This document shows positions 1 through 64,000 of a DNA stretch of 64,000 nt, in pieces. Positions within the stretch are counted from its first letter, which is position 1, and each line of letters opens with the position of its first letter. Origin of the DNA: Trichodelitschia bisporula (Eukaryota); NCBI GenBank assembly GCA_010356995.1, contig ML996692.1:817933-881932 (forward strand). The letters run 5' to 3'. The translations under genes and the position numbers were made by a program. The notes beneath the pieces were generated by a model. That model was not told the DNA's origin. It did not search any database and worked only from the letters and a program-made list of their open reading frames with translations.

Positions 1-1435
1 CCTTGCGCCCCGTGTACAATGAGTCGCTCACCACGAGCTCAGGCGCCGCGTAGCATGGACTGCCACAGCTCGTCTGCATCAGATCGCCGCGGCGGTGGCC
101 GTCGTCGCGCATCACGTCGAGGCCCATCTTCTTGACAAAGTCGCGGTTACTCAGGTTGTACTCAATCTCCTCGCCGAGTTCGTCGACGGGGTTAAAGGTA
201 TTTGCAAAGCCAAAGTCGGTGATGATGATGTTCCGATTGCGGTCAAGCAGCAAGTTCTCCAGCTTCAAATCGCGGTGGACGATGCCCTTTTTGTGCAGGT
301 AGCCGACACCAGACACAAGCTGGGCAAAGAGGCGGCGCGCCGCATTATCCTTGAGGAAGCGGTGCTGTAGGATGTAGTCGAACAGCTCACCGCCCGACGC
401 GTACTCGAGAATGATGCCGATATGGCGCTCGGTCTCAACCATCTCGTGCAGGCGAACAATGTTTGGATGTTGCAAGCCGCGCAGGATGGAAATTTCGCGG
501 TAGATCTTGGGAAGACGGGACGGATTCGTGCCCAGTGCATCGCGGCGGATCAGTTTGACGGCCACTTGGACGCCTCCATCGCGCTTCCAGCCGAGCTTGA
601 CTTTGCCGAACTCACCCTCGCCGAGTGTTTGCCCAAGGTAGTATTCGCCGAAACGCGCCTCCTTACGCGCAGGACGCTGCTCGGTGCGCTCTTGGCGCGT
701 GCGGGAACCATCATCGTTGGCGACAGGAGCAGCGGAGGCCGAATCACCGCCGTTCGGCGGCATAGGCCGCGACTCGGAGGCACGCGCGCGCTCGCGCTCA
801 ACGTCTTCCTGGGGGTCGGCAATGATGACGCGATTGATGACGGTGCTGTTCTCGCGGGGGAGATCGGTGCCCATGGGCGGTTGACCGACGGCAGTGGCCG
901 ATCTGCTGTGGCTAGGCGATGGTTTGCCTCGGTTGTTGGATGCAGCAGCAGCAGCAGCGGATTCCTGCTGCGCACGACGGCGCGCGTACTCGTCGGCGTT
1001 GGGTATCCTGGCACCAGCGTTTTCGTCACCACGAGCCATGTCGGGAGCAGGAGCGGTGGCGGTGTGAGAGCGCTGCTGCTGCTGGTTGGAGGAAGTGCGC
1101 GGCGGCGGAACGGGAGCGGAGTTCGGCGACGCGTTGGTGGCCATGGCGCGGGGAGGAGAAGTTAAGGAAGGCGCGACCGCGGAAGCCGGGGGTGATTGAT
1201 GCGACGTTGAACCATTGCTGGGACGGCGCGAAGCCTTGCGAGCTGACACCGGCAGCTGCTGAGGAGTTTGAGTCTGAGTCTGAGTCTGTGTCTGCGGCTG
1301 CTGGCCCGACGATTGCGCAGCGGATGGCGAGCCGGATGAAGGCTGCGAGTAGTACTGATCACGCGAATGAGGCGATCCCTGGTACTGACGGTTGGCGAGA
1401 GATTGCGCGCTGGGCTGCACGGCCGCCGAAGACAT
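1..1435 (-). CDS. KIN4: Ser/Thr protein kinase, Kin4/KfsA-like (Snf1/CAMKL group); 3' end runs off the window
   Basis: Continuous minus-strand frame from ATG 1435 (MSSAAVQPSAQ...) to base 1; missing from the ORF track because it has no stop in the window. Motifs LGEGEFGKVKLG, VAVK, HRDLKLEN, DFGFAN and DLMQTSCGSPCYAAPELVV follow a Q/S/P-rich N-terminus. Confidence 0.9.
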   Translation of the reverse strand, partial: MSSAAVQPSAQSLANRQYQGSPHSRDQYYSQPSSGSPSAAQSSGQQPQTQTQTQTQTPQQLPVSARKASRRPSNGSTSHQSPPASAVAPSLTSPPRAMATNASPNSAPVPPPRTSSNQQQQRSHTATAPAPDMARGDENAGARIPNADEYARRRAQQESAAAAAASNNRGKPSPSHSRSATAVGQPPMGTDLPRENSTVINRVIIADPQEDVERERARASESRPMPPNGGDSASAAPVANDDGSRTRQERTEQRPARKEARFGEYYLGQTLGEGEFGKVKLGWKRDGGVQVAVKLIRRDALGTNPSRLPKIYREISILRGLQHPNIVRLHEMVETERHIGIILEYASGGELFDYILQHRFLKDNAARRLFAQLVSGVGYLHKKGIVHRDLKLENLLLDRNRNIIITDFGFANTFNPVDELGEEIEYNLSNRDFVKKMGLDVMRDDGHRRGDLMQTSCGSPCYAAPELVVSDSLYTGRK

Positions 1436-2240
1436 TGTCCCTTCGCGCCGAAATGGCACGAAAGGAGTGTATTTGCGGGTTGTGTGGTGTGCGTGTGTAG
1501 GTTGCGGCAGATGATGAACGCGGAGAGAAGATGGGACGGCGTTTGATTAGGAGGAAGAGGTAGGGAGGGAGGCGGAATGAAAGGGTGAAGGGAGTAACGA
1601 CGATTGCAGAGAAAGATCTGACAAAGCTGCTGGACAAGATGGTGATGGTGTCTATGGAGTTAGAAGAGGATGGAGGGTGGAGGTTCAACTGGAGAGCAGT
1701 TGACGGGGCTGGCGGGTTTGGGGGAAGGTGAGGCAGGAAGGGTGTTGGTGGAGGTTTGTGGTTGTGGTAGAGGTGGTGTGTGTGTGTGTGGTGCACTGAG
1801 CGCGCACTACTTTGGGGAGAGGGCAGAGAAAGTCTTGGCCTCCTCTACAGTTGCTGAACCGGTGTGGAGAGAGGCAGATAAAGTCGGAGGTGGGCAGGAA
1901 AATGATAGGAAAGATGAGGAGGGGGTAGGAGGAGAGAGAAAGGTGAGAGAGAAAGGTGAGAGGAGAGACGCGAGCGAAGAGTTGCTGGCGTTTCACACTT
2001 TTGGGGATTGAAGCCGACGAGCGGGGAGATGATGCTGTGATGATTGCAAGCTCTTACGCAGTACTCAACTCTGCCCCAACTTTGGCGATAAACAGTGGAG
2101 CAAAAGGCAGCGCTTGGTGTTGGTGTTTACTGTGAGTACGTGCAGGTTGTCCATTGTAGAGAGAATTCCATTTCTCGTCACATCCACAATCTGCGTCTAA
2201 ATCTTTTTCTCCATCTCTCCATCTCTCCATCTCTCCACAC

Positions 2241-2268
2241 CAGCCATCAGCCATCAGCCATCAGCCAT
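2241..2268. repeat. (CAGCCAT)4 tandem repeat in the long kinase upstream region
   Basis: Four consecutive cagccat units, followed by (CTCCGT)n/(CT)n tracts at about 2394-2432. Confidence 0.9.
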
Positions 2269-2952
2269 GAACCATCTACCAACTCCGACACTCTGCCATC
2301 TCCGACACTCTCCCCATCCGCTACTACTATCACCATCACCAAACACCAAGCATCAACATCCAGACCTCGCTACAGTACTCCGTACTCCCTCTGTCTCCGT
2401 CTCCGTCTCCGTCTCTCTCTCTCTCTCTCTCGCTCTCCATTCACCCGCTGAGAAAAAAGGGGCAGGATACGGTAATCGCGTTGAAAGTCCCTCTAATGTC
2501 CGTCAAGCGGCAAGCGGCAAGCCCCAAAAGCCTCTTGGTTGCGCCACACGGACTGCAGTCTGCACAATGGCGAACATCGCGTTTCATCTTGACTTCACCT
2601 GCTTCGTCCTCCACTCATTAACACTGAACCACAGCTGTCCTCAACCCGAAGCCGCTTCCAGTGCCCATTCAGTCTCCATAATCCCCATCCACACGCACTG
2701 GTCAATGATGCATTCGGTCCATCATCCACCACTACTGCCAGCACTGCTATCATCACTGCCACCCATTCCAACCATATCTCCGGTTCCAGCCCCATCCTTT
2801 CCCCCCTCCACACCTTCCCCCCCCCCCCCTCACTGTTCAAGTGTCAAGTGCCGCTCCTCCACCAAAACACAGGCCAAAACCACAGGCCCACACCTCTCCA
2901 CGTATCCCACCGCCTCCCCCAACTAAGGAAAACCCCCACAAGGCCACCCATC

Positions 2953-2984
2953 CCATCCATCCATCCATCCATCCATCCATCCAT
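2953..2984. repeat. (CCAT)8 microsatellite
   Basis: Read directly from the sequence. Confidence 0.9.
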
Positions 2985-3923
2985 ACCGCAAATCTACCCA
3001 CCATGATCCATGCCATCCACCAAAACCTGAACAACAAACCTATCTGCCGAGCCACACCCAAAATCCTTCCAAACCCTCACATCCCCCAAAAGGCAATCTT
3101 CCAGAAGCACTCCTACTCGAGCACGAGTCGCGCGTGCGCAACCCGCGCCTCGTGCGCCAACCCTGACTTGCTACCGCAGTGCCGTACAGGTACCTGTGCA
3201 CTGCGTACCTACATTAGTTTCAACCCCACGCCCTCGACCGCTTGTGTACCATTCGGCTGCTATCGTCCGCCTCCATGCGTGTGCGCTGGCCATCGCTCCT
3301 CACCGTGGGCACCTGCTGCGTCCGTCGTGATGCACCCCCTCGTCCCCGCAGCAGCCGCAGCAGCAGCCGCAGCATCGTGCATGCAGTTCATGCGATCAAT
3401 CGCATCCCGCCTGCCCGCAAACAAGAGCATATTCCCCCTTGAGCCTGCTGCGTTGTTGGGGTGATGGGAGATAAGTTGCGCGTGTTGTGATGACACGCGA
3501 CGCGACGATGACGCGGCGATGCTGATACTGTCCCTATCACGGGCTGCGAACTGAAAGGATACCTGTTCTCTTGGTCTCTTGGTCTCTTGCCCGATGCATA
3601 GCCGGTTGGGCCCGAGGCTGTGCCTGCCTGCTATACCCCTTCCTGGTACTTAGTGTTGGGTGTAGATTGGGGGTGGTGAGGTGTTTGTTGTGTCTGCCTG
3701 AGGATGTGAAGGTTGCTGGCACGTGGGGTGGCGAATATCATGAACCTCATCATATGGCGCTGACCGAGAGTTAGGCATCTCATACATATCGTTGTTCACA
3801 CTGTCATACAATCGTAATGCTACAAAGACATCATCAAACATAAGATCAGCTTCCGACGCTTTTCAACCCCACTCCAAGGCCTCTCTCCCTCCACCGAGCC
3901 GAGGACAGGCCTCTGTTCTTTGC

Positions 3924-5879
3924 CTAGACCTTGTACAGCTCTGGATGCTCTGCCTTGATGATATCGGCACCCTGTTCTTTTATTAGCATCCGCTCAGCAG
4001 ACCCGGCAAGCAACTCACCTTTTCAGCAACCATGTACACAGCGTTCTGAATCCGACAGTCTGGGATGACAGGGAATACGCTCGCGTCAATGACCCGCAGA
4101 CCCTCCACGCCGTGTACCTTGAGCGAAGAATCCACAACGCCCTCGTCGATGCTCTTGGACAGACGAAGCGTACCACAAGGATCTGAGATCATCAGCAAAC
4201 TATCCGTCGGAAGAACAAAAGAAGAAGAAAACTAACGGAAGCCTGTCTGTGCCCGCCCCAGAATCATCTTGTTCATCGCCTCGTCCGACTGGCGAGGCAT
4301 CGGCCAGGGATAGTCCTCGCCGATGATGTCCTTCATCCCCTCACCCGTGGTGAGTATATCATCGACGAACCGAACCCCCTCCCTCAACCCCACCAAATCC
4401 AACGCATCCGAAAAGAAATTCAAATTAATCTCCGGCTGCTCCCTCGGATCCGTCGACATCAACCGCACGTACCCATTCTTCGACACGGGCCTCAACAAGT
4501 CCACAATCACCGTCAAGCTATCCCCGGTCGGCGGTGTCGGAATATGCCACTGAAACGCATCCGCAAACATCGGCACAAAGTCAATCTCGAAATGCGGCTG
4601 CCCACCAGGACCGAACGGATCGATACCCCCGTTCGCCGCCTTCCGCGCCCGATACTCTGCTGACCGCGCGAGGTACCCGTCGATGCGCGGCAGGCCCACC
4701 ATCTCCAGCAGCCCGCTGCTAAGCGGCCCGTCCTTCCGCGCGCGGTACGCGGACACGGCGCCCTCGCGCGCCGGCCCCGCCCGCAGCAGGTGGCTGTCCA
4801 GGCCGAGCCCGTCCTTGAGCCGGAACACGTGCGCGAGAATTGGGTGGTCGAGCAGGTTCTCGCCGACGTGCTTGCTGACCACCTTCGGCTCTATGCCATG
4901 CGTGGCTAGCTGGTCCACCGGGCCGATGCCGGAGAGGAGCAGTAGCTTGGGCGACTCGAAGACGCCGGAGGAGAGGATGACTTCGGATTTGGCGCTGAAG
5001 GTGTAGGAGCGGGCGTCTGGGCCGATGACGGTGACGCCGGTGACGCGTGAGCCGGAGAAGACGAGGGACTGGGCGATGGTGGAGGACATGAGTGTTACGT
5101 TTGTCTTGTCTTCCAGGTAGGACCAGGAGGACGAGCGCACGCCGGCGTAGATGCTGTTCACGCTCTTCGTCAGGCCGTGCATCGCACCGTTATAAATATC
5201 ATCCGTCAGCGCCCCCCCCTTGCTCACCCACGCCTGCTCCAGCGCCTCGCGGAACGGTCTGAGCTCCGGCAGCAGACTCGCATGGGAGACATGAATCGGC
5301 CCGCTCGTCCCAATATGCTTCAAGCTCTCGGGATACAAGCCCTCGTCGTCATGGTACGTCGCCGGCTTATCGAAATACTCGCGACACGCCTCCCAACTCC
5401 AGGTCTCGCCGCCGTACGCGCTCCACTCGTCAAACGTCTCCTTGCTGCCGCGGATCCAGGTATAGTAGTTGAGGCACGAGGACCCGCCCAGGACGCGGCC
5501 GCGGGTGTTCGGCTTCTCCACCCGCGTGTACTCTGGCCGGTCGATCAGTGTGCATTTGTAGGCCCAGTCGTATTCGCTGCCGCGCAGTTCGAAGGCGCGC
5601 GCTGGAGTGGTGATCTCGGGGATTTCGGCGGGGTTGCTGGAGGACCTGGGTGAGAAGGAGAAGGATCGTTAGGAGGAGGAAACGTACTGCTTCCCGGCTT
5701 CGATCACCAGGACCGAGACTTTGGGGTTCTCGGCCAGACGCCCGGCGACTGCGCATCCGGCGGTTCCACCTGGGGAGTTAGCTGGAGCTGGTGCAGGCTG
5801 CTGGACGGAACATACCGCCGACGACGATGAAGTCGAAAGCTGCAGGGGCTTCTTCGGGGGAGATCATGGGGTGGACCAT
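3924..5879 (-). CDS. Formate oxidase-family GMC flavoprotein oxidoreductase (5 exons)
   Basis: ATG 5879; introns about 5770-5815, 5646(or 5637)-5687, 4183-4236 and 3972-4018; stop TAG 3924. FAD motif FDFIVVGGGTAG, EKPNTRGRVLGGSS, spliced TGFHPCGT (catalytic His) and PDCRIQN. Arg sits at the second catalytic position, as in the His-Arg pair of Aspergillus oryzae formate oxidase. C-terminus ADIIKAEHPELYKV. Confidence 0.9.
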
Positions 5880-6017
5880 TTTGCTAGGGTAAGGCTGGGC
5901 AAGGCTGGATGGACTTCGAGGCGGAACTGAGTGCTGGTAGAAGGCGAGATCTCGCTGAGGCTGAACGAGGCTCGAAGCTGTGGTGATGGTGGTGCTGTAC
6001 GGTCTCGTACGACAGGG

Positions 6018-6026
6018 CTTTTATAT
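6018..6026 (-). promoter_or_regulatory. Putative TATA box (ATATAAAAG) of the GMC oxidase gene
   Basis: cttttatat on the + strand, about 140 bp upstream of ATG 5879, inside the shared divergent intergenic region. Confidence 0.5.
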
Positions 6027-6824
6027 CCCTTCCACCGTATCCTCATCCTCGTTAACAACGTCCCTTCCAGGACTGCGAACTCTCCATCTCGGACTATGAC
6101 TTCATCACCTCTGTTCTTCATCCTCATCTCCACAAAAGTGGGGTGCTCCCAAACCCCTAGCGCATAACTCACGATGACCAATCCCGCTGACCTGCTTGCT
6201 CAGAACCATCTCCATCAGAGCCGTCCAAACATACGCTTTAATCGCTCTACCACTCCCATCCGCCCAAATGTCACTGGTTGTGTTCATGAGGGGGCAACCT
6301 TACAGTCCTATGATGTCGAGGATTCTGCCCGGCTCGGCGGCACGTCGCATGAAGCCTTGCAAGGCTATATCTCGACCCATACCCGGATACCCGATCGCGC
6401 CCACTGTTACTCGGCGCCGGGGTGGCTTATACACACGGTGACAGATGCGGGGAGCGGACCGGGTGCCGACACGTGTCCGACTCGGAGTTCGCAATAGGGG
6501 GTGTTTCGATATTTTTTCTCCTGGATTGAGAGACTCGATCATCTGAAACCCGAGGGCGTCATTATTTCCGACATGGTATGTGGTGTTGTTAATCCCGACC
6601 CCGAAGCCGGAGCATTGTCCGAGGACGTAGGTGGGTCTTGGTAAGCGCCACTCAGCCTTGTGGCAGGGATGTGTGACGACGGAGAAGTGGTGAGATGGAT
6701 TGGGACATGCCATTGGTGAGTATTGTTGAGGGAGAGGTCAAGATATGACGTCTAACGTACGGTATGTTCGCAGTGAGCTATTCAGCAGCATCTCTTCACT
6801 GATTCCAGTTCCAACCTCAATCCA

Positions 6825-8694
6825 GTGTCTTCAACCCCATCAACCTCCTCCCTCCCCTCCTCCCTCCCCTCCACCACCCCCTCCATCACCCACTCCACGC
6901 CCCCCATCCCTCCCTCCCCNNNNNNNNNNNNNNNNNNNNNNNNNNNNNNNNNNNNNNNNNNNNNNNNNNNNNNNNNNNNNNNNNNNNNNNNNNNNNNNNN
7001 GCCTCGGGCCAAGCACCACCTCCCCGCGCGGCCTCCTCCTCCTCCAAGACACGCAGCTCCTCCAAACTCTCGCACACTTCAACCGCGAACGCATCCCAGA
7101 ACGCGTAGTCCACGCCCACGCCGTCGGCGCATGAGGCACCTTCCGCGCCACGCACGACGCAAGCCACCTCACGAACGCCGCCTTCCTGCGCAGGGACACG
7201 GAGAGTAAAGTCCTACTGCGCATATCGACCGTGGCGCCGGAGCGCGGTGGCGCGGAGACGGTGCGCGATGTAAAGGGGTGGGGGATCAAGATCTTCACCA
7301 GCGAGGGGAACCAAGATTTCGTGTTTAATAGCATCGTGAGTTGCTCGTCGTGTCAGGACATGATACTGATTTCCCCAAGCCCGTCTTCTTCGTCCGCGAC
7401 CCCATCAAATTCCCCAGCCTAAACCGAAGCCACAAACGGGATCCCGCGACAAACGCAGCGGACGCAGCCATGGTACTCCCCAATCTAATCCCGTCCACAG
7501 TTCTGGGACTTCCACACCACGCACCAAGAAGGCATCCACACCCTCATGGTGCTCTTCACCGCCCGCGGCACCCCAGCCTCCCTACGCCAAATCCACTCCT
7601 ACAGCGGACACACCTACAAGCTCACCCGCCCCGATGGCTCCTTCCACTACGCCAAGCTCACCTTCCGCTCTAAGCAGGGCATCCGCACCCTCACCGCCGC
7701 CGAGGCAAGTACGACCGCGGGAACCGACCCCGACTTCCACGCCCGCGACATGCGCGCCGCGATTGAAGGTGGCGACTTCCCAGCCTGGACGCTGTGCGCC
7801 CAAGCCATGACGCCGGCGCAGGCGGAAGCCGCCGCGGTGAACGTATCCGACATGACGCACGTATGGCCGCAGTCGGAGTACCCTTTGCAAGAACAAGGCT
7901 CCCTAGAATTAAACCGCAATCCAGGCAATTTCTTCGCAGAGATCGAGCAGGCGGCCTTCTCGCCGAGCATCATGGTGCCAGGCTTTGCCCCGAGCGCGGA
8001 TCCAAGTACGTCGGCCGCGCTTTCCTTCCTTTCGTTCTGGCTTGGGTCGTTCTTGCCTAGGGTTTGTGGGCAAGGAAGGTACCAATGCGGTGCAGTGCTC
8101 CAGGTGCGCGTGTTCGCCTACCCCGACGCCGCGCGCTACCACCTCGGCGCAAACTATCAACTCCTCCCATCAAACCGGCCCGTCGTGCCCGTATATGCGC
8201 CGTACCAGCGCGACGGCTTCGCGCGAACGGACGGGAACTACGGCGGGGATCCGAACTACGTGGGCTCCGCCCTGCGGGCCGTGAAGTTCGCGGAGCCCTC
8301 GGCGGCAGGGGCGGGCGTCGGGTACGAGGAGTGGGTTGGGCGGGTGAGTGAGTTTGCAACTTCGGTAGGGGAGGGGGATTTTGTGCAGCCGCGGGCATTT
8401 TGGGAGGTGTTGAAGGGGACGGGGCAGGATAGGGAGCTTGTGGGGAATTTGGTTGCCGATTTGGGAAGGGTGGGGGATGGGGGGATTAGGAAGCGGGCGG
8501 TGGAGATGTTTAGTAGGGTTGATGGGGAGCTTGGGGGACGTGTTAGGGAGGGATTGAGGGGTGTGGGTTTGGGTTGGAGTATGAATGTTTATGTTAGCTT
8601 TACTACTGTGCAATTCTGGTCTTCCCACTTACGCTCATGTCCTCCTTCTAACGTCTATCTAAGAAACAAGAGTCGGATCAGTTTGAGTCGTTGA
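6825..8694 (+). pseudogene. Small-subunit heme catalase with an in-frame stop (probable pseudogene or damaged allele; partly in an N gap)
   Basis: [28 protein letters not shown] (distal His), DFVFNSIPVFFVRDP (Asn), FWDF, and RVFAYPDAARY (proximal Tyr). TGA at 7132-7134 where GAWG is expected. Introns 7336-7379, 7473-7500 and 8006-8095. N gap 6920-7000. Confidence 0.75.
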
Positions 8695-9010
8695 ATGACA
8701 TTATCAGGGGTCGTGACCGTTGATATCTAGCCGACGATTGAGGCTCCATTTCCACTGACACTCGGGATGAGTCATTCTCTGTAGTATAAAACATTAGCTA
8801 TTAGCTTAGCATTCATGTTAGCTACTAGCTTCTAGTTCTATCCGCCAGATTCAATGCAATGGTGTCTCACAGCGCTGCCACCAGCGCTAGCACCCACGCC
8901 GCTGCATGCCCCGTTATGACCTATCCGCCGGATTCAATGCAGCAATGTCCTACCGCGTTCCCTCCAGCCTCAGCACCAACGTCCCCTCATGCCCCGTTCG
9001 AATCCTCTCC

Positions 9011-11447
9011 CTAGTCAAGGGGTGTGAGGCAAGATCCCTCACACACCTCCACAGCAGCCCCATCCACGCCTTCCTGCCCCCCAGCACCAACATTATACCC
9101 ACAAGCCACCAGTCTCCCCTCACTGATGTCCGACCAACGCACCTCCCTGATCCCATCATCTTTCGGCGTATCCACCGCCTCAAACTTGTCATACAAGCGC
9201 CGACCATTCCGGTCATATCGCTCTTCCCGAACCTCGCGATCGCGCTTCGCATACTCAAGCACAATCTCGGGATCGGCATTGTCCACGTAAACATCATCGA
9301 GCACGCGTGCTGTGCGCCACGGCGACATTACGGGCTGCCATGACGTCGCGGCCGAGATCTCGAGCATGCGCAGGGCGATGATGGCGCCCTCCTTCAGATC
9401 GTCACGGGTCAAAGTGGGCAAGATCGTTGGATCTTCTGGCAGCGGGGCAAGATCGGGGGAGGGCGGATCGGCGGGTTTCTCGTCGTAGTCGAGCCCGTTG
9501 GCGCCGTAGACGGCCTCGTCCTCATGATTGCCGTGCCAGTCGTTGCCATCTTCCTCGTACTCGTGGTCCACATCATAGTCATCATACTCCTCCCCCACCT
9601 TCCGCGCCGCATTCCGTTTCACTGCCCGCTTCCTCTTCTTCCCCCTGTCCTCCCACCGCTGCGACGCGTCCCAGCGCTGCTCGAACGGGAACGGCGGTGC
9701 AGAGGTCGGATCATTGTCGTACACACACTCGACAGCCGCGAGACGGACCTTTGAGCGCCACGTCTCGGGATCCTCGGGTTCGGACGTCGGCTCAGGGGCC
9801 TCGGGAGACTCGGGTGGAGCTTCTGGCTCCTTAGGTTTCTTGCCTTTGGTCCGCTTGCCCAGCGAGTTCATGATCATCCGGCGCGAGCTCGGCACATCCA
9901 GTCGAGCGCGCTTGGCAGTGCTGGGAGGTTCGTCTTCATCACTAGCATCGCGTGAGTGCTTTGCGCCTGCATGTGCATCATGGGTGGGTGCAACGGGTCC
10001 GATCAGGGTCGGCAATGGTTGCGGTTCGGCATCGCCGTTCACAATGCCAAGCCGCTCAAGTAATTCCCAGCGGGCGCGGACCAGTTCCGCATCGACGGCT
10101 TCAGCTCTACCGCGGTGGGCCGTGCCGTTCGGTTCATGGCTATTTGGAGTGCCGGTATTGGCTTGGTTTCCAGACTCGCTCTCCGTCACGCCGTCGGCCT
10201 GCTCCAACCGGGCGAGATCCCGCAAGTTTGCATTTGCATGTAGAAGCCCCTGCTCTTTGAGCCTCTTGAGTTTGCTCGCCTGGCGACGGCGTTTATTTCG
10301 CTCTTGAGTGTTCTTCCGACCTTGACCAGGGGGCACAGTAGTCACTGTCAAAGCAGTGGATACCTTATTGGAAGGGACCTTGCCGTTAGTCATCGGAGCC
10401 CGAGCCGGAAGCTCTTCCGGTGCTAGGTCGGATGACGAATCAGAATCGGATTCGGACCCAGATTCCTCACTGGACGAAGAAGGGCTAAGTGAGTCGGAGT
10501 CAGAGTCGGAGTCGGATTCAGAGTCGGGGCCGGAGTTGGGCTCGGAGTCGGAGTCGGCGTCGGAGCTAGAGCCCGAGTCCAACGGCGATTCGGACTTGGA
10601 CTTCCTGGCGCCGTCCAAAACCGGGACTCTTAGATTGGATTTAGAGACCTTCCGACCGACATTGGCATCAACCTCCTTCGCCTCACTCCCGGAGTCCGAT
10701 TCCGCCTCGCGATCCTCATCAGATTCCGTCTCTTCAGAAAACACATCCGATTCACTTTCCGGCAACCCGAAGTCTTCATCATCCTCGTCGTCGGAGTCAA
10801 GATCCGCCCCAGCGCTCGCAAACTGGACCCTCTTGTCGCTCACTTTACTGCGGTTACGCGAGTCAGGCGAGGCGGCGCTTTCCGAACTGAGCGTCACCTG
10901 GCGAGAATTGCGACGGAGTTCGTCGAGGAATGCGGCGAAGCTTTCCGCGTCAACGGTGTTGGGAAGCGGGAGATCTGCAAGTTCCATATCTCCGCCTTGA
11001 GCAAGCCTCGGTCTCCGAGGCGGTATTATGACTGTCGGCCGTACAGGCTGGCTGAGCCGCGGTCGGCCAAACGCCACTCCATCGTGCAAGTGTCGACCGT
11101 CGGCGGCTATCTGGTCCCGACCAGTGATTCGTCGGCTTTTGAGCTCGTTCGTTTGCAGCGGGCGGATTCTGAGACATTAGTAGGATTCAAACAAAAGCAT
11201 GCAAAACGTACGTGATTTGGTCGTCGGCATGCAGGACGTCTCGGACGTACTGCCATTGCAGGCACTCGAATCCGTTGAGCTCCAAAATGTAGTCCTCCAG
11301 CGACCATTCCTCAGACTCCAGCGAAAAGACCTGGTCTATCTCGGAAAGAAGACCGGCGACGGTTAAGTGCTTGTTGTCGTCGTTGACTAGCCAGGTGACG
11401 AGCGAAGGCGGCAGCCCGTGGCGGCACACCTCGACGAAAAGCCGCAT
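9011..11447 (-). CDS. Coilin-like nuclear protein (N-terminal ubiquitin-like domain, acidic Ser-rich centre, C-terminal Tudor-like domain)
   Basis: ATG 11447 MRLFVEVCRHGLP...LEDYILELNGFECL; a 43-nt intron (11169-11211) joins it to the 692-aa ORF. SDS tracts, basic TQERNKRRR. C-terminal LPTL...EGAIIALRMLEISAATSWQPVMSPWRTARV resembles the coilin Tudor core. Confidence 0.7.
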
Positions 11448-13303
11448 GGGGACGGTGACTGAGGAGAATCGACCACGAGCAAGAGATGAAGAGGGGAGCG
11501 ATCCTGAGGTCGTCGTGGGGTTTGAGGTCTTCATGGGCTCTGAGGGGCCCCGAAAAAATCGGGCAGTTGTGGAGCGATACTACGTACGCCGTTGATGCTC
11601 AGGAAAGGTCGAACTGGTCGATTTCAGTGGGTCCGAGCGCTTCTGGCGCGCTTGCGGATGCCGTCCCAGAACGACGCGTTCCCGCGTGGCGGGAGCTAAG
11701 CCCAATTTGGTAACTACCCACGATGGAGCAGTCGGCGACTATTCTTCGTGGTCTCACGAAACTCGTGTAAATCCCCACTCTCTCCAATTCACGTTTATTT
11801 TGTGAGGCTGTTATCCTTGCTTGATGAGAACCGTATCTCCAACCAACGCGGTGTTATCCATGAGGAAGACTCCTGAAGCCGCATAAGACCACTGAGCCCA
11901 TGACGCATCTAGACTTCTCAGGACAAATATCTGCTTGATAATGGACTAAAGCCCCAACTCAAACCTTCCGTAGAGTACCTTAGTGTCTGGCAAAAAGTAC
12001 TGGAGAATCGGCCATTGTTGGCCTGAAATCGGCCACCTATCATCTCATAACGGTTCTTCCCAATGCCTTCCGGAGGAATCACAGCCATCTTCGGAGTCGG
12101 TGTTCTCATTTGTCCTAGCCCTACGGAAAATCATGGACTTAGACCAGTAGCTTTTATTACCAAGTTAGGGATGGCGTTTGGTGCTCAGGAATGGAGCAGA
12201 GTATTTACGACATCGCATCGGAGCTAGAGCGCATGGGGACACGGACTGGTTAGCGAGCCGAAGTAGTCGAGAACAGATGTTAACGCGACTACATGTGTAA
12301 GCCCAAAGGGGACGACATATGTCAATTCAGCATGTTACAGGTTCAGAGCTCTCGACCCTCATAGAGCGGCTGCTCTACCTCGTGGTGTATGTTCCACTCC
12401 CGGCTCCTACGGGTACTACGTACAACAACAACGGCACTGAACCTCATACGTAGATTCTGACCGTTGAAGCGTATGTCGGTTCTCATTGATGCGTGGGCTG
12501 GAGAGAAATAGTGCAGATATAGCAGGCATCGATGACAGGCATATGCTGTCTTTCCATTTACCGGCATCGATGGAAGACACCTAAGTACAGAGATAATGTA
12601 GCGAGCAATATCCCGAGCGTACTACAGTCCAGAGTTACGTCAATAGCCCCAAGAACCATGTATGGGCAAAGTGAAGCTGTCGCTGGTCGTAGTGGAGGTT
12701 CTGGACTACGAGTTTTGATCCCCGTGCGAAGAGTTTCCCCACCCGTTTCCCCACCCCGACGGCCCGGTATCAAGGCCAAAACTATCCGTCTTCTGATCCA
12801 CCTCGCTATGTTGATCATAACGGGAGGTTCACTGGTGACTCCGAGTCCGGAGTCAGCACCGGTGACGGCATATCATAGACCCTGTGCACGTCATCAGGGC
12901 CACGCGCCCTGAAGGTGGGACTCTTGCTTGAACCCGAGGCAGGAGAGGTGGACCTGGCCGGGGCAGGAGACCAGTTGGTGTTGGGGACTCGGGGTTCCGG
13001 GGACTATGAATCTTTCTCCACTCTTCCTATGGGTTAGCAGTCTTGAAACACCGAGCTACTTTGCTACGGTCCCGTAGCAGACCCGAGTCTAGAGTCCATA
13101 CATTCATACCCTACCCAGAGTCGTTGTAGGGAGACCAGAGTCCTCGGTACGGCGGATTACCCACTGTTGTAGACTAATTGAATCAACCCGCTCGTCTCAA
13201 TCCCACCCACCCCCAACTCACACAGACTCCCGTCCTCGCTCATATTACAACCCAATGCATTGAGCTCGATCATAAAACGCAATATTCAAAGCCACCATCA
13301 TCA

Positions 13304-13396
13304 AATTCAAAGGCACACCCGCAACCTATTCCCAGCCCCACCCGCCAGCACACCTTTCGAGACCGAGGCGCCATGGATGCGCCCATGCTGTTACAC
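13304..13396 (+). pseudogene. Degenerate C2H2 zinc-finger gene relic
   Basis: NSKAHPQPIP-S-PT-R-QHT-F-RDRGA-M-DA-P-MLL-H keeps exact C-x2-C-x3-F-x5-hydrophobic-x2-H-x3-H spacing. The three lost ligands (AGC, CGC, CCC) are each one base from Cys or His. Confidence 0.4.
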
Positions 13397-14730
13397 TCCT
13401 GCACCACCCCCTCGAGCCGTACCGCTGTATCTCGCGCCACGTGCCCCTATAGGGCCGGGTCCCCTCCCGCCGCGGCGTGGTGTTGTTGATCGTATTGTGG
13501 TAGATCCCCATTTGTGGATCCAGGCCAGCCTTACCCACCATCCCGTCTCCATCACCCTACCCACTGCAGGCAGTGCGCGACTCAGTGCCACAGGAGACAT
13601 GGGGCGTAGACGCCTAGACACGGGAATAAACCAAGGTCGTGAATGGCGCGAGAAATCAACCCAGACCAGGAAGCAGCTTCAATGGCTGCCAATTGCATAT
13701 ATTCTCTACGCCCTCATTTTCTTAAATTTTGATCTCCAGTGACATCGCCAACGGCGCGGCTCCGCCAGGCACGCCACCCCCAGTCCACACGCAGCCGACC
13801 ACGTACCCTCCTAACCCTACATGCCATGCAGGTGTGCCGTGACCGGTCGATAAGTAGGCAGCGAAAGACTTGGGGTTGGCGCGCGGTTCACACTTTCCAA
13901 GTACCGTACTGTGGTAAGCTGACATGGGGGATGATCCACAACAGGCTCATCATGCGCATTCAGCTTCGGATGTTCCATGCTGCATGCTTCCTATTCCGGA
14001 GGTCGTCGGCTGTACACGCCTGACGCAGCGAAAGGACGCGGGGGTGGTGAGGAGGACGGACTTATTCCGAAATTTTCGAACTTACGGCGCTACGGGCCGA
14101 GCAAAGCTGGCGGATGCCAGCGAAGCATGCAGCAGCGCGCGGCGCGCGCTTGGGAGGGATTGGATGACGAATAAGGGGACCGTGCTTGAGGATCAGGATG
14201 CGCTCAATGGAAGGGTTGCGTAGAAGTGGCCATTGTGTATGCCCGAGTGGGGGAAGCTTCTTCAGGTTACGTATGGCGTAGAGATCAGGGTGGGGGCGAG
14301 GTTGGCTGACACGAACTCCCTTCCCGAAAGGAAAGTGCGGTCCGCGGGACGGTCCGAGCCGGGTTGACTCGGCCGGGTGGATCTCGTCGGTCATAAGTGG
14401 ATCCCGAAGCTCGAGCCTGACGGCCTTTCCATCTGGGCGATTTGCAGCGAAGGTACGTACTCACAGGTACGTACTTGCAACCGGCGCAAGCCGATATATG
14501 TACACTCATGCTCCGCTACGCTGCAGCGTGACGGAACGTGAGCACAACACCCAATCGAATGCAGGCGGAACAGGTGCATCTAGGCGATGGCATGATTTCC
14601 TCTCATAGCTCTTTTCTCGTGCAAAGCGGAACAGTGTACGAGTATTTGCCGCCGGTTCCAGTCGGGCCGCGAGGTCAATGCCTGGAGCAATGATATATAC
14701 ACCCAGAAAGTGTGCGCGTTCGAGCTCGGC

Positions 14731-14895
14731 GATTCGAAGGATCCGTTCGCTGGCGCCACCATTGCGTCGCTCCGCCTCAGGCCCGTCACCTCCATTCCCT
14801 CGACCTCGCCCTGCTCTGAAGCCATCGAAACCATGCGCGACAAGGGCTTTGACCAGCTGCCGGTGTCTTCGCCGTCCCAAAAGCTCATCGGGCTG
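14731..14895 (+). pseudogene. Isolated fragment of cystathionine beta-synthase (start of the C-terminal CBS domain)
   Basis: DPFAGATIASLRLRPVTSIPSTSPCSEAIETMRDKGFDQLPVSSPSQKLIGL matches the fungal Cys4/MecA CBS domain. Similarity stops abruptly before the expected VTLGNLL, and no catalytic domain lies upstream. Confidence 0.8.
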
Positions 14896-17800
14896 CATCT
14901 AAATCAAACAGACGCAAGCACGGCGTACCGCTCAAGAGCAACGAACAACGCCGACACGAGCAGCATGCTCGGCGAAGCGGAGACCGCTCCAGACAGGTCG
15001 CGGTCCCAGCAAGAGGCCGCTATCGCGGCCGCGACGTCATTCTCGCTTCGCCACTAGCTGATGTGTGCTGCGTGGTCTGCCCGCGTCTGCGTCGGCGTAA
15101 AGAGAGCGGTGAGCTGGCCGCGCGCGGGCATGGCGCGCGTGCCCGCGCGTCCATCGCGGGCGGGTTACTCGCCCGGGGCGCGGAGATTGGGAGTCAGACG
15201 GCCGAAGGGGAGAAGCGCGGGCGTGCAGATGCTGGGGGATGGCGATACCAGCGAGTAAAGGAAGTGGTGAGATTTGTTGGCATTAAAGCATATTTTCATC
15301 CGGTTTGTGGTTTCCACGATCCTTTTCGCGCCCACTTTGGTGACACAATCCAGTCTCTACCGACGTTGAGTACCCTGGTCCGCACGGCCCTTATCTTCAT
15401 GCACACCGTTCGCCTCATCATCGGCTCGGCTCCATTCCCGTGTGGAGGGCCCCATTTTGATGCACCTCTCCAGCTTTTGCTCTCCTTCGACAGCCTTGAA
15501 CATAGGCCGAGTATCCCTGCCCTTGCATCCCGAGTGCCGACCCGCTTGGCTTCGTCGCGGCTGGCGGCGTGGAGGGGCTAGTTCTACGGTTGGACGGGAA
15601 GGGTCAAGTTGCTGAGTGCAAACGGTCATGTCTCGATTGTCTTCATGGTGGATACCGGTTGGCGGAGCGGTATCTTACCTGCTTGACGGACCAGGCAACT
15701 CTTCCATCCAGAGCAAAGATGGACAATTGCGGCCAAATCCTACACTTCCCTGTCCCCCTTTCTCCCTCCGTTCCTGTGCTAGTCGGGTGCGACGGGCAAG
15801 GAGTCGGCTACATGCGTCTTCCGCACTCGACATATGTAAGTGCAGATATGGCAGGCAACGTTTCCAGCATCTAGTGGGTCAGCTCGCGACAAGTGGGAGA
15901 TTGAGTCCCGCACCTTGTTCCCCAATTGGCAAGGCATCGCTAGCTTCAACCATGATCCCTCATCCCGCTGCGGTTGAGCCCGCCGAACCAACGCCCCGAT
16001 CAGTTGCCCCAGCAATCACACCGGAGAAGTTGCTGAGAGGTACAGTACCCGATAGTCATCCCAGACACCTGCACCTCGCGCAACCTTTATCTCTGGCTCG
16101 TCCCAACATGAAAAGAATCCCTGCCTGCTCCTCTCTTTCGTATCTCAAATGGTCTTTCAACATTTACTACCCCTGTCCCCCCACACCCCAATCGTCCCTT
16201 GGTCCCACACACCCGGTGCCCATCCTCCATTACCGTCGTACCCGTGGGCTCGGAGCATCGGGCAGACCTCCGTAATAGTGTGCTTCTTTCAATGACTTTC
16301 AAAAATGTCCTAATCAGGCAATATGAGTCTCGGCTACGTTATGTTAGCAGGCCCACCGTCCCAGACCTTCAGCCTCGCGTCCCCAGTCGTAAGCTCAGAT
16401 CGCCTCTCCAGGGGTCCTCGTTAAGCAAGCCAGAGCCAACCAGAGTCAACCTCGCCCTCGGCCGGCAAGCAGTATGCATTAGGATGTCCATCGGCTTGGA
16501 CAAGCGTGATCGAAGCGCAGATTGCAGGTCAAATATCCTGATCAGTCAATCCGAACATCATGTTTTTCTTCCCTTCTCGATGGACCAGTCCTGTTACCCT
16601 TTTCTGATGTTGGTTTGCATGTCCGCACGTTGTACTCCGTAGAGGGAACCCGCAGCACGGCCACGCCCTTATGCTTCCTCGTTCTCCACCCTTGTGCCAG
16701 TCACGAAGGCCGGGCGGCCGGCCGCTGGTCTTGTCTGGCCTAACCGAAGACGGATGGAACGTGCGGGTGGGGGTTGCCAGACCGTGCAGCATATGCACAG
16801 CGGTGAAGCGCATTGTCAGGACGTGTTGAGGGGATGGCAGCTGTTGGATCGCGGTTCAACAGCTGCGGGCCCGCATGTTCGAGCACGCCGTCCATCGCCC
16901 TTGAAGCGATGAGCAAAGTGCCGTACATAGGTAAGCACGGGGCCTTACATCGTCGACAGTAAACGTTCTAGTTTCCCATATATTTTCTCACCTGTTGCTA
17001 TTGTGCAATAGTCATCGTCTTGCGTTCCAGGATTTTCATCTCAATCCGGTCATCGCGCTTTGCCGTACTTCTTTCTAGTCAGAGCTGGGTAGCCTTGCGC
17101 CTCGTCCCGCAACACCCCTGCCCGTTGCTCCTGCTGCCTTGCGTAGCCCACCTGATACTCCTCTCACTCTTCTACTTTTACTTTTACTTCATCTTCCACA
17201 TCTATCATTGCAGCATCCTCATCTTCAGCTGTCGGGCACCAAGCATCAGGCAGCGCACCAACCCGACCCGTCCACCCGGTGTCTCGCAGGCAGCAACCCC
17301 AACCACGCGGTCTTGCCCAGCTATTGCAGTCATACAGTTTGGTTCGATACCCTCACTCAACCTACTACCGCCTAACACTCAGTAGCTTCTCAGCTCCACA
17401 GTGCACTACAGTACATCGCACGCCCGGATCCAGTCAAGTCACCCTGCGCCCCTTCACCATCTGCCGCGTCTGCCTATCGACACCGCCTCACACATCACAC
17501 GCCGCCCAACGGAACCGTGAACATCAGCATTCAACCATTGCGAACCTCATATAAAAAGGACCACTGGGCACGACCCCTCCCCACACCCCCTCCATACACC
17601 AATTGCTATTCGTTGACGTCCTGCACAACACACCGCAGACATCAACGTACGCCAACCAGCCAGCACAGCCTGACCCCCAACGAAAGCACATATAGTCCCC
17701 ACGCGCCCAGGGCGGACAAAAAAACGAACATCCAGCCTTGCCTTTCCAGCGCTGCAACGTGCTACAACGGGGTTAATCCCGCACCCCCCCATTCTCCGCA

Positions 17801-18043
17801 CCCGCGTGCCACCCGCTCCGTCCCACGCCCACATTCACTTCCCCGCACTTGTCCGTCTGTGTTTTGTCACACCAGGCGCAGCCCAGGCGGAGGAAAGTTC
17901 TGTGGTGTATACACTTTGACAGCAGGCTTTCCAGATTGAGCAGGGAGCCTCAACGCTATATGATTTCGCGAATCTCGCTGTCATAACCCATCCCATACCC
18001 CCCTTCTTTCTCCTTTCTCCTCAATTTGTCTCATCTCCCGACC

Positions 18044-21000
18044 ATGGCTACTCCGGAATCAACTTTTCAGTCTGTTGTCTCGGCTCTTGATCCTGGATCC
18101 ACGGCGGACGATGCTTCGGTACCTACACCCCCATCTGCAGGAGGCAATACCAGCTCCAGCAAAGCCCCTGCTCACAATTCCAAGCCAAAAAAGACAATAG
18201 GCCAGACGAAGTCCGGTGGCAAGCGGAAAAGGAAATCGAAAGCCACCACCACCAGCAAAAAGTCGAACTGCAAGCATGCATCCCGCTCGGCCGCACCTGC
18301 GAAGAGCAAATCGAACCGCAGGAACCGCAAACGCGATGAATCCTCGTCTGGAGAGGAGAGCGACGCATCCGACGCCTCCGAAGACTCGGAGTCAGACTCA
18401 TCAGAAGAGGAGAGCGATGACGAGAGCGAAAGTTCGGATGATGAGCGTCGGTCACGGAAACGCAAAAGCGGAGGCAGTTCACGCAAGAGCAAGGATACGC
18501 GGAAAAAGAGTAAGGGGTCCAGCAGGAAAAAGCCGAAGCGGTCGCGGCAGGTGGAGTCCGAGGTGGACTCGGAAGATGACAGCGAAGAGTCGGGGAGTGA
18601 GGAGGCTGAGAGCGAGTCTAAGTCTGAGTCTGAGTCTGAGAGCCCTATTCGTCGGCGCAAGGGCGATCGGCGGCGAAAAAATGGACGGAAGGGGGACGGG
18701 GAGTGTGATTCGGAGGAGTCGGACGCTAAGAGTGATGCCGCGCAAGCTGCGGAGGCTGAAAAGCGGGCCATGATCGAGGCGCTGGTTACGAAGTTCTTGG
18801 AGCAGGTGACGCTCAAGGAGGCGGCCAGCCTGGCGCCCAAGGAGGGGACCAAGGAAGGGGAGAAGGGTAGCAAGCGGAAGAAGAAGGGCAAGAAGGAGAA
18901 GTCGCGCGAGAGCGAGAAGGAGAAGAAGAAGAAGGAGGGCAGCGAGTACAAGAGGGTGAACCAGGTATGGGACGGTAAGTGGTGTCTCTGTCGTGCTATG
19001 AACAAAGGCTGACTCACCAGGTACCATCCACAACTACAAGTTGGTGGAGAGCGTCGAGGACACCAAGAACGAGTTTGGAGCTTATGTGTTCACTGTCCGG
19101 CGCAAATTTGATTGGGAGAATAAGTATCGGAATACAGTTGTCGACATCAAGTCCAAGCCGCTTCGGGAAGCCTTGAGGGGCATTCTGTGGGGTGTGCAAG
19201 GCGTGGCGCTTGAGGTTGAGGAGCCATCCCTCGACCCCAATATGCTCTTCCTTTATCTGGAAGAGCTGCGCGAGTACTACGTCACAGCGCTCCCAATTTT
19301 GTTGAAGTCGGAAACGGCCAAGGCCCTGAAGAAACAGAAGCCGAAGTCGAAGAGGAAGTCCAAGAAACTCATCAAAAATCTGGAGGACATGATCAACCAT
19401 GTCGAACTTCTCGTCTCTTACCTTGACATAGATTACGACGAGACAAAAAAGGTTCTCTACCCACTCCTCAAGACCGGGCACATCACCTTCGATCTTCTTT
19501 GGGCCCTTTTCAAACCAAACACGATCGCCTTCACCAGCACGTACGGCAATCTGGACGATCCGCGGTGTTTCAAGGTCGACCGGGTAACCAAGGAGTCCAA
19601 CTTCATGGGCCAGGAATGGTACTCCGTCGAGGGTCGGTACTTGGAATACGACGGCAAGACCTTTGGTCTGGGCGATTTTGAAATCAGCGTGACTGGGTTC
19701 AACGGGTCGAAGGAGATTACCAGCCTGGCCGCCTATCCTTTGCATTTCCACAAGGATCCGGAGGGCATCCGCAAAGAGCTAATTGAGCGCGGGAAGCGCT
19801 TCGTCACAACCACCGGGATGAACTACCGGTTCCACAAGGGTATGGCGTACCAGAAGAAGCGGAAGACAATCTTCAAGTTCAACAACAGCGGCCGCATCAT
19901 GATCGATCCAGCTGTTTTCCGCCGGATCCTGCCGAATTACCAGATCTCTACCGTGCGGTCGAAGAATCGCGAAGTCAGTTTTCTCGGCGGAGATGGTTCA
20001 GACGAGGACTGTTCGTGCAGCGAAGGCGGCTCAGACTCTCAACCTCGCGGCCGGAGTGGTACCCTGCGGCATGCCGTTGAGGAGGGCGACGTTCCGCAGG
20101 TGAAGTTCAAGCTCGTTTACGACTCTAGCAAGACGCCACGGCTGGTCGAAGTGCCCATCGACGGGAAGGAAGAGGACCAGCGGGAGGAGAGACTGGCTTC
20201 GTTGCCATGCACCGACGGTGAAGTGCCTGGACGCGTATTTACTGAGGAGGAGCTCCTCATTGCCAGCTCGGTGGTCCTGGGCTTCTCTTTTAGCGATAAA
20301 CTCTGGCTCGAATTCAGTCTCAGTGGCGTACAGGACATCCCATGGAACGAGGAGGCTTTTGCCAGCTTGGTGTTGCCTCACAATCAAAAGCACGTCGTTA
20401 AGGCGCTTGTGAGCTCGCACAAGTTCCACGCGACCAACACCATCGACGATGTCATCCGCGGCAAGGGCAAGGGCCTTGTATTCGTCCTCCACGGCCCGCC
20501 TGGTGTTGGCAAGACGCTGACGGCCGAGGGGGTTGCCGAAGACTTGCGCTGTCCGATTTACGCCGTGAGCATGGGAGAACTGGGCACTGACAGCAGTCGG
20601 CTGGAAGCCCAGTTGCAGCAGATCATGGACATCGCCCATTCGTGGGGTGCGGTGCTGCTGCTGGACGAGGCGGATGTTTTCTTGGAGAAGCGTTCGCACC
20701 AGGACGTGCACCGTAACGCCCTCGTGTCCATCTTCCTACGGCTTCTGGAATACTTCCAAGGCATCCTTTTTCTCACGACCAACCGGGTGGGGACTTTTGA
20801 CGAAGCTTTCCAGAGCCGGATCCACGTGGCGCTGAAGTACGACGAGTTGACTCCTCGCGCACGGAAGACGGTGTGGCGGGATTTCCTGGAGAAGGTGCGA
20901 GTGGCGGAGGGCCTCGATGCCATGCCGTTTAAGGACGATGACTATGAGCAGCTGTCCCGGAAAGGTCTCAATGGCCGACAGGTATGTGATCTCCAAGATT

Positions 21001-21186
21001 TTGCTGGCCTCCACTGACCTTTTACAGATCAAGAATACTGTCCGCACAGCGCAGGCGCTGGCTCTCCACGAGCAGAAGCGCCTATCGATGGAGCACATCA
21101 AGAATGTGCTCGAGGTCGCAGAGGCATTCAGCCGTGACTTGCATGGTGGCACTGGGTATGAGGACGCCATGAGAAGCTACACGTAG
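18044..21186 (+). CDS. Fungal AAA+ ATPase with long Lys/Ser/acidic N-terminus (DUF7025-AAA type)
   Basis: ATG 18044; 46-nt introns 18975-19020 and 20982-21027. ITFDLLWALFKP, Walker A LHGPPGVGKT, Walker B LLLDEAD, LTTNR, FQSRIH, LNGRQIKN; stop 21186. Confidence 0.92.
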
Positions 21187-21202
21187 CTTCGTTCTCAGGC
21201 AA

Positions 21203-21240
21203 CCCCCCCCCCCCCCCCCCCCCCCCCCCCNNNNNNNNNN
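21203..21240. other. Poly-C tract abutting a scaffold gap
   Basis: About 28 C followed by 10 N. Confidence 0.9.
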
Positions 21241-22813
21241 TAACTCTTCTTTTAACTTCTTGTTGACAGTGGCCAGTCCTATTTCCTGTAGTAGCACGCT
21301 TGTAGTACGTTTTGACCTGTTGGAATGTTCGGCGCGCAATACCACGGCACGACTCACGGCCTGTTTTGGAATTTCGGTTTACCGGTGCTCATATCTTGGT
21401 CTAATAAGCGATGGAGTTGTCTGATTTGGCCCTCGTGGATATAGGGAAGATATTGGATGAGATGTACGACTACGAGATTAGAGAGTATTCTAGACTGAAA
21501 AGCCCAAGCCTGTGCCATGAAGACATTTGACCGAATGCCGCGGTGAATAACCATAGGGCTCGCAATTGGAACGGCGTCCCAGGATTATATTGCCTTTAGG
21601 CCTTCATTGTACGCCTTATTGGAACTGTGAGCGTGAGATGTGGAAGTGGATGACGGACAATTCTGTCGAGGTATCACGAGTGAGATTTTGGAGATAGGAT
21701 GAAGGTACGGTACGTTGTCAAACTGCTTCCACTTCCTGCTCGTGACCTCGTGTGACCAGCTCGGATATTTTCGGCATCCGAACCGGCCTTAGACTGACGT
21801 CCTGTCGCCTTGCCTCAACCTCCAACTCCAACCCCGCCCCCAAAAATCCCGCCTATCCGTCCCCATTCCGTGATACGACATGCTAACCAGCGCTAATGCT
21901 GACCATCATATACGACAGTTTCCCTACTTGGTGTGAAAATCCAGGCGAATTCCACTAAGCTGCCGGATACCCAGCCGCAGTCGCAACGGCACACGCGAGA
22001 AGCCCTTTGAAAAGTCGCAGATTGATGCGGCGCCGGGATAGCCCCCAAGTTCCTAGGTGATTACTGGGGATATTCTTGAGCACCGCCAATTGGGGGCCGC
22101 CTTCGATATCACTCCAGCCCTATCCCGGAGGTACGTAGTACGCCATACCAGCCTTTGCGGGGAAGCTAACCCGCTGCCAATCGGCTGGGTGCTGCCCGAA
22201 GGGCTTTCGCGCAGAATCAGGCACCGTACGAGTTCCTGGACGTACATATTATAGAAGAACGTGCTTCTCGCTTTCCCGTTCGCCAGGCTGTCTCGCCGTC
22301 GTGGGATCACCCTTCCCCGGACGCTTTCGCTTATTGCCGACGGGCGGTATACGTCAGGATCTTACGGTGGTCTTGATGAATGGGCCATCGCGCTGGTGTA
22401 CCGTTTTCGGCGGCGCTACATGGCTATAGGCTCTGCACTGAGCGGGGGTGTAGGCCGACTTGTTGAGCCCTGCTCCGGAATCGTGGGCCCAGTTTGGGGA
22501 CGGCACGAGCTCCAGAACGAATTCGTTCTTTTCGCTTCACCTGGACATGACTATCCACGTGCCTATCGGCTTTCTCTATAGACAATCTCAGAAGCACGAT
22601 CGTTCAACACCGGGGACAGGCTTGTTGTACGTGAGGGGCCGAACACAGACACAATGCTAACTCGGTAACTCTATACTTCGCTGCAAGGTAACATGCCATA
22701 TTCGTACTTCACCCTGCGACCACCTCTCTAAATTCTTATCTGTCGCTCGCTTCCGAATTCCTCATCTTTCATCGTGTGTCTCCTCCACCACCATACTCCT
22801 CACCGTAGACACA

Positions 22814-24018
22814 ATGCGGCTCCTCTCCGCCGCCATCCTCCTTCTCCCCGGTGCCCTCGCCCTCCCCGGCACGAACCTCCGCCGCCTAGAAACCCCCCTC
22901 AACGCCTCCTCAGCCGATGTCCTCTACACCCCACCACCCGGCGTGGTCGTCGAGCCCGACCTGGACATGACCAAGCCCCCGCAAACCCCAGGCGCGAAGC
23001 TCACCAAAATCCGGCACGGGCCGTACAAAATCACGCCCAACAGCATGCTGCCCATGCAGATGAAGAACAACCTCGAGAAGCCGTGTACCGACTGCTACAT
23101 CCTCGCCATGCAGGGCGGGTTGGAGTATGAGGACGGGACGGTGGCGAATATCGACTCTGGCGCGTGGTTACAGTGCGATTTCCCCCCTCGTTCAAGGCGA
23201 AGCCCACGCTGATGTTTTTGCTTGTAGCCATATGACCATGTCCAACGCCATGCGCAAGGACATCGTGTGCGACGGCTGGTGGGCCCGACCCCAACGCTTC
23301 TACTCCGCCGGCAACGAGCGCGAAGTCAGCCGGCTGAACCCCGGCTCCCTCAAGTTCGGGCTCAAGATCGGGTACTGGGACAGCTTCGCCATGCTGGTCG
23401 AGCTGATGAACCAGAGCGACCGCAACATAACGGTCTTCGTGACGCAGGTGGCTCCTTCCCCCCACCACAAGGCAGGGTCCAAACTCACATCCCACTAGAC
23501 GTACGAAACCCTCCCCACCCGCGAAGCCGAAGCCCAGGGCTACAAGCCCGCCGACAGCATCTGGATGGACATCACGGGATGCGGCATCAGTGAGACCGAA
23601 GCCCGCGAGGGGCGCTACGAGCTCTACTCTCCGATCTGGAATTCCACCGTTGACGGCACGCTCATCTTCAGCACGGGACATCTGCACGACGGCGGCGAGA
23701 GCACGACGCTGTATGTCAACCGCGTGCCCGTGTGTACGAACACGCAGCTGTATGGCCGGCGGCGCGCGTACGTGGAGAAAAGTACAGGACGCACGCACAT
23801 CAGCGACACGGGTGTGTGTAAGGATTTTGCGAAGATCAAGAAGGGGGATCAGCTTGTGCTCGGTGTGGTGTATGATACGAATAAGTACCCGCTTGAGAAG
23901 AGCATGCATGGGCATGGGTTTGAGCCGTTGATGGGGATTAGTAGGGTGAGTTTTTTCCTTTGTGCTTGTCTCTCGTGGGGATAGGATGGGCTGACAGATG
24001 CAGATTTATATCGGATAA
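22814..24018 (+). CDS. Secreted PHM/dopamine beta-hydroxylase-like putative copper protein (4 exons)
   Basis: Signal peptide MRLLSAAILLLPGALA; introns 23173-23227, 23448-23498 and 23946-24003. The spliced product contains KPCTDCY, GAWLHH, VELMN, GHLHDGG and EPLMGISRIYIG*. Confidence 0.75.
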
Positions 24019-24628
24019 TCAGTAGCAGGGGAGGCGTAATGAGTGGAAGTAGTTGCATCGGCATCGTGTGGACGACTTGAGCCGCCTCATGGGTAAAAAG
24101 AGGGGTATATGGCTATCTTTGCGCAATGCAGTTGCGAATGAATCCACCCGTCCCTCTCCATCGTGCCCTTCCTCGCAATACAGCAAGCTCGAGGTCCAAA
24201 ATCGCATGCGAATATCCAACCCCCACCCGGATTCCAGGTGATCCAAGGCGTACCTCAACCCCCCCAAAGAAAAACAAAAAACGCCTTGTTCGTCCCCCGC
24301 ACCATGCTTTCGTGGGTATTGATACATGCCATCCCCGCCGTGTCATCCGCTCCCGACCCTCGGACCATGCCAAAATGCTGATACAACCGCCCCGGTACGT
24401 GTGCTGTTAACGATGAAGAAAAGGGATCCGGTTGCCCCCTTCTATGGGCTCCAGTAATGAGTGATACAAATGCTGAACGCCGCCGTATGCATCGTCCGAT
24501 GCGCCTGGCCTTCCTTGCCGATGCCCGGGTCCCGTTCGTGTTGCTTGTTCGTCTCCTGCTGGTGTTGCGCGCAGGGGAGTCATCTGTCCATTTCCACTCC
24601 AAACCTGCCAGCATCCCTATTCTCGCCC

Positions 24629-27600
24629 TTATTTCGCTCTCCCTTCATCTCCACCTGTATGCTGACGTTGGGGCCCCTGATGCTCCTTAACCTCTTCCTT
24701 AACATGTTCCTTCAACTTCTCCTTTGCGTCCTTCTCCATCTCTTCCTTTGCGTCCTGCTTTACCTCCTGTTCCTTTACCACGTCCAATCCTTCCATCAAA
24801 ACCTCACTCGGCCTATCCCCTTGCACTCCTCCCTTCAACTGTTGTGTCGACCTATCCACTTCCACTCCTTCCGTCCCTTCCTTAACCTCCATCCGCGGCC
24901 TCGTCTTCTCCGTCTTCTTCAGCAACTCCTCAATCTTCGGCAGCAACTCCGGAATACGAAACGGCTTACTAACAACATCATTCATCCCCACCTCCACTAG
25001 CGCCTTAATCTGCTCCTCGCGCGCATTCGCCGTCACCGCAATAATCGGCACATGCCCACGGAGCACACCCTCCTTCTCCCACTCCCGAATCTTGCGCGTA
25101 CACGCCAGCCCATCCATAACCGGCATCTCCTGATCCATGAGTACGACGCCTAGGTTCAGCAGTCCTGCCGGTGTTTTGGCGGACGGGGACGACGATGTCG
25201 ACGAGGTCGAGGGCGAGCTGAGAGCAGACGAGTGGAGAACGGGTGAGCGCGCAACGGAGCTGTCAATAGGGTCGGGCGTGCTAGTTTCCCTTGGCGGCTC
25301 GTCCGGCTCCGCCCCGCGGTGCCACCAGTTCGAGCGCCGGAGGAGATCGAGGCACTCGCCCCCGTGGTTGGCAACGTGCACGACGTACCCGACGCGGGAG
25401 AGCTGCTTCTGCAGGACGCGTTGGTTGACGAGGTTGTCCTGTTCGTTAGCAAGTGGTAGATATCATAAAAGGGGAAACGTACTTCGACAACAAGCACCTC
25501 GACGGGCTTTTTTCCTTCCACGGACGTTTCAGGGGTGGTTTTAGACGATTCAACGGGCGAGGCTACCACTGTTATGGCCTTTTCGCGCTCCTTCTCCATT
25601 TCTTCCTCCTTTTCCTTTTCCTTTCCCTTCCCTTTCTCCTTCTCCTTCTCTTTCTCCTTACGCTTCTTCGTCGTCCCCAACCCCCGATCCAGCCCAGGAA
25701 AAACCCCTCCCTCCGCTCCCGGCGGATTGGTCGCATGTCTCGCAGCGACATAAAACGCAAACGTGCTCCCACGCCCCGCCTCACTCGACACCCCAATCTC
25801 ACCCCCCTGAAGCTCCGTCAGCTCGCGCGAGATAAACAAGCCCAGCCCAGACCCGCCATACTGCACATGGGTGCGCGGGCTCGCCTGGGAGAAGCGCAAA
25901 AACAGCGTCTTCTTCTCCGCGTCCGTGAGCCCGCGGCCCGTGTCGCTAACCGAGAACGACACGTACACGATCTCGCCGTCGCCCCAGTCGGACGCTGTCA
26001 GTAGACCCTCAGCTCCGTTTGGCCGACGGGACGGGAAGTAGTCGACGGGACGGTTGGGGTCGAAAGAGGGACGCTCGTGCGAGGCGGCAAGGGTCACGGC
26101 GATGGTGCGGCGCTTCTCGGTTGTTGTGAACTTGATCGCGTTGGTGGTGAGGTTGATGAGCACCTGGAGGACGCGTTGGGGGTCGAGTTTGACCCAGTCG
26201 ACGCCGAGCTCGGCGACGGATTCATGGACGAAGAAGCGGATCTCGATGTCGGCGGACTGCATTTCGTTCTCGAACATCTTCAACGCGCGCTGGACGACCG
26301 CCTTGGGCTGGACATCTACCGGTGTGACCATTAGCATGTGCGAGTCCAGCTTCGATAGCGTGAGCACATCGTCGACTATGCGCTTCTGGTGCTGGGCGCA
26401 GAAGATGATGGTTTGCGCGGCGTCGATATTACTGGTTACGAGGTCGGAATCCATGTGTGCATTACCACTGGCGACAAATTCGTTCAGCGTAGTAAGGATC
26501 TCGTCTGCGCACTGCAATATCGCGGACAGCGGATTGCGCATCTCGTGGCTCGTGATGTCGATAAAATTTTCCTGCTGGCGCTTAAGCTCCACGGCCTCCT
26601 CCATCTTGCGCTTCTGAAAACCCTCGGCCCACTTCTGCTCGCTAATATTGGTCAGGTTGCCGAAGACACTCTTAAGTCCGCTTTCGCTGCCGTATAAGAC
26701 CTCACTGTCAGTGTCTCTTTCTGGATACGCGCTGAAGAGCACCCAGGTATCGCTGCGGTGTCCGTGGCTGTTATCCCATTGCGCTTTGAAGCGGAATTCC
26801 GCCGTTACGGGCTTACACTGCTCGACGAGTTCCTGCCACAGCAGACGAACACGCGGCTGATCCTCCTCACTGACGGCTTCAATCCACCGATCCGTGCTTA
26901 CGCTATCCTTCGGCACGCGTGTGATCTCGTACCATGTATCGTTGCAGTACGTGATATGGCCCTGAGAATCCGCTATGAACAGGCCTGCGGGCGAAAATTC
27001 AGCCATACGGGTAAAGCGAGTTTCGCTATCCCGGGCCTCCTGCGTCCGTGCCGCCAGCTGCCGTGACAGTTCAAACCGGTCCAGAGCCGCCAGGCGCGCC
27101 GCCTTTTGTCCGCGCCGAATCTCATCCTCGAAGAGGACCACGCTTGCTAAGGAAGTCCCCAACTGGCGGGTAAGAAGTTGTAGGAATAGAATGTAGTCAT
27201 CGTCGTACGGTCGTCGCGGGTTGACACCAATCACCAGGAATCCTAGGATAGAATCACCGGTAGTCAGATGCACGGGGCATACTACAACGGCGCGACACGG
27301 ATCGGGGAATCCGCGCCAATGAATCCCTTCAAGCATGCTATATGGGATTTCGAGCACAGGATCCGACACGGGATAGGGATCGGCAGTCTCGTCGTCACCT
27401 TCGAGGCCAAAGTTCTCGTCCTGCAAGTCCGTCACGCGAAGCAAAAGTGGGCGATCCCCTTTCATAGCCTCTCGGAAGACGGGCCCAAAGCCTTCGGTTC
27501 CAGTTTTGAGGTCGATCTGAGAAGGCGCGCAGACATGGCCCTCTGGCACACCCAAGGCATTTTCCAGTACACATTGCTTGGTCCCCATGAGGGAGTTGGA

Positions 27601-29276
27601 GTGCATTGACGACGAATCCGAGTCGAATTCGTCGCACACCGAGTAGACCAAGACGAAGGGCGTGTCGTACTTGTTGGAATCGAGAGCATCCACCACCTCT
27701 TTCCAGAACGCCTTGACATCCCGCGCCGTCGCCGTGCGCTCGCCAACTTCACGTAGGGTGTGCATGCGGCGTTCAGCAATCTTTCGACGGGTCTTCTCGA
27801 AAGCAGGATTATATAGGCCAGTAACGGCGCCATCTCCGCCAACCATGGGGATTATGGACCACGAAAAATACGTCTCTTCCAAGTAATGCGAGCGGTTCAT
27901 GAATAAACGGTCGTCATCCTGAGGGATCAGTCTCCAAATATGGATAGGAAAACGGTCATTTACCTTCATGGTTGCCTGGCCGGTGAGGCGAGCGTTCAAA
28001 AACACGTCCTTGACTGACTCCCAAATCTCAGGCCACGCCTCACGGTACATTTGCCCCATGAGTCGCGGATGCTTCTGACCAGCGAGTTGCACATACGCCT
28101 CGTTGTAGATGGCAACAAGATCTTCGCCCCAGTACATGGCGGCCGGGTGTGGACTCGCCATCACTAAGTTGCACATCTGGCGCAGGTCTGACGACCAGAA
28201 CTCAATGGGGCCCAGCTTCGTCGACGCCCAGTCAACACTACGCGCAAAACGGATATGCCGTGGCATGTTATCGGTCAGGGGCAGTCGGGTCCAGTCGAAG
28301 AAGCCGATTTCAGCAGTGGTGCTAAACACGTGTTAGTAACCGAAGTCCCAATGGCACTGGGAACCCACAAGTTTACATACGAGAACGTATCTATTGAGGT
28401 CAATACATCGAGCGTCGAAGCGGGCAGAGCTATCGAAAGATCACGGGCGCCATTGGAGGTAGTGTCAGGGCTTTCAGCCATCGGTTGAGTCGGCTCAACA
28501 GTTTCGACGATGGTCTCAGGGGGCACAGTGGCGGGACCGAAGTAATCGGCATGCCCTTCGCGCAGCTCTGAGGCATGCGCTGGGCTTTGGTGAATCATAT
28601 GACTGTCTGGACGGAAAGGAGAGCGAACCATCGAATTAGAATCGGGCGGCTCTGTCGCAGCATACGATGGAGGTGCAGAGAAGCTCGGTGAGGCACTGGC
28701 GACACGGAACCGCTTGCGCATAGTGTAACATGACCAGGACACGCCTCCGTGGATGAACGGGGCAAGCGGTAGAGACGGTTCGAGGGCCTCGCCATTGAGC
28801 GCAGCGCTGAGAATCCATGTCTTGAACTGCCTGAAGCCTCGTGCCGGATCGGATGTAGGAGGTGCAAACTCGCTATGTTTGCTGCCGCCGCTACAGACGA
28901 GATCGAATAGTGCAGGGTTGAGCCGTAGGGAGGAGTTGGCAAAGGGTATTTGCAGCGGACCGTGAACCCAGTTTAGAGGGTCGGCGAGATCCACGACCAA
29001 CGTAGGGCGAGGATCATTGTCGAGTAGCTCAAAGATAGGGATCTGCGAGAGAAGGCGTGAGGTGTCCCGTTCCGCCTATGTCTGGTTAGAGTGTGAAGGT
29101 GAGCACATGGGCGAAGGACGCTCTACCTCTGGTGACAGTCGTGCTAGGGTCGAGTGGTCGCCCGACGACTTGCGTCCGGACAAACCACCGCTCACAGGGC
29201 TCGAACCCGAATAGCTCCCCCGCGCCAGTGTAACCGTCTTTATTGAGCTCTCCTCGGCATGTGTCTTGCTAAGCAT
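24629..29276 (-). CDS. Hybrid histidine kinase (PAS-like/GAF-like/PAS sensors, HisKA, HATPase, receiver)
   Basis: H-box FIDITSHEMRNPL, N-box QVLINLTTNAIKFT, DTGRG, GGSGLGL; receiver VLVVEDN...LMDQEMPVMDG...SKPF. Introns about 29076-29126, 28322-28380, 27919-27963 and 25439-25482. The start is less certain. Confidence 0.92.
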
Positions 29277-30450
29277 TTTCTTCGGTTTGTCCGCCAGAGG
29301 AGCGGGGCACCTTGCGGCGCTTGGCGAGGGATGGAGAGATGGTAGGTATCGTTGAGCGACGGTCCACAGAAGAAGCTGGCGAAAGCTCTGCGCGGCCTGC
29401 TAGTTGTGCCAAAAGCGATCGCAAAGGAAAGACCGATGGTGGGGGAGGAGAAGGTAGAGAGAAGCGGCGTGCGCACGGTATCGAGCCGGTGGGGTTGAAG
29501 GACGTTAAGCGGGTTCCATGCTCAAAAACAGGGAGGCCAGCGGCGACGGTTGGGGGGGTGTACGGGTGGGAGGAAGAGCGGGCTTGGAGAGCCAGCAAGC
29601 AAAGTGCTGTTTGGGGGTAGCGACTTGAAGGGAGTGTTGGTGTGTGAGAAGACGGGGTAGAACGTGTGGCCCACGGGGTCATAAGCGCAAGCTAGAGTGC
29701 CTTGTCACGTTGTGCTGGTCGTGAGAACTGGGACGAGGATGGGCGCACGACATCCAAGCCGACTGGTGGAGGGCAGGGAGGGTGTGTGTGTGGCGTGGCG
29801 GCGTTGGGGCAGTTTGGGGGGGGGGAGATTGGCGTCGGCGCGGGTGGGTTGGGGGAGCGGGGAATGAAGGAGAGTCGACTTTTAGTGTGAACGGAAGCAG
29901 TCACGGCCCGTAGGTTGTTCTTCGGTGGTTGTATTCGTTGCACTGAGGCCATGAAGCTGAAGAGAAGCAGATAGGCCATTTTTACCTTTTTCCTTGTGAC
30001 CGACAATGGGCCGGAGAGTTATAGTTGGACAGGGTTGTTAAGGGTGATGACGCGACTGATGATGAACATGTTGCAGCTGTTTCCCTTTTTAACTCCTGTC
30101 TCTCACAACGGATTTTTATCATAAAACGCAGGACAAGAGAGACGAGGTTGGGAACAGAACATAGAAGCGCAGCCCAGGTTGACAAACCAGTCCAAAATGA
30201 AGCATTCCACAGATGATTAGACCGGAGGCCACACCGCAGGAATAAAGCGGTATTTCGTCAGTGGCGCTCTTGAGGTTGGTGGTCTGCCTTTGCGCCTGAG
30301 AGCTGTGCTTCTGCTTAAGAGTGGTGGCGGTATACGACGTCATTATTTGCAATGGATCAATCTGAACAAAGGAAGGGGGGCATGAGGCGGAGAATGGATC
30401 GGGAGAAGTAGGAGAGAAACGAAAAGGTAGCTGAATAGGGATTGGATGGC

Positions 30451-30475
30451 GAGAGAGAGAGAGAGAGAGAGAGAG
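30451..30475. repeat. (GA)12 microsatellite
   Basis: Read directly from the sequence. Confidence 0.9.
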
Positions 30476-31368
30476 TTCGGTATGTGAGAGGCAAAGACAA
30501 GACAAGAGACGACAAGCACTACCGGCATGGACATGATTCTTCATTGTCATCCAATCTAACTCTCCTAAATCGCTGTCGTCACCATTTCCAGCGCATCGGT
30601 ATCGATGTCATCGCCTCAGGCTGCCATCGCATTGATCTGAGATTCAAACAGCCTACGGTACAGCGGTCCAAGGAGCGCGGTCTGCCCCCTGCTTGAGGTC
30701 TGCCGTCTGCAGCTGCAGATGTACGGTATCCATAAGCCTTGTCCTTCACAGATCGATGATCGATTGTACCTTAGCATCTCGACCAAGGCACGGGATCGAA
30801 GGCACCGAGGAAGCATTATCAAAAGTTAGCCGTCACAACCGAGCTCTAGCCCATCGCCCGATTCTGTACTCTTTATGCAAGATGACAACATGACACCAGC
30901 GACATCTTCCGTCAAATAACCTTAATAGAGCACGTGGAATTTCCACACGATGAGTGGAACAAAGACTGAATCTGATATGGGGGACTCGTCACACCGCGCT
31001 TCCTGAAGTCTTGAAGAAATGGCTTGGAACAGAACGCAGCCTGGCGCCTCAAGCCTCGATGATGCAGGTGGCGTCTCCGGCGTTTATCTGGTACCCCAAA
31101 ACTGCCTCTCGGGAAGCGACCTGAGTACGACCTGCTCAGCTGTGTCGACCTGTCTTTTTGAGCTTTCCGGGGTCCATACCGCATGTCTCATATCAGCTTA
31201 GTCAGTTCAACTTCGGCTCCATCGATGAACCACACTTTCATTTGCCCTCAATCTCCGCTCAATCCGATATATTTGGTGCAACATACATCCGTACATTTAT
31301 CTAGAAGGGCGTAGAGCCGTAAACTTTACGCTCCGTATCTACATGTACAATTAGGGGCACTGACCCGG

Positions 31369-33229
31369 TCACCATTCTGTGATCTCGTCAGGCCGCGGAG
31401 GTTGCATCCGCACAACCTTATCGCAGTTGAGCAGGCATAGAGGGTCCAATGCCAGTTTCATCCGACGCATAAGGTCGACCGTCTGCGGCGACAGCTCATG
31501 TGGTAGGTAGTCGCGCTTAACAAGACCGACGCCATGCTCACCAGTAGAGGTGCCCTCCAACTCAATCGCCCTCTTCACCATGCGATGCACCACCTCCTCA
31601 ACGCGCTTCCGCTCATCTGCTTTTGCCGGGTCATACAGAATGATGGTGTGGAAGTTGCCATCACCGACATGTCCGACAATCGTGCCGGTAAGCCCGCTTG
31701 CCGTGAGATCCGCCTTCGTCTCCTCGATGATATCTGGCAGCCGTGAAATCGGCACTGCCACATCCGTTGTCCACACACGCTCGGCGTCATTCTTCTGCTT
31801 GGCCATGACTGACCACAGTGCTTCCTTGCGAGCACTCCACAGCTCCACGCCTTCAGCCTCGCTCTTCGCGAATTCAAAGGCCAGGCTACCGGACTGCTTG
31901 GCCAGCTTCTGAACTATGGCGATGTGCTCTTTTACAGCGGTAGGCGTTCCCGAAAACTTAAAGAAGAGCGTCGGAGCTTCTTTCCAAGACCGGCTCGTCA
32001 TCCCCGCTTCGTTGATACAGCGCATTTGTACATCATCAAGCAGCTCGATGGCGGCAATGGGCACGGCGGCGTTGACAACGCGGAACACCGTATCGGCAGC
32101 CTCGCGCACCGAGTTGAAACTGCACACAGCGACGCTCTCGTGAGCAGGCTTGGGTGTGACCTTGAGAACTGCCTCGGTGACAAGGCCTAAGGTTCCCTCG
32201 CTACCGATGAAGATCCGAGTGAGGTCATAGCCTGCGGAACTCTTACGTGGGCGTTGGCGTGTCTTTATGACTGTTCCGTCGGCTAGCACTACCGTCAGGC
32301 TGAGCACCCATTCGCGCATTGTGCCCCAGCGGTAGGCATTGGTGCCGCTGCACCCCGTCCCGACCATGCCGCCGATCATAGCACCAGGACCCGGATCGGG
32401 CGGGAAGAACAGCCCGTGTTCTGCGAGATCCTCGTTGAGTGACTCCCATCCCACAGCGGGCTGGACAACAACGTCCAGGTCGTCCTTATGCAGCGCAAGG
32501 ATCTGGTCCATGCGAGAAAAGTCGATGCAGATGCCGCCTCGTGTTGCCGCAAAGTGGCCCTCCAGTGACGTGCCGCCCGAATATGGCGTGACCGGGATGC
32601 GACGATCGTGGCAAATGGCCATTATTTTGGACACTTCCTCCGTTGACTTGGGCTTGACCACCATGAACGGGTACTCGGACGGGAGCTGCGGATGTGAAGA
32701 CCATGGCGACCCAGCATGTGACTCGAGCTCCTCACGGGCGGTTATCACATTATCAGGTCCAGCAATATCGCGGAAGTCGGCCCAGGCAGCCTGGAGGTTC
32801 ACTTCCTTGACGTCGTGTTTCGGCAGGATGGATGCAGAGAGCGGGGTTGTGGATGTAATAGGAGGTGGTTTGGCGGTACTGAGCTGGCCAAAGTAGTAGC
32901 CTAGCAAGCCGAGGCCGATTGCGACTACGCAGTCCTGTTAGTTCATGGAGCTCTTCTTCACAGTTCCGCATACCAATTGCCGCACTACTGCGCCCGCCCG
33001 GACCACCGCGCGCGGCACGCTGCTCTGCATAGCGAAGTTGTTCCTGCTTCTCCTGAGTTACCCGCTTCTGTGTACTCTCATAGAGTTGGCCCTTGAACGA
33101 TCGGCCTCCTTCTTCGCTCGAATAATGTCTAAAGGCGGGGGAGAGGTGGAGCGGGGCAGCACTTCGCACGCATGTCGGACGGAGCGCAACCCGGCAGAAT
33201 TGAGGCCTGGGTCGCAGCAGGGAAGACAT
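31369..33229 (-). CDS. DLD1: Mitochondrial D-lactate dehydrogenase (cytochrome), FAD-linked
   Basis: Arg/Ser-rich presequence and short hydrophobic segment after one intron (about 32925-32973). SGGTSLEGH, FFPPDPGPGA, KSSAGYDL, GHVGDGNFH, TGEHGVG. Confidence 0.93.
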
Positions 33230-33960
33230 TGGCGCTATATGCTTCGTTGTAAGGGAATTACAAGAGAGTCTAGCATGATGCTGCTGCTGCTGAAACTCAC
33301 TGAAAGAACCAGTACCTCTGGTGATCTCGCAGGTTTGGTGTTTCCGACGCCAAGCGCGATCATGGGTGCTCTGCTGCTGCGCCTGCGCTTTGACCAGGGG
33401 TCACCCGAAAAGGTCGTGGCCGTCTCTATCCGCAAAGACGCCCGGGCAAGACGGCCACGATTTTCTCGGGTAGCCCTTGGACCAAGGTAGCGACGGACTG
33501 GAGCCTAAGAAGTGAGCTCCCTCAACCCTTAACTCGACGACTTACAGTTTTTTCATCAACAACCTTCACCTATCAAATACTCTTAGCAAGCAAATCGGAT
33601 GGTGTCGTCATTAGAAGTAGTTCCATTCTGCTCGCGTGCTCGACTCCGATCAACATGTCATGCATCATTGGCGGTGAAAGCCTGTTGAAGTCCCACCGTC
33701 GCGCTGTGGCTGTTGTCAAGCCTGTCATGCCTGTGCAAAGCCTCCCTGGTTGGAGGCCATCCATTCAGCTTTGGTCCCTCCCCTTGTCGCGCCTCGAGAA
33801 TTCGAGGCTTAGCCACTCCCCCCCACTCCCTCTCCTGACAATGCGCTGCAGATGGCGCTTTTGAGGAGTTCGAGGCTCTGTCAAATCCCTTATTAACCCT
33901 CGTGGCCTTCCCCGCCTGTCTGCCTCTAACGCAGCCTTGCGAAAGTTCTCCACTCGTGAT

Positions 33961-36900
33961 ATGGAGGACGATATCGCTGCCGTCGCAGCTCCCCTACCAT
34001 CATATGAGGTGGCAAAGAACCTCTTTTTGGCTGAACTCCCACCAGACCAGAAGGAGGTCTTCAAGGCTACGACCCTTGACAACATTTTCTCACAAGCCAA
34101 GTCGACTTTCCAAAAGCGTGTTGACGAGAACCACGTCCTGCGAGCCCAACGGAAGCTGAAACCTTTGATCGACTGCCTGGAAGGCTATGGCCAGGCAATG
34201 GACACTCTGTCGCAAACGTCCACCCTCATCCTCTGTCCCATCTGGGGAAGCATCAGAGTGGTGTTACACGTGAGCAATACGATGCCCACGCGCGATTTCC
34301 TAACTAACTCTCCAGGCCGCCCAACAGTACGAAAAGTATTACGATAAAATTGTCGACATGTATGCTCGAATTGGCGACAATTTGCCTCGTTTCCTTGTGT
34401 ACGAGCATTTATTCCGTAGCCACAACCGAGTGCTCACAGCCCTCACCGAAGCCTACCTGGACATCATTCGTTTTTCCACGGAGGCCATCAAAATCTTCCA
34501 AGATAGCAAAGAGGCTGGCGGCAGCGCACTTTACAGGCCTACCCATTTTCTCAAGAGACGCTGGGCCCAGTTCGACGATCGTTTCGACGCCTACATCACC
34601 AGTTTCCACCGCCACCAAACGCAAGTCGCCGAGGAAGCAAAGGTTGCCCACTTCATTGAAGCGAAGAAATCCCAGGAACTTGAACTTGCCAGTCGTGAGC
34701 TGCAAAAACGGACGGTAAGGACCGATCAACGAAGGAAAACCCTCGCCCTTCTGTCTGGAATCAACTATCGTGAGATGCACGGTAGAGTGCGCAAGCTCAG
34801 GCATGAAGGAACTGGCGCTTGGCTTACTGATGATTATGACTTTCGGGCATGGCTGGATGAGAAATTCTCGAACTCGTACTGCATCTTTGGAATTCCCGGA
34901 TCAGGCAAGACAGTTTTGGCTTCGGCGGTGATAGACGCCATTTCACCACTCTATCTGGAAGCGTCCACGGTGTTAGCATTTCACTACTGCTACTACGCCG
35001 ACCGTGCCACCTTGACGCCTCGCAACCTTTTTGGAAACATCTCTCGACAGATCCTTGACCGAGTGGATCTCATGTTCCCCGGCGTTGAAAAACTCACTCG
35101 CTCCGCGGTCGACAGCGGCTTCCCACTAAGTACCGAGGACACCTTAAGTGTGTTACTGGATGCCTTGAGGTACTTCAGCAAAGTCTTTTTGGTCTGGGAC
35201 GGGCTCGACGAATTGGCTGCCGAGGATCAGAAGATCGTCGTCGAAGCGATTCCCAAAATTCTTGCGGCATCTGCCAACGTCAAGCTCGTAATCCTTTGTA
35301 GAAGAGAGGAGCATTATCTTCGTCTCGCGCTTCAGTCATATCCTTCTGTGGAAATTACATCCGGCGACAACTCTGCCGACATATCATTGTATGTCAATTC
35401 AATGGTCGAAACAAAAATTGCGGAAGGGGAACTGCTCATCGAAAGCGAAGCGCTCAAGGAAGAGGTTATTGAGCGGCTAATTGTGGGAGCAAAGGACATG
35501 TGGGTCTTCCGCTTGGGAAAATAGAGTACTGCTGATATCAAACAGGTTTCTTTGGGTCCGTTTCCAACTTGAAGAGCTGTGTGAAGCGCTGAATGAGACG
35601 GAAATTCGAACTAAATTGGGCGACCTTCCTCGAGATCTCGCAGACACCTATGGACGGATCGTAGAGAAGGTCTACAAGTCCAAGGATGGCAAGCAAAAGC
35701 TTGCACGAGCCCGCAAGCTGTTCCAATGGATCATCACTGCCCGTCGTCCCATGACTGCTGCCGAGCTGGGAGAGGCGCTTGCACTGGAGGTCGGCGATCG
35801 CACGTTGGACCAACAGCGAGTTCCTGCCAATACGTCTCGAATGCTGGAATGCTGCGCCAATCTTATCGTGTACGACCGGCATGATAACACTGTTCGACTC
35901 GCACATCACACCGTTATGGAGTTCCTGCATCGCATGGACCATCCTCTCCTTCAACAAACTGACCTAGCTCTTGAGAAGGGCGAGGCTGCTGCATACGTTG
36001 GAGACTTGTGCGCTACATATCTTTCTATGGACGACTTTGAGACTCAGCTGGTTCGTGCGGCTGATGCCACTTCAACGATGAAGACGTCAATCCCGGCGGC
36101 GCAACATGCCATGTGGAGTCATGTTCCGCTCGGCAATATGGCGACCAAGCTGGCATCCGTCTTCGGCAGGTCGAACAGGCCCGAGAGCCATTTCACCCTC
36201 AAGGTCCCTGCCCGCATGGAGAAGAAAGACTTTAGCAAACGCTACGCGCTTTTGAAATACGTGTCCGCAAATTGGGCGTGGCATACAACGCACTGCCTCG
36301 ATGCAGAGAGAGAGAGCAACGGCAGCTACTCTCAATTTCTCGACCTTACCTTCCACCGGCGTCTCCCTTTTGATTTCAGGCCGTGGATCGATGGCATCGA
36401 AGCAGCTCCCACGGACGGAAGAGCACAATCACAGAATATGTTCTACTGGGCGATCAACCAAGACCTTCCTCTCTTCCTCAAAATGCTCAGAAGATCACCA
36501 TACGGGGACCTTACCAAGCAATATCTTACCCAGCGGGAGGCTGATACTAAGCCTCTGAACACCTTCGTCACCTCACTTGTCACTAACTCCCCCCAAGTTT
36601 TCAGGTATTTCCTAGATTCGGGCATCGGCTTCAACATGTGGCGATATACCGTCACGCCCTCATACTGGGCAAAAGCAATCGAGCATGTTGCGTGCAATTA
36701 CAACTACGAAGATTTCTCCCTTTTTCTCCGCCTCATGGTACCCACCAAGGCAAAGGGTGTAGAACTTTCCCTGAACCCAGTCTTATGCGAATGTGCCAGA
36801 ATCGGCAACGCAAACGGCGTCCGCAACCTTCTCAAAATGAAAGCCACTCCAAGCATTCGATTCCAAAACCCCGCCTATCCAGACGTCAGTCTCTACGCCA

Positions 36901-38003
36901 TCGAATGGGCGCTAGTCTCCGAAGATGCGGACACCATCCACGCGCTCATGGACCATGAGCTCGACGATCCACCGCGCACCCTCGTCATCGCCTTCATCAT
37001 CGCCCTGCACAAAAACCAACACGACATCCTGCGCCTCCTCCACGGCTTCTTCGAAACCGGCGACCAGCTCACCATGACGCTCGAAGAGGCCTGGTACTCG
37101 GAATCCCCTGACCCCATCTCGCTCATCCTCTCCACCCTCCGCCTCGTCGACGACAGCAACATGCCCCCCGGCATCCTGTTCCAGGAACACATCGACCAGG
37201 TGTACGCCGGCAAGCCGCGCGAGTACCTGAGTCTGCTCCGCGCCCTCGCCGCCGGCCTCACCTCCTCCCCCAAACTCTCCGTCGAAACCCTCCTGTACAA
37301 GCTGCTCCATGCCCACCCGCCGGGCTTCGACCTCATGGCCGCCATCACGGCGCACCTGCTCCCGCGCCCCAGCACCGCTGCTCCGGACCCAGCGGGCAAC
37401 AATGCGTTCCACCTCGCGCTCGCGCTGGGCGACGCCGAGGACCTGGAGGATGTGTGCGAGGCGCTGGGGCGGCCGGAGCGGGATCTACGCTTCTTGTTGT
37501 TCCAGCCGAATGCGGCGGGGATTACGCCGCTGGAGACGGCGACGTGGAGGGATGATGGCGCGTGGCTTATGGCTTTGCTTAAGGGACTTAAGGGGTGGGA
37601 GCCGCAGGTGTGTGGGAAGAGTGTTGCGAGGGTGTTGCATAAGGTTGTGGATATTGTGGTGGAGAAGGAGGAGTGGTTGGGGTTTGTGGATGCGAATAAG
37701 GCGCAGATGGTGTTGGCGATGAAGGAGGCGGTGCCGCGGTTCAATGACCCGGTGCTCGGGAAGGAGTTGATGGAGAGGCTGGAGGATTTGGTTGTTGTTG
37801 AGGTGGCGAAGGAGGAGGAGAAGAAGGAGGAGGAGAAGAAGGAGGAGGAGAAGAAGGAGGAGGAGAAGAAGGAGGAGGAGGAGGAGAAGGTGGAGGAAGA
37901 GGATAAGAGAATTGTGGAGAAAAAGAAGGTGGTGCCGGGAGGCTGGGAGGAGGACGACACGGGCGATCCGGACTGGGGTGGAGGTGGGAAGTGGAAAGCT
38001 TGA
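33961..38003 (+). CDS. NACHT-domain STAND/NLR-like protein with helical N-terminal domain and degenerate ankyrin-like C-terminus
   Basis: ATG 33961; 46-nt introns 34270-34315 and 35500-35545. PIWGSIRVVL N-terminal motif, EGTGAWL, Walker A GIPGSGKT, Walker B FLVWDGLDE, MFLWV, VRLAHHTV; ankyrin-like GNNAFHLA and GITPLETA. Confidence 0.88.
37809..37868 (+). repeat. 15-bp coding minisatellite (AAGGAGGAGGAGAAG)4 encoding KEEEK repeats
   Basis: Read directly in the 3' end of the NACHT gene. Confidence 0.9.
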
Positions 38004-38687
38004 TCTGTAGGCTAGGTTTTTGGATTTTGGATGGGAATCTGGGATATGGGACTTTGGGATGTTATTTCGAGGTTCGGTCTGGGCGGGTCTGCGCTGCCTT
38101 TGGTTGCAGCGGTGCATATTTCCTTTTGGTGTGAGGCGTTGACATTTGTGGGAGGGTGCTTTTCTTTCTTCAGAATACCCGTTCACCATCACGCTTACCC
38201 GCGCTCAGGTCCATCTGTTCATATATGTACGCAAGCGAGCATGGCATATATAGCGATTCAAACTAGACTGCATCTGCTTCTTCAAGAAAATCATGACTGG
38301 CGATGAGAAGACTTCGCAATGTGACATGGTCCACACAACTGATAAACTCTGGAATTGCCAGTCCAAGTTTTTTTGATGCCATTCGCAGGTTGAAGCTAAA
38401 CCCCAATACCGCACAGCCCAAAAAAAAGCGAGGGATCACATTATCCCTAGAGTACACACTGCTTCTTCGCCACCGCCCGGTCGTGATCCAGCCCATCCAC
38501 CCTCCAGAAACCAACCCATCATGGCAAACGCCTCCCAGCCCAAGCGCCGTCCAGAACACCAAAAAAAAAAAAACCAAGAGACCGTCGGGCAAGCCAGCGC
38601 CGCGCGCGACAGCTCAACCCCAGCTACACCTTGCTTCACCCAAACAAACACCCTCCTCTCGTTCTAGACGCACGTCCTTCTGTCTTC

Positions 38688-40340
38688 CTAGACAAACGTC
38701 CTCCCAACCTCCCCACTAAACCGCCTCCCAACCTCAAGCGCAAAGCTCATCTCCTCATCCTCGTCTCCGCCCTCGAACTCCATCTCCCCAACATGCACAA
38801 AACCAAGCCCGGCACCAATCACGCCCTCTGCGCGTCTAATCGAACTTCCTGGCGTCCAGCCACTCTCAATGGTCACTGCAGTGCTCGGTGAATAGTCACT
38901 CATCACATCATCGGTCAGCCCAGCGTCAGACAGTGTCTCGCGATCTGACGTATAGGCTGGCGGTGCTCCACCGAAAGAAGCCTCACTCCTGTATTCCGGC
39001 AGCGAAGAAGTGCGGCTTAGAGGCGACGGTGGCTCAGCGAGGCTGCCAGTATCAGACTCCGGGTCTTCAAAGGGGTTGTAGGGGATCCAGCCGGGAGGGC
39101 CACTGGGAGCCCGGGCGTGTGGCAATGGAGGGTAGAAGGCGGAGATGTTAGAGGGGAACAAGGGTGGGGGGGAGGGTGCGTGGGGCGTGTGATGGGGGCC
39201 GTGGATGGCGGGGTGGTGGAGGCGGCCCTCTTCGGCGCGGATCAGGTCGTCAACCGCATTGCGCGTGGTTCGTAGCTGCCGGATTTCTTCCTGGACCTTG
39301 AGCTGGTGGATCTCGTCCTGCATTGCGGCTTCGAGAACAGTTTCCTGCGCGGTTACGAGCCGACGCTTTTCGTTGTACCTGGGCTCGGGGATCTCGGTGC
39401 ATATGGACCGACCGCGCCGGCTGCGTCGCGGGGACAGGGGAGGGGAGTCATGTGAGGACTTGCGTCGGCGGCCGCAGCAACAGCAGCGCCGGAAGAGGGC
39501 GAAGATGAATGCGAGACCAGTGACGGTGAAGAGGGCTTTCCAGAAGACTTCCGTGCGGGAGGGGGAGTGGGCCTCGCGCCAGTCGGGATTGGGCTGCTGA
39601 GTGGAAGATGTGGGGGGAGCAGTGGAGGTGGGTGTTGCCTTTTCAACGTCGGTCACAGCGGTAGGTGTGGCTCTATATGTCTCCTTCGGGGCACTCTCAC
39701 GGCAGAGACAATCCGCGGGGACCTGAGGGGAAGCCGACTCCATGGCTGCGGGGGACTGATCACCGGAGAAGTACCAGTGAGGGAGGTAGTCCTGGAATCG
39801 GTGGTGATGGAGACGGTGGCACTTGAAATGGCCCAGGACACCGCGTACCGAGAGGTTCGCCTGGTGGACGATGGTCTGAACGACGCACGCGAAGCTGTCG
39901 CACGAGTGGATTTCCTCCTTCAGAGACTTGAAGGTAGTCAGTAAGTGTGGTCTTGGAGGTGGCAAAAGTGGACCGCTCTGCGGTACCTGGGGAGAAAGGG
40001 TACTAGGACGGGGAGGGATGTGAGGTGTGTTGTGGGGAAGGTCACGTACAAATGGTTCGGATTCAGGGTCAAGGGTGGTGGTGTTGGTGGTGCAAGTAAC
40101 GAATGTGGTTGCCTGGACGCTACCGCTGTCTAGAACGGTGGGAACAAGCCGTTAGCATTTCTTGTTCCGAACGTGGCTAACGGGAGAAAGATGATGGGGC
40201 GAATCCATATACATACCTGACGTGACACTGGGAATAGCGGCAACAGTGAAGTCAGCCGTGGCCGTACCAGTGGGAGCGGGACGGGCACTGGCTGCTGCAA
40301 CGAAGGCAACGAGGAACAGAGAACGCTTGGAGAAGGACAT
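38688..40340 (-). CDS. Uncharacterized single-pass membrane protein with signal peptide
   Basis: MSFSKRSLFLVAFVAAASA signal; two GT-AG introns lead into the 425-aa ORF. TM segment FWKALFTVTGLAFIFALF followed by RRCCCCGRRRK, a coiled coil, and LPEY/PPAY motifs. Confidence 0.7.
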
Positions 40341-41518
40341 GAATGAAAAGGTGCAATCGGATGTAGCTACGACGGCGGTGTCTAAGCAAAAGATGTGCTT
40401 AATGCGAATCCCCCGAGGAAGGGAGATGCAATCAACATGTCACGGATGGGTTGGTGAGGAGGAGGAGTGGGGAGTGGGGAGTGGGGAAAGAGAGAGAGAT
40501 GTGAGAGATGTGAGAGATGTGAGAGGTGAGATGAGACGGAAGGTGGTGGGTGAGTGGGAGGGGGACTGAGTGGGAGGATTTGGGGGTGTGTGGGGAGAGG
40601 GCAGGACGGAAGGCGCGACGGGAGAGGAAGAGAGGGCACAAGGCTCGCGAGGGAGTTGTGGCTGCTGGTCCAGGATTGAAGTACCAGGAAGAGAACGAGA
40701 GAAAGGCCAGATGGTTCAACTACTCCGTATACATTATCAGATCAACCAACGTGACTATAACTGGTCTTTTCCCTTCCTCCTCTCTGATCTCTCCTCCCTC
40801 CTCCACGTCCAAGATGTGCAGGGCCAGGGTAAGCAGGCTGAGCAAGAGAGTCAACAACCCCTGTGGGTATCTGACCGGCCACCTCTTCGTTTAGCCTTCG
40901 TCCTCTTGTTGGACCTCTGGTCTGTGATGCGCTATCAAGTTCTCGTGTCTGCAAGACATGGGGTTTCGACGGAACACACGGGAAAGATATGGGTGTGGAA
41001 GTACGGATGCACTCCGTAGTGGGGATCTCCCTTACCATAAGCCTTTGCAGTACCATTCCACATTGTCGAGAAGCAATAGGAAGTGTGTTCAAGCATTCCA
41101 GCCCAGCTCAATTCCTAGTCGATCAAACTCCATCCAGGCAATTCCTCCCTCCGCTGCCCTGCCCTTCGAAGAAGATTCAGGTGATACCTCCGTAGATTGC
41201 TCTTCCCCTCATTGTCAACCGAAAAGCCCCAAAAGCCTAAATTGGGGGCGGAGGCGCAGCAGTTGAAGCTCGGAGCAGCACCTGGCCTGAAACGAAGCTC
41301 CAAAGCCCCAAACCCATCCCAGTATCTTTCGGAGCTTTCCCCGCCGTTTTTCCGACGTCCCCCCCCCCCCCCTGCCACAAACGCCAATCCCCCGTATCGA
41401 GCAAGCCTCAGCGAGCTCAAGCCACCATCGCCGTCCAAGCTCTATCAACATCGCAAAAACCGCCTCCCCGAAACACCACTCCACTCCATACTCCGTACTC
41501 CCCATACAGTAACAATCA

Positions 41519-42002
41519 ATGGTACCTCCTCTCTCCCCTGCCCTCCCACCAGGCTAATATTCTGCAGCTCCCCCTCGGCCTCCTCACCGCCGCCCAAGGC
41601 CACCCAATGCTCGTCGAGCTCAAAGACGGCGAAACCCTCAACGGCCATCTCGTCTCCTGCGACACATGGATGAACCTAACGCTCAAAGAAGTCGTGCAGA
41701 CCTCGCCCGAGGGCGACCGCTTCTACCGCCTGCCCGAGGTGTACGTTAGGGGAAACACGGTAAGACGCGTCGACGTGCTGCAGAGGGAAAGGCACTGATG
41801 TCGAGCCCAGATCAAGTACCTCCGTGTTCCCGAGGAGATCATCGATGTGGTCAAGGAGCAGCAGCAGCGCGACCAGGCCCACCGCGCTGCCCAGCGGGGG
41901 GGCATGCAGCAGCGTGGAGATCATGGGTCGCGCGGAGATCGCGGCGGAAGAGGCGGAAGCCGCGGTGGGAGGGGGAGGGGAAGAGGCCGTGGCAATGCGT
42001 GA
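41519..42002 (+). CDS. LSM4: U6 snRNA-associated Sm-like protein LSm4
   Basis: ATG, intron 41522-41567, [28 protein letters not shown]...YVRGNT, intron 41760-41810, IKYLRVP, then an RGG tail. Confidence 0.95.
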
Positions 42003-42455
42003 GCTAGCATGTGCTTCTGCTTGTTCGCGCTTGCTTGTGTACTCGCTCATATCTGGAAATACCCTTCTTTCAAACGGCGTCACGGGGCGGAAAGGAAAGC
42101 GAAGGTGGGCAGGGCTAGGCTAAATGTGGGTGGGCTTCAAATGCATCACCTTGGTCGACGTTCAAATCGCTACTATTTCGCCTGCCTGCTGAGCAAGTAG
42201 CGCTGACTGTTGATCGCCTTAGCCTGCGCCTTGCATATCATTCCGCCTGATATGTATCACGTGTGCGCGCTCATTGCATGCCATCCGCGAAGAAGTGTGA
42301 TACCATACATCGAGGCTTAGGAAGCCAGTCAATTCCCTATCACCGTAGATCGTACATGCTTAAAAAGCGATCCCGTAGCCCCATGCACCCTTCACTTGAT
42401 CCCGAACGCCTATACGCCTACATTTTAGCCCCCCAATCCCGATGCTCAAGCGCCA

Positions 42456-43895
42456 TCAAGTAGCAGCAGCAGCAACGTCCGTCTTGGCCTTCTTCGTCTC
42501 GTTGCCCTCACCATTGTCTTCACGAGCCCGCTTCTTCGGTGACGGAGGCGTGGTCTGCACGACGGGCACGCCGCTAGAGATGGTCAGCTCGTGATCTTCC
42601 GCTAACCAAGGCATATTGACTCACTTGCTGTCAACCTTGGGCTTCAGCTCCCCATTATCCTTCTTCTCGCCATTGCGCTCCCGGAATCCGTTCTTCTGGA
42701 AGTCGTCACGGTTCCTCTTCCAGTCCCCACCATCGCGATCACGGTGGCCACCACGTCCCCCGCGGCCGCCGCGGCCGCCCCGACCACCACGCCCCCCACG
42801 ACCGCCGCGGTCGTCACGACCACGGCCACGACCCCGGCCACCATCACCGAACTGTTTGCGCGGCTGGGCGGGCTTGATCTTCCCCTCCTGGATCTCTTTG
42901 ACCTTCATGTCACAATAGTCCTTCTTGCTCATGATCTTGAGCTCAATATCCTTCCACTTAGGCTTCGGGTCCAGGGCCAGGAACTTCTGCGCAAGCTCCT
43001 CAGTCTCGAACTCGACAAAGACGGAGCCCTTGAAGACCTTCTCAGGGGGTGGGGTGCGGCGCATGCGAATTTGATTGATCGGGCCATAAGGCTCGAAGAA
43101 CGCTTCGATGTCAAACTGAGTGGTCTCTTGTTCCCAGCCGAAGCCCTTGGCGTAGATAGACCGCGACATGGACTTGCCCTCGTAGACCTTGACCAGATCT
43201 TCCGAGTCTTTGCCCTCCGCGATCTCGAGCGGTACACGGCGGCGAACCTCCTCATCATTGACAACCTCGAGAACCTTGCTCTCCTTTAGCGCAGAGACGA
43301 CGGCGGAGAAGGGTTGGAAGCGCTTCATGCGCTTGAAGCTGTGGATAAGCTTGATGGGAACGGCCTTGTTCTCGGCACCTCCGACCTGTGAAAACAGATA
43401 CTTGTCCTGAACAAGGTTGGAGTCGGAGAAGTAAAATTCCACCTGCGGTGTGTTAGCTTGCACGCACAGCGCATAACCACGGTAACCTTACCTGCTTCAG
43501 AATTTCATCAGGATCGCTGCTCTCGGGCAGGTTGTCGTAATTGGTTCTCTGGAACTTTTTCGCCGGACGCCCACTCTCGCGGGAGTCGGCACTGCGCTTC
43601 TGGCCGGGCTTTGCCTCGTCCTTCGATTCGGTCGCGGCTTCGGGAGCTACGGACGGTAAGAATAGGGAACGGCACATTAATCGGTGGGCATACCTGGAGC
43701 CTTGACCTCTCCACCCTCAAGGTTTTCAGTACCCGCGGAAGCATCCTCCTCCTTCTTGATGGACTTGACCTCAGTGGTGGACGCGGTGGGCGCGGCAGAC
43801 TCGACGGGTGCAATCTCTGCGGCGGGAGCCTCTACAACCTTGGTCTCCTCGACCTTCGGCGCTTCAACGGTAGTGGTAGGCTCCGGAGAACCCAT
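42456..43895 (-). CDS. LHP1: La autoantigen homolog (La motif, RRM, RGG, C-terminal NLS)
   Basis: Spliced ILKQ|VEFYFSDSNL..DKYL (La motif), RSIYAKGF and FKGSVFVEF (RRM), RGG repeats; last exon KKRARE...KKAKT; three introns. Confidence 0.93.
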
Positions 43896-44417
43896 GGTCG
43901 AATTATGGAGAGAAATTTACGGAGTAGTTGTGGAACTGAAAGTGTTTGTTGCGGGGGAGGAGAAGTTCTTAAGACGCGGAAAATGTCGATGGTGATTGGA
44001 GTGGGAGGAAGGGCGGGGCATGAAATTTAACGTCAAGGCTGCGGAGCTCGGGCCACTGGGGTCTAGTTCTAGTTCTAGCCGTCCAGCTGCTGGGCGATTG
44101 CGATGCTCTGCGACGCGTATATAGGGCCACAGAAGTGAAAAATTATTCTTTTAGCTCAGCAAGTGGCTTTCGGATGCGGAGGAAATGCCGTTTATAAGGT
44201 GATCGAAAATTGGTTCAGTGGTGATTCATTTCTGGCTGGAGTCACACTAGCAGTTGCCGCGCAAGTCACTTCTCAAGCCTGCCAAGACCGTCTCTCCGAC
44301 CGCCGAATACATTTTCTCTTCCGGCCCGTCTTGACATCCGAACTTATCGACTTTCTTTCTCGCAGACCACTGACAACGGTATAGTAGAAGGCCGGCTTGT
44401 GTAAACTGCTGTCCATA

Positions 44418-45766
44418 ATGGTGCGCAAACGGTTTCACGGGTTGAAGAAACCGGTAAGCTGCACATATCCCCCCACTCATGTCGCAATTGCCACATCTAA
44501 CATGTTGCCATTCCTAGAAAGTCCGCCAGTCATGGAACAAGTTCAACCTCTACAACCTCGCGCGCCAGGAGAACCTCAAGACACACGCCTTGACCTTCTT
44601 CCAGCAGAAATGGGCTGCCAAATCTATGACCAGAGCTTACCACGGCGAACAGATCCGTGAGCGGCAATGGACGCGGATGTTCAAGCGATACATACCCGCC
44701 GTGGTGGAGATGGACGCTGCAGAGCTTGCCAAAAACGACGGTACAGAACAGGCTGCTGGCCGTGGAACAGGGAAGGTGGAGCGGCCTGACGGACGCCGGC
44801 GATTTAAGCCGAAACCGACACCTTACATGAACATGACTTACTATCCGACTGAGCGGCGACTGGATACTGCTATTTTTCGGGCACTGTTTGCCAGCAGCAC
44901 ACGGCAGGCTAGGCAATTTGTCGTCCATGGCTATGTCAAGGTCAATGGCAAGAAGGTACGTTGCATTCGGTGGTCTGGCTCAGCTCTGACGAGTGCAGAT
45001 GCCCTACCCCGGCTACCTCTTGAATCCCGGCGACATGTTCTCCGTTGACCCTGAGCGCGTCATGTTTGCAACCGGAGCTCCAAAAGGCCAGGCAGTGGCG
45101 GACAGGGACGACCTGGAGGATGTAGAGGAGACGGAGAATGGCGCGGAAGAGCCCGTAGAAGAGGAGGAGGTTGGCGAAGCTGAGGAGACGGACGCCTCAT
45201 CCGAGGTCAAGGCACGCAAGGACAAGCTCAAGGCCTTGATCGGCGCTATCGACGAATCTCTCCTCGACAAGAAGGACCTCTCCGGCCGCCGCCTGCAAGA
45301 GCTACGCACCCTACGCAAAGAGGCCAAGAAGGCCATGTCCCGGTCAAAGCACCTGACGGACGAGTCTCTCTCCGAGCTCGAGTCGCAGCACGCGGCCATC
45401 GTCGAAAAAATCTCACAATCCGAAGGGAGTGCCGAGGTACCCGAGGCCGAAGACGCCAAACCCTCCATCGATACTTCCGTTGTCGCCCCTCGCTACAAAT
45501 CCGCAGCCCCCCCGACCCACCTCGACCTTCTCAACAGATTACCTAACCCTCGCGACCCGACCAAGCCGTACGCTACCCCCTGGCGACCGCGCCCCTACAT
45601 GTCGGCCTTTGCCTTTATTCCGCGCTACCTGGAAGTTAACCAGAACGTGTGCTCAGCCGTGTACCTTCGGCATCCGGTGGCGCGACCTGGATTGGCTGAG
45701 GTGCCTACCCCGTTCGCCAGCGAGGTGAACACATTGGCTTTCCAGTGGTACTTGCGGAGACGATAG
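44418..45766 (+). CDS. NAM9: Mitochondrial small-subunit ribosomal protein uS4m
   Basis: [53 protein letters not shown] (S4 domain), [16 protein letters not shown]. Confidence 0.93.
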
Positions 45767-45998
45767 ATCATCAGCATATGTTTGGGAAGCCACAAAGGCT
45801 CTGTGATTATGCTTGTACGATTATGAGGTCCTGGATGCATTGTAGAAAAGGGGACACATGGCGCTGAAAAGCCGTTGAACATATGCGGACTCAAGTCGAG
45901 CCCGTCAATTGGCATGCATGCATGGGATGGTTGTACATGATATATACCTCTCCAACATTGTTCAAGACCCATTCAGTTTCTGAAACCGAGCGGGTGCT

Positions 45999-48888
45999 TT
46001 ATCGTAGAGGCACATAAACCCCATTCATCTCCAGGGCCAGAACCAGCCTCTCCACCGTATTCTCCTCCGCACTCGCCCCCTTCCCGAACCCATCCCGTCC
46101 CCCACCACTGCCATTCCCATGACCATACCCCCTTTTCCCTACTAACCCCCGACAAACCTCCAAAAACAATCCCACCCGCCCCTCAAACTCCCCATGCAAA
46201 GCCCCGATTCTCTCCTCGAACACCTTCCCCACCGCCTCGGTCTCATTACACGCTTGCGCGAATCGCAACACGGACGCATAAATATCCTCGAGAAGTTGCA
46301 TAACTTGCCGTTGCCGCTGCCGCAGCAAGCACGCAAACAGCATTCGGTCAAGACACAACTCCAGCCGCCGGCGCACATCTTCTATGCCCTCCGAAACCCG
46401 CTCCGCTACTTCACCGCTTTCGTCCTCTGCCCGCAGCGCACTTTCCACCCCGCCTAGCCACGCCGCGAACCCGTCCCACGTCTCCGCCACGCCGGTGTCG
46501 ACGAAATATGACCCCGTCCGCGTGACGAAGTGGTGTGCCTGGATGCGGAACTGCGCGGCGCGACCGCGGACATGCCGCGGAAGGTGCGCGACCACGAACT
46601 GCAGCCGGGCCAAACGGAGGAGGAACTTGAACAGCACGTCGAGCTTGTCCAGAATGACAGGGGTGAGGACTGTACCGAGGGGAGACGGTGGCGCATATTG
46701 CAGGCGCAGAAAATCGAGCGCGTAAAGTGAGTGCGGGTCGAGGACCTTCTCCGCCTCGGCATCGGACAGGTTACGCACTGCGAAGGAAAAGTTTCCGGGA
46801 AGATCCGATTCCGCTGTCGTACGCGAAGACCGCGTGGCGCGAAACAGTGGCGATGCCTGGTAGCAGTCCCCCAGGATGCCCATCAGCGCAAGACGGAGCT
46901 CGGAGCTAGCGGGCGGCCAGGTGGAGCGGGCGCCAACCTTGAGGCCCATGTTTGTTGCGGCGCGGAGGACGCCGCGGCGATGTTCGGTTGTGCTGGCTTC
47001 GGGATCGAAGAGAGCAGAGGTGAGCCGCGCAGCGAAGACGCCATCGCGGAAGAGGTGGAAGCTACGCTGCAGGTCGAGATGCGTGCGGAGGCTGTGGGCG
47101 CGGAAGAAGAGGCGGATGCTGGCGGCGTTAACGAGGCGGGCTTGGGTGGCGAGGAGGGGGGTGAAGGAGAGGAGGGAAGCGAGGGAGATGGGCGGGGCAA
47201 AGGTTACGGTATCGGAGGTGGAATCGAGGGAGGAGGCGTCTTCTTGCGCATGAGAAACAATGAGGCCGTAGAGTTCATCGGATGGACTTGCAACAGGAGG
47301 CGGGAGATGTTCGAAGGTCTGGATGGGCTCCAATTGAAGAAAGTCCACGGCATCCATAGTGGCTTTTCCTTTTCCTTTGATGTTGACTAGGCTCTTTGGC
47401 TCTGCCTGGAAGGAAGCCGGTTGCTCACCCTGCTGACTCCATTGATTGAGGGCATCTTTCAAACTCCTTTCGTATGCCTCTGCCTTCTTCACAACGTCAT
47501 CCACATCCCGCCAGCTAAACTTCCACTGGAGGGAGGGAGCGCCAACGCTTTCGTGAGGTTGCTGGGAAATAGGGTGATCAGGATGATGGGAGCGGAGGAA
47601 GCGTAAGCTACGCCCAACCTCATACATCATCTGTCCGTCCTCAGGCGATATGAACTCTGGCACTCTTTCTGGTCGAAATATGTACTCAACTTCCCTTGTG
47701 CTGGTATCTTTCTCGTCATTCTCCCAGCCCACAAATGAATTGCCTTGCTCTCCGTGACCGAAGGTAAAGCCGATATCCGGTCTGAAGCCAACCCACTGTT
47801 CTACCAGTTCGAGCCACGGGCTGCTGACGCGCTTCAAAACCTCGAGTAAGATAAAACGCAACCAGTCCGGCTCTTGTTCACAGTGTTGGCAGCGCTTGAA
47901 CATCATAGCCGCCATCTCTTCGTTCGAAGTCGCCGTTCGCATCAACTGGACGACCTCGTAAAGCTCGCTGAGGATCCTTCGGGGCCGGCTGTAAGCTTGC
48001 TGCAAGTGGAGCAAACTGTGAATTTGCGTCCGGTGCTCGCTGAGCTGCATTTCCAAAGCTGATAGTACGCTGGAGACGGCATTCGCTAAAGCGACACGGC
48101 CGGGGAACGACGATCTCGAGGCGTATGTCCTCTCAACGAAGTCTCTGAGACGTGCAACCATTGTCCCACACGTTGTCATATCTGCGATAATACCTTGTGA
48201 TGACTCCACGCTGCATCCCGACATGCGCCCCCCCTTTATGCGCTGTATGAAGGTCTTCTTCTTGACGTCATATCCGAAAATGACGGACGAACGTCCAAGA
48301 CCAAGGGCGAAGAGCGAATTCACCAGCGTAGTTGACTCGATGACGTTTCCGGCATCCACAGGCTTGCCCTTTTGTTCTGCCCAACTTTGTAACGTAGCGT
48401 CGAACGCGCCAGCACCGGCCTCCGAAACGTACGGAGAGCGGGGCTCAACGAATCCGGGTTTGAGAAAAGACTCCCAGGTGTGGTATTTCACATCTTCCTT
48501 GGCAGAGTCCTTCTGTATGGCAAGTCCCCAAATGTCCTCTTCATACTCATCTTTTGACGTCTGATCCTCAGAGACGGAGGATATCGCGGACCCTTCCGGC
48601 GCGGAAAGGTCTTCGAGCGGTCCAAATTCAAAGGTTTCGAGGTCGGGTAGTTTCAAATCATCTTCCAGACTGATATGAGGCGCATAGGGGTTTTGGATCT
48701 TTATGGATGGAACTGAGAGAGAGGTTAGTGCGCGAAAAGACGCGTGTGTGGGGAAGCGCGACGGAAGGCCTACTGTCAAGTTCCAGCGGAGTAAACAGCT
48801 CGGAGGATTCTGGCTTTAGAATACTGAAAATTGAGGGACGCCATAGTCCAATGGAGGTAAAGGGATCGTCTAAGTCTCTGATTTCCAT
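45999..48888 (-). CDS. Gamma-tubulin complex component, Spc97/Spc98 family (GCP6/Alp16-like)
   Basis: About 940 aa after one intron. WPPASSELRLALMGIL, ALDFLRLQYAPPSPL...FKFLLRLAR (GRIP2 region). Confidence 0.85.
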
Positions 48889-49377
48889 CTTAAAGGCGAG
48901 ACTCCACTGTTTGTAGCCTAGAGTCCATGAGTTTGACGCCGTTGCGGTCGAAGCCGACGATACATGGTCTGTGCACTAATCCTGCCCCACGCCAAGATAT
49001 ATGCCGCCCACGCCGCCCAGGTGCCCTTGAACCAAGAGGCCAAGGGGACATCGACGGTCGTGTTCGACCAAATTGTCGTCCCATGGTCGCAAGGGGCTCG
49101 CATAGGCTTTGTTAAGTTTCAATGGCCGTGGAGCTCATACTTTGATGTCCAACCTAACCTTGAGATACAACCACCATCTCACTTGCACAAGGGATCTTCC
49201 TGCATACTCGAGGACCTCATGGGCGCAACATGTAGCAAATTCGATACATATCAAGTACATTCGCTCCCATTTTCTAAGACTCAAGTCAGATCTTGAAGCA
49301 CCGACGCCGTACATTTCCCCTTGGGTATACCCTCCATGTCAACGCCATGCTAACGCCCAAAACTGAAGTCAAAACAT

Positions 49378-50733
<1,356 letters not shown>

Positions 50734-51736
50734 TTTGTTGCTAGCAGAGGAAATCCTTGGCTAGCTACGTGATGGTGCGAGAAACTGGCGTCGGTTGGGA
50801 TGAGACGTCCACACTTGACACCAAGTGGCGATGTTGTCGTTGATGGAGGTTGTGGTACTGGTCACGTGTGTGAATGTGGTGGCAGGGATTGTGGAGGAAA
50901 ATGCGGCGGTGGGTGTGGCTGGTGATGCGGAGGTAAATGTGGCGGTGACTGTGGCGGTACTTATAGCACCACTTTTGAGGCTTGGCGTGGAGCACAGACC
51001 AAAGGTGACCCGAAAATGTCATGGCCACTACACCCCGCAAAGACGCCCAAGAATGCGGCTATGACTTTTTCAGGCGGCCCTTGGACAATGGAAACGTCGC
51101 CAGACACGATGAGTATCGTGTCTCTCCTCGCGCAATTGACTTATCAACCAATTAGCCTCCACATACTGCCGATGCTCTAACGTGCGGCTGGACATAAGGA
51201 AACCTCAGCGCACTTTCTTGTAGTTCTCCCATGTCTTCCTTCATCCCACTCGCGCGCGTGGCTGTCGGTGATCAGCCGTACGAACCGTTTGTTTCCAAGA
51301 ACAACCAGTTCATTGTCGCCTTTGTGCTGCTTCTTATCTGTACGTAGCCAATGGTGGCATGGGTTTCGCTTGCTAATGGACGGTCTAGCCCTTACGCTGT
51401 CTGGTGTGTTCGCATTGAGTATGGAAACCGAACACCCGTCTCGCGCAGCCTTTAATTGACCCTACTGCAGACCGCTCTCTCATCAGCCTGCCGGTAGTCG
51501 GTGTCCCGGCTTCACTTGCATTTGGGTAATGGTTCTGAGTCCGCTGCCCGTCGCCCACCACTGATGTGCTGCAGATTTGGCGCGGTTTACATGATGTGCG
51601 CCGTGGGTGTCTACGTCTAGATTCAGTGCCCGCTTCCGACGACCCCCCCCGTGTATACTATTCAATAGATCGGCGCTGGTGGAATACCCGATTGCAGTTG
51701 CTTGCCCTCAGCGACGTCAGAGGATCTTGAGTCACC

Positions 51737-52813
51737 ATGTCCGACACGCAGAGTCGTCCCATGTTCAGTGCTGTTTCTGGATCTGCTCGACAGCTTTTTC
51801 TTCTGCTCCGATGCATTGGCTTCTCTCCCAAGACACGAGTCCAAATAACCGAAGATGAGTTGCGATTTATCGCTGAGGAGGGGGGTGTAATGCAAGGTGC
51901 TTAGCAATGACGCTTCTTGATTTCCAAACTGACAATGCCAGGGACGGCCATCCTCCAAAAGGCGCTCTTCACAAGTTTCCAGTTCACACCGCCGGCTTCC
52001 CATGTGCATGAAGAGGGCCACGAAGATGGCGAAGCCGACGCCGACAAATTCATTGTGTTTGAAATCTCCCTCTCTGCTCTTCTTGACACCCTACAAATCT
52101 TCGGCCTCGGCGATTCAAAATCCTCCACCTTCAACCGTGATCCGTACACCAGTACTGCCTTCTCCGCTCCCGTTCTCGGAGTCACTGGTCTTTGTCGGCT
52201 TTCTTACGCGTCTGTTGGCGCACCTTTCACTATCGTCCTGCAAGAGTCAGGCATTACCACCACCTCCGAGCTTGTCACGTACGAGCCCTCCTCCAATGCA
52301 GCGGATATCCCGTTCACTCGCGACCAAATCGCCATCAAAGTTATCATGAGGGCCGCTTACTTATACGATGCGATTTCCGAGCTCGCCTCTGCGAATCCCG
52401 AACGTCTCGTGCTCGCCGCGGACGACAGTACCTTCACCCTCTCCGCATCCAGCTCCTTGGGAAGCGCTGTGGTCGAATTTCATCGCGATAATTCCCGGTC
52501 TCAGTACGCTTCTACCGTCGATCAGCCTGGTGCTGGTGTAATGGAGACCTTCTTCGTACCAGAAGAATTTAAACAAGTTTATCATTTTTCCCGTGTGGTG
52601 GGAGTAAAGAAGGCGCTCTCCGTCGCGAGCAAGGTCAGCGTACGGGCCGATAATCAAGGCGTGCTGAGCCTGCAATTCATGATCGAGAATCTGGAGGGTG
52701 GTGGAGTTAGCTTTGTTGACTTCCGTTTCATACCTCTCGCCGATGACGAAGATGGATCGGAGAGCGACAGGGACTACGAGGAGGGTGAGACCGCGGAGAC
52801 AGCGGATGAATAA
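51737..52813 (+). CDS. rad1: 9-1-1 checkpoint clamp subunit, Rad1/Rec1/Rad17 family
   Basis: MSDTQSRPMFSAVS..ARQLFLLLRCIGF, intron, ...ISLSALLDTLQIFG...ASKVSVRADNQGVLSLQFMIE...FVDFRFIP, acidic tail. Confidence 0.9.
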
Positions 52814-52936
52814 TGAGCATATTCAACTCTGATATCGATTACTTTTGCCTTCGCATACCATTTGGCCTTACTATGAACTCGAATGACGCCCAAGTTCAAC
52901 AACAACTTGCACCTGATCACCAAAGCCTTCGCATGA

Positions 52937-55641
52937 CTAACCAGTCCCCTTCTCCATATGTTCTAGCCGAATGCTCACGGCTCGCCTGTGGGCTTCCAGT
53001 TCCTCAACCTTGGCCAATTGCATAACGGCGCTGCCGATGTTCTTCAAGCCCTCGGGTGAGAGATTAGACGAGGTGATGTGCTTGACATATGATCCGAGAT
53101 TGACACCCGAGTACTGCTTCGCATAGCCATATGTGGCTATCAAGGTTAGATTTGCCCGTAAAGGAGGGGCAGAACTTACGCAAAGAATGATTTACGCCCG
53201 CTGAGTAGTCGCCCACGCTCTCCGGCGTCCACGGCCCCACAAACACACTGCCCGCATTCTGCACCAGCTCAACGATCTTCTCCGGCTCATGGACCTGCAG
53301 GATCAGATGCTCGGGCGCATACAGGTTGCTGTACTCCATCGCCTCCTTGATATCCTTGACGAGCAGCGTAACCGAGTGTGAAATCGCCCCACGAACGATA
53401 TCAACGCGCGGCAGCGCATTCGCCTGGCGATCGACCTCGTTCTCAATAGATTGTAACTGTTCCGCGGTCAAATCAACTGCGATAAGCACAACCTGCGAAT
53501 CGACGCCGTGCTCGGCCTGGGAGAGCAAATCACTGGCCACGAACGCCGGGTTAGCCGTCTTGTCCGCGATGACAAGCACCTCACTCGGGCCGGCCGGCAT
53601 GTCGATACTAACACCCGCACTGGTGTCGTTGGCCACAACCATCTTAGCCGCCGTCACGAACTGATTCCCTGGTCCCAGAATCTTGTCCACCTTACTGACG
53701 CTCTCAGTGCCGTACGCCATGGCTGCCACAGCCTGCGCGCCGCCCGCGAGCACGATGCTCTGCGCGCCGACTTTGTGCGCGACATAGACGATCTCCGGCG
53801 TAATACTGCCATCGGCGCGCGGCGGGCTGGCGATGACGATGGTCTTGCAGCCGGCGACCATGGCCGGCACGCCGAGCATGAGCGCCGTTGAGGGCAGCAC
53901 GGCGGTGCCGCCTGGGACGTAAAGCCCGACGCGCTCAATGGGGCGCGAGAAGCGCGAGCACACGACACCTGGCATCGTCTCAACGGTCAGGGGCTTGTCT
54001 GCCTGCGCGGCGTGGAAGCGGCGGATGTTCTCGAAGGAGGTATCGATCGCGGCGATAGTCTCCGGGGATAGGTTCATGAGCGCTTGTTGGAAGGGGGCCT
54101 TGAGGACGGGGGATGTCAGGCTGGTAGCCTTTTCAAACTTATGCGTGTATTCGAGGACGGCGGCGTCGCCGCGGGCGCGAATGTCGGCGATGATGGGGTT
54201 TACTATACCCATAATCTTCTCGCTGGAACGCTGTGAAGGGCGCTTCAGGGCCTCCTGAATGACAGAGTTTGGTTCGGTAGCGGTGTTGAAGCGCCGCATT
54301 TCAATGCGCCCATCAATGGTACCTGCCGGATCTGAACGAGCCTTGGGCACTGAGGCCGCCTCCTTAACTTCGTCCTGGGGAGCGGAGACAGATAATTTGG
54401 CAGCCCAGGGGCCCTTTGCGTCACCTTTTCTCCGCTTCACCTTCAAATTCTTTGCGTCAAGATTCTGCTCCACCTCCTCAAGCGTGACACCGGCGGCGAC
54501 ACACTTGGTGAGGGCAAAGTACAGCAAGTCGGCTGCCTCCCATGCGACGTCTTCCTTTGTGGTGGCCTCGCATAACTCATTCGCCTCCTCCATGATTTTG
54601 GCCTGAAGCAATTTGGGATCATTGTACAGTCGGGCAGTGTATGATCCTTCCGGGGCCGAGGCCTTCCGCTTCTGGAGTGTTTGCTGAAGGCGGGAGAGGC
54701 CGCTGTACTCTCCAAAGCAAGTCGCGGTGGAAAGGTGACAGAAACCTGACAGTGTGAGACTAGGCGACGCCCCAGGAGAAGTTGTTACCTTTGCCCTTCT
54801 GCCGTACAACAAACCTCACGCAGTCTTGGTCGCAGTCAAACCCAATCTTGATCAACTCTTGTGTATCTCCGCTCGTCGCTCCCTTGTACCAGAGGCCCCG
54901 CTTCCGACTTTGATATACGCCCGCGCCGGTCCGGAGACTTTCGGACACGCTCTTTTCGCTGCTGTACACCAACCCCAGCGCAATTCCCCTCTCATCCGTC
55001 ACCAGCGTCGGAAAGAGGCCGTCCACTCGGTCGCTCTCCACGTTCGCAATCAACAGCTTCGCGATATCGATGCGTTGAGGGTCCGCTTCAGGATTGACGG
55101 TCAGGCGCTCCGCCGAGATCACAGGCACGGCGCCAGAGTTCATGACCTTGAGAAGGTTCTCCTCTGTCGCCTTTGAGAGCGAAATGAAAACGGGTGGCCT
55201 TTCTCCTCCGTACTCCTTCAGCCACGCCTCAACGAGCTCAATGTCCGCCACGGCCTCGGCATATACGCCGACGGTGGTTCCGGCAACGGCATTGATAATA
55301 TCTTCTCTCGTTGACTCATCGGAGACTGTCACGGCGACTCTGTCCAAATCCAGATTCTTCACGCTTTTGAGTTGCTCCAGTTGTTGCAGAGTAACGAACA
55401 CCTTTACTGCACCGGCATCGAGCAGTGAGAGGACCTCCTCGACCGAGGGCACTGAGTGGACATCGATGTAGGTGTTGAACCGCGCAAATGTTTGTCGAAG
55501 AAAGGACAAGGCATCCTCAACTTGGTTTGCGCCGACTTTCGTGAAAACGCTACCGATGAAGGAGAGTTGCTGCAGGCTCAGACCTTGAGTGGAGGTTGCG
55601 TAAGTCGCGATGTCGACTTGCGGGAGTATGGTGGCCGACAT
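52937..55641 (-). CDS. HIS4: Trifunctional histidine biosynthesis protein (PR-AMP cyclohydrolase, PR-ATP pyrophosphatase, histidinol dehydrogenase)
   Basis: YQSRKRGLWYKGATSG, DCDQD, FCH; SYTARL, KIMEEA; GLYVPGGTA, IDMPAGPSE, SQAEHG, YAPEHL, GDYSAGVNHSL, EELEAHRRAV; two introns. Confidence 0.96.
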
Positions 55642-55708
55642 GATGCCTGGAAAGTTATTTGTATAATGGCCTCCTATTCAATGGCGACTGGAGAAAGGAG
55701 GTATGTAA

Positions 55709-55809
55709 TGAGTCGTAGGTTCACGTCGCGCGATATCGGATTCTAAAAGGCGGGGGCAATTTTCACCCCACTAACGCCAGTCATTCGAGTCCCTGCACTT
55801 GGCTGACTC
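55709..55809. promoter_or_regulatory. Two putative Gcn4/CpcA response elements upstream of HIS4
   Basis: TGAGTC at 55709-55714 and TGACTC at 55804-55809, within 170 bp of the HIS4 ATG. HIS4 is a classic general-control target. Confidence 0.6.
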
Positions 55810-56258
55810 CCCATGGCCCAGTGGCGGTCGATCGCCGTTCAGCCTTAGATCTATTCATAGTGCAGCCTTGCGACGAATCCTCTCCGTGGCCGGAGTAGGA
55901 AGAGTCGAAGCACATACTTCGTTTCTATGATCTTCAAATTGCTTAAGGTATCAAATCAACTTTATTATCAGACAAGCGGTGTTTAGATTGCTAGGAGAAG
56001 GGGTATCCTCAACCGCAACGTCCGAAATTTCTCATAGACTCTGGTCTCTCGAGAGCGTTTTGATATCAGCAACGCTCAGGAAGTACGATTCAATGAGCCG
56101 CGTAGTAATTTTCGATGCTTCTAATGCGCTTGGAGACTTCCATACGGGGTTCTGCAAGGTCGGTTCGGCCAATGTGATAGCTCCAAAATTCATGGTTGTT
56201 CACCTGCTGTTCCATCAGGCCGCAACCTGTAATCTCGTTTCCAGTGATCGGGGAGGGT

Positions 56259-57889
56259 TCAGTATTCAGGGAAGCCATCATCCACGTCCTTCTTCCAGGC
56301 CCGAAGGCCGCCAGTGATATCTCCTATCCACTTTATCCCTCCGTTATCAAATCCAAGCTCTTTGAACTTCTTAACTGCGATCTGCGAGTCGTTTCCTAGC
56401 CTACATATGACATAGACGGGCTCGTCCGGGTCTCGAACAATCAACTGTTGTAGCTGATGATGCAGCTTCTGTGTCTCCGAATCCTCGTTGGATTCACTTC
56501 CGGGAGTACCAGGGGCGGGCCAAGAGTTCAGGCATGAGAACGGAAGATTGAAGCTCCCATCAAGATGGCAGATATCGAACTGGACCCTTTCTCGTACGTC
56601 AATCAATACATGACCCTTGGTTTCCTTGTCTGCACTTCTGTTCCGTACCGCCGCGTAGTCTCGGGCAGGCATCCGCTCCCAAGTGCTGAGGAGGTTCACA
56701 GAATGAATCGCGCCGCAAAATTGAATGTAGTCTAGCGATCCGGAGGTGAACGACTCGGCTGTAACGGTCGCTTGCACGGAGCAGGTTGCGCACTTCGCTC
56801 TCCGGGAGCGAAGCCTGATAGACCTGAACTGAGGAGCGCTGTAGGCAGAGAATATGGTAAGGGATGGCGGCTCCGTAGGCGCCCATCCATCCGCGGCCTC
56901 CTTAGAGATCGGATCGGTTTTCGTGAGAACTTTGATCGCTTCCAGAGCTTGGAGGACGCCCATTAGTCCAACTACAGGCCCCAGGACACCGCCATCGCCG
57001 CAGGTCACAATGGAATCCGCCGGAGGAGGCCGAGGAAATACACACCTATAACAAGGGCCCCCTGTCGTATCGCCCGGTGGCCTTGGAGGATAGTTCAGCA
57101 CCATGAGCTGCCCTTCAGTTCGAAGCGCCGATGCAGTCACGAGAGGCTTTCCCAGCACGACACATGCATCTGAGACCAGATACCGGGTGGCCGGATTGTC
57201 GGAGCAGTCGATGACGAGGTCATAGTCGAGAAAAGTCTCCATGACATTCTCAGCCGATAAATGGGACTCATAAGTCCGGCAGCTCACCCAGGGATTGATT
57301 CTTGGAGCGAAATTAGCAGTCATTTCGTTTGACTAAATGACACGTACGACTTGATGCCCTCTGCGGCACTCAAAACCTTGGGCATCCCCACTCTCTCCGT
57401 TCCGTGCAGAATTTGGCGATGGAGATTCGAGTCCTCAACCACGTCTCCATCTACGAGCCCAAGAGTTCCCACTCCCGCACCCGCCAAGTATGCAGAAGCA
57501 GGACAACCCAAACCGCCCAGCCCAACGATCAGAACCCGCGATCTCTTGAGCTTCAGCTGTCCTTCAAGCCCCACCTCCCGCATGATCATCTGTCGACCGT
57601 ACCTCCGGTACTCTTCTTGGCTAAGTGGCCAGTGCTTCTTCTGCTTTGCCTCCGGCGAAACTGGCTGCGCCAGAGCGGCGAGCGTCTCGGTCCGCCATGC
57701 ATCTGGAAAGCCGCCGTCGATGGCAAGTTTAAGATCCTTCTCCGAGCTTGACAGCGGGCCGAGAGTCTCGTAGACTTGTGCCGAGGCTTCGGCGGTTTTA
57801 CGAGCTTCTGCTAGGTCGCCTTTCAGACGCCGGAGGCGCGCTTCGAGCAGTCTGATCTGCGTTTCAAGCGCCGGGATGCGGTCAGCCAT
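56259..57889 (-). CDS. UBA4: Adenylyltransferase/sulfurtransferase Uba4 (MOCS3/CnxF)
   Basis: [39 protein letters not shown], rhodanese CRLGND; one intron (about 57301-57347). Confidence 0.94.
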
Positions 57890-58129
57890 GAATATGGTTG
57901 CGATAACGGGAGCGCGAATTGCAAAAACGGATGCGGTTGTTTGCTGAGTCGGAGGCTGATCTCGCATCTGGCAAATGAAGAGCCAATTGACACGTGCCAT
58001 CCGAACCCTAACCATCCATCGAAATCCAGTCATTCGCCGCATCATTTCAATATCAGCCATCGTGCTGCTGACTCCTTACAAGAACAGTGTACGAGAAAAA
58101 ATTCATTACTACCAGTCAGGACTACCTGC

Positions 58130-60564
58130 TTAGAACGCAACCATGGACGCATAACCCTTCAACTCCCGCTCAAAGTTCCTATGGCAGGAGATTGCGTAGA
58201 AGAAGCGCGAACAGAAGTCTGCGCCTGCCTTGGCCACACTCACCACCTCCTTGAAGCCATCCGGGCTAACTTTACCTGCGGTCACGACTCCGTAGGACTC
58301 AACCGCCTCTTCACTCGCGTCTTCGCTAAAGGCCAAGCCAGTCACTGCAAAGGCTTCCTTGACTAGAGCGACTGCTCCACCCGTGGCGCCAATGGGCTTC
58401 AGATGACCGAACGCTTCACGAACCCAGTGCATCGCACGACCACTGCTGCGTAACGTCTGAATCGACTCCAGTGTACCGCCAGGCAGGAAAATTGCATCAA
58501 AAAGAACGCTTCGCATGCCCTCAAGGTGGTGATCAGGCTTGACGCCTTTGCCGGTATTCCTGTCTTCGCCAGCAGCGAAGATGGGAGACCTACGGGGCGC
58601 AATGGTGAACGGCAAGGCTTGGGCAGCGAGGAGTGCGGCCTTCATGCCATTGTACGCCACCGGATCGTAACCGTCTGCAATGATGATCGCCACACGACGA
58701 GTGGCAATTGTTGGGGTCTCCGCTGGCTTCTCCAACTGGCTAATGCCTCGTGTCTTCTTGCCATGGTTTGGCCTGCCAGCCTGTTGCGGGATGGGGCCCC
58801 CAACCATTGTCGCCACCTTTTGGGCAAGCGCCAGATCGATATCCGCCAGCCGCTCACACATTCTATCGTAGACCACATTGTCCTCACAGTGATCCAATTC
58901 GAATGAAAGTGCGGCAGCTACATGCTCCTTTTCAATCTCCGTGAGGGAGTTGTAGAAGAGCTGTTCATGTTAGTTTGTCCTCGAGCTAAAATGACGGAGC
59001 GGAACCGACCTGAGCCTGATTCCAGTGGTAGCCAAACTTCTTGCTCCGCAACCGAGCCTTAATTCCTGCTATCTTCGCCGGATAATCGATGTATGCACCT
59101 TCGGAAGGCTTCGCTGGCGGAACGGCGCCGAAGCGGTTGGGCCAGTAATTGGCCGGACCCTTTGTAATGGTGTGCCTGAGCTTACCGTCTCGGTTATGGT
59201 TCATGACGGGGCAGACAGGCCTATTGATCGGCAACTCCTGGAAGTTAACACCTAGACGACTGATTTGTGTGTCGAAGTAGCTAAAGTTGCGCCCCTGCAA
59301 CAATGGATCATCCGAAAACCCAATTCCGGGGACGACGTGTGATGTGCAAAATGCAATTTGCTCAACCTCCGGGAAATATTCGTCAGGGTTGCGATTCAGC
59401 TCGAGCTCACCAATCCAGCGGATCGGAATCTCATCTTCCGGCCAAATCTTCGTGGCATCGAGGATGTCAAAGTCGGGGAAGTCGTGTTCCCTCGACTCGG
59501 GAAGAACCTTCATATGGGATTAGTATATGATGTGCATCACTGGAAAATAACTGACCTGGATCCCGAACCTCCATTTCGGGTAGGCACCGTTCTCGATAGA
59601 CATAAACAGGTCCTTCCGATGGAAGTCCGGATCAGCACCGTTGATCTTGATTGCTTCATCCCAAACAAGCGAGTGTACCCCGAGGGTCGGCTTCCAGTGG
59701 AACTTGACAAAAGACCTCTCGCCCTTTTCGTTGATAAGTGTGAAAGTGTTGACGCCGAAGCCCTCCATCATTCTGTAGCTGCGAGGAATGGCACGATCGC
59801 TCATGGCCCAGAGGAACATGTGAGTGGCTTCTGGCGCCATATACATAAAATCCCAGAAATTGTTGTGCGCAGACTGCGCTTGAGGGATCTCATTCTGGGG
59901 TTCAGGTTTTGCTGCATGAATAACGTCGGGAAATTTGATCGCGTCCTGAATGAAGAAAACAGGGATATTATTCCCCACGAGGTCCCAGTTTCCTTCTTCG
60001 GTGTAGAACTTGACAGCGAAGCCACGGACGTCGCGGACAGTGTCCGGACTGCCCCGGCTACCCAGGACTGTCGAGAATCGGACGAAGACGGGCGTGCTGC
60101 GGCTCGCTGTGGAATTAGAGTAAGTATGAAATGAGGTAATGCAGAACGTTGAGCTTACTGTCGGTGAGTACACCCGCTGAGGTGACATCGGCGGCGCTCT
60201 CGAGGAGCTTGAAAGTGCCGAAGGCACCAGCACCCCGAGCATGAACTACTCGTTCTGGGATACGTTCGTGGTCGAAGCGCATGATCTATAGCCGTCAGTA
60301 AGGCCACATGTTGCGTGATACCACTTTTACCTTCTCACGGCCATGCGCGTCTTCCAAGAGCGCAGGACCAACGTGGTCCTCGCTCGCCACCTTCAACCAC
60401 TCATCAGTGTTGGACTGTTTCACACCATAGTCTGTTGTGATGCGCCAGTCCGGATGGGTGTTGTCCTTGGTACATGCGCTCAGCTGCGCAACCTTTGCGC
60501 CGTGCTCCGTCTTGTCAAGAGCCCGCGAGGCCTTCTCGAGGCTGTTCGACAGAAGAGAAGTCAT
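58130..60564 (-). CDS. catA: Large-subunit catalase (CatA type) with C-terminal DJ-1/PfpI-like domain
   Basis: [58 protein letters not shown]; no signal peptide; several short introns. Confidence 0.92.
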
Positions 60565-60693
60565 TGCAGAATCGTCAATAGGTCAGAGGAAGAGGAGAAG
60601 GTGAAGATGAAGACGTATTGCAAGTATCGATATTTGGATACGGTGAGCTGCATTTAAATCAAGCGGGGCGGCTGCTTCCTCCTTGCACAGCAG

Positions 60694-61088
60694 TGACGTA
60701 TGCGGAGCTTGCGCCTTGCTTCCTGCCTCTCTTGACCTGCTGGGACCGGGACATGGCGGGTGAATCGAGCGGGGCACTACGCGAACTCCCTGCCGCTCTG
60801 TCGCACCAGTGGTCAGTAACATGGGCATCTGCCATTGCCCTTCACGGACCGGGCCTTCTGTTGAGCTTCGGCAGCGTGCCAATCCTGGATACCAGGAGCT
60901 CAAAAACTGGATTACTGGGCTTGCTTCCATGTGCTAACCAGATCTAAAATCGGCGTACGATCGAAATATCAGAGCTTAGCCTTGCTATCGGGGTCTATTC
61001 CGCCTTGAATTGTTTCGAATTAGCACGAATTGACGTTCTGGCTTGCGCATGCCCACGCAGTTACGTAGTTATATCCGAACTGACGTCA
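60694..61088. promoter_or_regulatory. Cluster of CRE/ATF-type sites upstream of catA
   Basis: Perfect TGACGTCA at 61081-61088; TGACGTA at 60694, TGACGTT at 61031, TTACGTAG at 61061. Confidence 0.6.
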
Positions 61089-63403
61089 AGTCGATGGACC
61101 ATCGTTGGAGCTAAACCGCTTTTGGACTTTCAGCGCATTTGAGACCTAAGGCTCACAACGCGTCAATCTCTGGAAGTACCGTATGTTAGCATTGTAATGT
61201 ATTGGGAACTTTCTTGACTGGAAGCATATTGAAGCGATCATAGGGAGGAGAGAAACTCCGCTTAGCTTTGATAGAACTGATCCGCGAGTGCGAGAGCCGA
61301 AGAAGCCATTAGCACCGTATGCTCGGCTACGGGTACATCTCTTCAGTGAATCGGCACTAGGGTACGAAGTGCAACCTGCCTTTACCCCTTCATATGCAGC
61401 ACATTACCAGTACCTGTCGACCGTCGCACATTGAACCACTGACAAATCTCATATCTCCATCTCGTCTCACGGCCCCCAGATCTACGCTCCTCCACCCTAG
61501 ATACCGCCAGCATGCCTATCCAACCCGGAGCCAACTGTGCACCACGGCAGTGGTGAGGCCTCCCTCGGGCATCATCGCAAAAGTCCGTAGCATGCACGCC
61601 GCAAATACTCCCTATGCAATGCAAGCTGCGATGCCTGTGACAGACGCACTTGCCACCAACGACTCTTCCTTCCCGGACGTCTCACAACCCCACTGCCGCC
61701 AAACGGAGCATCTCCAGACACACCTCGTTGGCGGAGAAGATCTTGTGGCGCGGCACGGTGCGATGCGGCACGGCTGTTCGTGCGCCTCGAGCTCATGGCA
61801 TTGGCTCACCATCCCTGGCTAGCGGTTTGCCCGTTCGCCAACGCCCAGCTTGCCCTGCGGGGTGCCCCACATCACATGTCTCTATAATGATAAAGTGTTT
61901 TATCAGCGATCCGGATAACATATTATTTCTACTGCGTAGTACTCCAACTCCAGTATCATGGCTGGTTCGAGACCTCGGATGTCCGCTCAACTACACGCGG
62001 AATGCGTTCACCGGCACCCGCTCACCCGTACTCCGCCTCGCATGCGGCCCGTTCCCGAGCCGAGCCCTCGCCCAGATCATCCACCCACAAGCGATGATCT
62101 TGTCCAGACCCAACGGCCAAGGATAGGAAAGGCGCATCCAAACCCCATCTTGAGACTCCTGCACCTACTATTTTCTCCCCACACTGATATTCATCTCTCA
62201 CCGGACACCGATCCCCGCGTTCCCCGCCCGAGCGCATGTATCTGGGGTTAGGTCCGGGGAAGCGGGGAATGGAGTCTTCTGCAGCCGTCCTGAATGCAAG
62301 CTCCACAGGACACATGCACTAACAGTCTTGACAATCCTCACCGGCCAGAGCAGCTGCAGAGACGAAGAGATGCAGAGGGGCGCGCAACACAGGCAGCAAA
62401 AGGAACGCCTCAAAGGGATAAACTTTAGCCAATATACAGGCCTAACGCCTTCCCTAAGAATCCGATGCAGAAAAAGCGGGGTTGCAGCGTGGGGGTGCTC
62501 AGAGGACGCGCCGCCCGGCGACGCTGTACGTTGGTACGGTAACACTGCGAAGGTGCTGAAAGCACTAAGGGATGGGTCTCAGGCTGGACGGGCGCAGCTG
62601 TGATGGGGTCAACGTGACTGCAATGCACCCCCATTGAAACACCGGGCGTCAGGTCTTACAGCCCAAGATCTAACAAAGACTTCGCCCAGCAAACTGTACC
62701 TCTGTCTCAAGTGCGCCATGCCCTTGGCGAATCTTAGCTACAAAGGTTGTTGCTCCACCAAGGCACACCCGCCGGGGTCTCCGGCGCTTCTGGACGGCTT
62801 CACGATCTTTATCATATCTTGCCAAGTAATTAGCTGCGGCTTCATTAGCCCTGGAGCCACTTCTTCAGAATCAAATCTGCGGGAATACTTAGGTATCCGT
62901 GACCGAACATCGCATAAGCCATGATGGATTAACACGTGTGGCTTCTTTTATCGACGTTCACAAATGCAGCAACACTATGGCGGTAGTATAGGTAAGAACT
63001 TGTACTTTTGCGGCTATTAAGCATGTTGGATATAGAACCCCGAATGATAAGCACGCTCGCAAAAGAGAAAGGCTATTGTGTGCGACCGGTGCACTAGAAC
63101 CGCCAAGCAGACCCCCCGAGGCCGTGAAACCAGCTGTGACCACAGCCTCACTCCAAAACCCGACGGCAAAGAATAGATGTCATCCGAATTGACCATGAAA
63201 ACTGCAAAGGCAACCGGAAGAAACGCGGATGAAAGTGCTGTCACCGTCCCCTTATCAGACAGTTAGAAAGCGGAACCTCCCCAGTAAGGGATTCCTCCTC
63301 CGAGCATGAGCGACGACGGTTGATGGAGCTGTCATTGCCAAGTGATGTCAGCGACACCATGCCAAGCTGCGTGACGGTGCGCCGATATCCCAAGTAGGCA
63401 CCC

Positions 63404-63814
63404 TCATTCCTGCTCGATGTCGACGTAGTCCGAAGTGCCCCTGTCCCCGCCGTTGTGGACTGGGTTGAGCACCAGGAAGCGGCGGCGGAACAAGGCGCTG
63501 CCGGAGCTGGCAGTGCTGCTGGAGCGCCTGTCCTTGATGATCTTGTCCTCAGGACCGGCGGGGGTGCTGAGATCAACGGCACAGGGCTCACCGCTGAGCA
63601 GTGCAGTCGAGAGCGCCGATGTGAGCGGGCTGCCGGCGGCAGCGGTGACGGAGGGGGAACCCTTCTGCGTGGGGTAACCTGCCGACAGCACCGGAGCCAG
63701 GCTGAGGAAGATGGAGTCGCGACGGTGAGTCGGCTTCTGCTGAGGGGTGGGGATGGCGAGAAGCGAGGGGGAGTCAGCAGCAGCCTGCGTGGTCTTATCG
63801 GCGGAAGAAGTCAT
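63404..63814 (-). CDS. Small Ser-rich uncharacterized protein with PKA-type sites
   Basis: 136-aa ORF with good ATG context and coding-like codon use. RRDS, RRSSS, and C-terminal RRFLVLNPVHNGG resembling a motif I recall from small conserved ascomycete proteins. Confidence 0.65.
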   Translation of the reverse strand: MTSSADKTTQAAADSPSLLAIPTPQQKPTHRRDSIFLSLAPVLSAGYPTQKGSPSVTAAAGSPLTSALSTALLSGEPCAVDLSTPAGPEDKIIKDRRSSSTASSGSALFRRRFLVLNPVHNGGDRGTSDYVDIEQE

Positions 63815-64000
63815 TCTGGTGAGGAGAGGGGGTGAGTGTAACGCTGAGAGTGGAATTTGATGTGAAACTGAGAGGTGGTGGACGGTTGACAGAAGAGGGC
63901 GAGGTTGTTGTTATTGTTGTTGGAGAAAGATGGAGAGCGCTGATGAAGTGCGGAGGTTCGTTGGCGAAAGAAGGCAGCAGCAGAGGGTCGCGCCTGCTTT

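What the first reader, a model, noticed from the sequence alone, without database searches (positions are those of the whole stretch)
3924..8694. Head-to-head formate oxidase and catalase: a candidate two-gene C1-oxidation module
Seen: the GMC gene has His (TGFHP) and Arg (PDCRIQN, codon 4052-4054) at the catalytic pair, plus PNTRG. It is transcribed divergently from a small-subunit catalase across about 950 bp that hold a TATA box, many CGG triplets and a near-CRE (TGACGTCT, 6746). Established: His-Arg is the signature of formate oxidase (formate + O2 -> CO2 + H2O2), and catalase compound I both removes H2O2 and oxidizes formate or methanol peroxidatically. Inference: a co-regulated cassette in which the catalase spends the oxidase's H2O2, possibly on a second formate. 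I do not know of a functional description of this pairing. The catalase also has Phe in place of the usual Gly before the active-site Asn (VFN vs VGN), hinting at a specialised clade.
Basis: partly seen in the sequence, partly recalled or inferred. Interest (0 to 1): 0.8.

Follow-up and report, generated by a model that had tools for sequence, protein, structure and literature searches.

The report
Conserved fungal formate oxidase-catalase pair
Many fungi, including Cryptococcus and Botrytis, keep a gene for a peroxide-making formate-oxidase-type enzyme next to a catalase gene and switch them on together, probably so that the catalase clears the peroxide; in this genome the catalase half is broken.

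Summary
The pair is real and conserved, but this copy is half-dead. The GMC gene is intact and belongs to the formate oxidase family (763 bits to A. oryzae FOx, next best 227; His-Arg pair, Arg87, Ser94 kept). It lies outside the subclade of the assayed enzyme (58% identity to its proxy), so formate activity is inferred. The catalase is a transcribed pseudogene: an in-frame TGA (7132) in both DNA and both RNA runs, a 28-nt intron remnant, and 11 of 163 conserved columns changed (0 of 99 homologues as many). The two genes carry consecutive or near-consecutive accessions in 14 other genera across five classes, including Cryptococcus SMG1/CAT2 and Botrytis Bccat6. They are head-to-head in 3 of 5 informative metagenome loci, and unlinked in most Aspergillus and Penicillium checked. 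Published transcriptomes show co-induction (NO, 37 C, fluconazole, L-DOPA, cir1 loss); none found tests formate. The CGG, near-CRE and VFN arguments fail. Best reading: a co-regulated cytosolic oxidase plus peroxide scavenger.

The parts
3924..5879 (-). Formate-oxidase-family GMC gene, intact. Exons 5879-5816, 5769-5688, 5636-4237, 4182-4019, 3971-3924; 585 aa from the first ATG. The Rossmann motif starts near residue 15 (no room for a signal peptide) and there is no SKL-type end.
   Evidence: Exon model; introns 5637-5687 and 4183-4236 seen spliced in RNA contigs, introns 5770-5815 and 3972-4018 not seen spliced; 100% match to P0001; 763 bits to PDB 3q9t
4052..4054 (-). Arg of the His-Arg catalytic pair (PDCRIQN); the His codon is split by intron 4183-4236
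   Evidence: aligned with the Arg that is K and A in the FOx variant structures 5zu3 and 5zu2
6018..6025 (-). TATA-like TATAAAAG, 146 nt upstream of the GMC ATG
   Evidence: consensus match only
5889..5940 (+). GT-AG intron of a + strand transcript whose upstream exon overlaps the GMC 5' end, so the RNA runs antisense across the GMC start and TATA box
   Evidence: Joint in RNA contigs of X3 and X4, absent from DNA runs; sequence
6138..6203 (+). Second GT-AG intron of the + strand intergenic transcript
   Evidence: Joint in X3 and X4
6716..6773 (+). Inferred third + strand intron; holds the 'near-CRE' TGACGTCT, which overlaps a CTAAC branch motif
   Evidence: One 11-nt loose end in X4 at 6715 that matches 6774 onward; GT-AG ends; inference
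6920..7000 (.). Assembly gap of 81 N inside a C-rich tract; hides the catalase 5' end
7001..8694 (+). Yeast-type small-subunit catalase, transcribed pseudogene. Catalytic His 7111-7113, Asn 7327-7329 and proximal Tyr 8119-8121 are present. Introns 7336-7379 (spliced), 7473-7500 (28 nt) and 8006-8095. The 3' end is uncertain: the annotated partial model P0121 ends differently.
7132..7134 (+). Premature in-frame TGA; 91 of 99 homologues have Tyr, Trp or Phe in this column
   Evidence: No other letter in 4 of 4 runs laid; column census
7473..7500 (+). 28-nt intron remnant, retained in both RNA contigs; retention shifts the frame

Best explanation
A two-gene, co-regulated oxidase-plus-scavenger module, old in filamentous ascomycetes and also present in Cryptococcus. 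The GMC enzyme, with the His-Arg site and the residues that mature FAD to 8-formyl-FAD, oxidises a C1 substrate (most likely formate) with O2 and without NAD, releasing H2O2, probably in the cytosol. The head-to-head yeast-type small catalase, induced with it from the shared intergenic region, dismutates that H2O2. SHOWN here: family and residues, adjacency in many lineages, head-to-head orientation in 4 DNA loci, co-induction in two fungi (from published tables), decay of this catalase. INFERRED: substrate, cytosolic location, a shared promoter, functional coupling. In this genome the catalase is a transcribed pseudogene while the oxidase stays intact; other catalases in the genome probably cover the peroxide.
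For: GMC: 763 bits to A. oryzae FOx vs 227 for the next PDB family; 94 of 120 homologues match all three motifs, most misses being truncated gene calls or pattern misses, and one (P0101) has truly lost both arginines; the stretch holding R87, S94, L97, N98, Y99, T101 and the C-terminal F-H and R-I-Q are conserved (against residues named in PMC11236828 passages). Adjacency: consecutive accessions or locus tags in Rhizodiscina, Aulographum, Cirrosporium, Cosmosporella, Rasamsonia, Botrytis, Ciborinia, Monilinia, Bombardia, Colletotrichum plurivorum, Lasiosphaeris, Lasiosphaeria, Cryptococcus and A. sclerotiicarbonarius. Of the 17 species named in both top-120 lists, 11 are adjacent or on one contig. 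Head-to-head in L011, L014 and L016, with flanks that differ from each other and from the window. Co-induction: B. cinerea under an NO donor, log2 +5.44 and +3.17, with Bcin05g04560, 04590 and 04600 absent from the lists; C. neoformans at 37 C, +1.09 and +1.45, with flanking genes not significant; fluconazole, 2.81- and 6.67-fold; L-DOPA, +1.19 and +1.62, and cir1 loss, +2.23 and +3.58. Decay: TGA in 4 of 4 runs; 11 of 163 conserved columns changed vs median 1, max 9 in 99 homologues, against 3 of 202 for the GMC with 26 of 99 homologues as many; end branch 0.81 vs median 0.2. Redundancy: 6 catalase matches at 5 places in the genome.
Against: The window's GMC lies outside the 100%-supported subclade that holds the closest relatives of the assayed enzyme (AU p = 0.026 against joining it), at 58% identity to the proxy P0460; no enzyme of its group was found assayed. 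The assayed FOx has a 'relatively high' KM and worked best at 200 mM formate (PMC6563469), which is odd for a physiological substrate. The genome has a probable NAD-formate dehydrogenase (L028/L031, recalled motifs). No dataset with formate, methanol or oxalate induction was found. The genes are unlinked in 6 of the 17 species and in the A. flavus/oryzae, A. niger and two further Penicillium comparisons, and lie 7 loci apart in A. udagawae. No catalase lies upstream in L015 or L018/L019. The oxidase stays intact here without its partner. No shared 8-10-mer among 4 intergenic regions, and L014 has a bZIP gene between the two. In the cir1 and L-DOPA tables neighbouring genes also rise. SMG1 appears without CAT2 in the tables seen and once (-0.76, padj 0.051); Bccat6 appears without the GMC.
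Confidence: 0.6

Rival explanations
1. Shared stress regulon with another substrate: the two genes are linked because they answer the same oxidative or nitrosative signal, and the oxidase acts in vivo on a small substrate other than formate. H2O2 hand-over is then incidental.
For: All co-induction found is under general stress. High formate KM. Different subclade from the assayed enzyme, with changes near the active site such as WVPG to WIRG and FVCMFG to FVPMFA. No formate-related gene in the B. cinerea NO lists.
Against: The catalytic and cofactor-maturation residues named for FOx are kept. An FOx-subclade gene is also next to the catalase in A. sclerotiicarbonarius, so the link spans the subclade with proven formate activity. 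Generic stress genes are not usually kept adjacent across classes (own knowledge).
Confidence: 0.2
2. Peroxidatic coupling: the oxidase feeds a low H2O2 flux that keeps the catalase in compound I, which then oxidises a second formate, an alcohol, nitrite or NO.
For: Small-subunit catalases reduce compound I with ethanol, formic acid or nitrite, about 100-fold better than large-subunit ones (PMC9687031 passages). The partner in every pair seen is a small-subunit enzyme. The strongest co-induction seen is under an NO donor.
Against: No sequence feature marks the catalase as specialised: VFN parallels VYN of ordinary yeast catalases, and EasC is not among the 26 PDB hits at E <= 1e-110 of an intact orthologue. 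Any small catalase does this side reaction, so it needs no gene pairing. Nothing was measured.
Confidence: 0.12
3. Neutral inherited synteny: the genes were neighbours in an ancestor and are drifting apart; there is no functional link.
For: Loss of linkage in most Aspergillus and Penicillium checked; decay of one partner here; many pairs were picked for look-up because they shared a contig length.
Against: The flanking genes differ among the window, L011, L014 and L016 while the pair stays. The pair is also adjacent in a basidiomycete yeast whose two genes both nest among ascomycete sequences. Flanking genes do not follow the induction.
Confidence: 0.05
4. The catalase here is not dead: the TGA is an assembly error, or is edited or read through.
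For: The locus is transcribed and intron 1 is spliced; His, Asn and Tyr remain. Contigs drop rare variants, and only one RNA sample was seen. A-to-I editing of stops is known in sexual stages of some ascomycetes (recalled).
Against: TGA in 2 DNA and 2 RNA runs with no other letter; introns 2 and 3 retained; excess loss of conserved residues, including an Arg to His change in the RY(R)LG motif (its haem-propionate role is recalled).
Confidence: 0.03

Closest known systems
Aspergillus oryzae formate oxidase (PDB 3Q9T, 5ZU2, 5ZU3; GMC family, 8-formyl-FAD)
   Same: By far the best structural relative; His-Arg pair, Arg87, Ser94 and the Gln after the Arg are conserved; same length and no signal peptide.
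   Different: Different subclade. It is studied as a lone biocatalyst; the passages read mention no linked catalase gene. Whether the A. oryzae gene itself has a catalase neighbour could not be checked; its close relative in A. sclerotiicarbonarius has one.
Cryptococcus neoformans SMG1 (CNAG_05258) and CAT2 (CNAG_05256); Botrytis cinerea Bcin05g04570 and Bccat6
   Same: The same pair: SMG1 is 66% identical to the window GMC with His-Arg kept; accessions are consecutive in most Cryptococcus assemblies listed and two apart in H99. The identity of Bcin05g04570 is inferred from its GMC annotation and position.
   Different: Both genes look full-length there. The papers seen list them only as separate rows ('GMC oxidoreductase', 'catalase 2') and do not call SMG1 a formate oxidase or note the linkage.
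Tandem Perox-AlcOx pair of Colletotrichum and Magnaporthe (PMC9770985)
   Same: Head-to-head H2O2-producing oxidase plus haem enzyme, conserved and co-transcribed (passages).
   Different: There a secreted copper-radical oxidase is paired with a class II peroxidase of a kind known to activate such oxidases; here an intracellular flavo-oxidase is paired with a monofunctional catalase, over a much wider taxonomic range.
Alcohol oxidase plus catalase of methylotrophic yeasts (recalled)
   Same: A GMC C1 oxidase whose H2O2 is removed by a yeast-type small catalase; yeast catalases, one labelled peroxisomal, are the best PDB hits of an intact orthologue.
   Different: That system is peroxisomal and acts on methanol, with a His-Asn GMC site (recalled). 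Most proteins here lack an SKL-type end, and the genes are physically paired.

Membership tests
Formate oxidase (GMC, EC 1.2.3.-) | GMC fold with the closest solved relative being FOx | tested here: met
   Pfam GMC_oxred_N and _C; 763 vs 227 bits
Formate oxidase (GMC, EC 1.2.3.-) | His-Arg catalytic pair, with Phe before the His | tested here: met
Formate oxidase (GMC, EC 1.2.3.-) | Residues needed for 8-formyl-FAD maturation (Arg87, Ser94, Gln after the catalytic Arg) | tested here: met
   Alignment; roles from PMC11236828 passages
Formate oxidase (GMC, EC 1.2.3.-) | Member of the subclade that holds the assayed A. oryzae enzyme | tested here: not met
   Outside the 100% SH-aLRT clade that holds proxy P0460; AU p = 0.026, group named after the tree was seen. 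It is a member of the wider His-Arg family, not of the narrow subclade.
Formate oxidase (GMC, EC 1.2.3.-) | 8-formyl-FAD cofactor and formate:O2 oxidoreductase activity | not testable with these tools
   Needs purified enzyme
Monofunctional small-subunit haem catalase (yeast type) | Catalase domain with distal His, Asn and proximal Tyr, no DJ-1 C-terminal domain | tested here: met
Monofunctional small-subunit haem catalase (yeast type) | Uninterrupted reading frame giving a full-length protein (this copy) | tested here: not met
   TGA 7132-7134, 28-nt retained intron, no recognisable N-terminus
EasC/CnsD-type biosynthetic catalases | Closer to EasC than to canonical catalases | tested here: not met
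   EasC (9jdb) is in the library but is not among the 26 hits at E <= 1e-110 for intact orthologue P0205
Head-to-head oxidase/haem-enzyme pairs (Perox-AlcOx type) | Conserved divergent arrangement across genomes | tested here: met
   Window plus 3 of 5 informative metagenome loci. For annotated genomes only adjacency was seen, not orientation.
Head-to-head oxidase/haem-enzyme pairs (Perox-AlcOx type) | Tight co-transcription from a shared promoter | tested here: inconclusive
   Both up in 6 published comparisons in 2 fungi; only one gene seen in 5 others; no shared motif
Head-to-head oxidase/haem-enzyme pairs (Perox-AlcOx type) | Biochemical coupling of the two enzymes | not testable with these tools
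   Needs a coupled assay and mutants

The most novel reading that the evidence does not exclude
A mobile, stress-induced peroxidatic detox unit: the formate oxidase is there mainly to supply a low H2O2 flux that drives its partner catalase as a peroxidase against NO/nitrite, formate or short alcohols. The two genes were carried together from an ascomycete into Cryptococcus, where they are SMG1 and CAT2. That would give formate oxidase its first physiological role and give a biochemical function to SMG1, whose loss one paper lists as attenuating virulence (unpublished data).
Probability: 0.12. Interest if true: 0.8.

Novelty: new variant of a known kind. Interest (0 to 1): 0.55.

Why it matters
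Formate oxidase is a well-studied biocatalyst; the papers read here give no role for it in the cell. A conserved, co-induced catalase partner across five fungal classes is a genomic clue to that role. It also puts a testable enzyme label on Cryptococcus SMG1 and on the gene beside Botrytis Bccat6, two loci that recur in stress transcriptomes as anonymous rows. The chemistry (oxidase plus catalase) is textbook, and this genome's copy is half-decayed, which limits the surprise.

Tried and rejected
CGG enrichment, the near-CRE and shared intergenic k-mers: all at chance level. VFN as a mark of specialisation: F in 103 of 109 parsed homologues (119 examined) and 94 of 99 aligned, but yeast catalases have VYN. 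EasC-like biosynthetic catalase: rejected. Assembly error at the TGA: rejected, though X1 and X2 may be the source of the assembly. Prokaryote relatives: 54 pattern matches, none confirmed; this search finds close relatives only. The first catalase tree had a wrong-frame outgroup row and its root was discarded; it was rebuilt with 41 of the 53 ingroup rows. The leader-ORF scan used an intron start that was off by one; corrected, one frame with an ATG stays open up to the gap, but by eye it does not resemble a catalase N-terminus. Contig depths were not used to rank expression, and uncovered parts (about 8316-8837) prove nothing. No run is on record as RNA; X3 and X4 are taken as RNA because they alone show splice joints. 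Two of four GMC introns were also not seen spliced, so intron retention alone is weak evidence. The A. oryzae FOx sequence was not returned as a protein, so P0460 (1158 bits to 3q9t) stood in for it. PMC8756645 (passages) uses 'formate oxidase' only as a model reaction label. PMC12003167 and PMC3338752 (passages) gave nothing on the pair. Earlier findings: one unrelated hit by sequence and none by words. No structure or complex prediction was run, as no binding is claimed.
Full report
1. What is in the window. The region is fungal DNA with short introns; the source label of the 100%-identical protein P0001 is Trichodelitschia bisporula. On the - strand, five exons from 5879 to 3924 give an open 585-aa GMC oxidoreductase. 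Two of its four introns are seen spliced in RNA contigs. On the + strand, beyond an 81-N gap (6920-7000), lies a small-subunit catalase. The arrangement is head-to-head, with about 1.1 kb between the GMC ATG and the first recognisable catalase residue. The neighbours are a protein kinase and a coilin-like gene.

2. The GMC is a formate-oxidase-family protein. P0001 scores 763 bits against A. oryzae formate oxidase (3q9t, 5zu2, 5zu3) and at most 227 against any other solved GMC. The Arg at 4052-4054 aligns with the position that is Lys or Ala in the two variant structures. Arg87, Ser94 and the Gln two residues after the catalytic Arg, which PMC11236828 (passages) ties to 8-formyl-FAD formation, are kept. 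Of 120 homologues, 94 match all three motifs; most of the 26 misses are truncated gene calls or pattern misses, and one has lost both arginines. A tree of 65 selected homologues plus 3 distant outgroups (quick IQ-TREE) puts the closest relatives of the assayed enzyme (proxy P0460, 1158 bits to 3q9t) in a 100%-supported subclade. The window's protein is outside it (58% identity; AU p = 0.026 on 33 rows). It therefore works like a formate oxidase and belongs to the wider His-Arg family, but its activity is inferred.

3. The catalase here is a transcribed pseudogene. An in-frame TGA at 7132-7134 follows the catalytic His by seven codons, where 91 of 99 homologues have an aromatic residue. All four runs laid cover it with no other letter; two may be the assembly's source and two are spliced RNA from another study. 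Intron 1 is spliced. The 28-nt second intron and the 90-nt third are retained in the RNA contigs, which is weak evidence alone, since two GMC introns were also not seen spliced. Eleven of 163 columns conserved at 95% or more are changed, against a median of 1 and a maximum of 9 in 99 homologues; the GMC shows 3 of 202, with 26 of 99 homologues as high. The end branch is four times the median. The public model is a 421-aa partial protein starting after the stop. The genome holds other catalases, one of them in this window.

4. The pair is conserved. Consecutive locus tags or accessions were seen for Cirrosporium, Cosmosporella and Rasamsonia; Cryptococcus neoformans, deneoformans and deuterogattii (two apart in H99), Botrytis, Ciborinia, Monilinia and Rhizodiscina; Bombardia, Aulographum, Colletotrichum plurivorum, Lasiosphaeris and Lasiosphaeria; and A. 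sclerotiicarbonarius, whose GMC is in the FOx subclade. That is 14 genera, covering at least Dothideomycetes, Sordariomycetes, Leotiomycetes, Eurotiomycetes and Tremellomycetes (class assignments recalled). Several were picked because they shared a contig length, so this is not a frequency. A less selected count, made by eye: of 17 species named in both top-120 lists, 10 are adjacent, 1 shares a contig, and 6 are not linked (four Penicillium, A. niger, C. asianum); paralogues or different strains may hide true pairs there. Further non-adjacent cases are the A. flavus/oryzae group, A. luchuensis, tubingensis and brasiliensis, and two Penicillium; A. udagawae has the genes 7 loci apart; the Exophiala look-up compared different species and was uninformative. 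Of 11 metagenome loci, 5 lack upstream DNA and 2 show the same match layout and are counted once; 3 of the 5 informative ones have the catalase, all head-to-head, with unrelated flanks. Basidiomycete GMCs do not form one clade (AU p = 1e-8, group seen first): Cryptococcus and Saitozyma group with Chaetothyriales, and Mycena and Favolaschia with Sordariomycetes. Cryptococcus CAT2 also nests among ascomycete catalases. This fits transfer but does not prove joint transfer or a donor; old paralogy is not excluded.

5. Expression. PMC3119188 (passages) names CNAG_05258 as SMG1 and CNAG_05256 as catalase 2, both up with fluconazole. PMC13645139 (supplement rows) has both up at 37 C with flanking genes not significant. 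PMC11237718 (supplement rows from a file cut when stored, and passages) has both up with L-DOPA and in cir1 loss, but neighbours rise too; in a third table SMG1 alone is slightly down. PMC9324006 (passages and supplement rows) has Bccat6 and the adjacent GMC up under an NO donor in wild type and in the flavohaemoglobin mutant. Only one gene was seen in PMC13732481 and PMC12667325 (main-text passages), PMC6282196 (supplement rows, 6 of 10 files unreadable) and PMC13665467 (passages; supplement without gene lists); full tables there may bear on the count. None tests a C1 compound. In this genome both genes are spliced in one RNA sample, and a spliced + strand transcript crosses the GMC start and promoter.

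6. First-reader arguments that fail. CGG/CCG counts and the near-CRE are at shuffle level, and the site falls in an inferred intron. VFN is the norm in this catalase group, but yeast catalase A and two other yeast catalases have VYN, so it marks yeast-type descent, not a special function.

7. Mechanism. Most likely the oxidase turns formate and O2 into CO2 and H2O2 without NAD, and the co-induced catalase removes the H2O2. Both probably act in the cytosol, as the oxidase has no signal peptide and few homologues of either protein end in an SKL-type signal (inference). Against this stand the high formate KM of the assayed enzyme (PMC6563469, first third of the text read), a probable NAD-formate dehydrogenase in the genome (recalled motifs), and frequent loss of linkage. 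Peroxidatic use of compound I on formate or nitrite is chemically possible for small catalases (PMC9687031 passages), but nothing here shows it.

8. Novelty. Head-to-head oxidase/haem-enzyme pairs are known (PMC9770985 passages), and a GMC oxidase served by a catalase is textbook in methylotrophic yeasts (recalled). Ten searches of the open-licence library and the passages read showed no paper that describes this pair or calls SMG1 a formate oxidase. Most hits were seen only as listings, and the original FOx and SMG1 papers were not read. Verdict: a real, widely conserved, apparently undescribed gene pair of a known kind, seen here in a decaying copy; interest 0.55.

Noticed in passing
window 5858-6773 (+): A spliced + strand transcript (introns 5889-5940, 6138-6203, probably 6716-6773) overlaps the GMC 5' end and TATA box in antisense. 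It is either a very long catalase leader or a separate non-coding RNA that could damp the oxidase.
   Followed up: partly
window 58133-60245 (-): A large-subunit catalase with a DJ-1/PfpI C-terminal domain, about 50 kb from the pair.
   Followed up: no
L014:6048-6437 and 11293-12021; window 53067-55677: L014 has a bZIP gene between the catalase and the GMC, and a histidinol dehydrogenase gene just downstream. The window has a trifunctional histidine-biosynthesis gene about 45 kb away, possibly loose synteny.
   Followed up: no
P0035, P0045, P0062; P0076, P0095; P0410, P0443, P0444: His-Arg GMCs of Mycena/Favolaschia, Tremellomycetes and Mucoromycota/Zoopagomycota each nest among ascomycete sequences in different places, suggesting several transfers or old paralogy.
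   Followed up: partly
P0101 (Penicillium griseofulvum label): A family member with Gln at the catalytic Arg and His at Arg87: a natural candidate for changed substrate or lost cofactor maturation.
   Followed up: no
P0334-P0347 (Colletotrichum): A 378-aa protein labelled asqI-like or hydroxyneurosporene synthase has accessions consecutive with the catalase in several Colletotrichum assemblies: a possible lineage-specific third neighbour.
   Followed up: no
G000:C18:156484-157046 (L028, L031): Probable NAD-dependent formate dehydrogenase in the same genome, by recalled motifs.
   Followed up: partly
window 24632-29075 (-) and 34304-38000 (+): A PAS hybrid histidine kinase and a NACHT-domain gene.
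   Followed up: no
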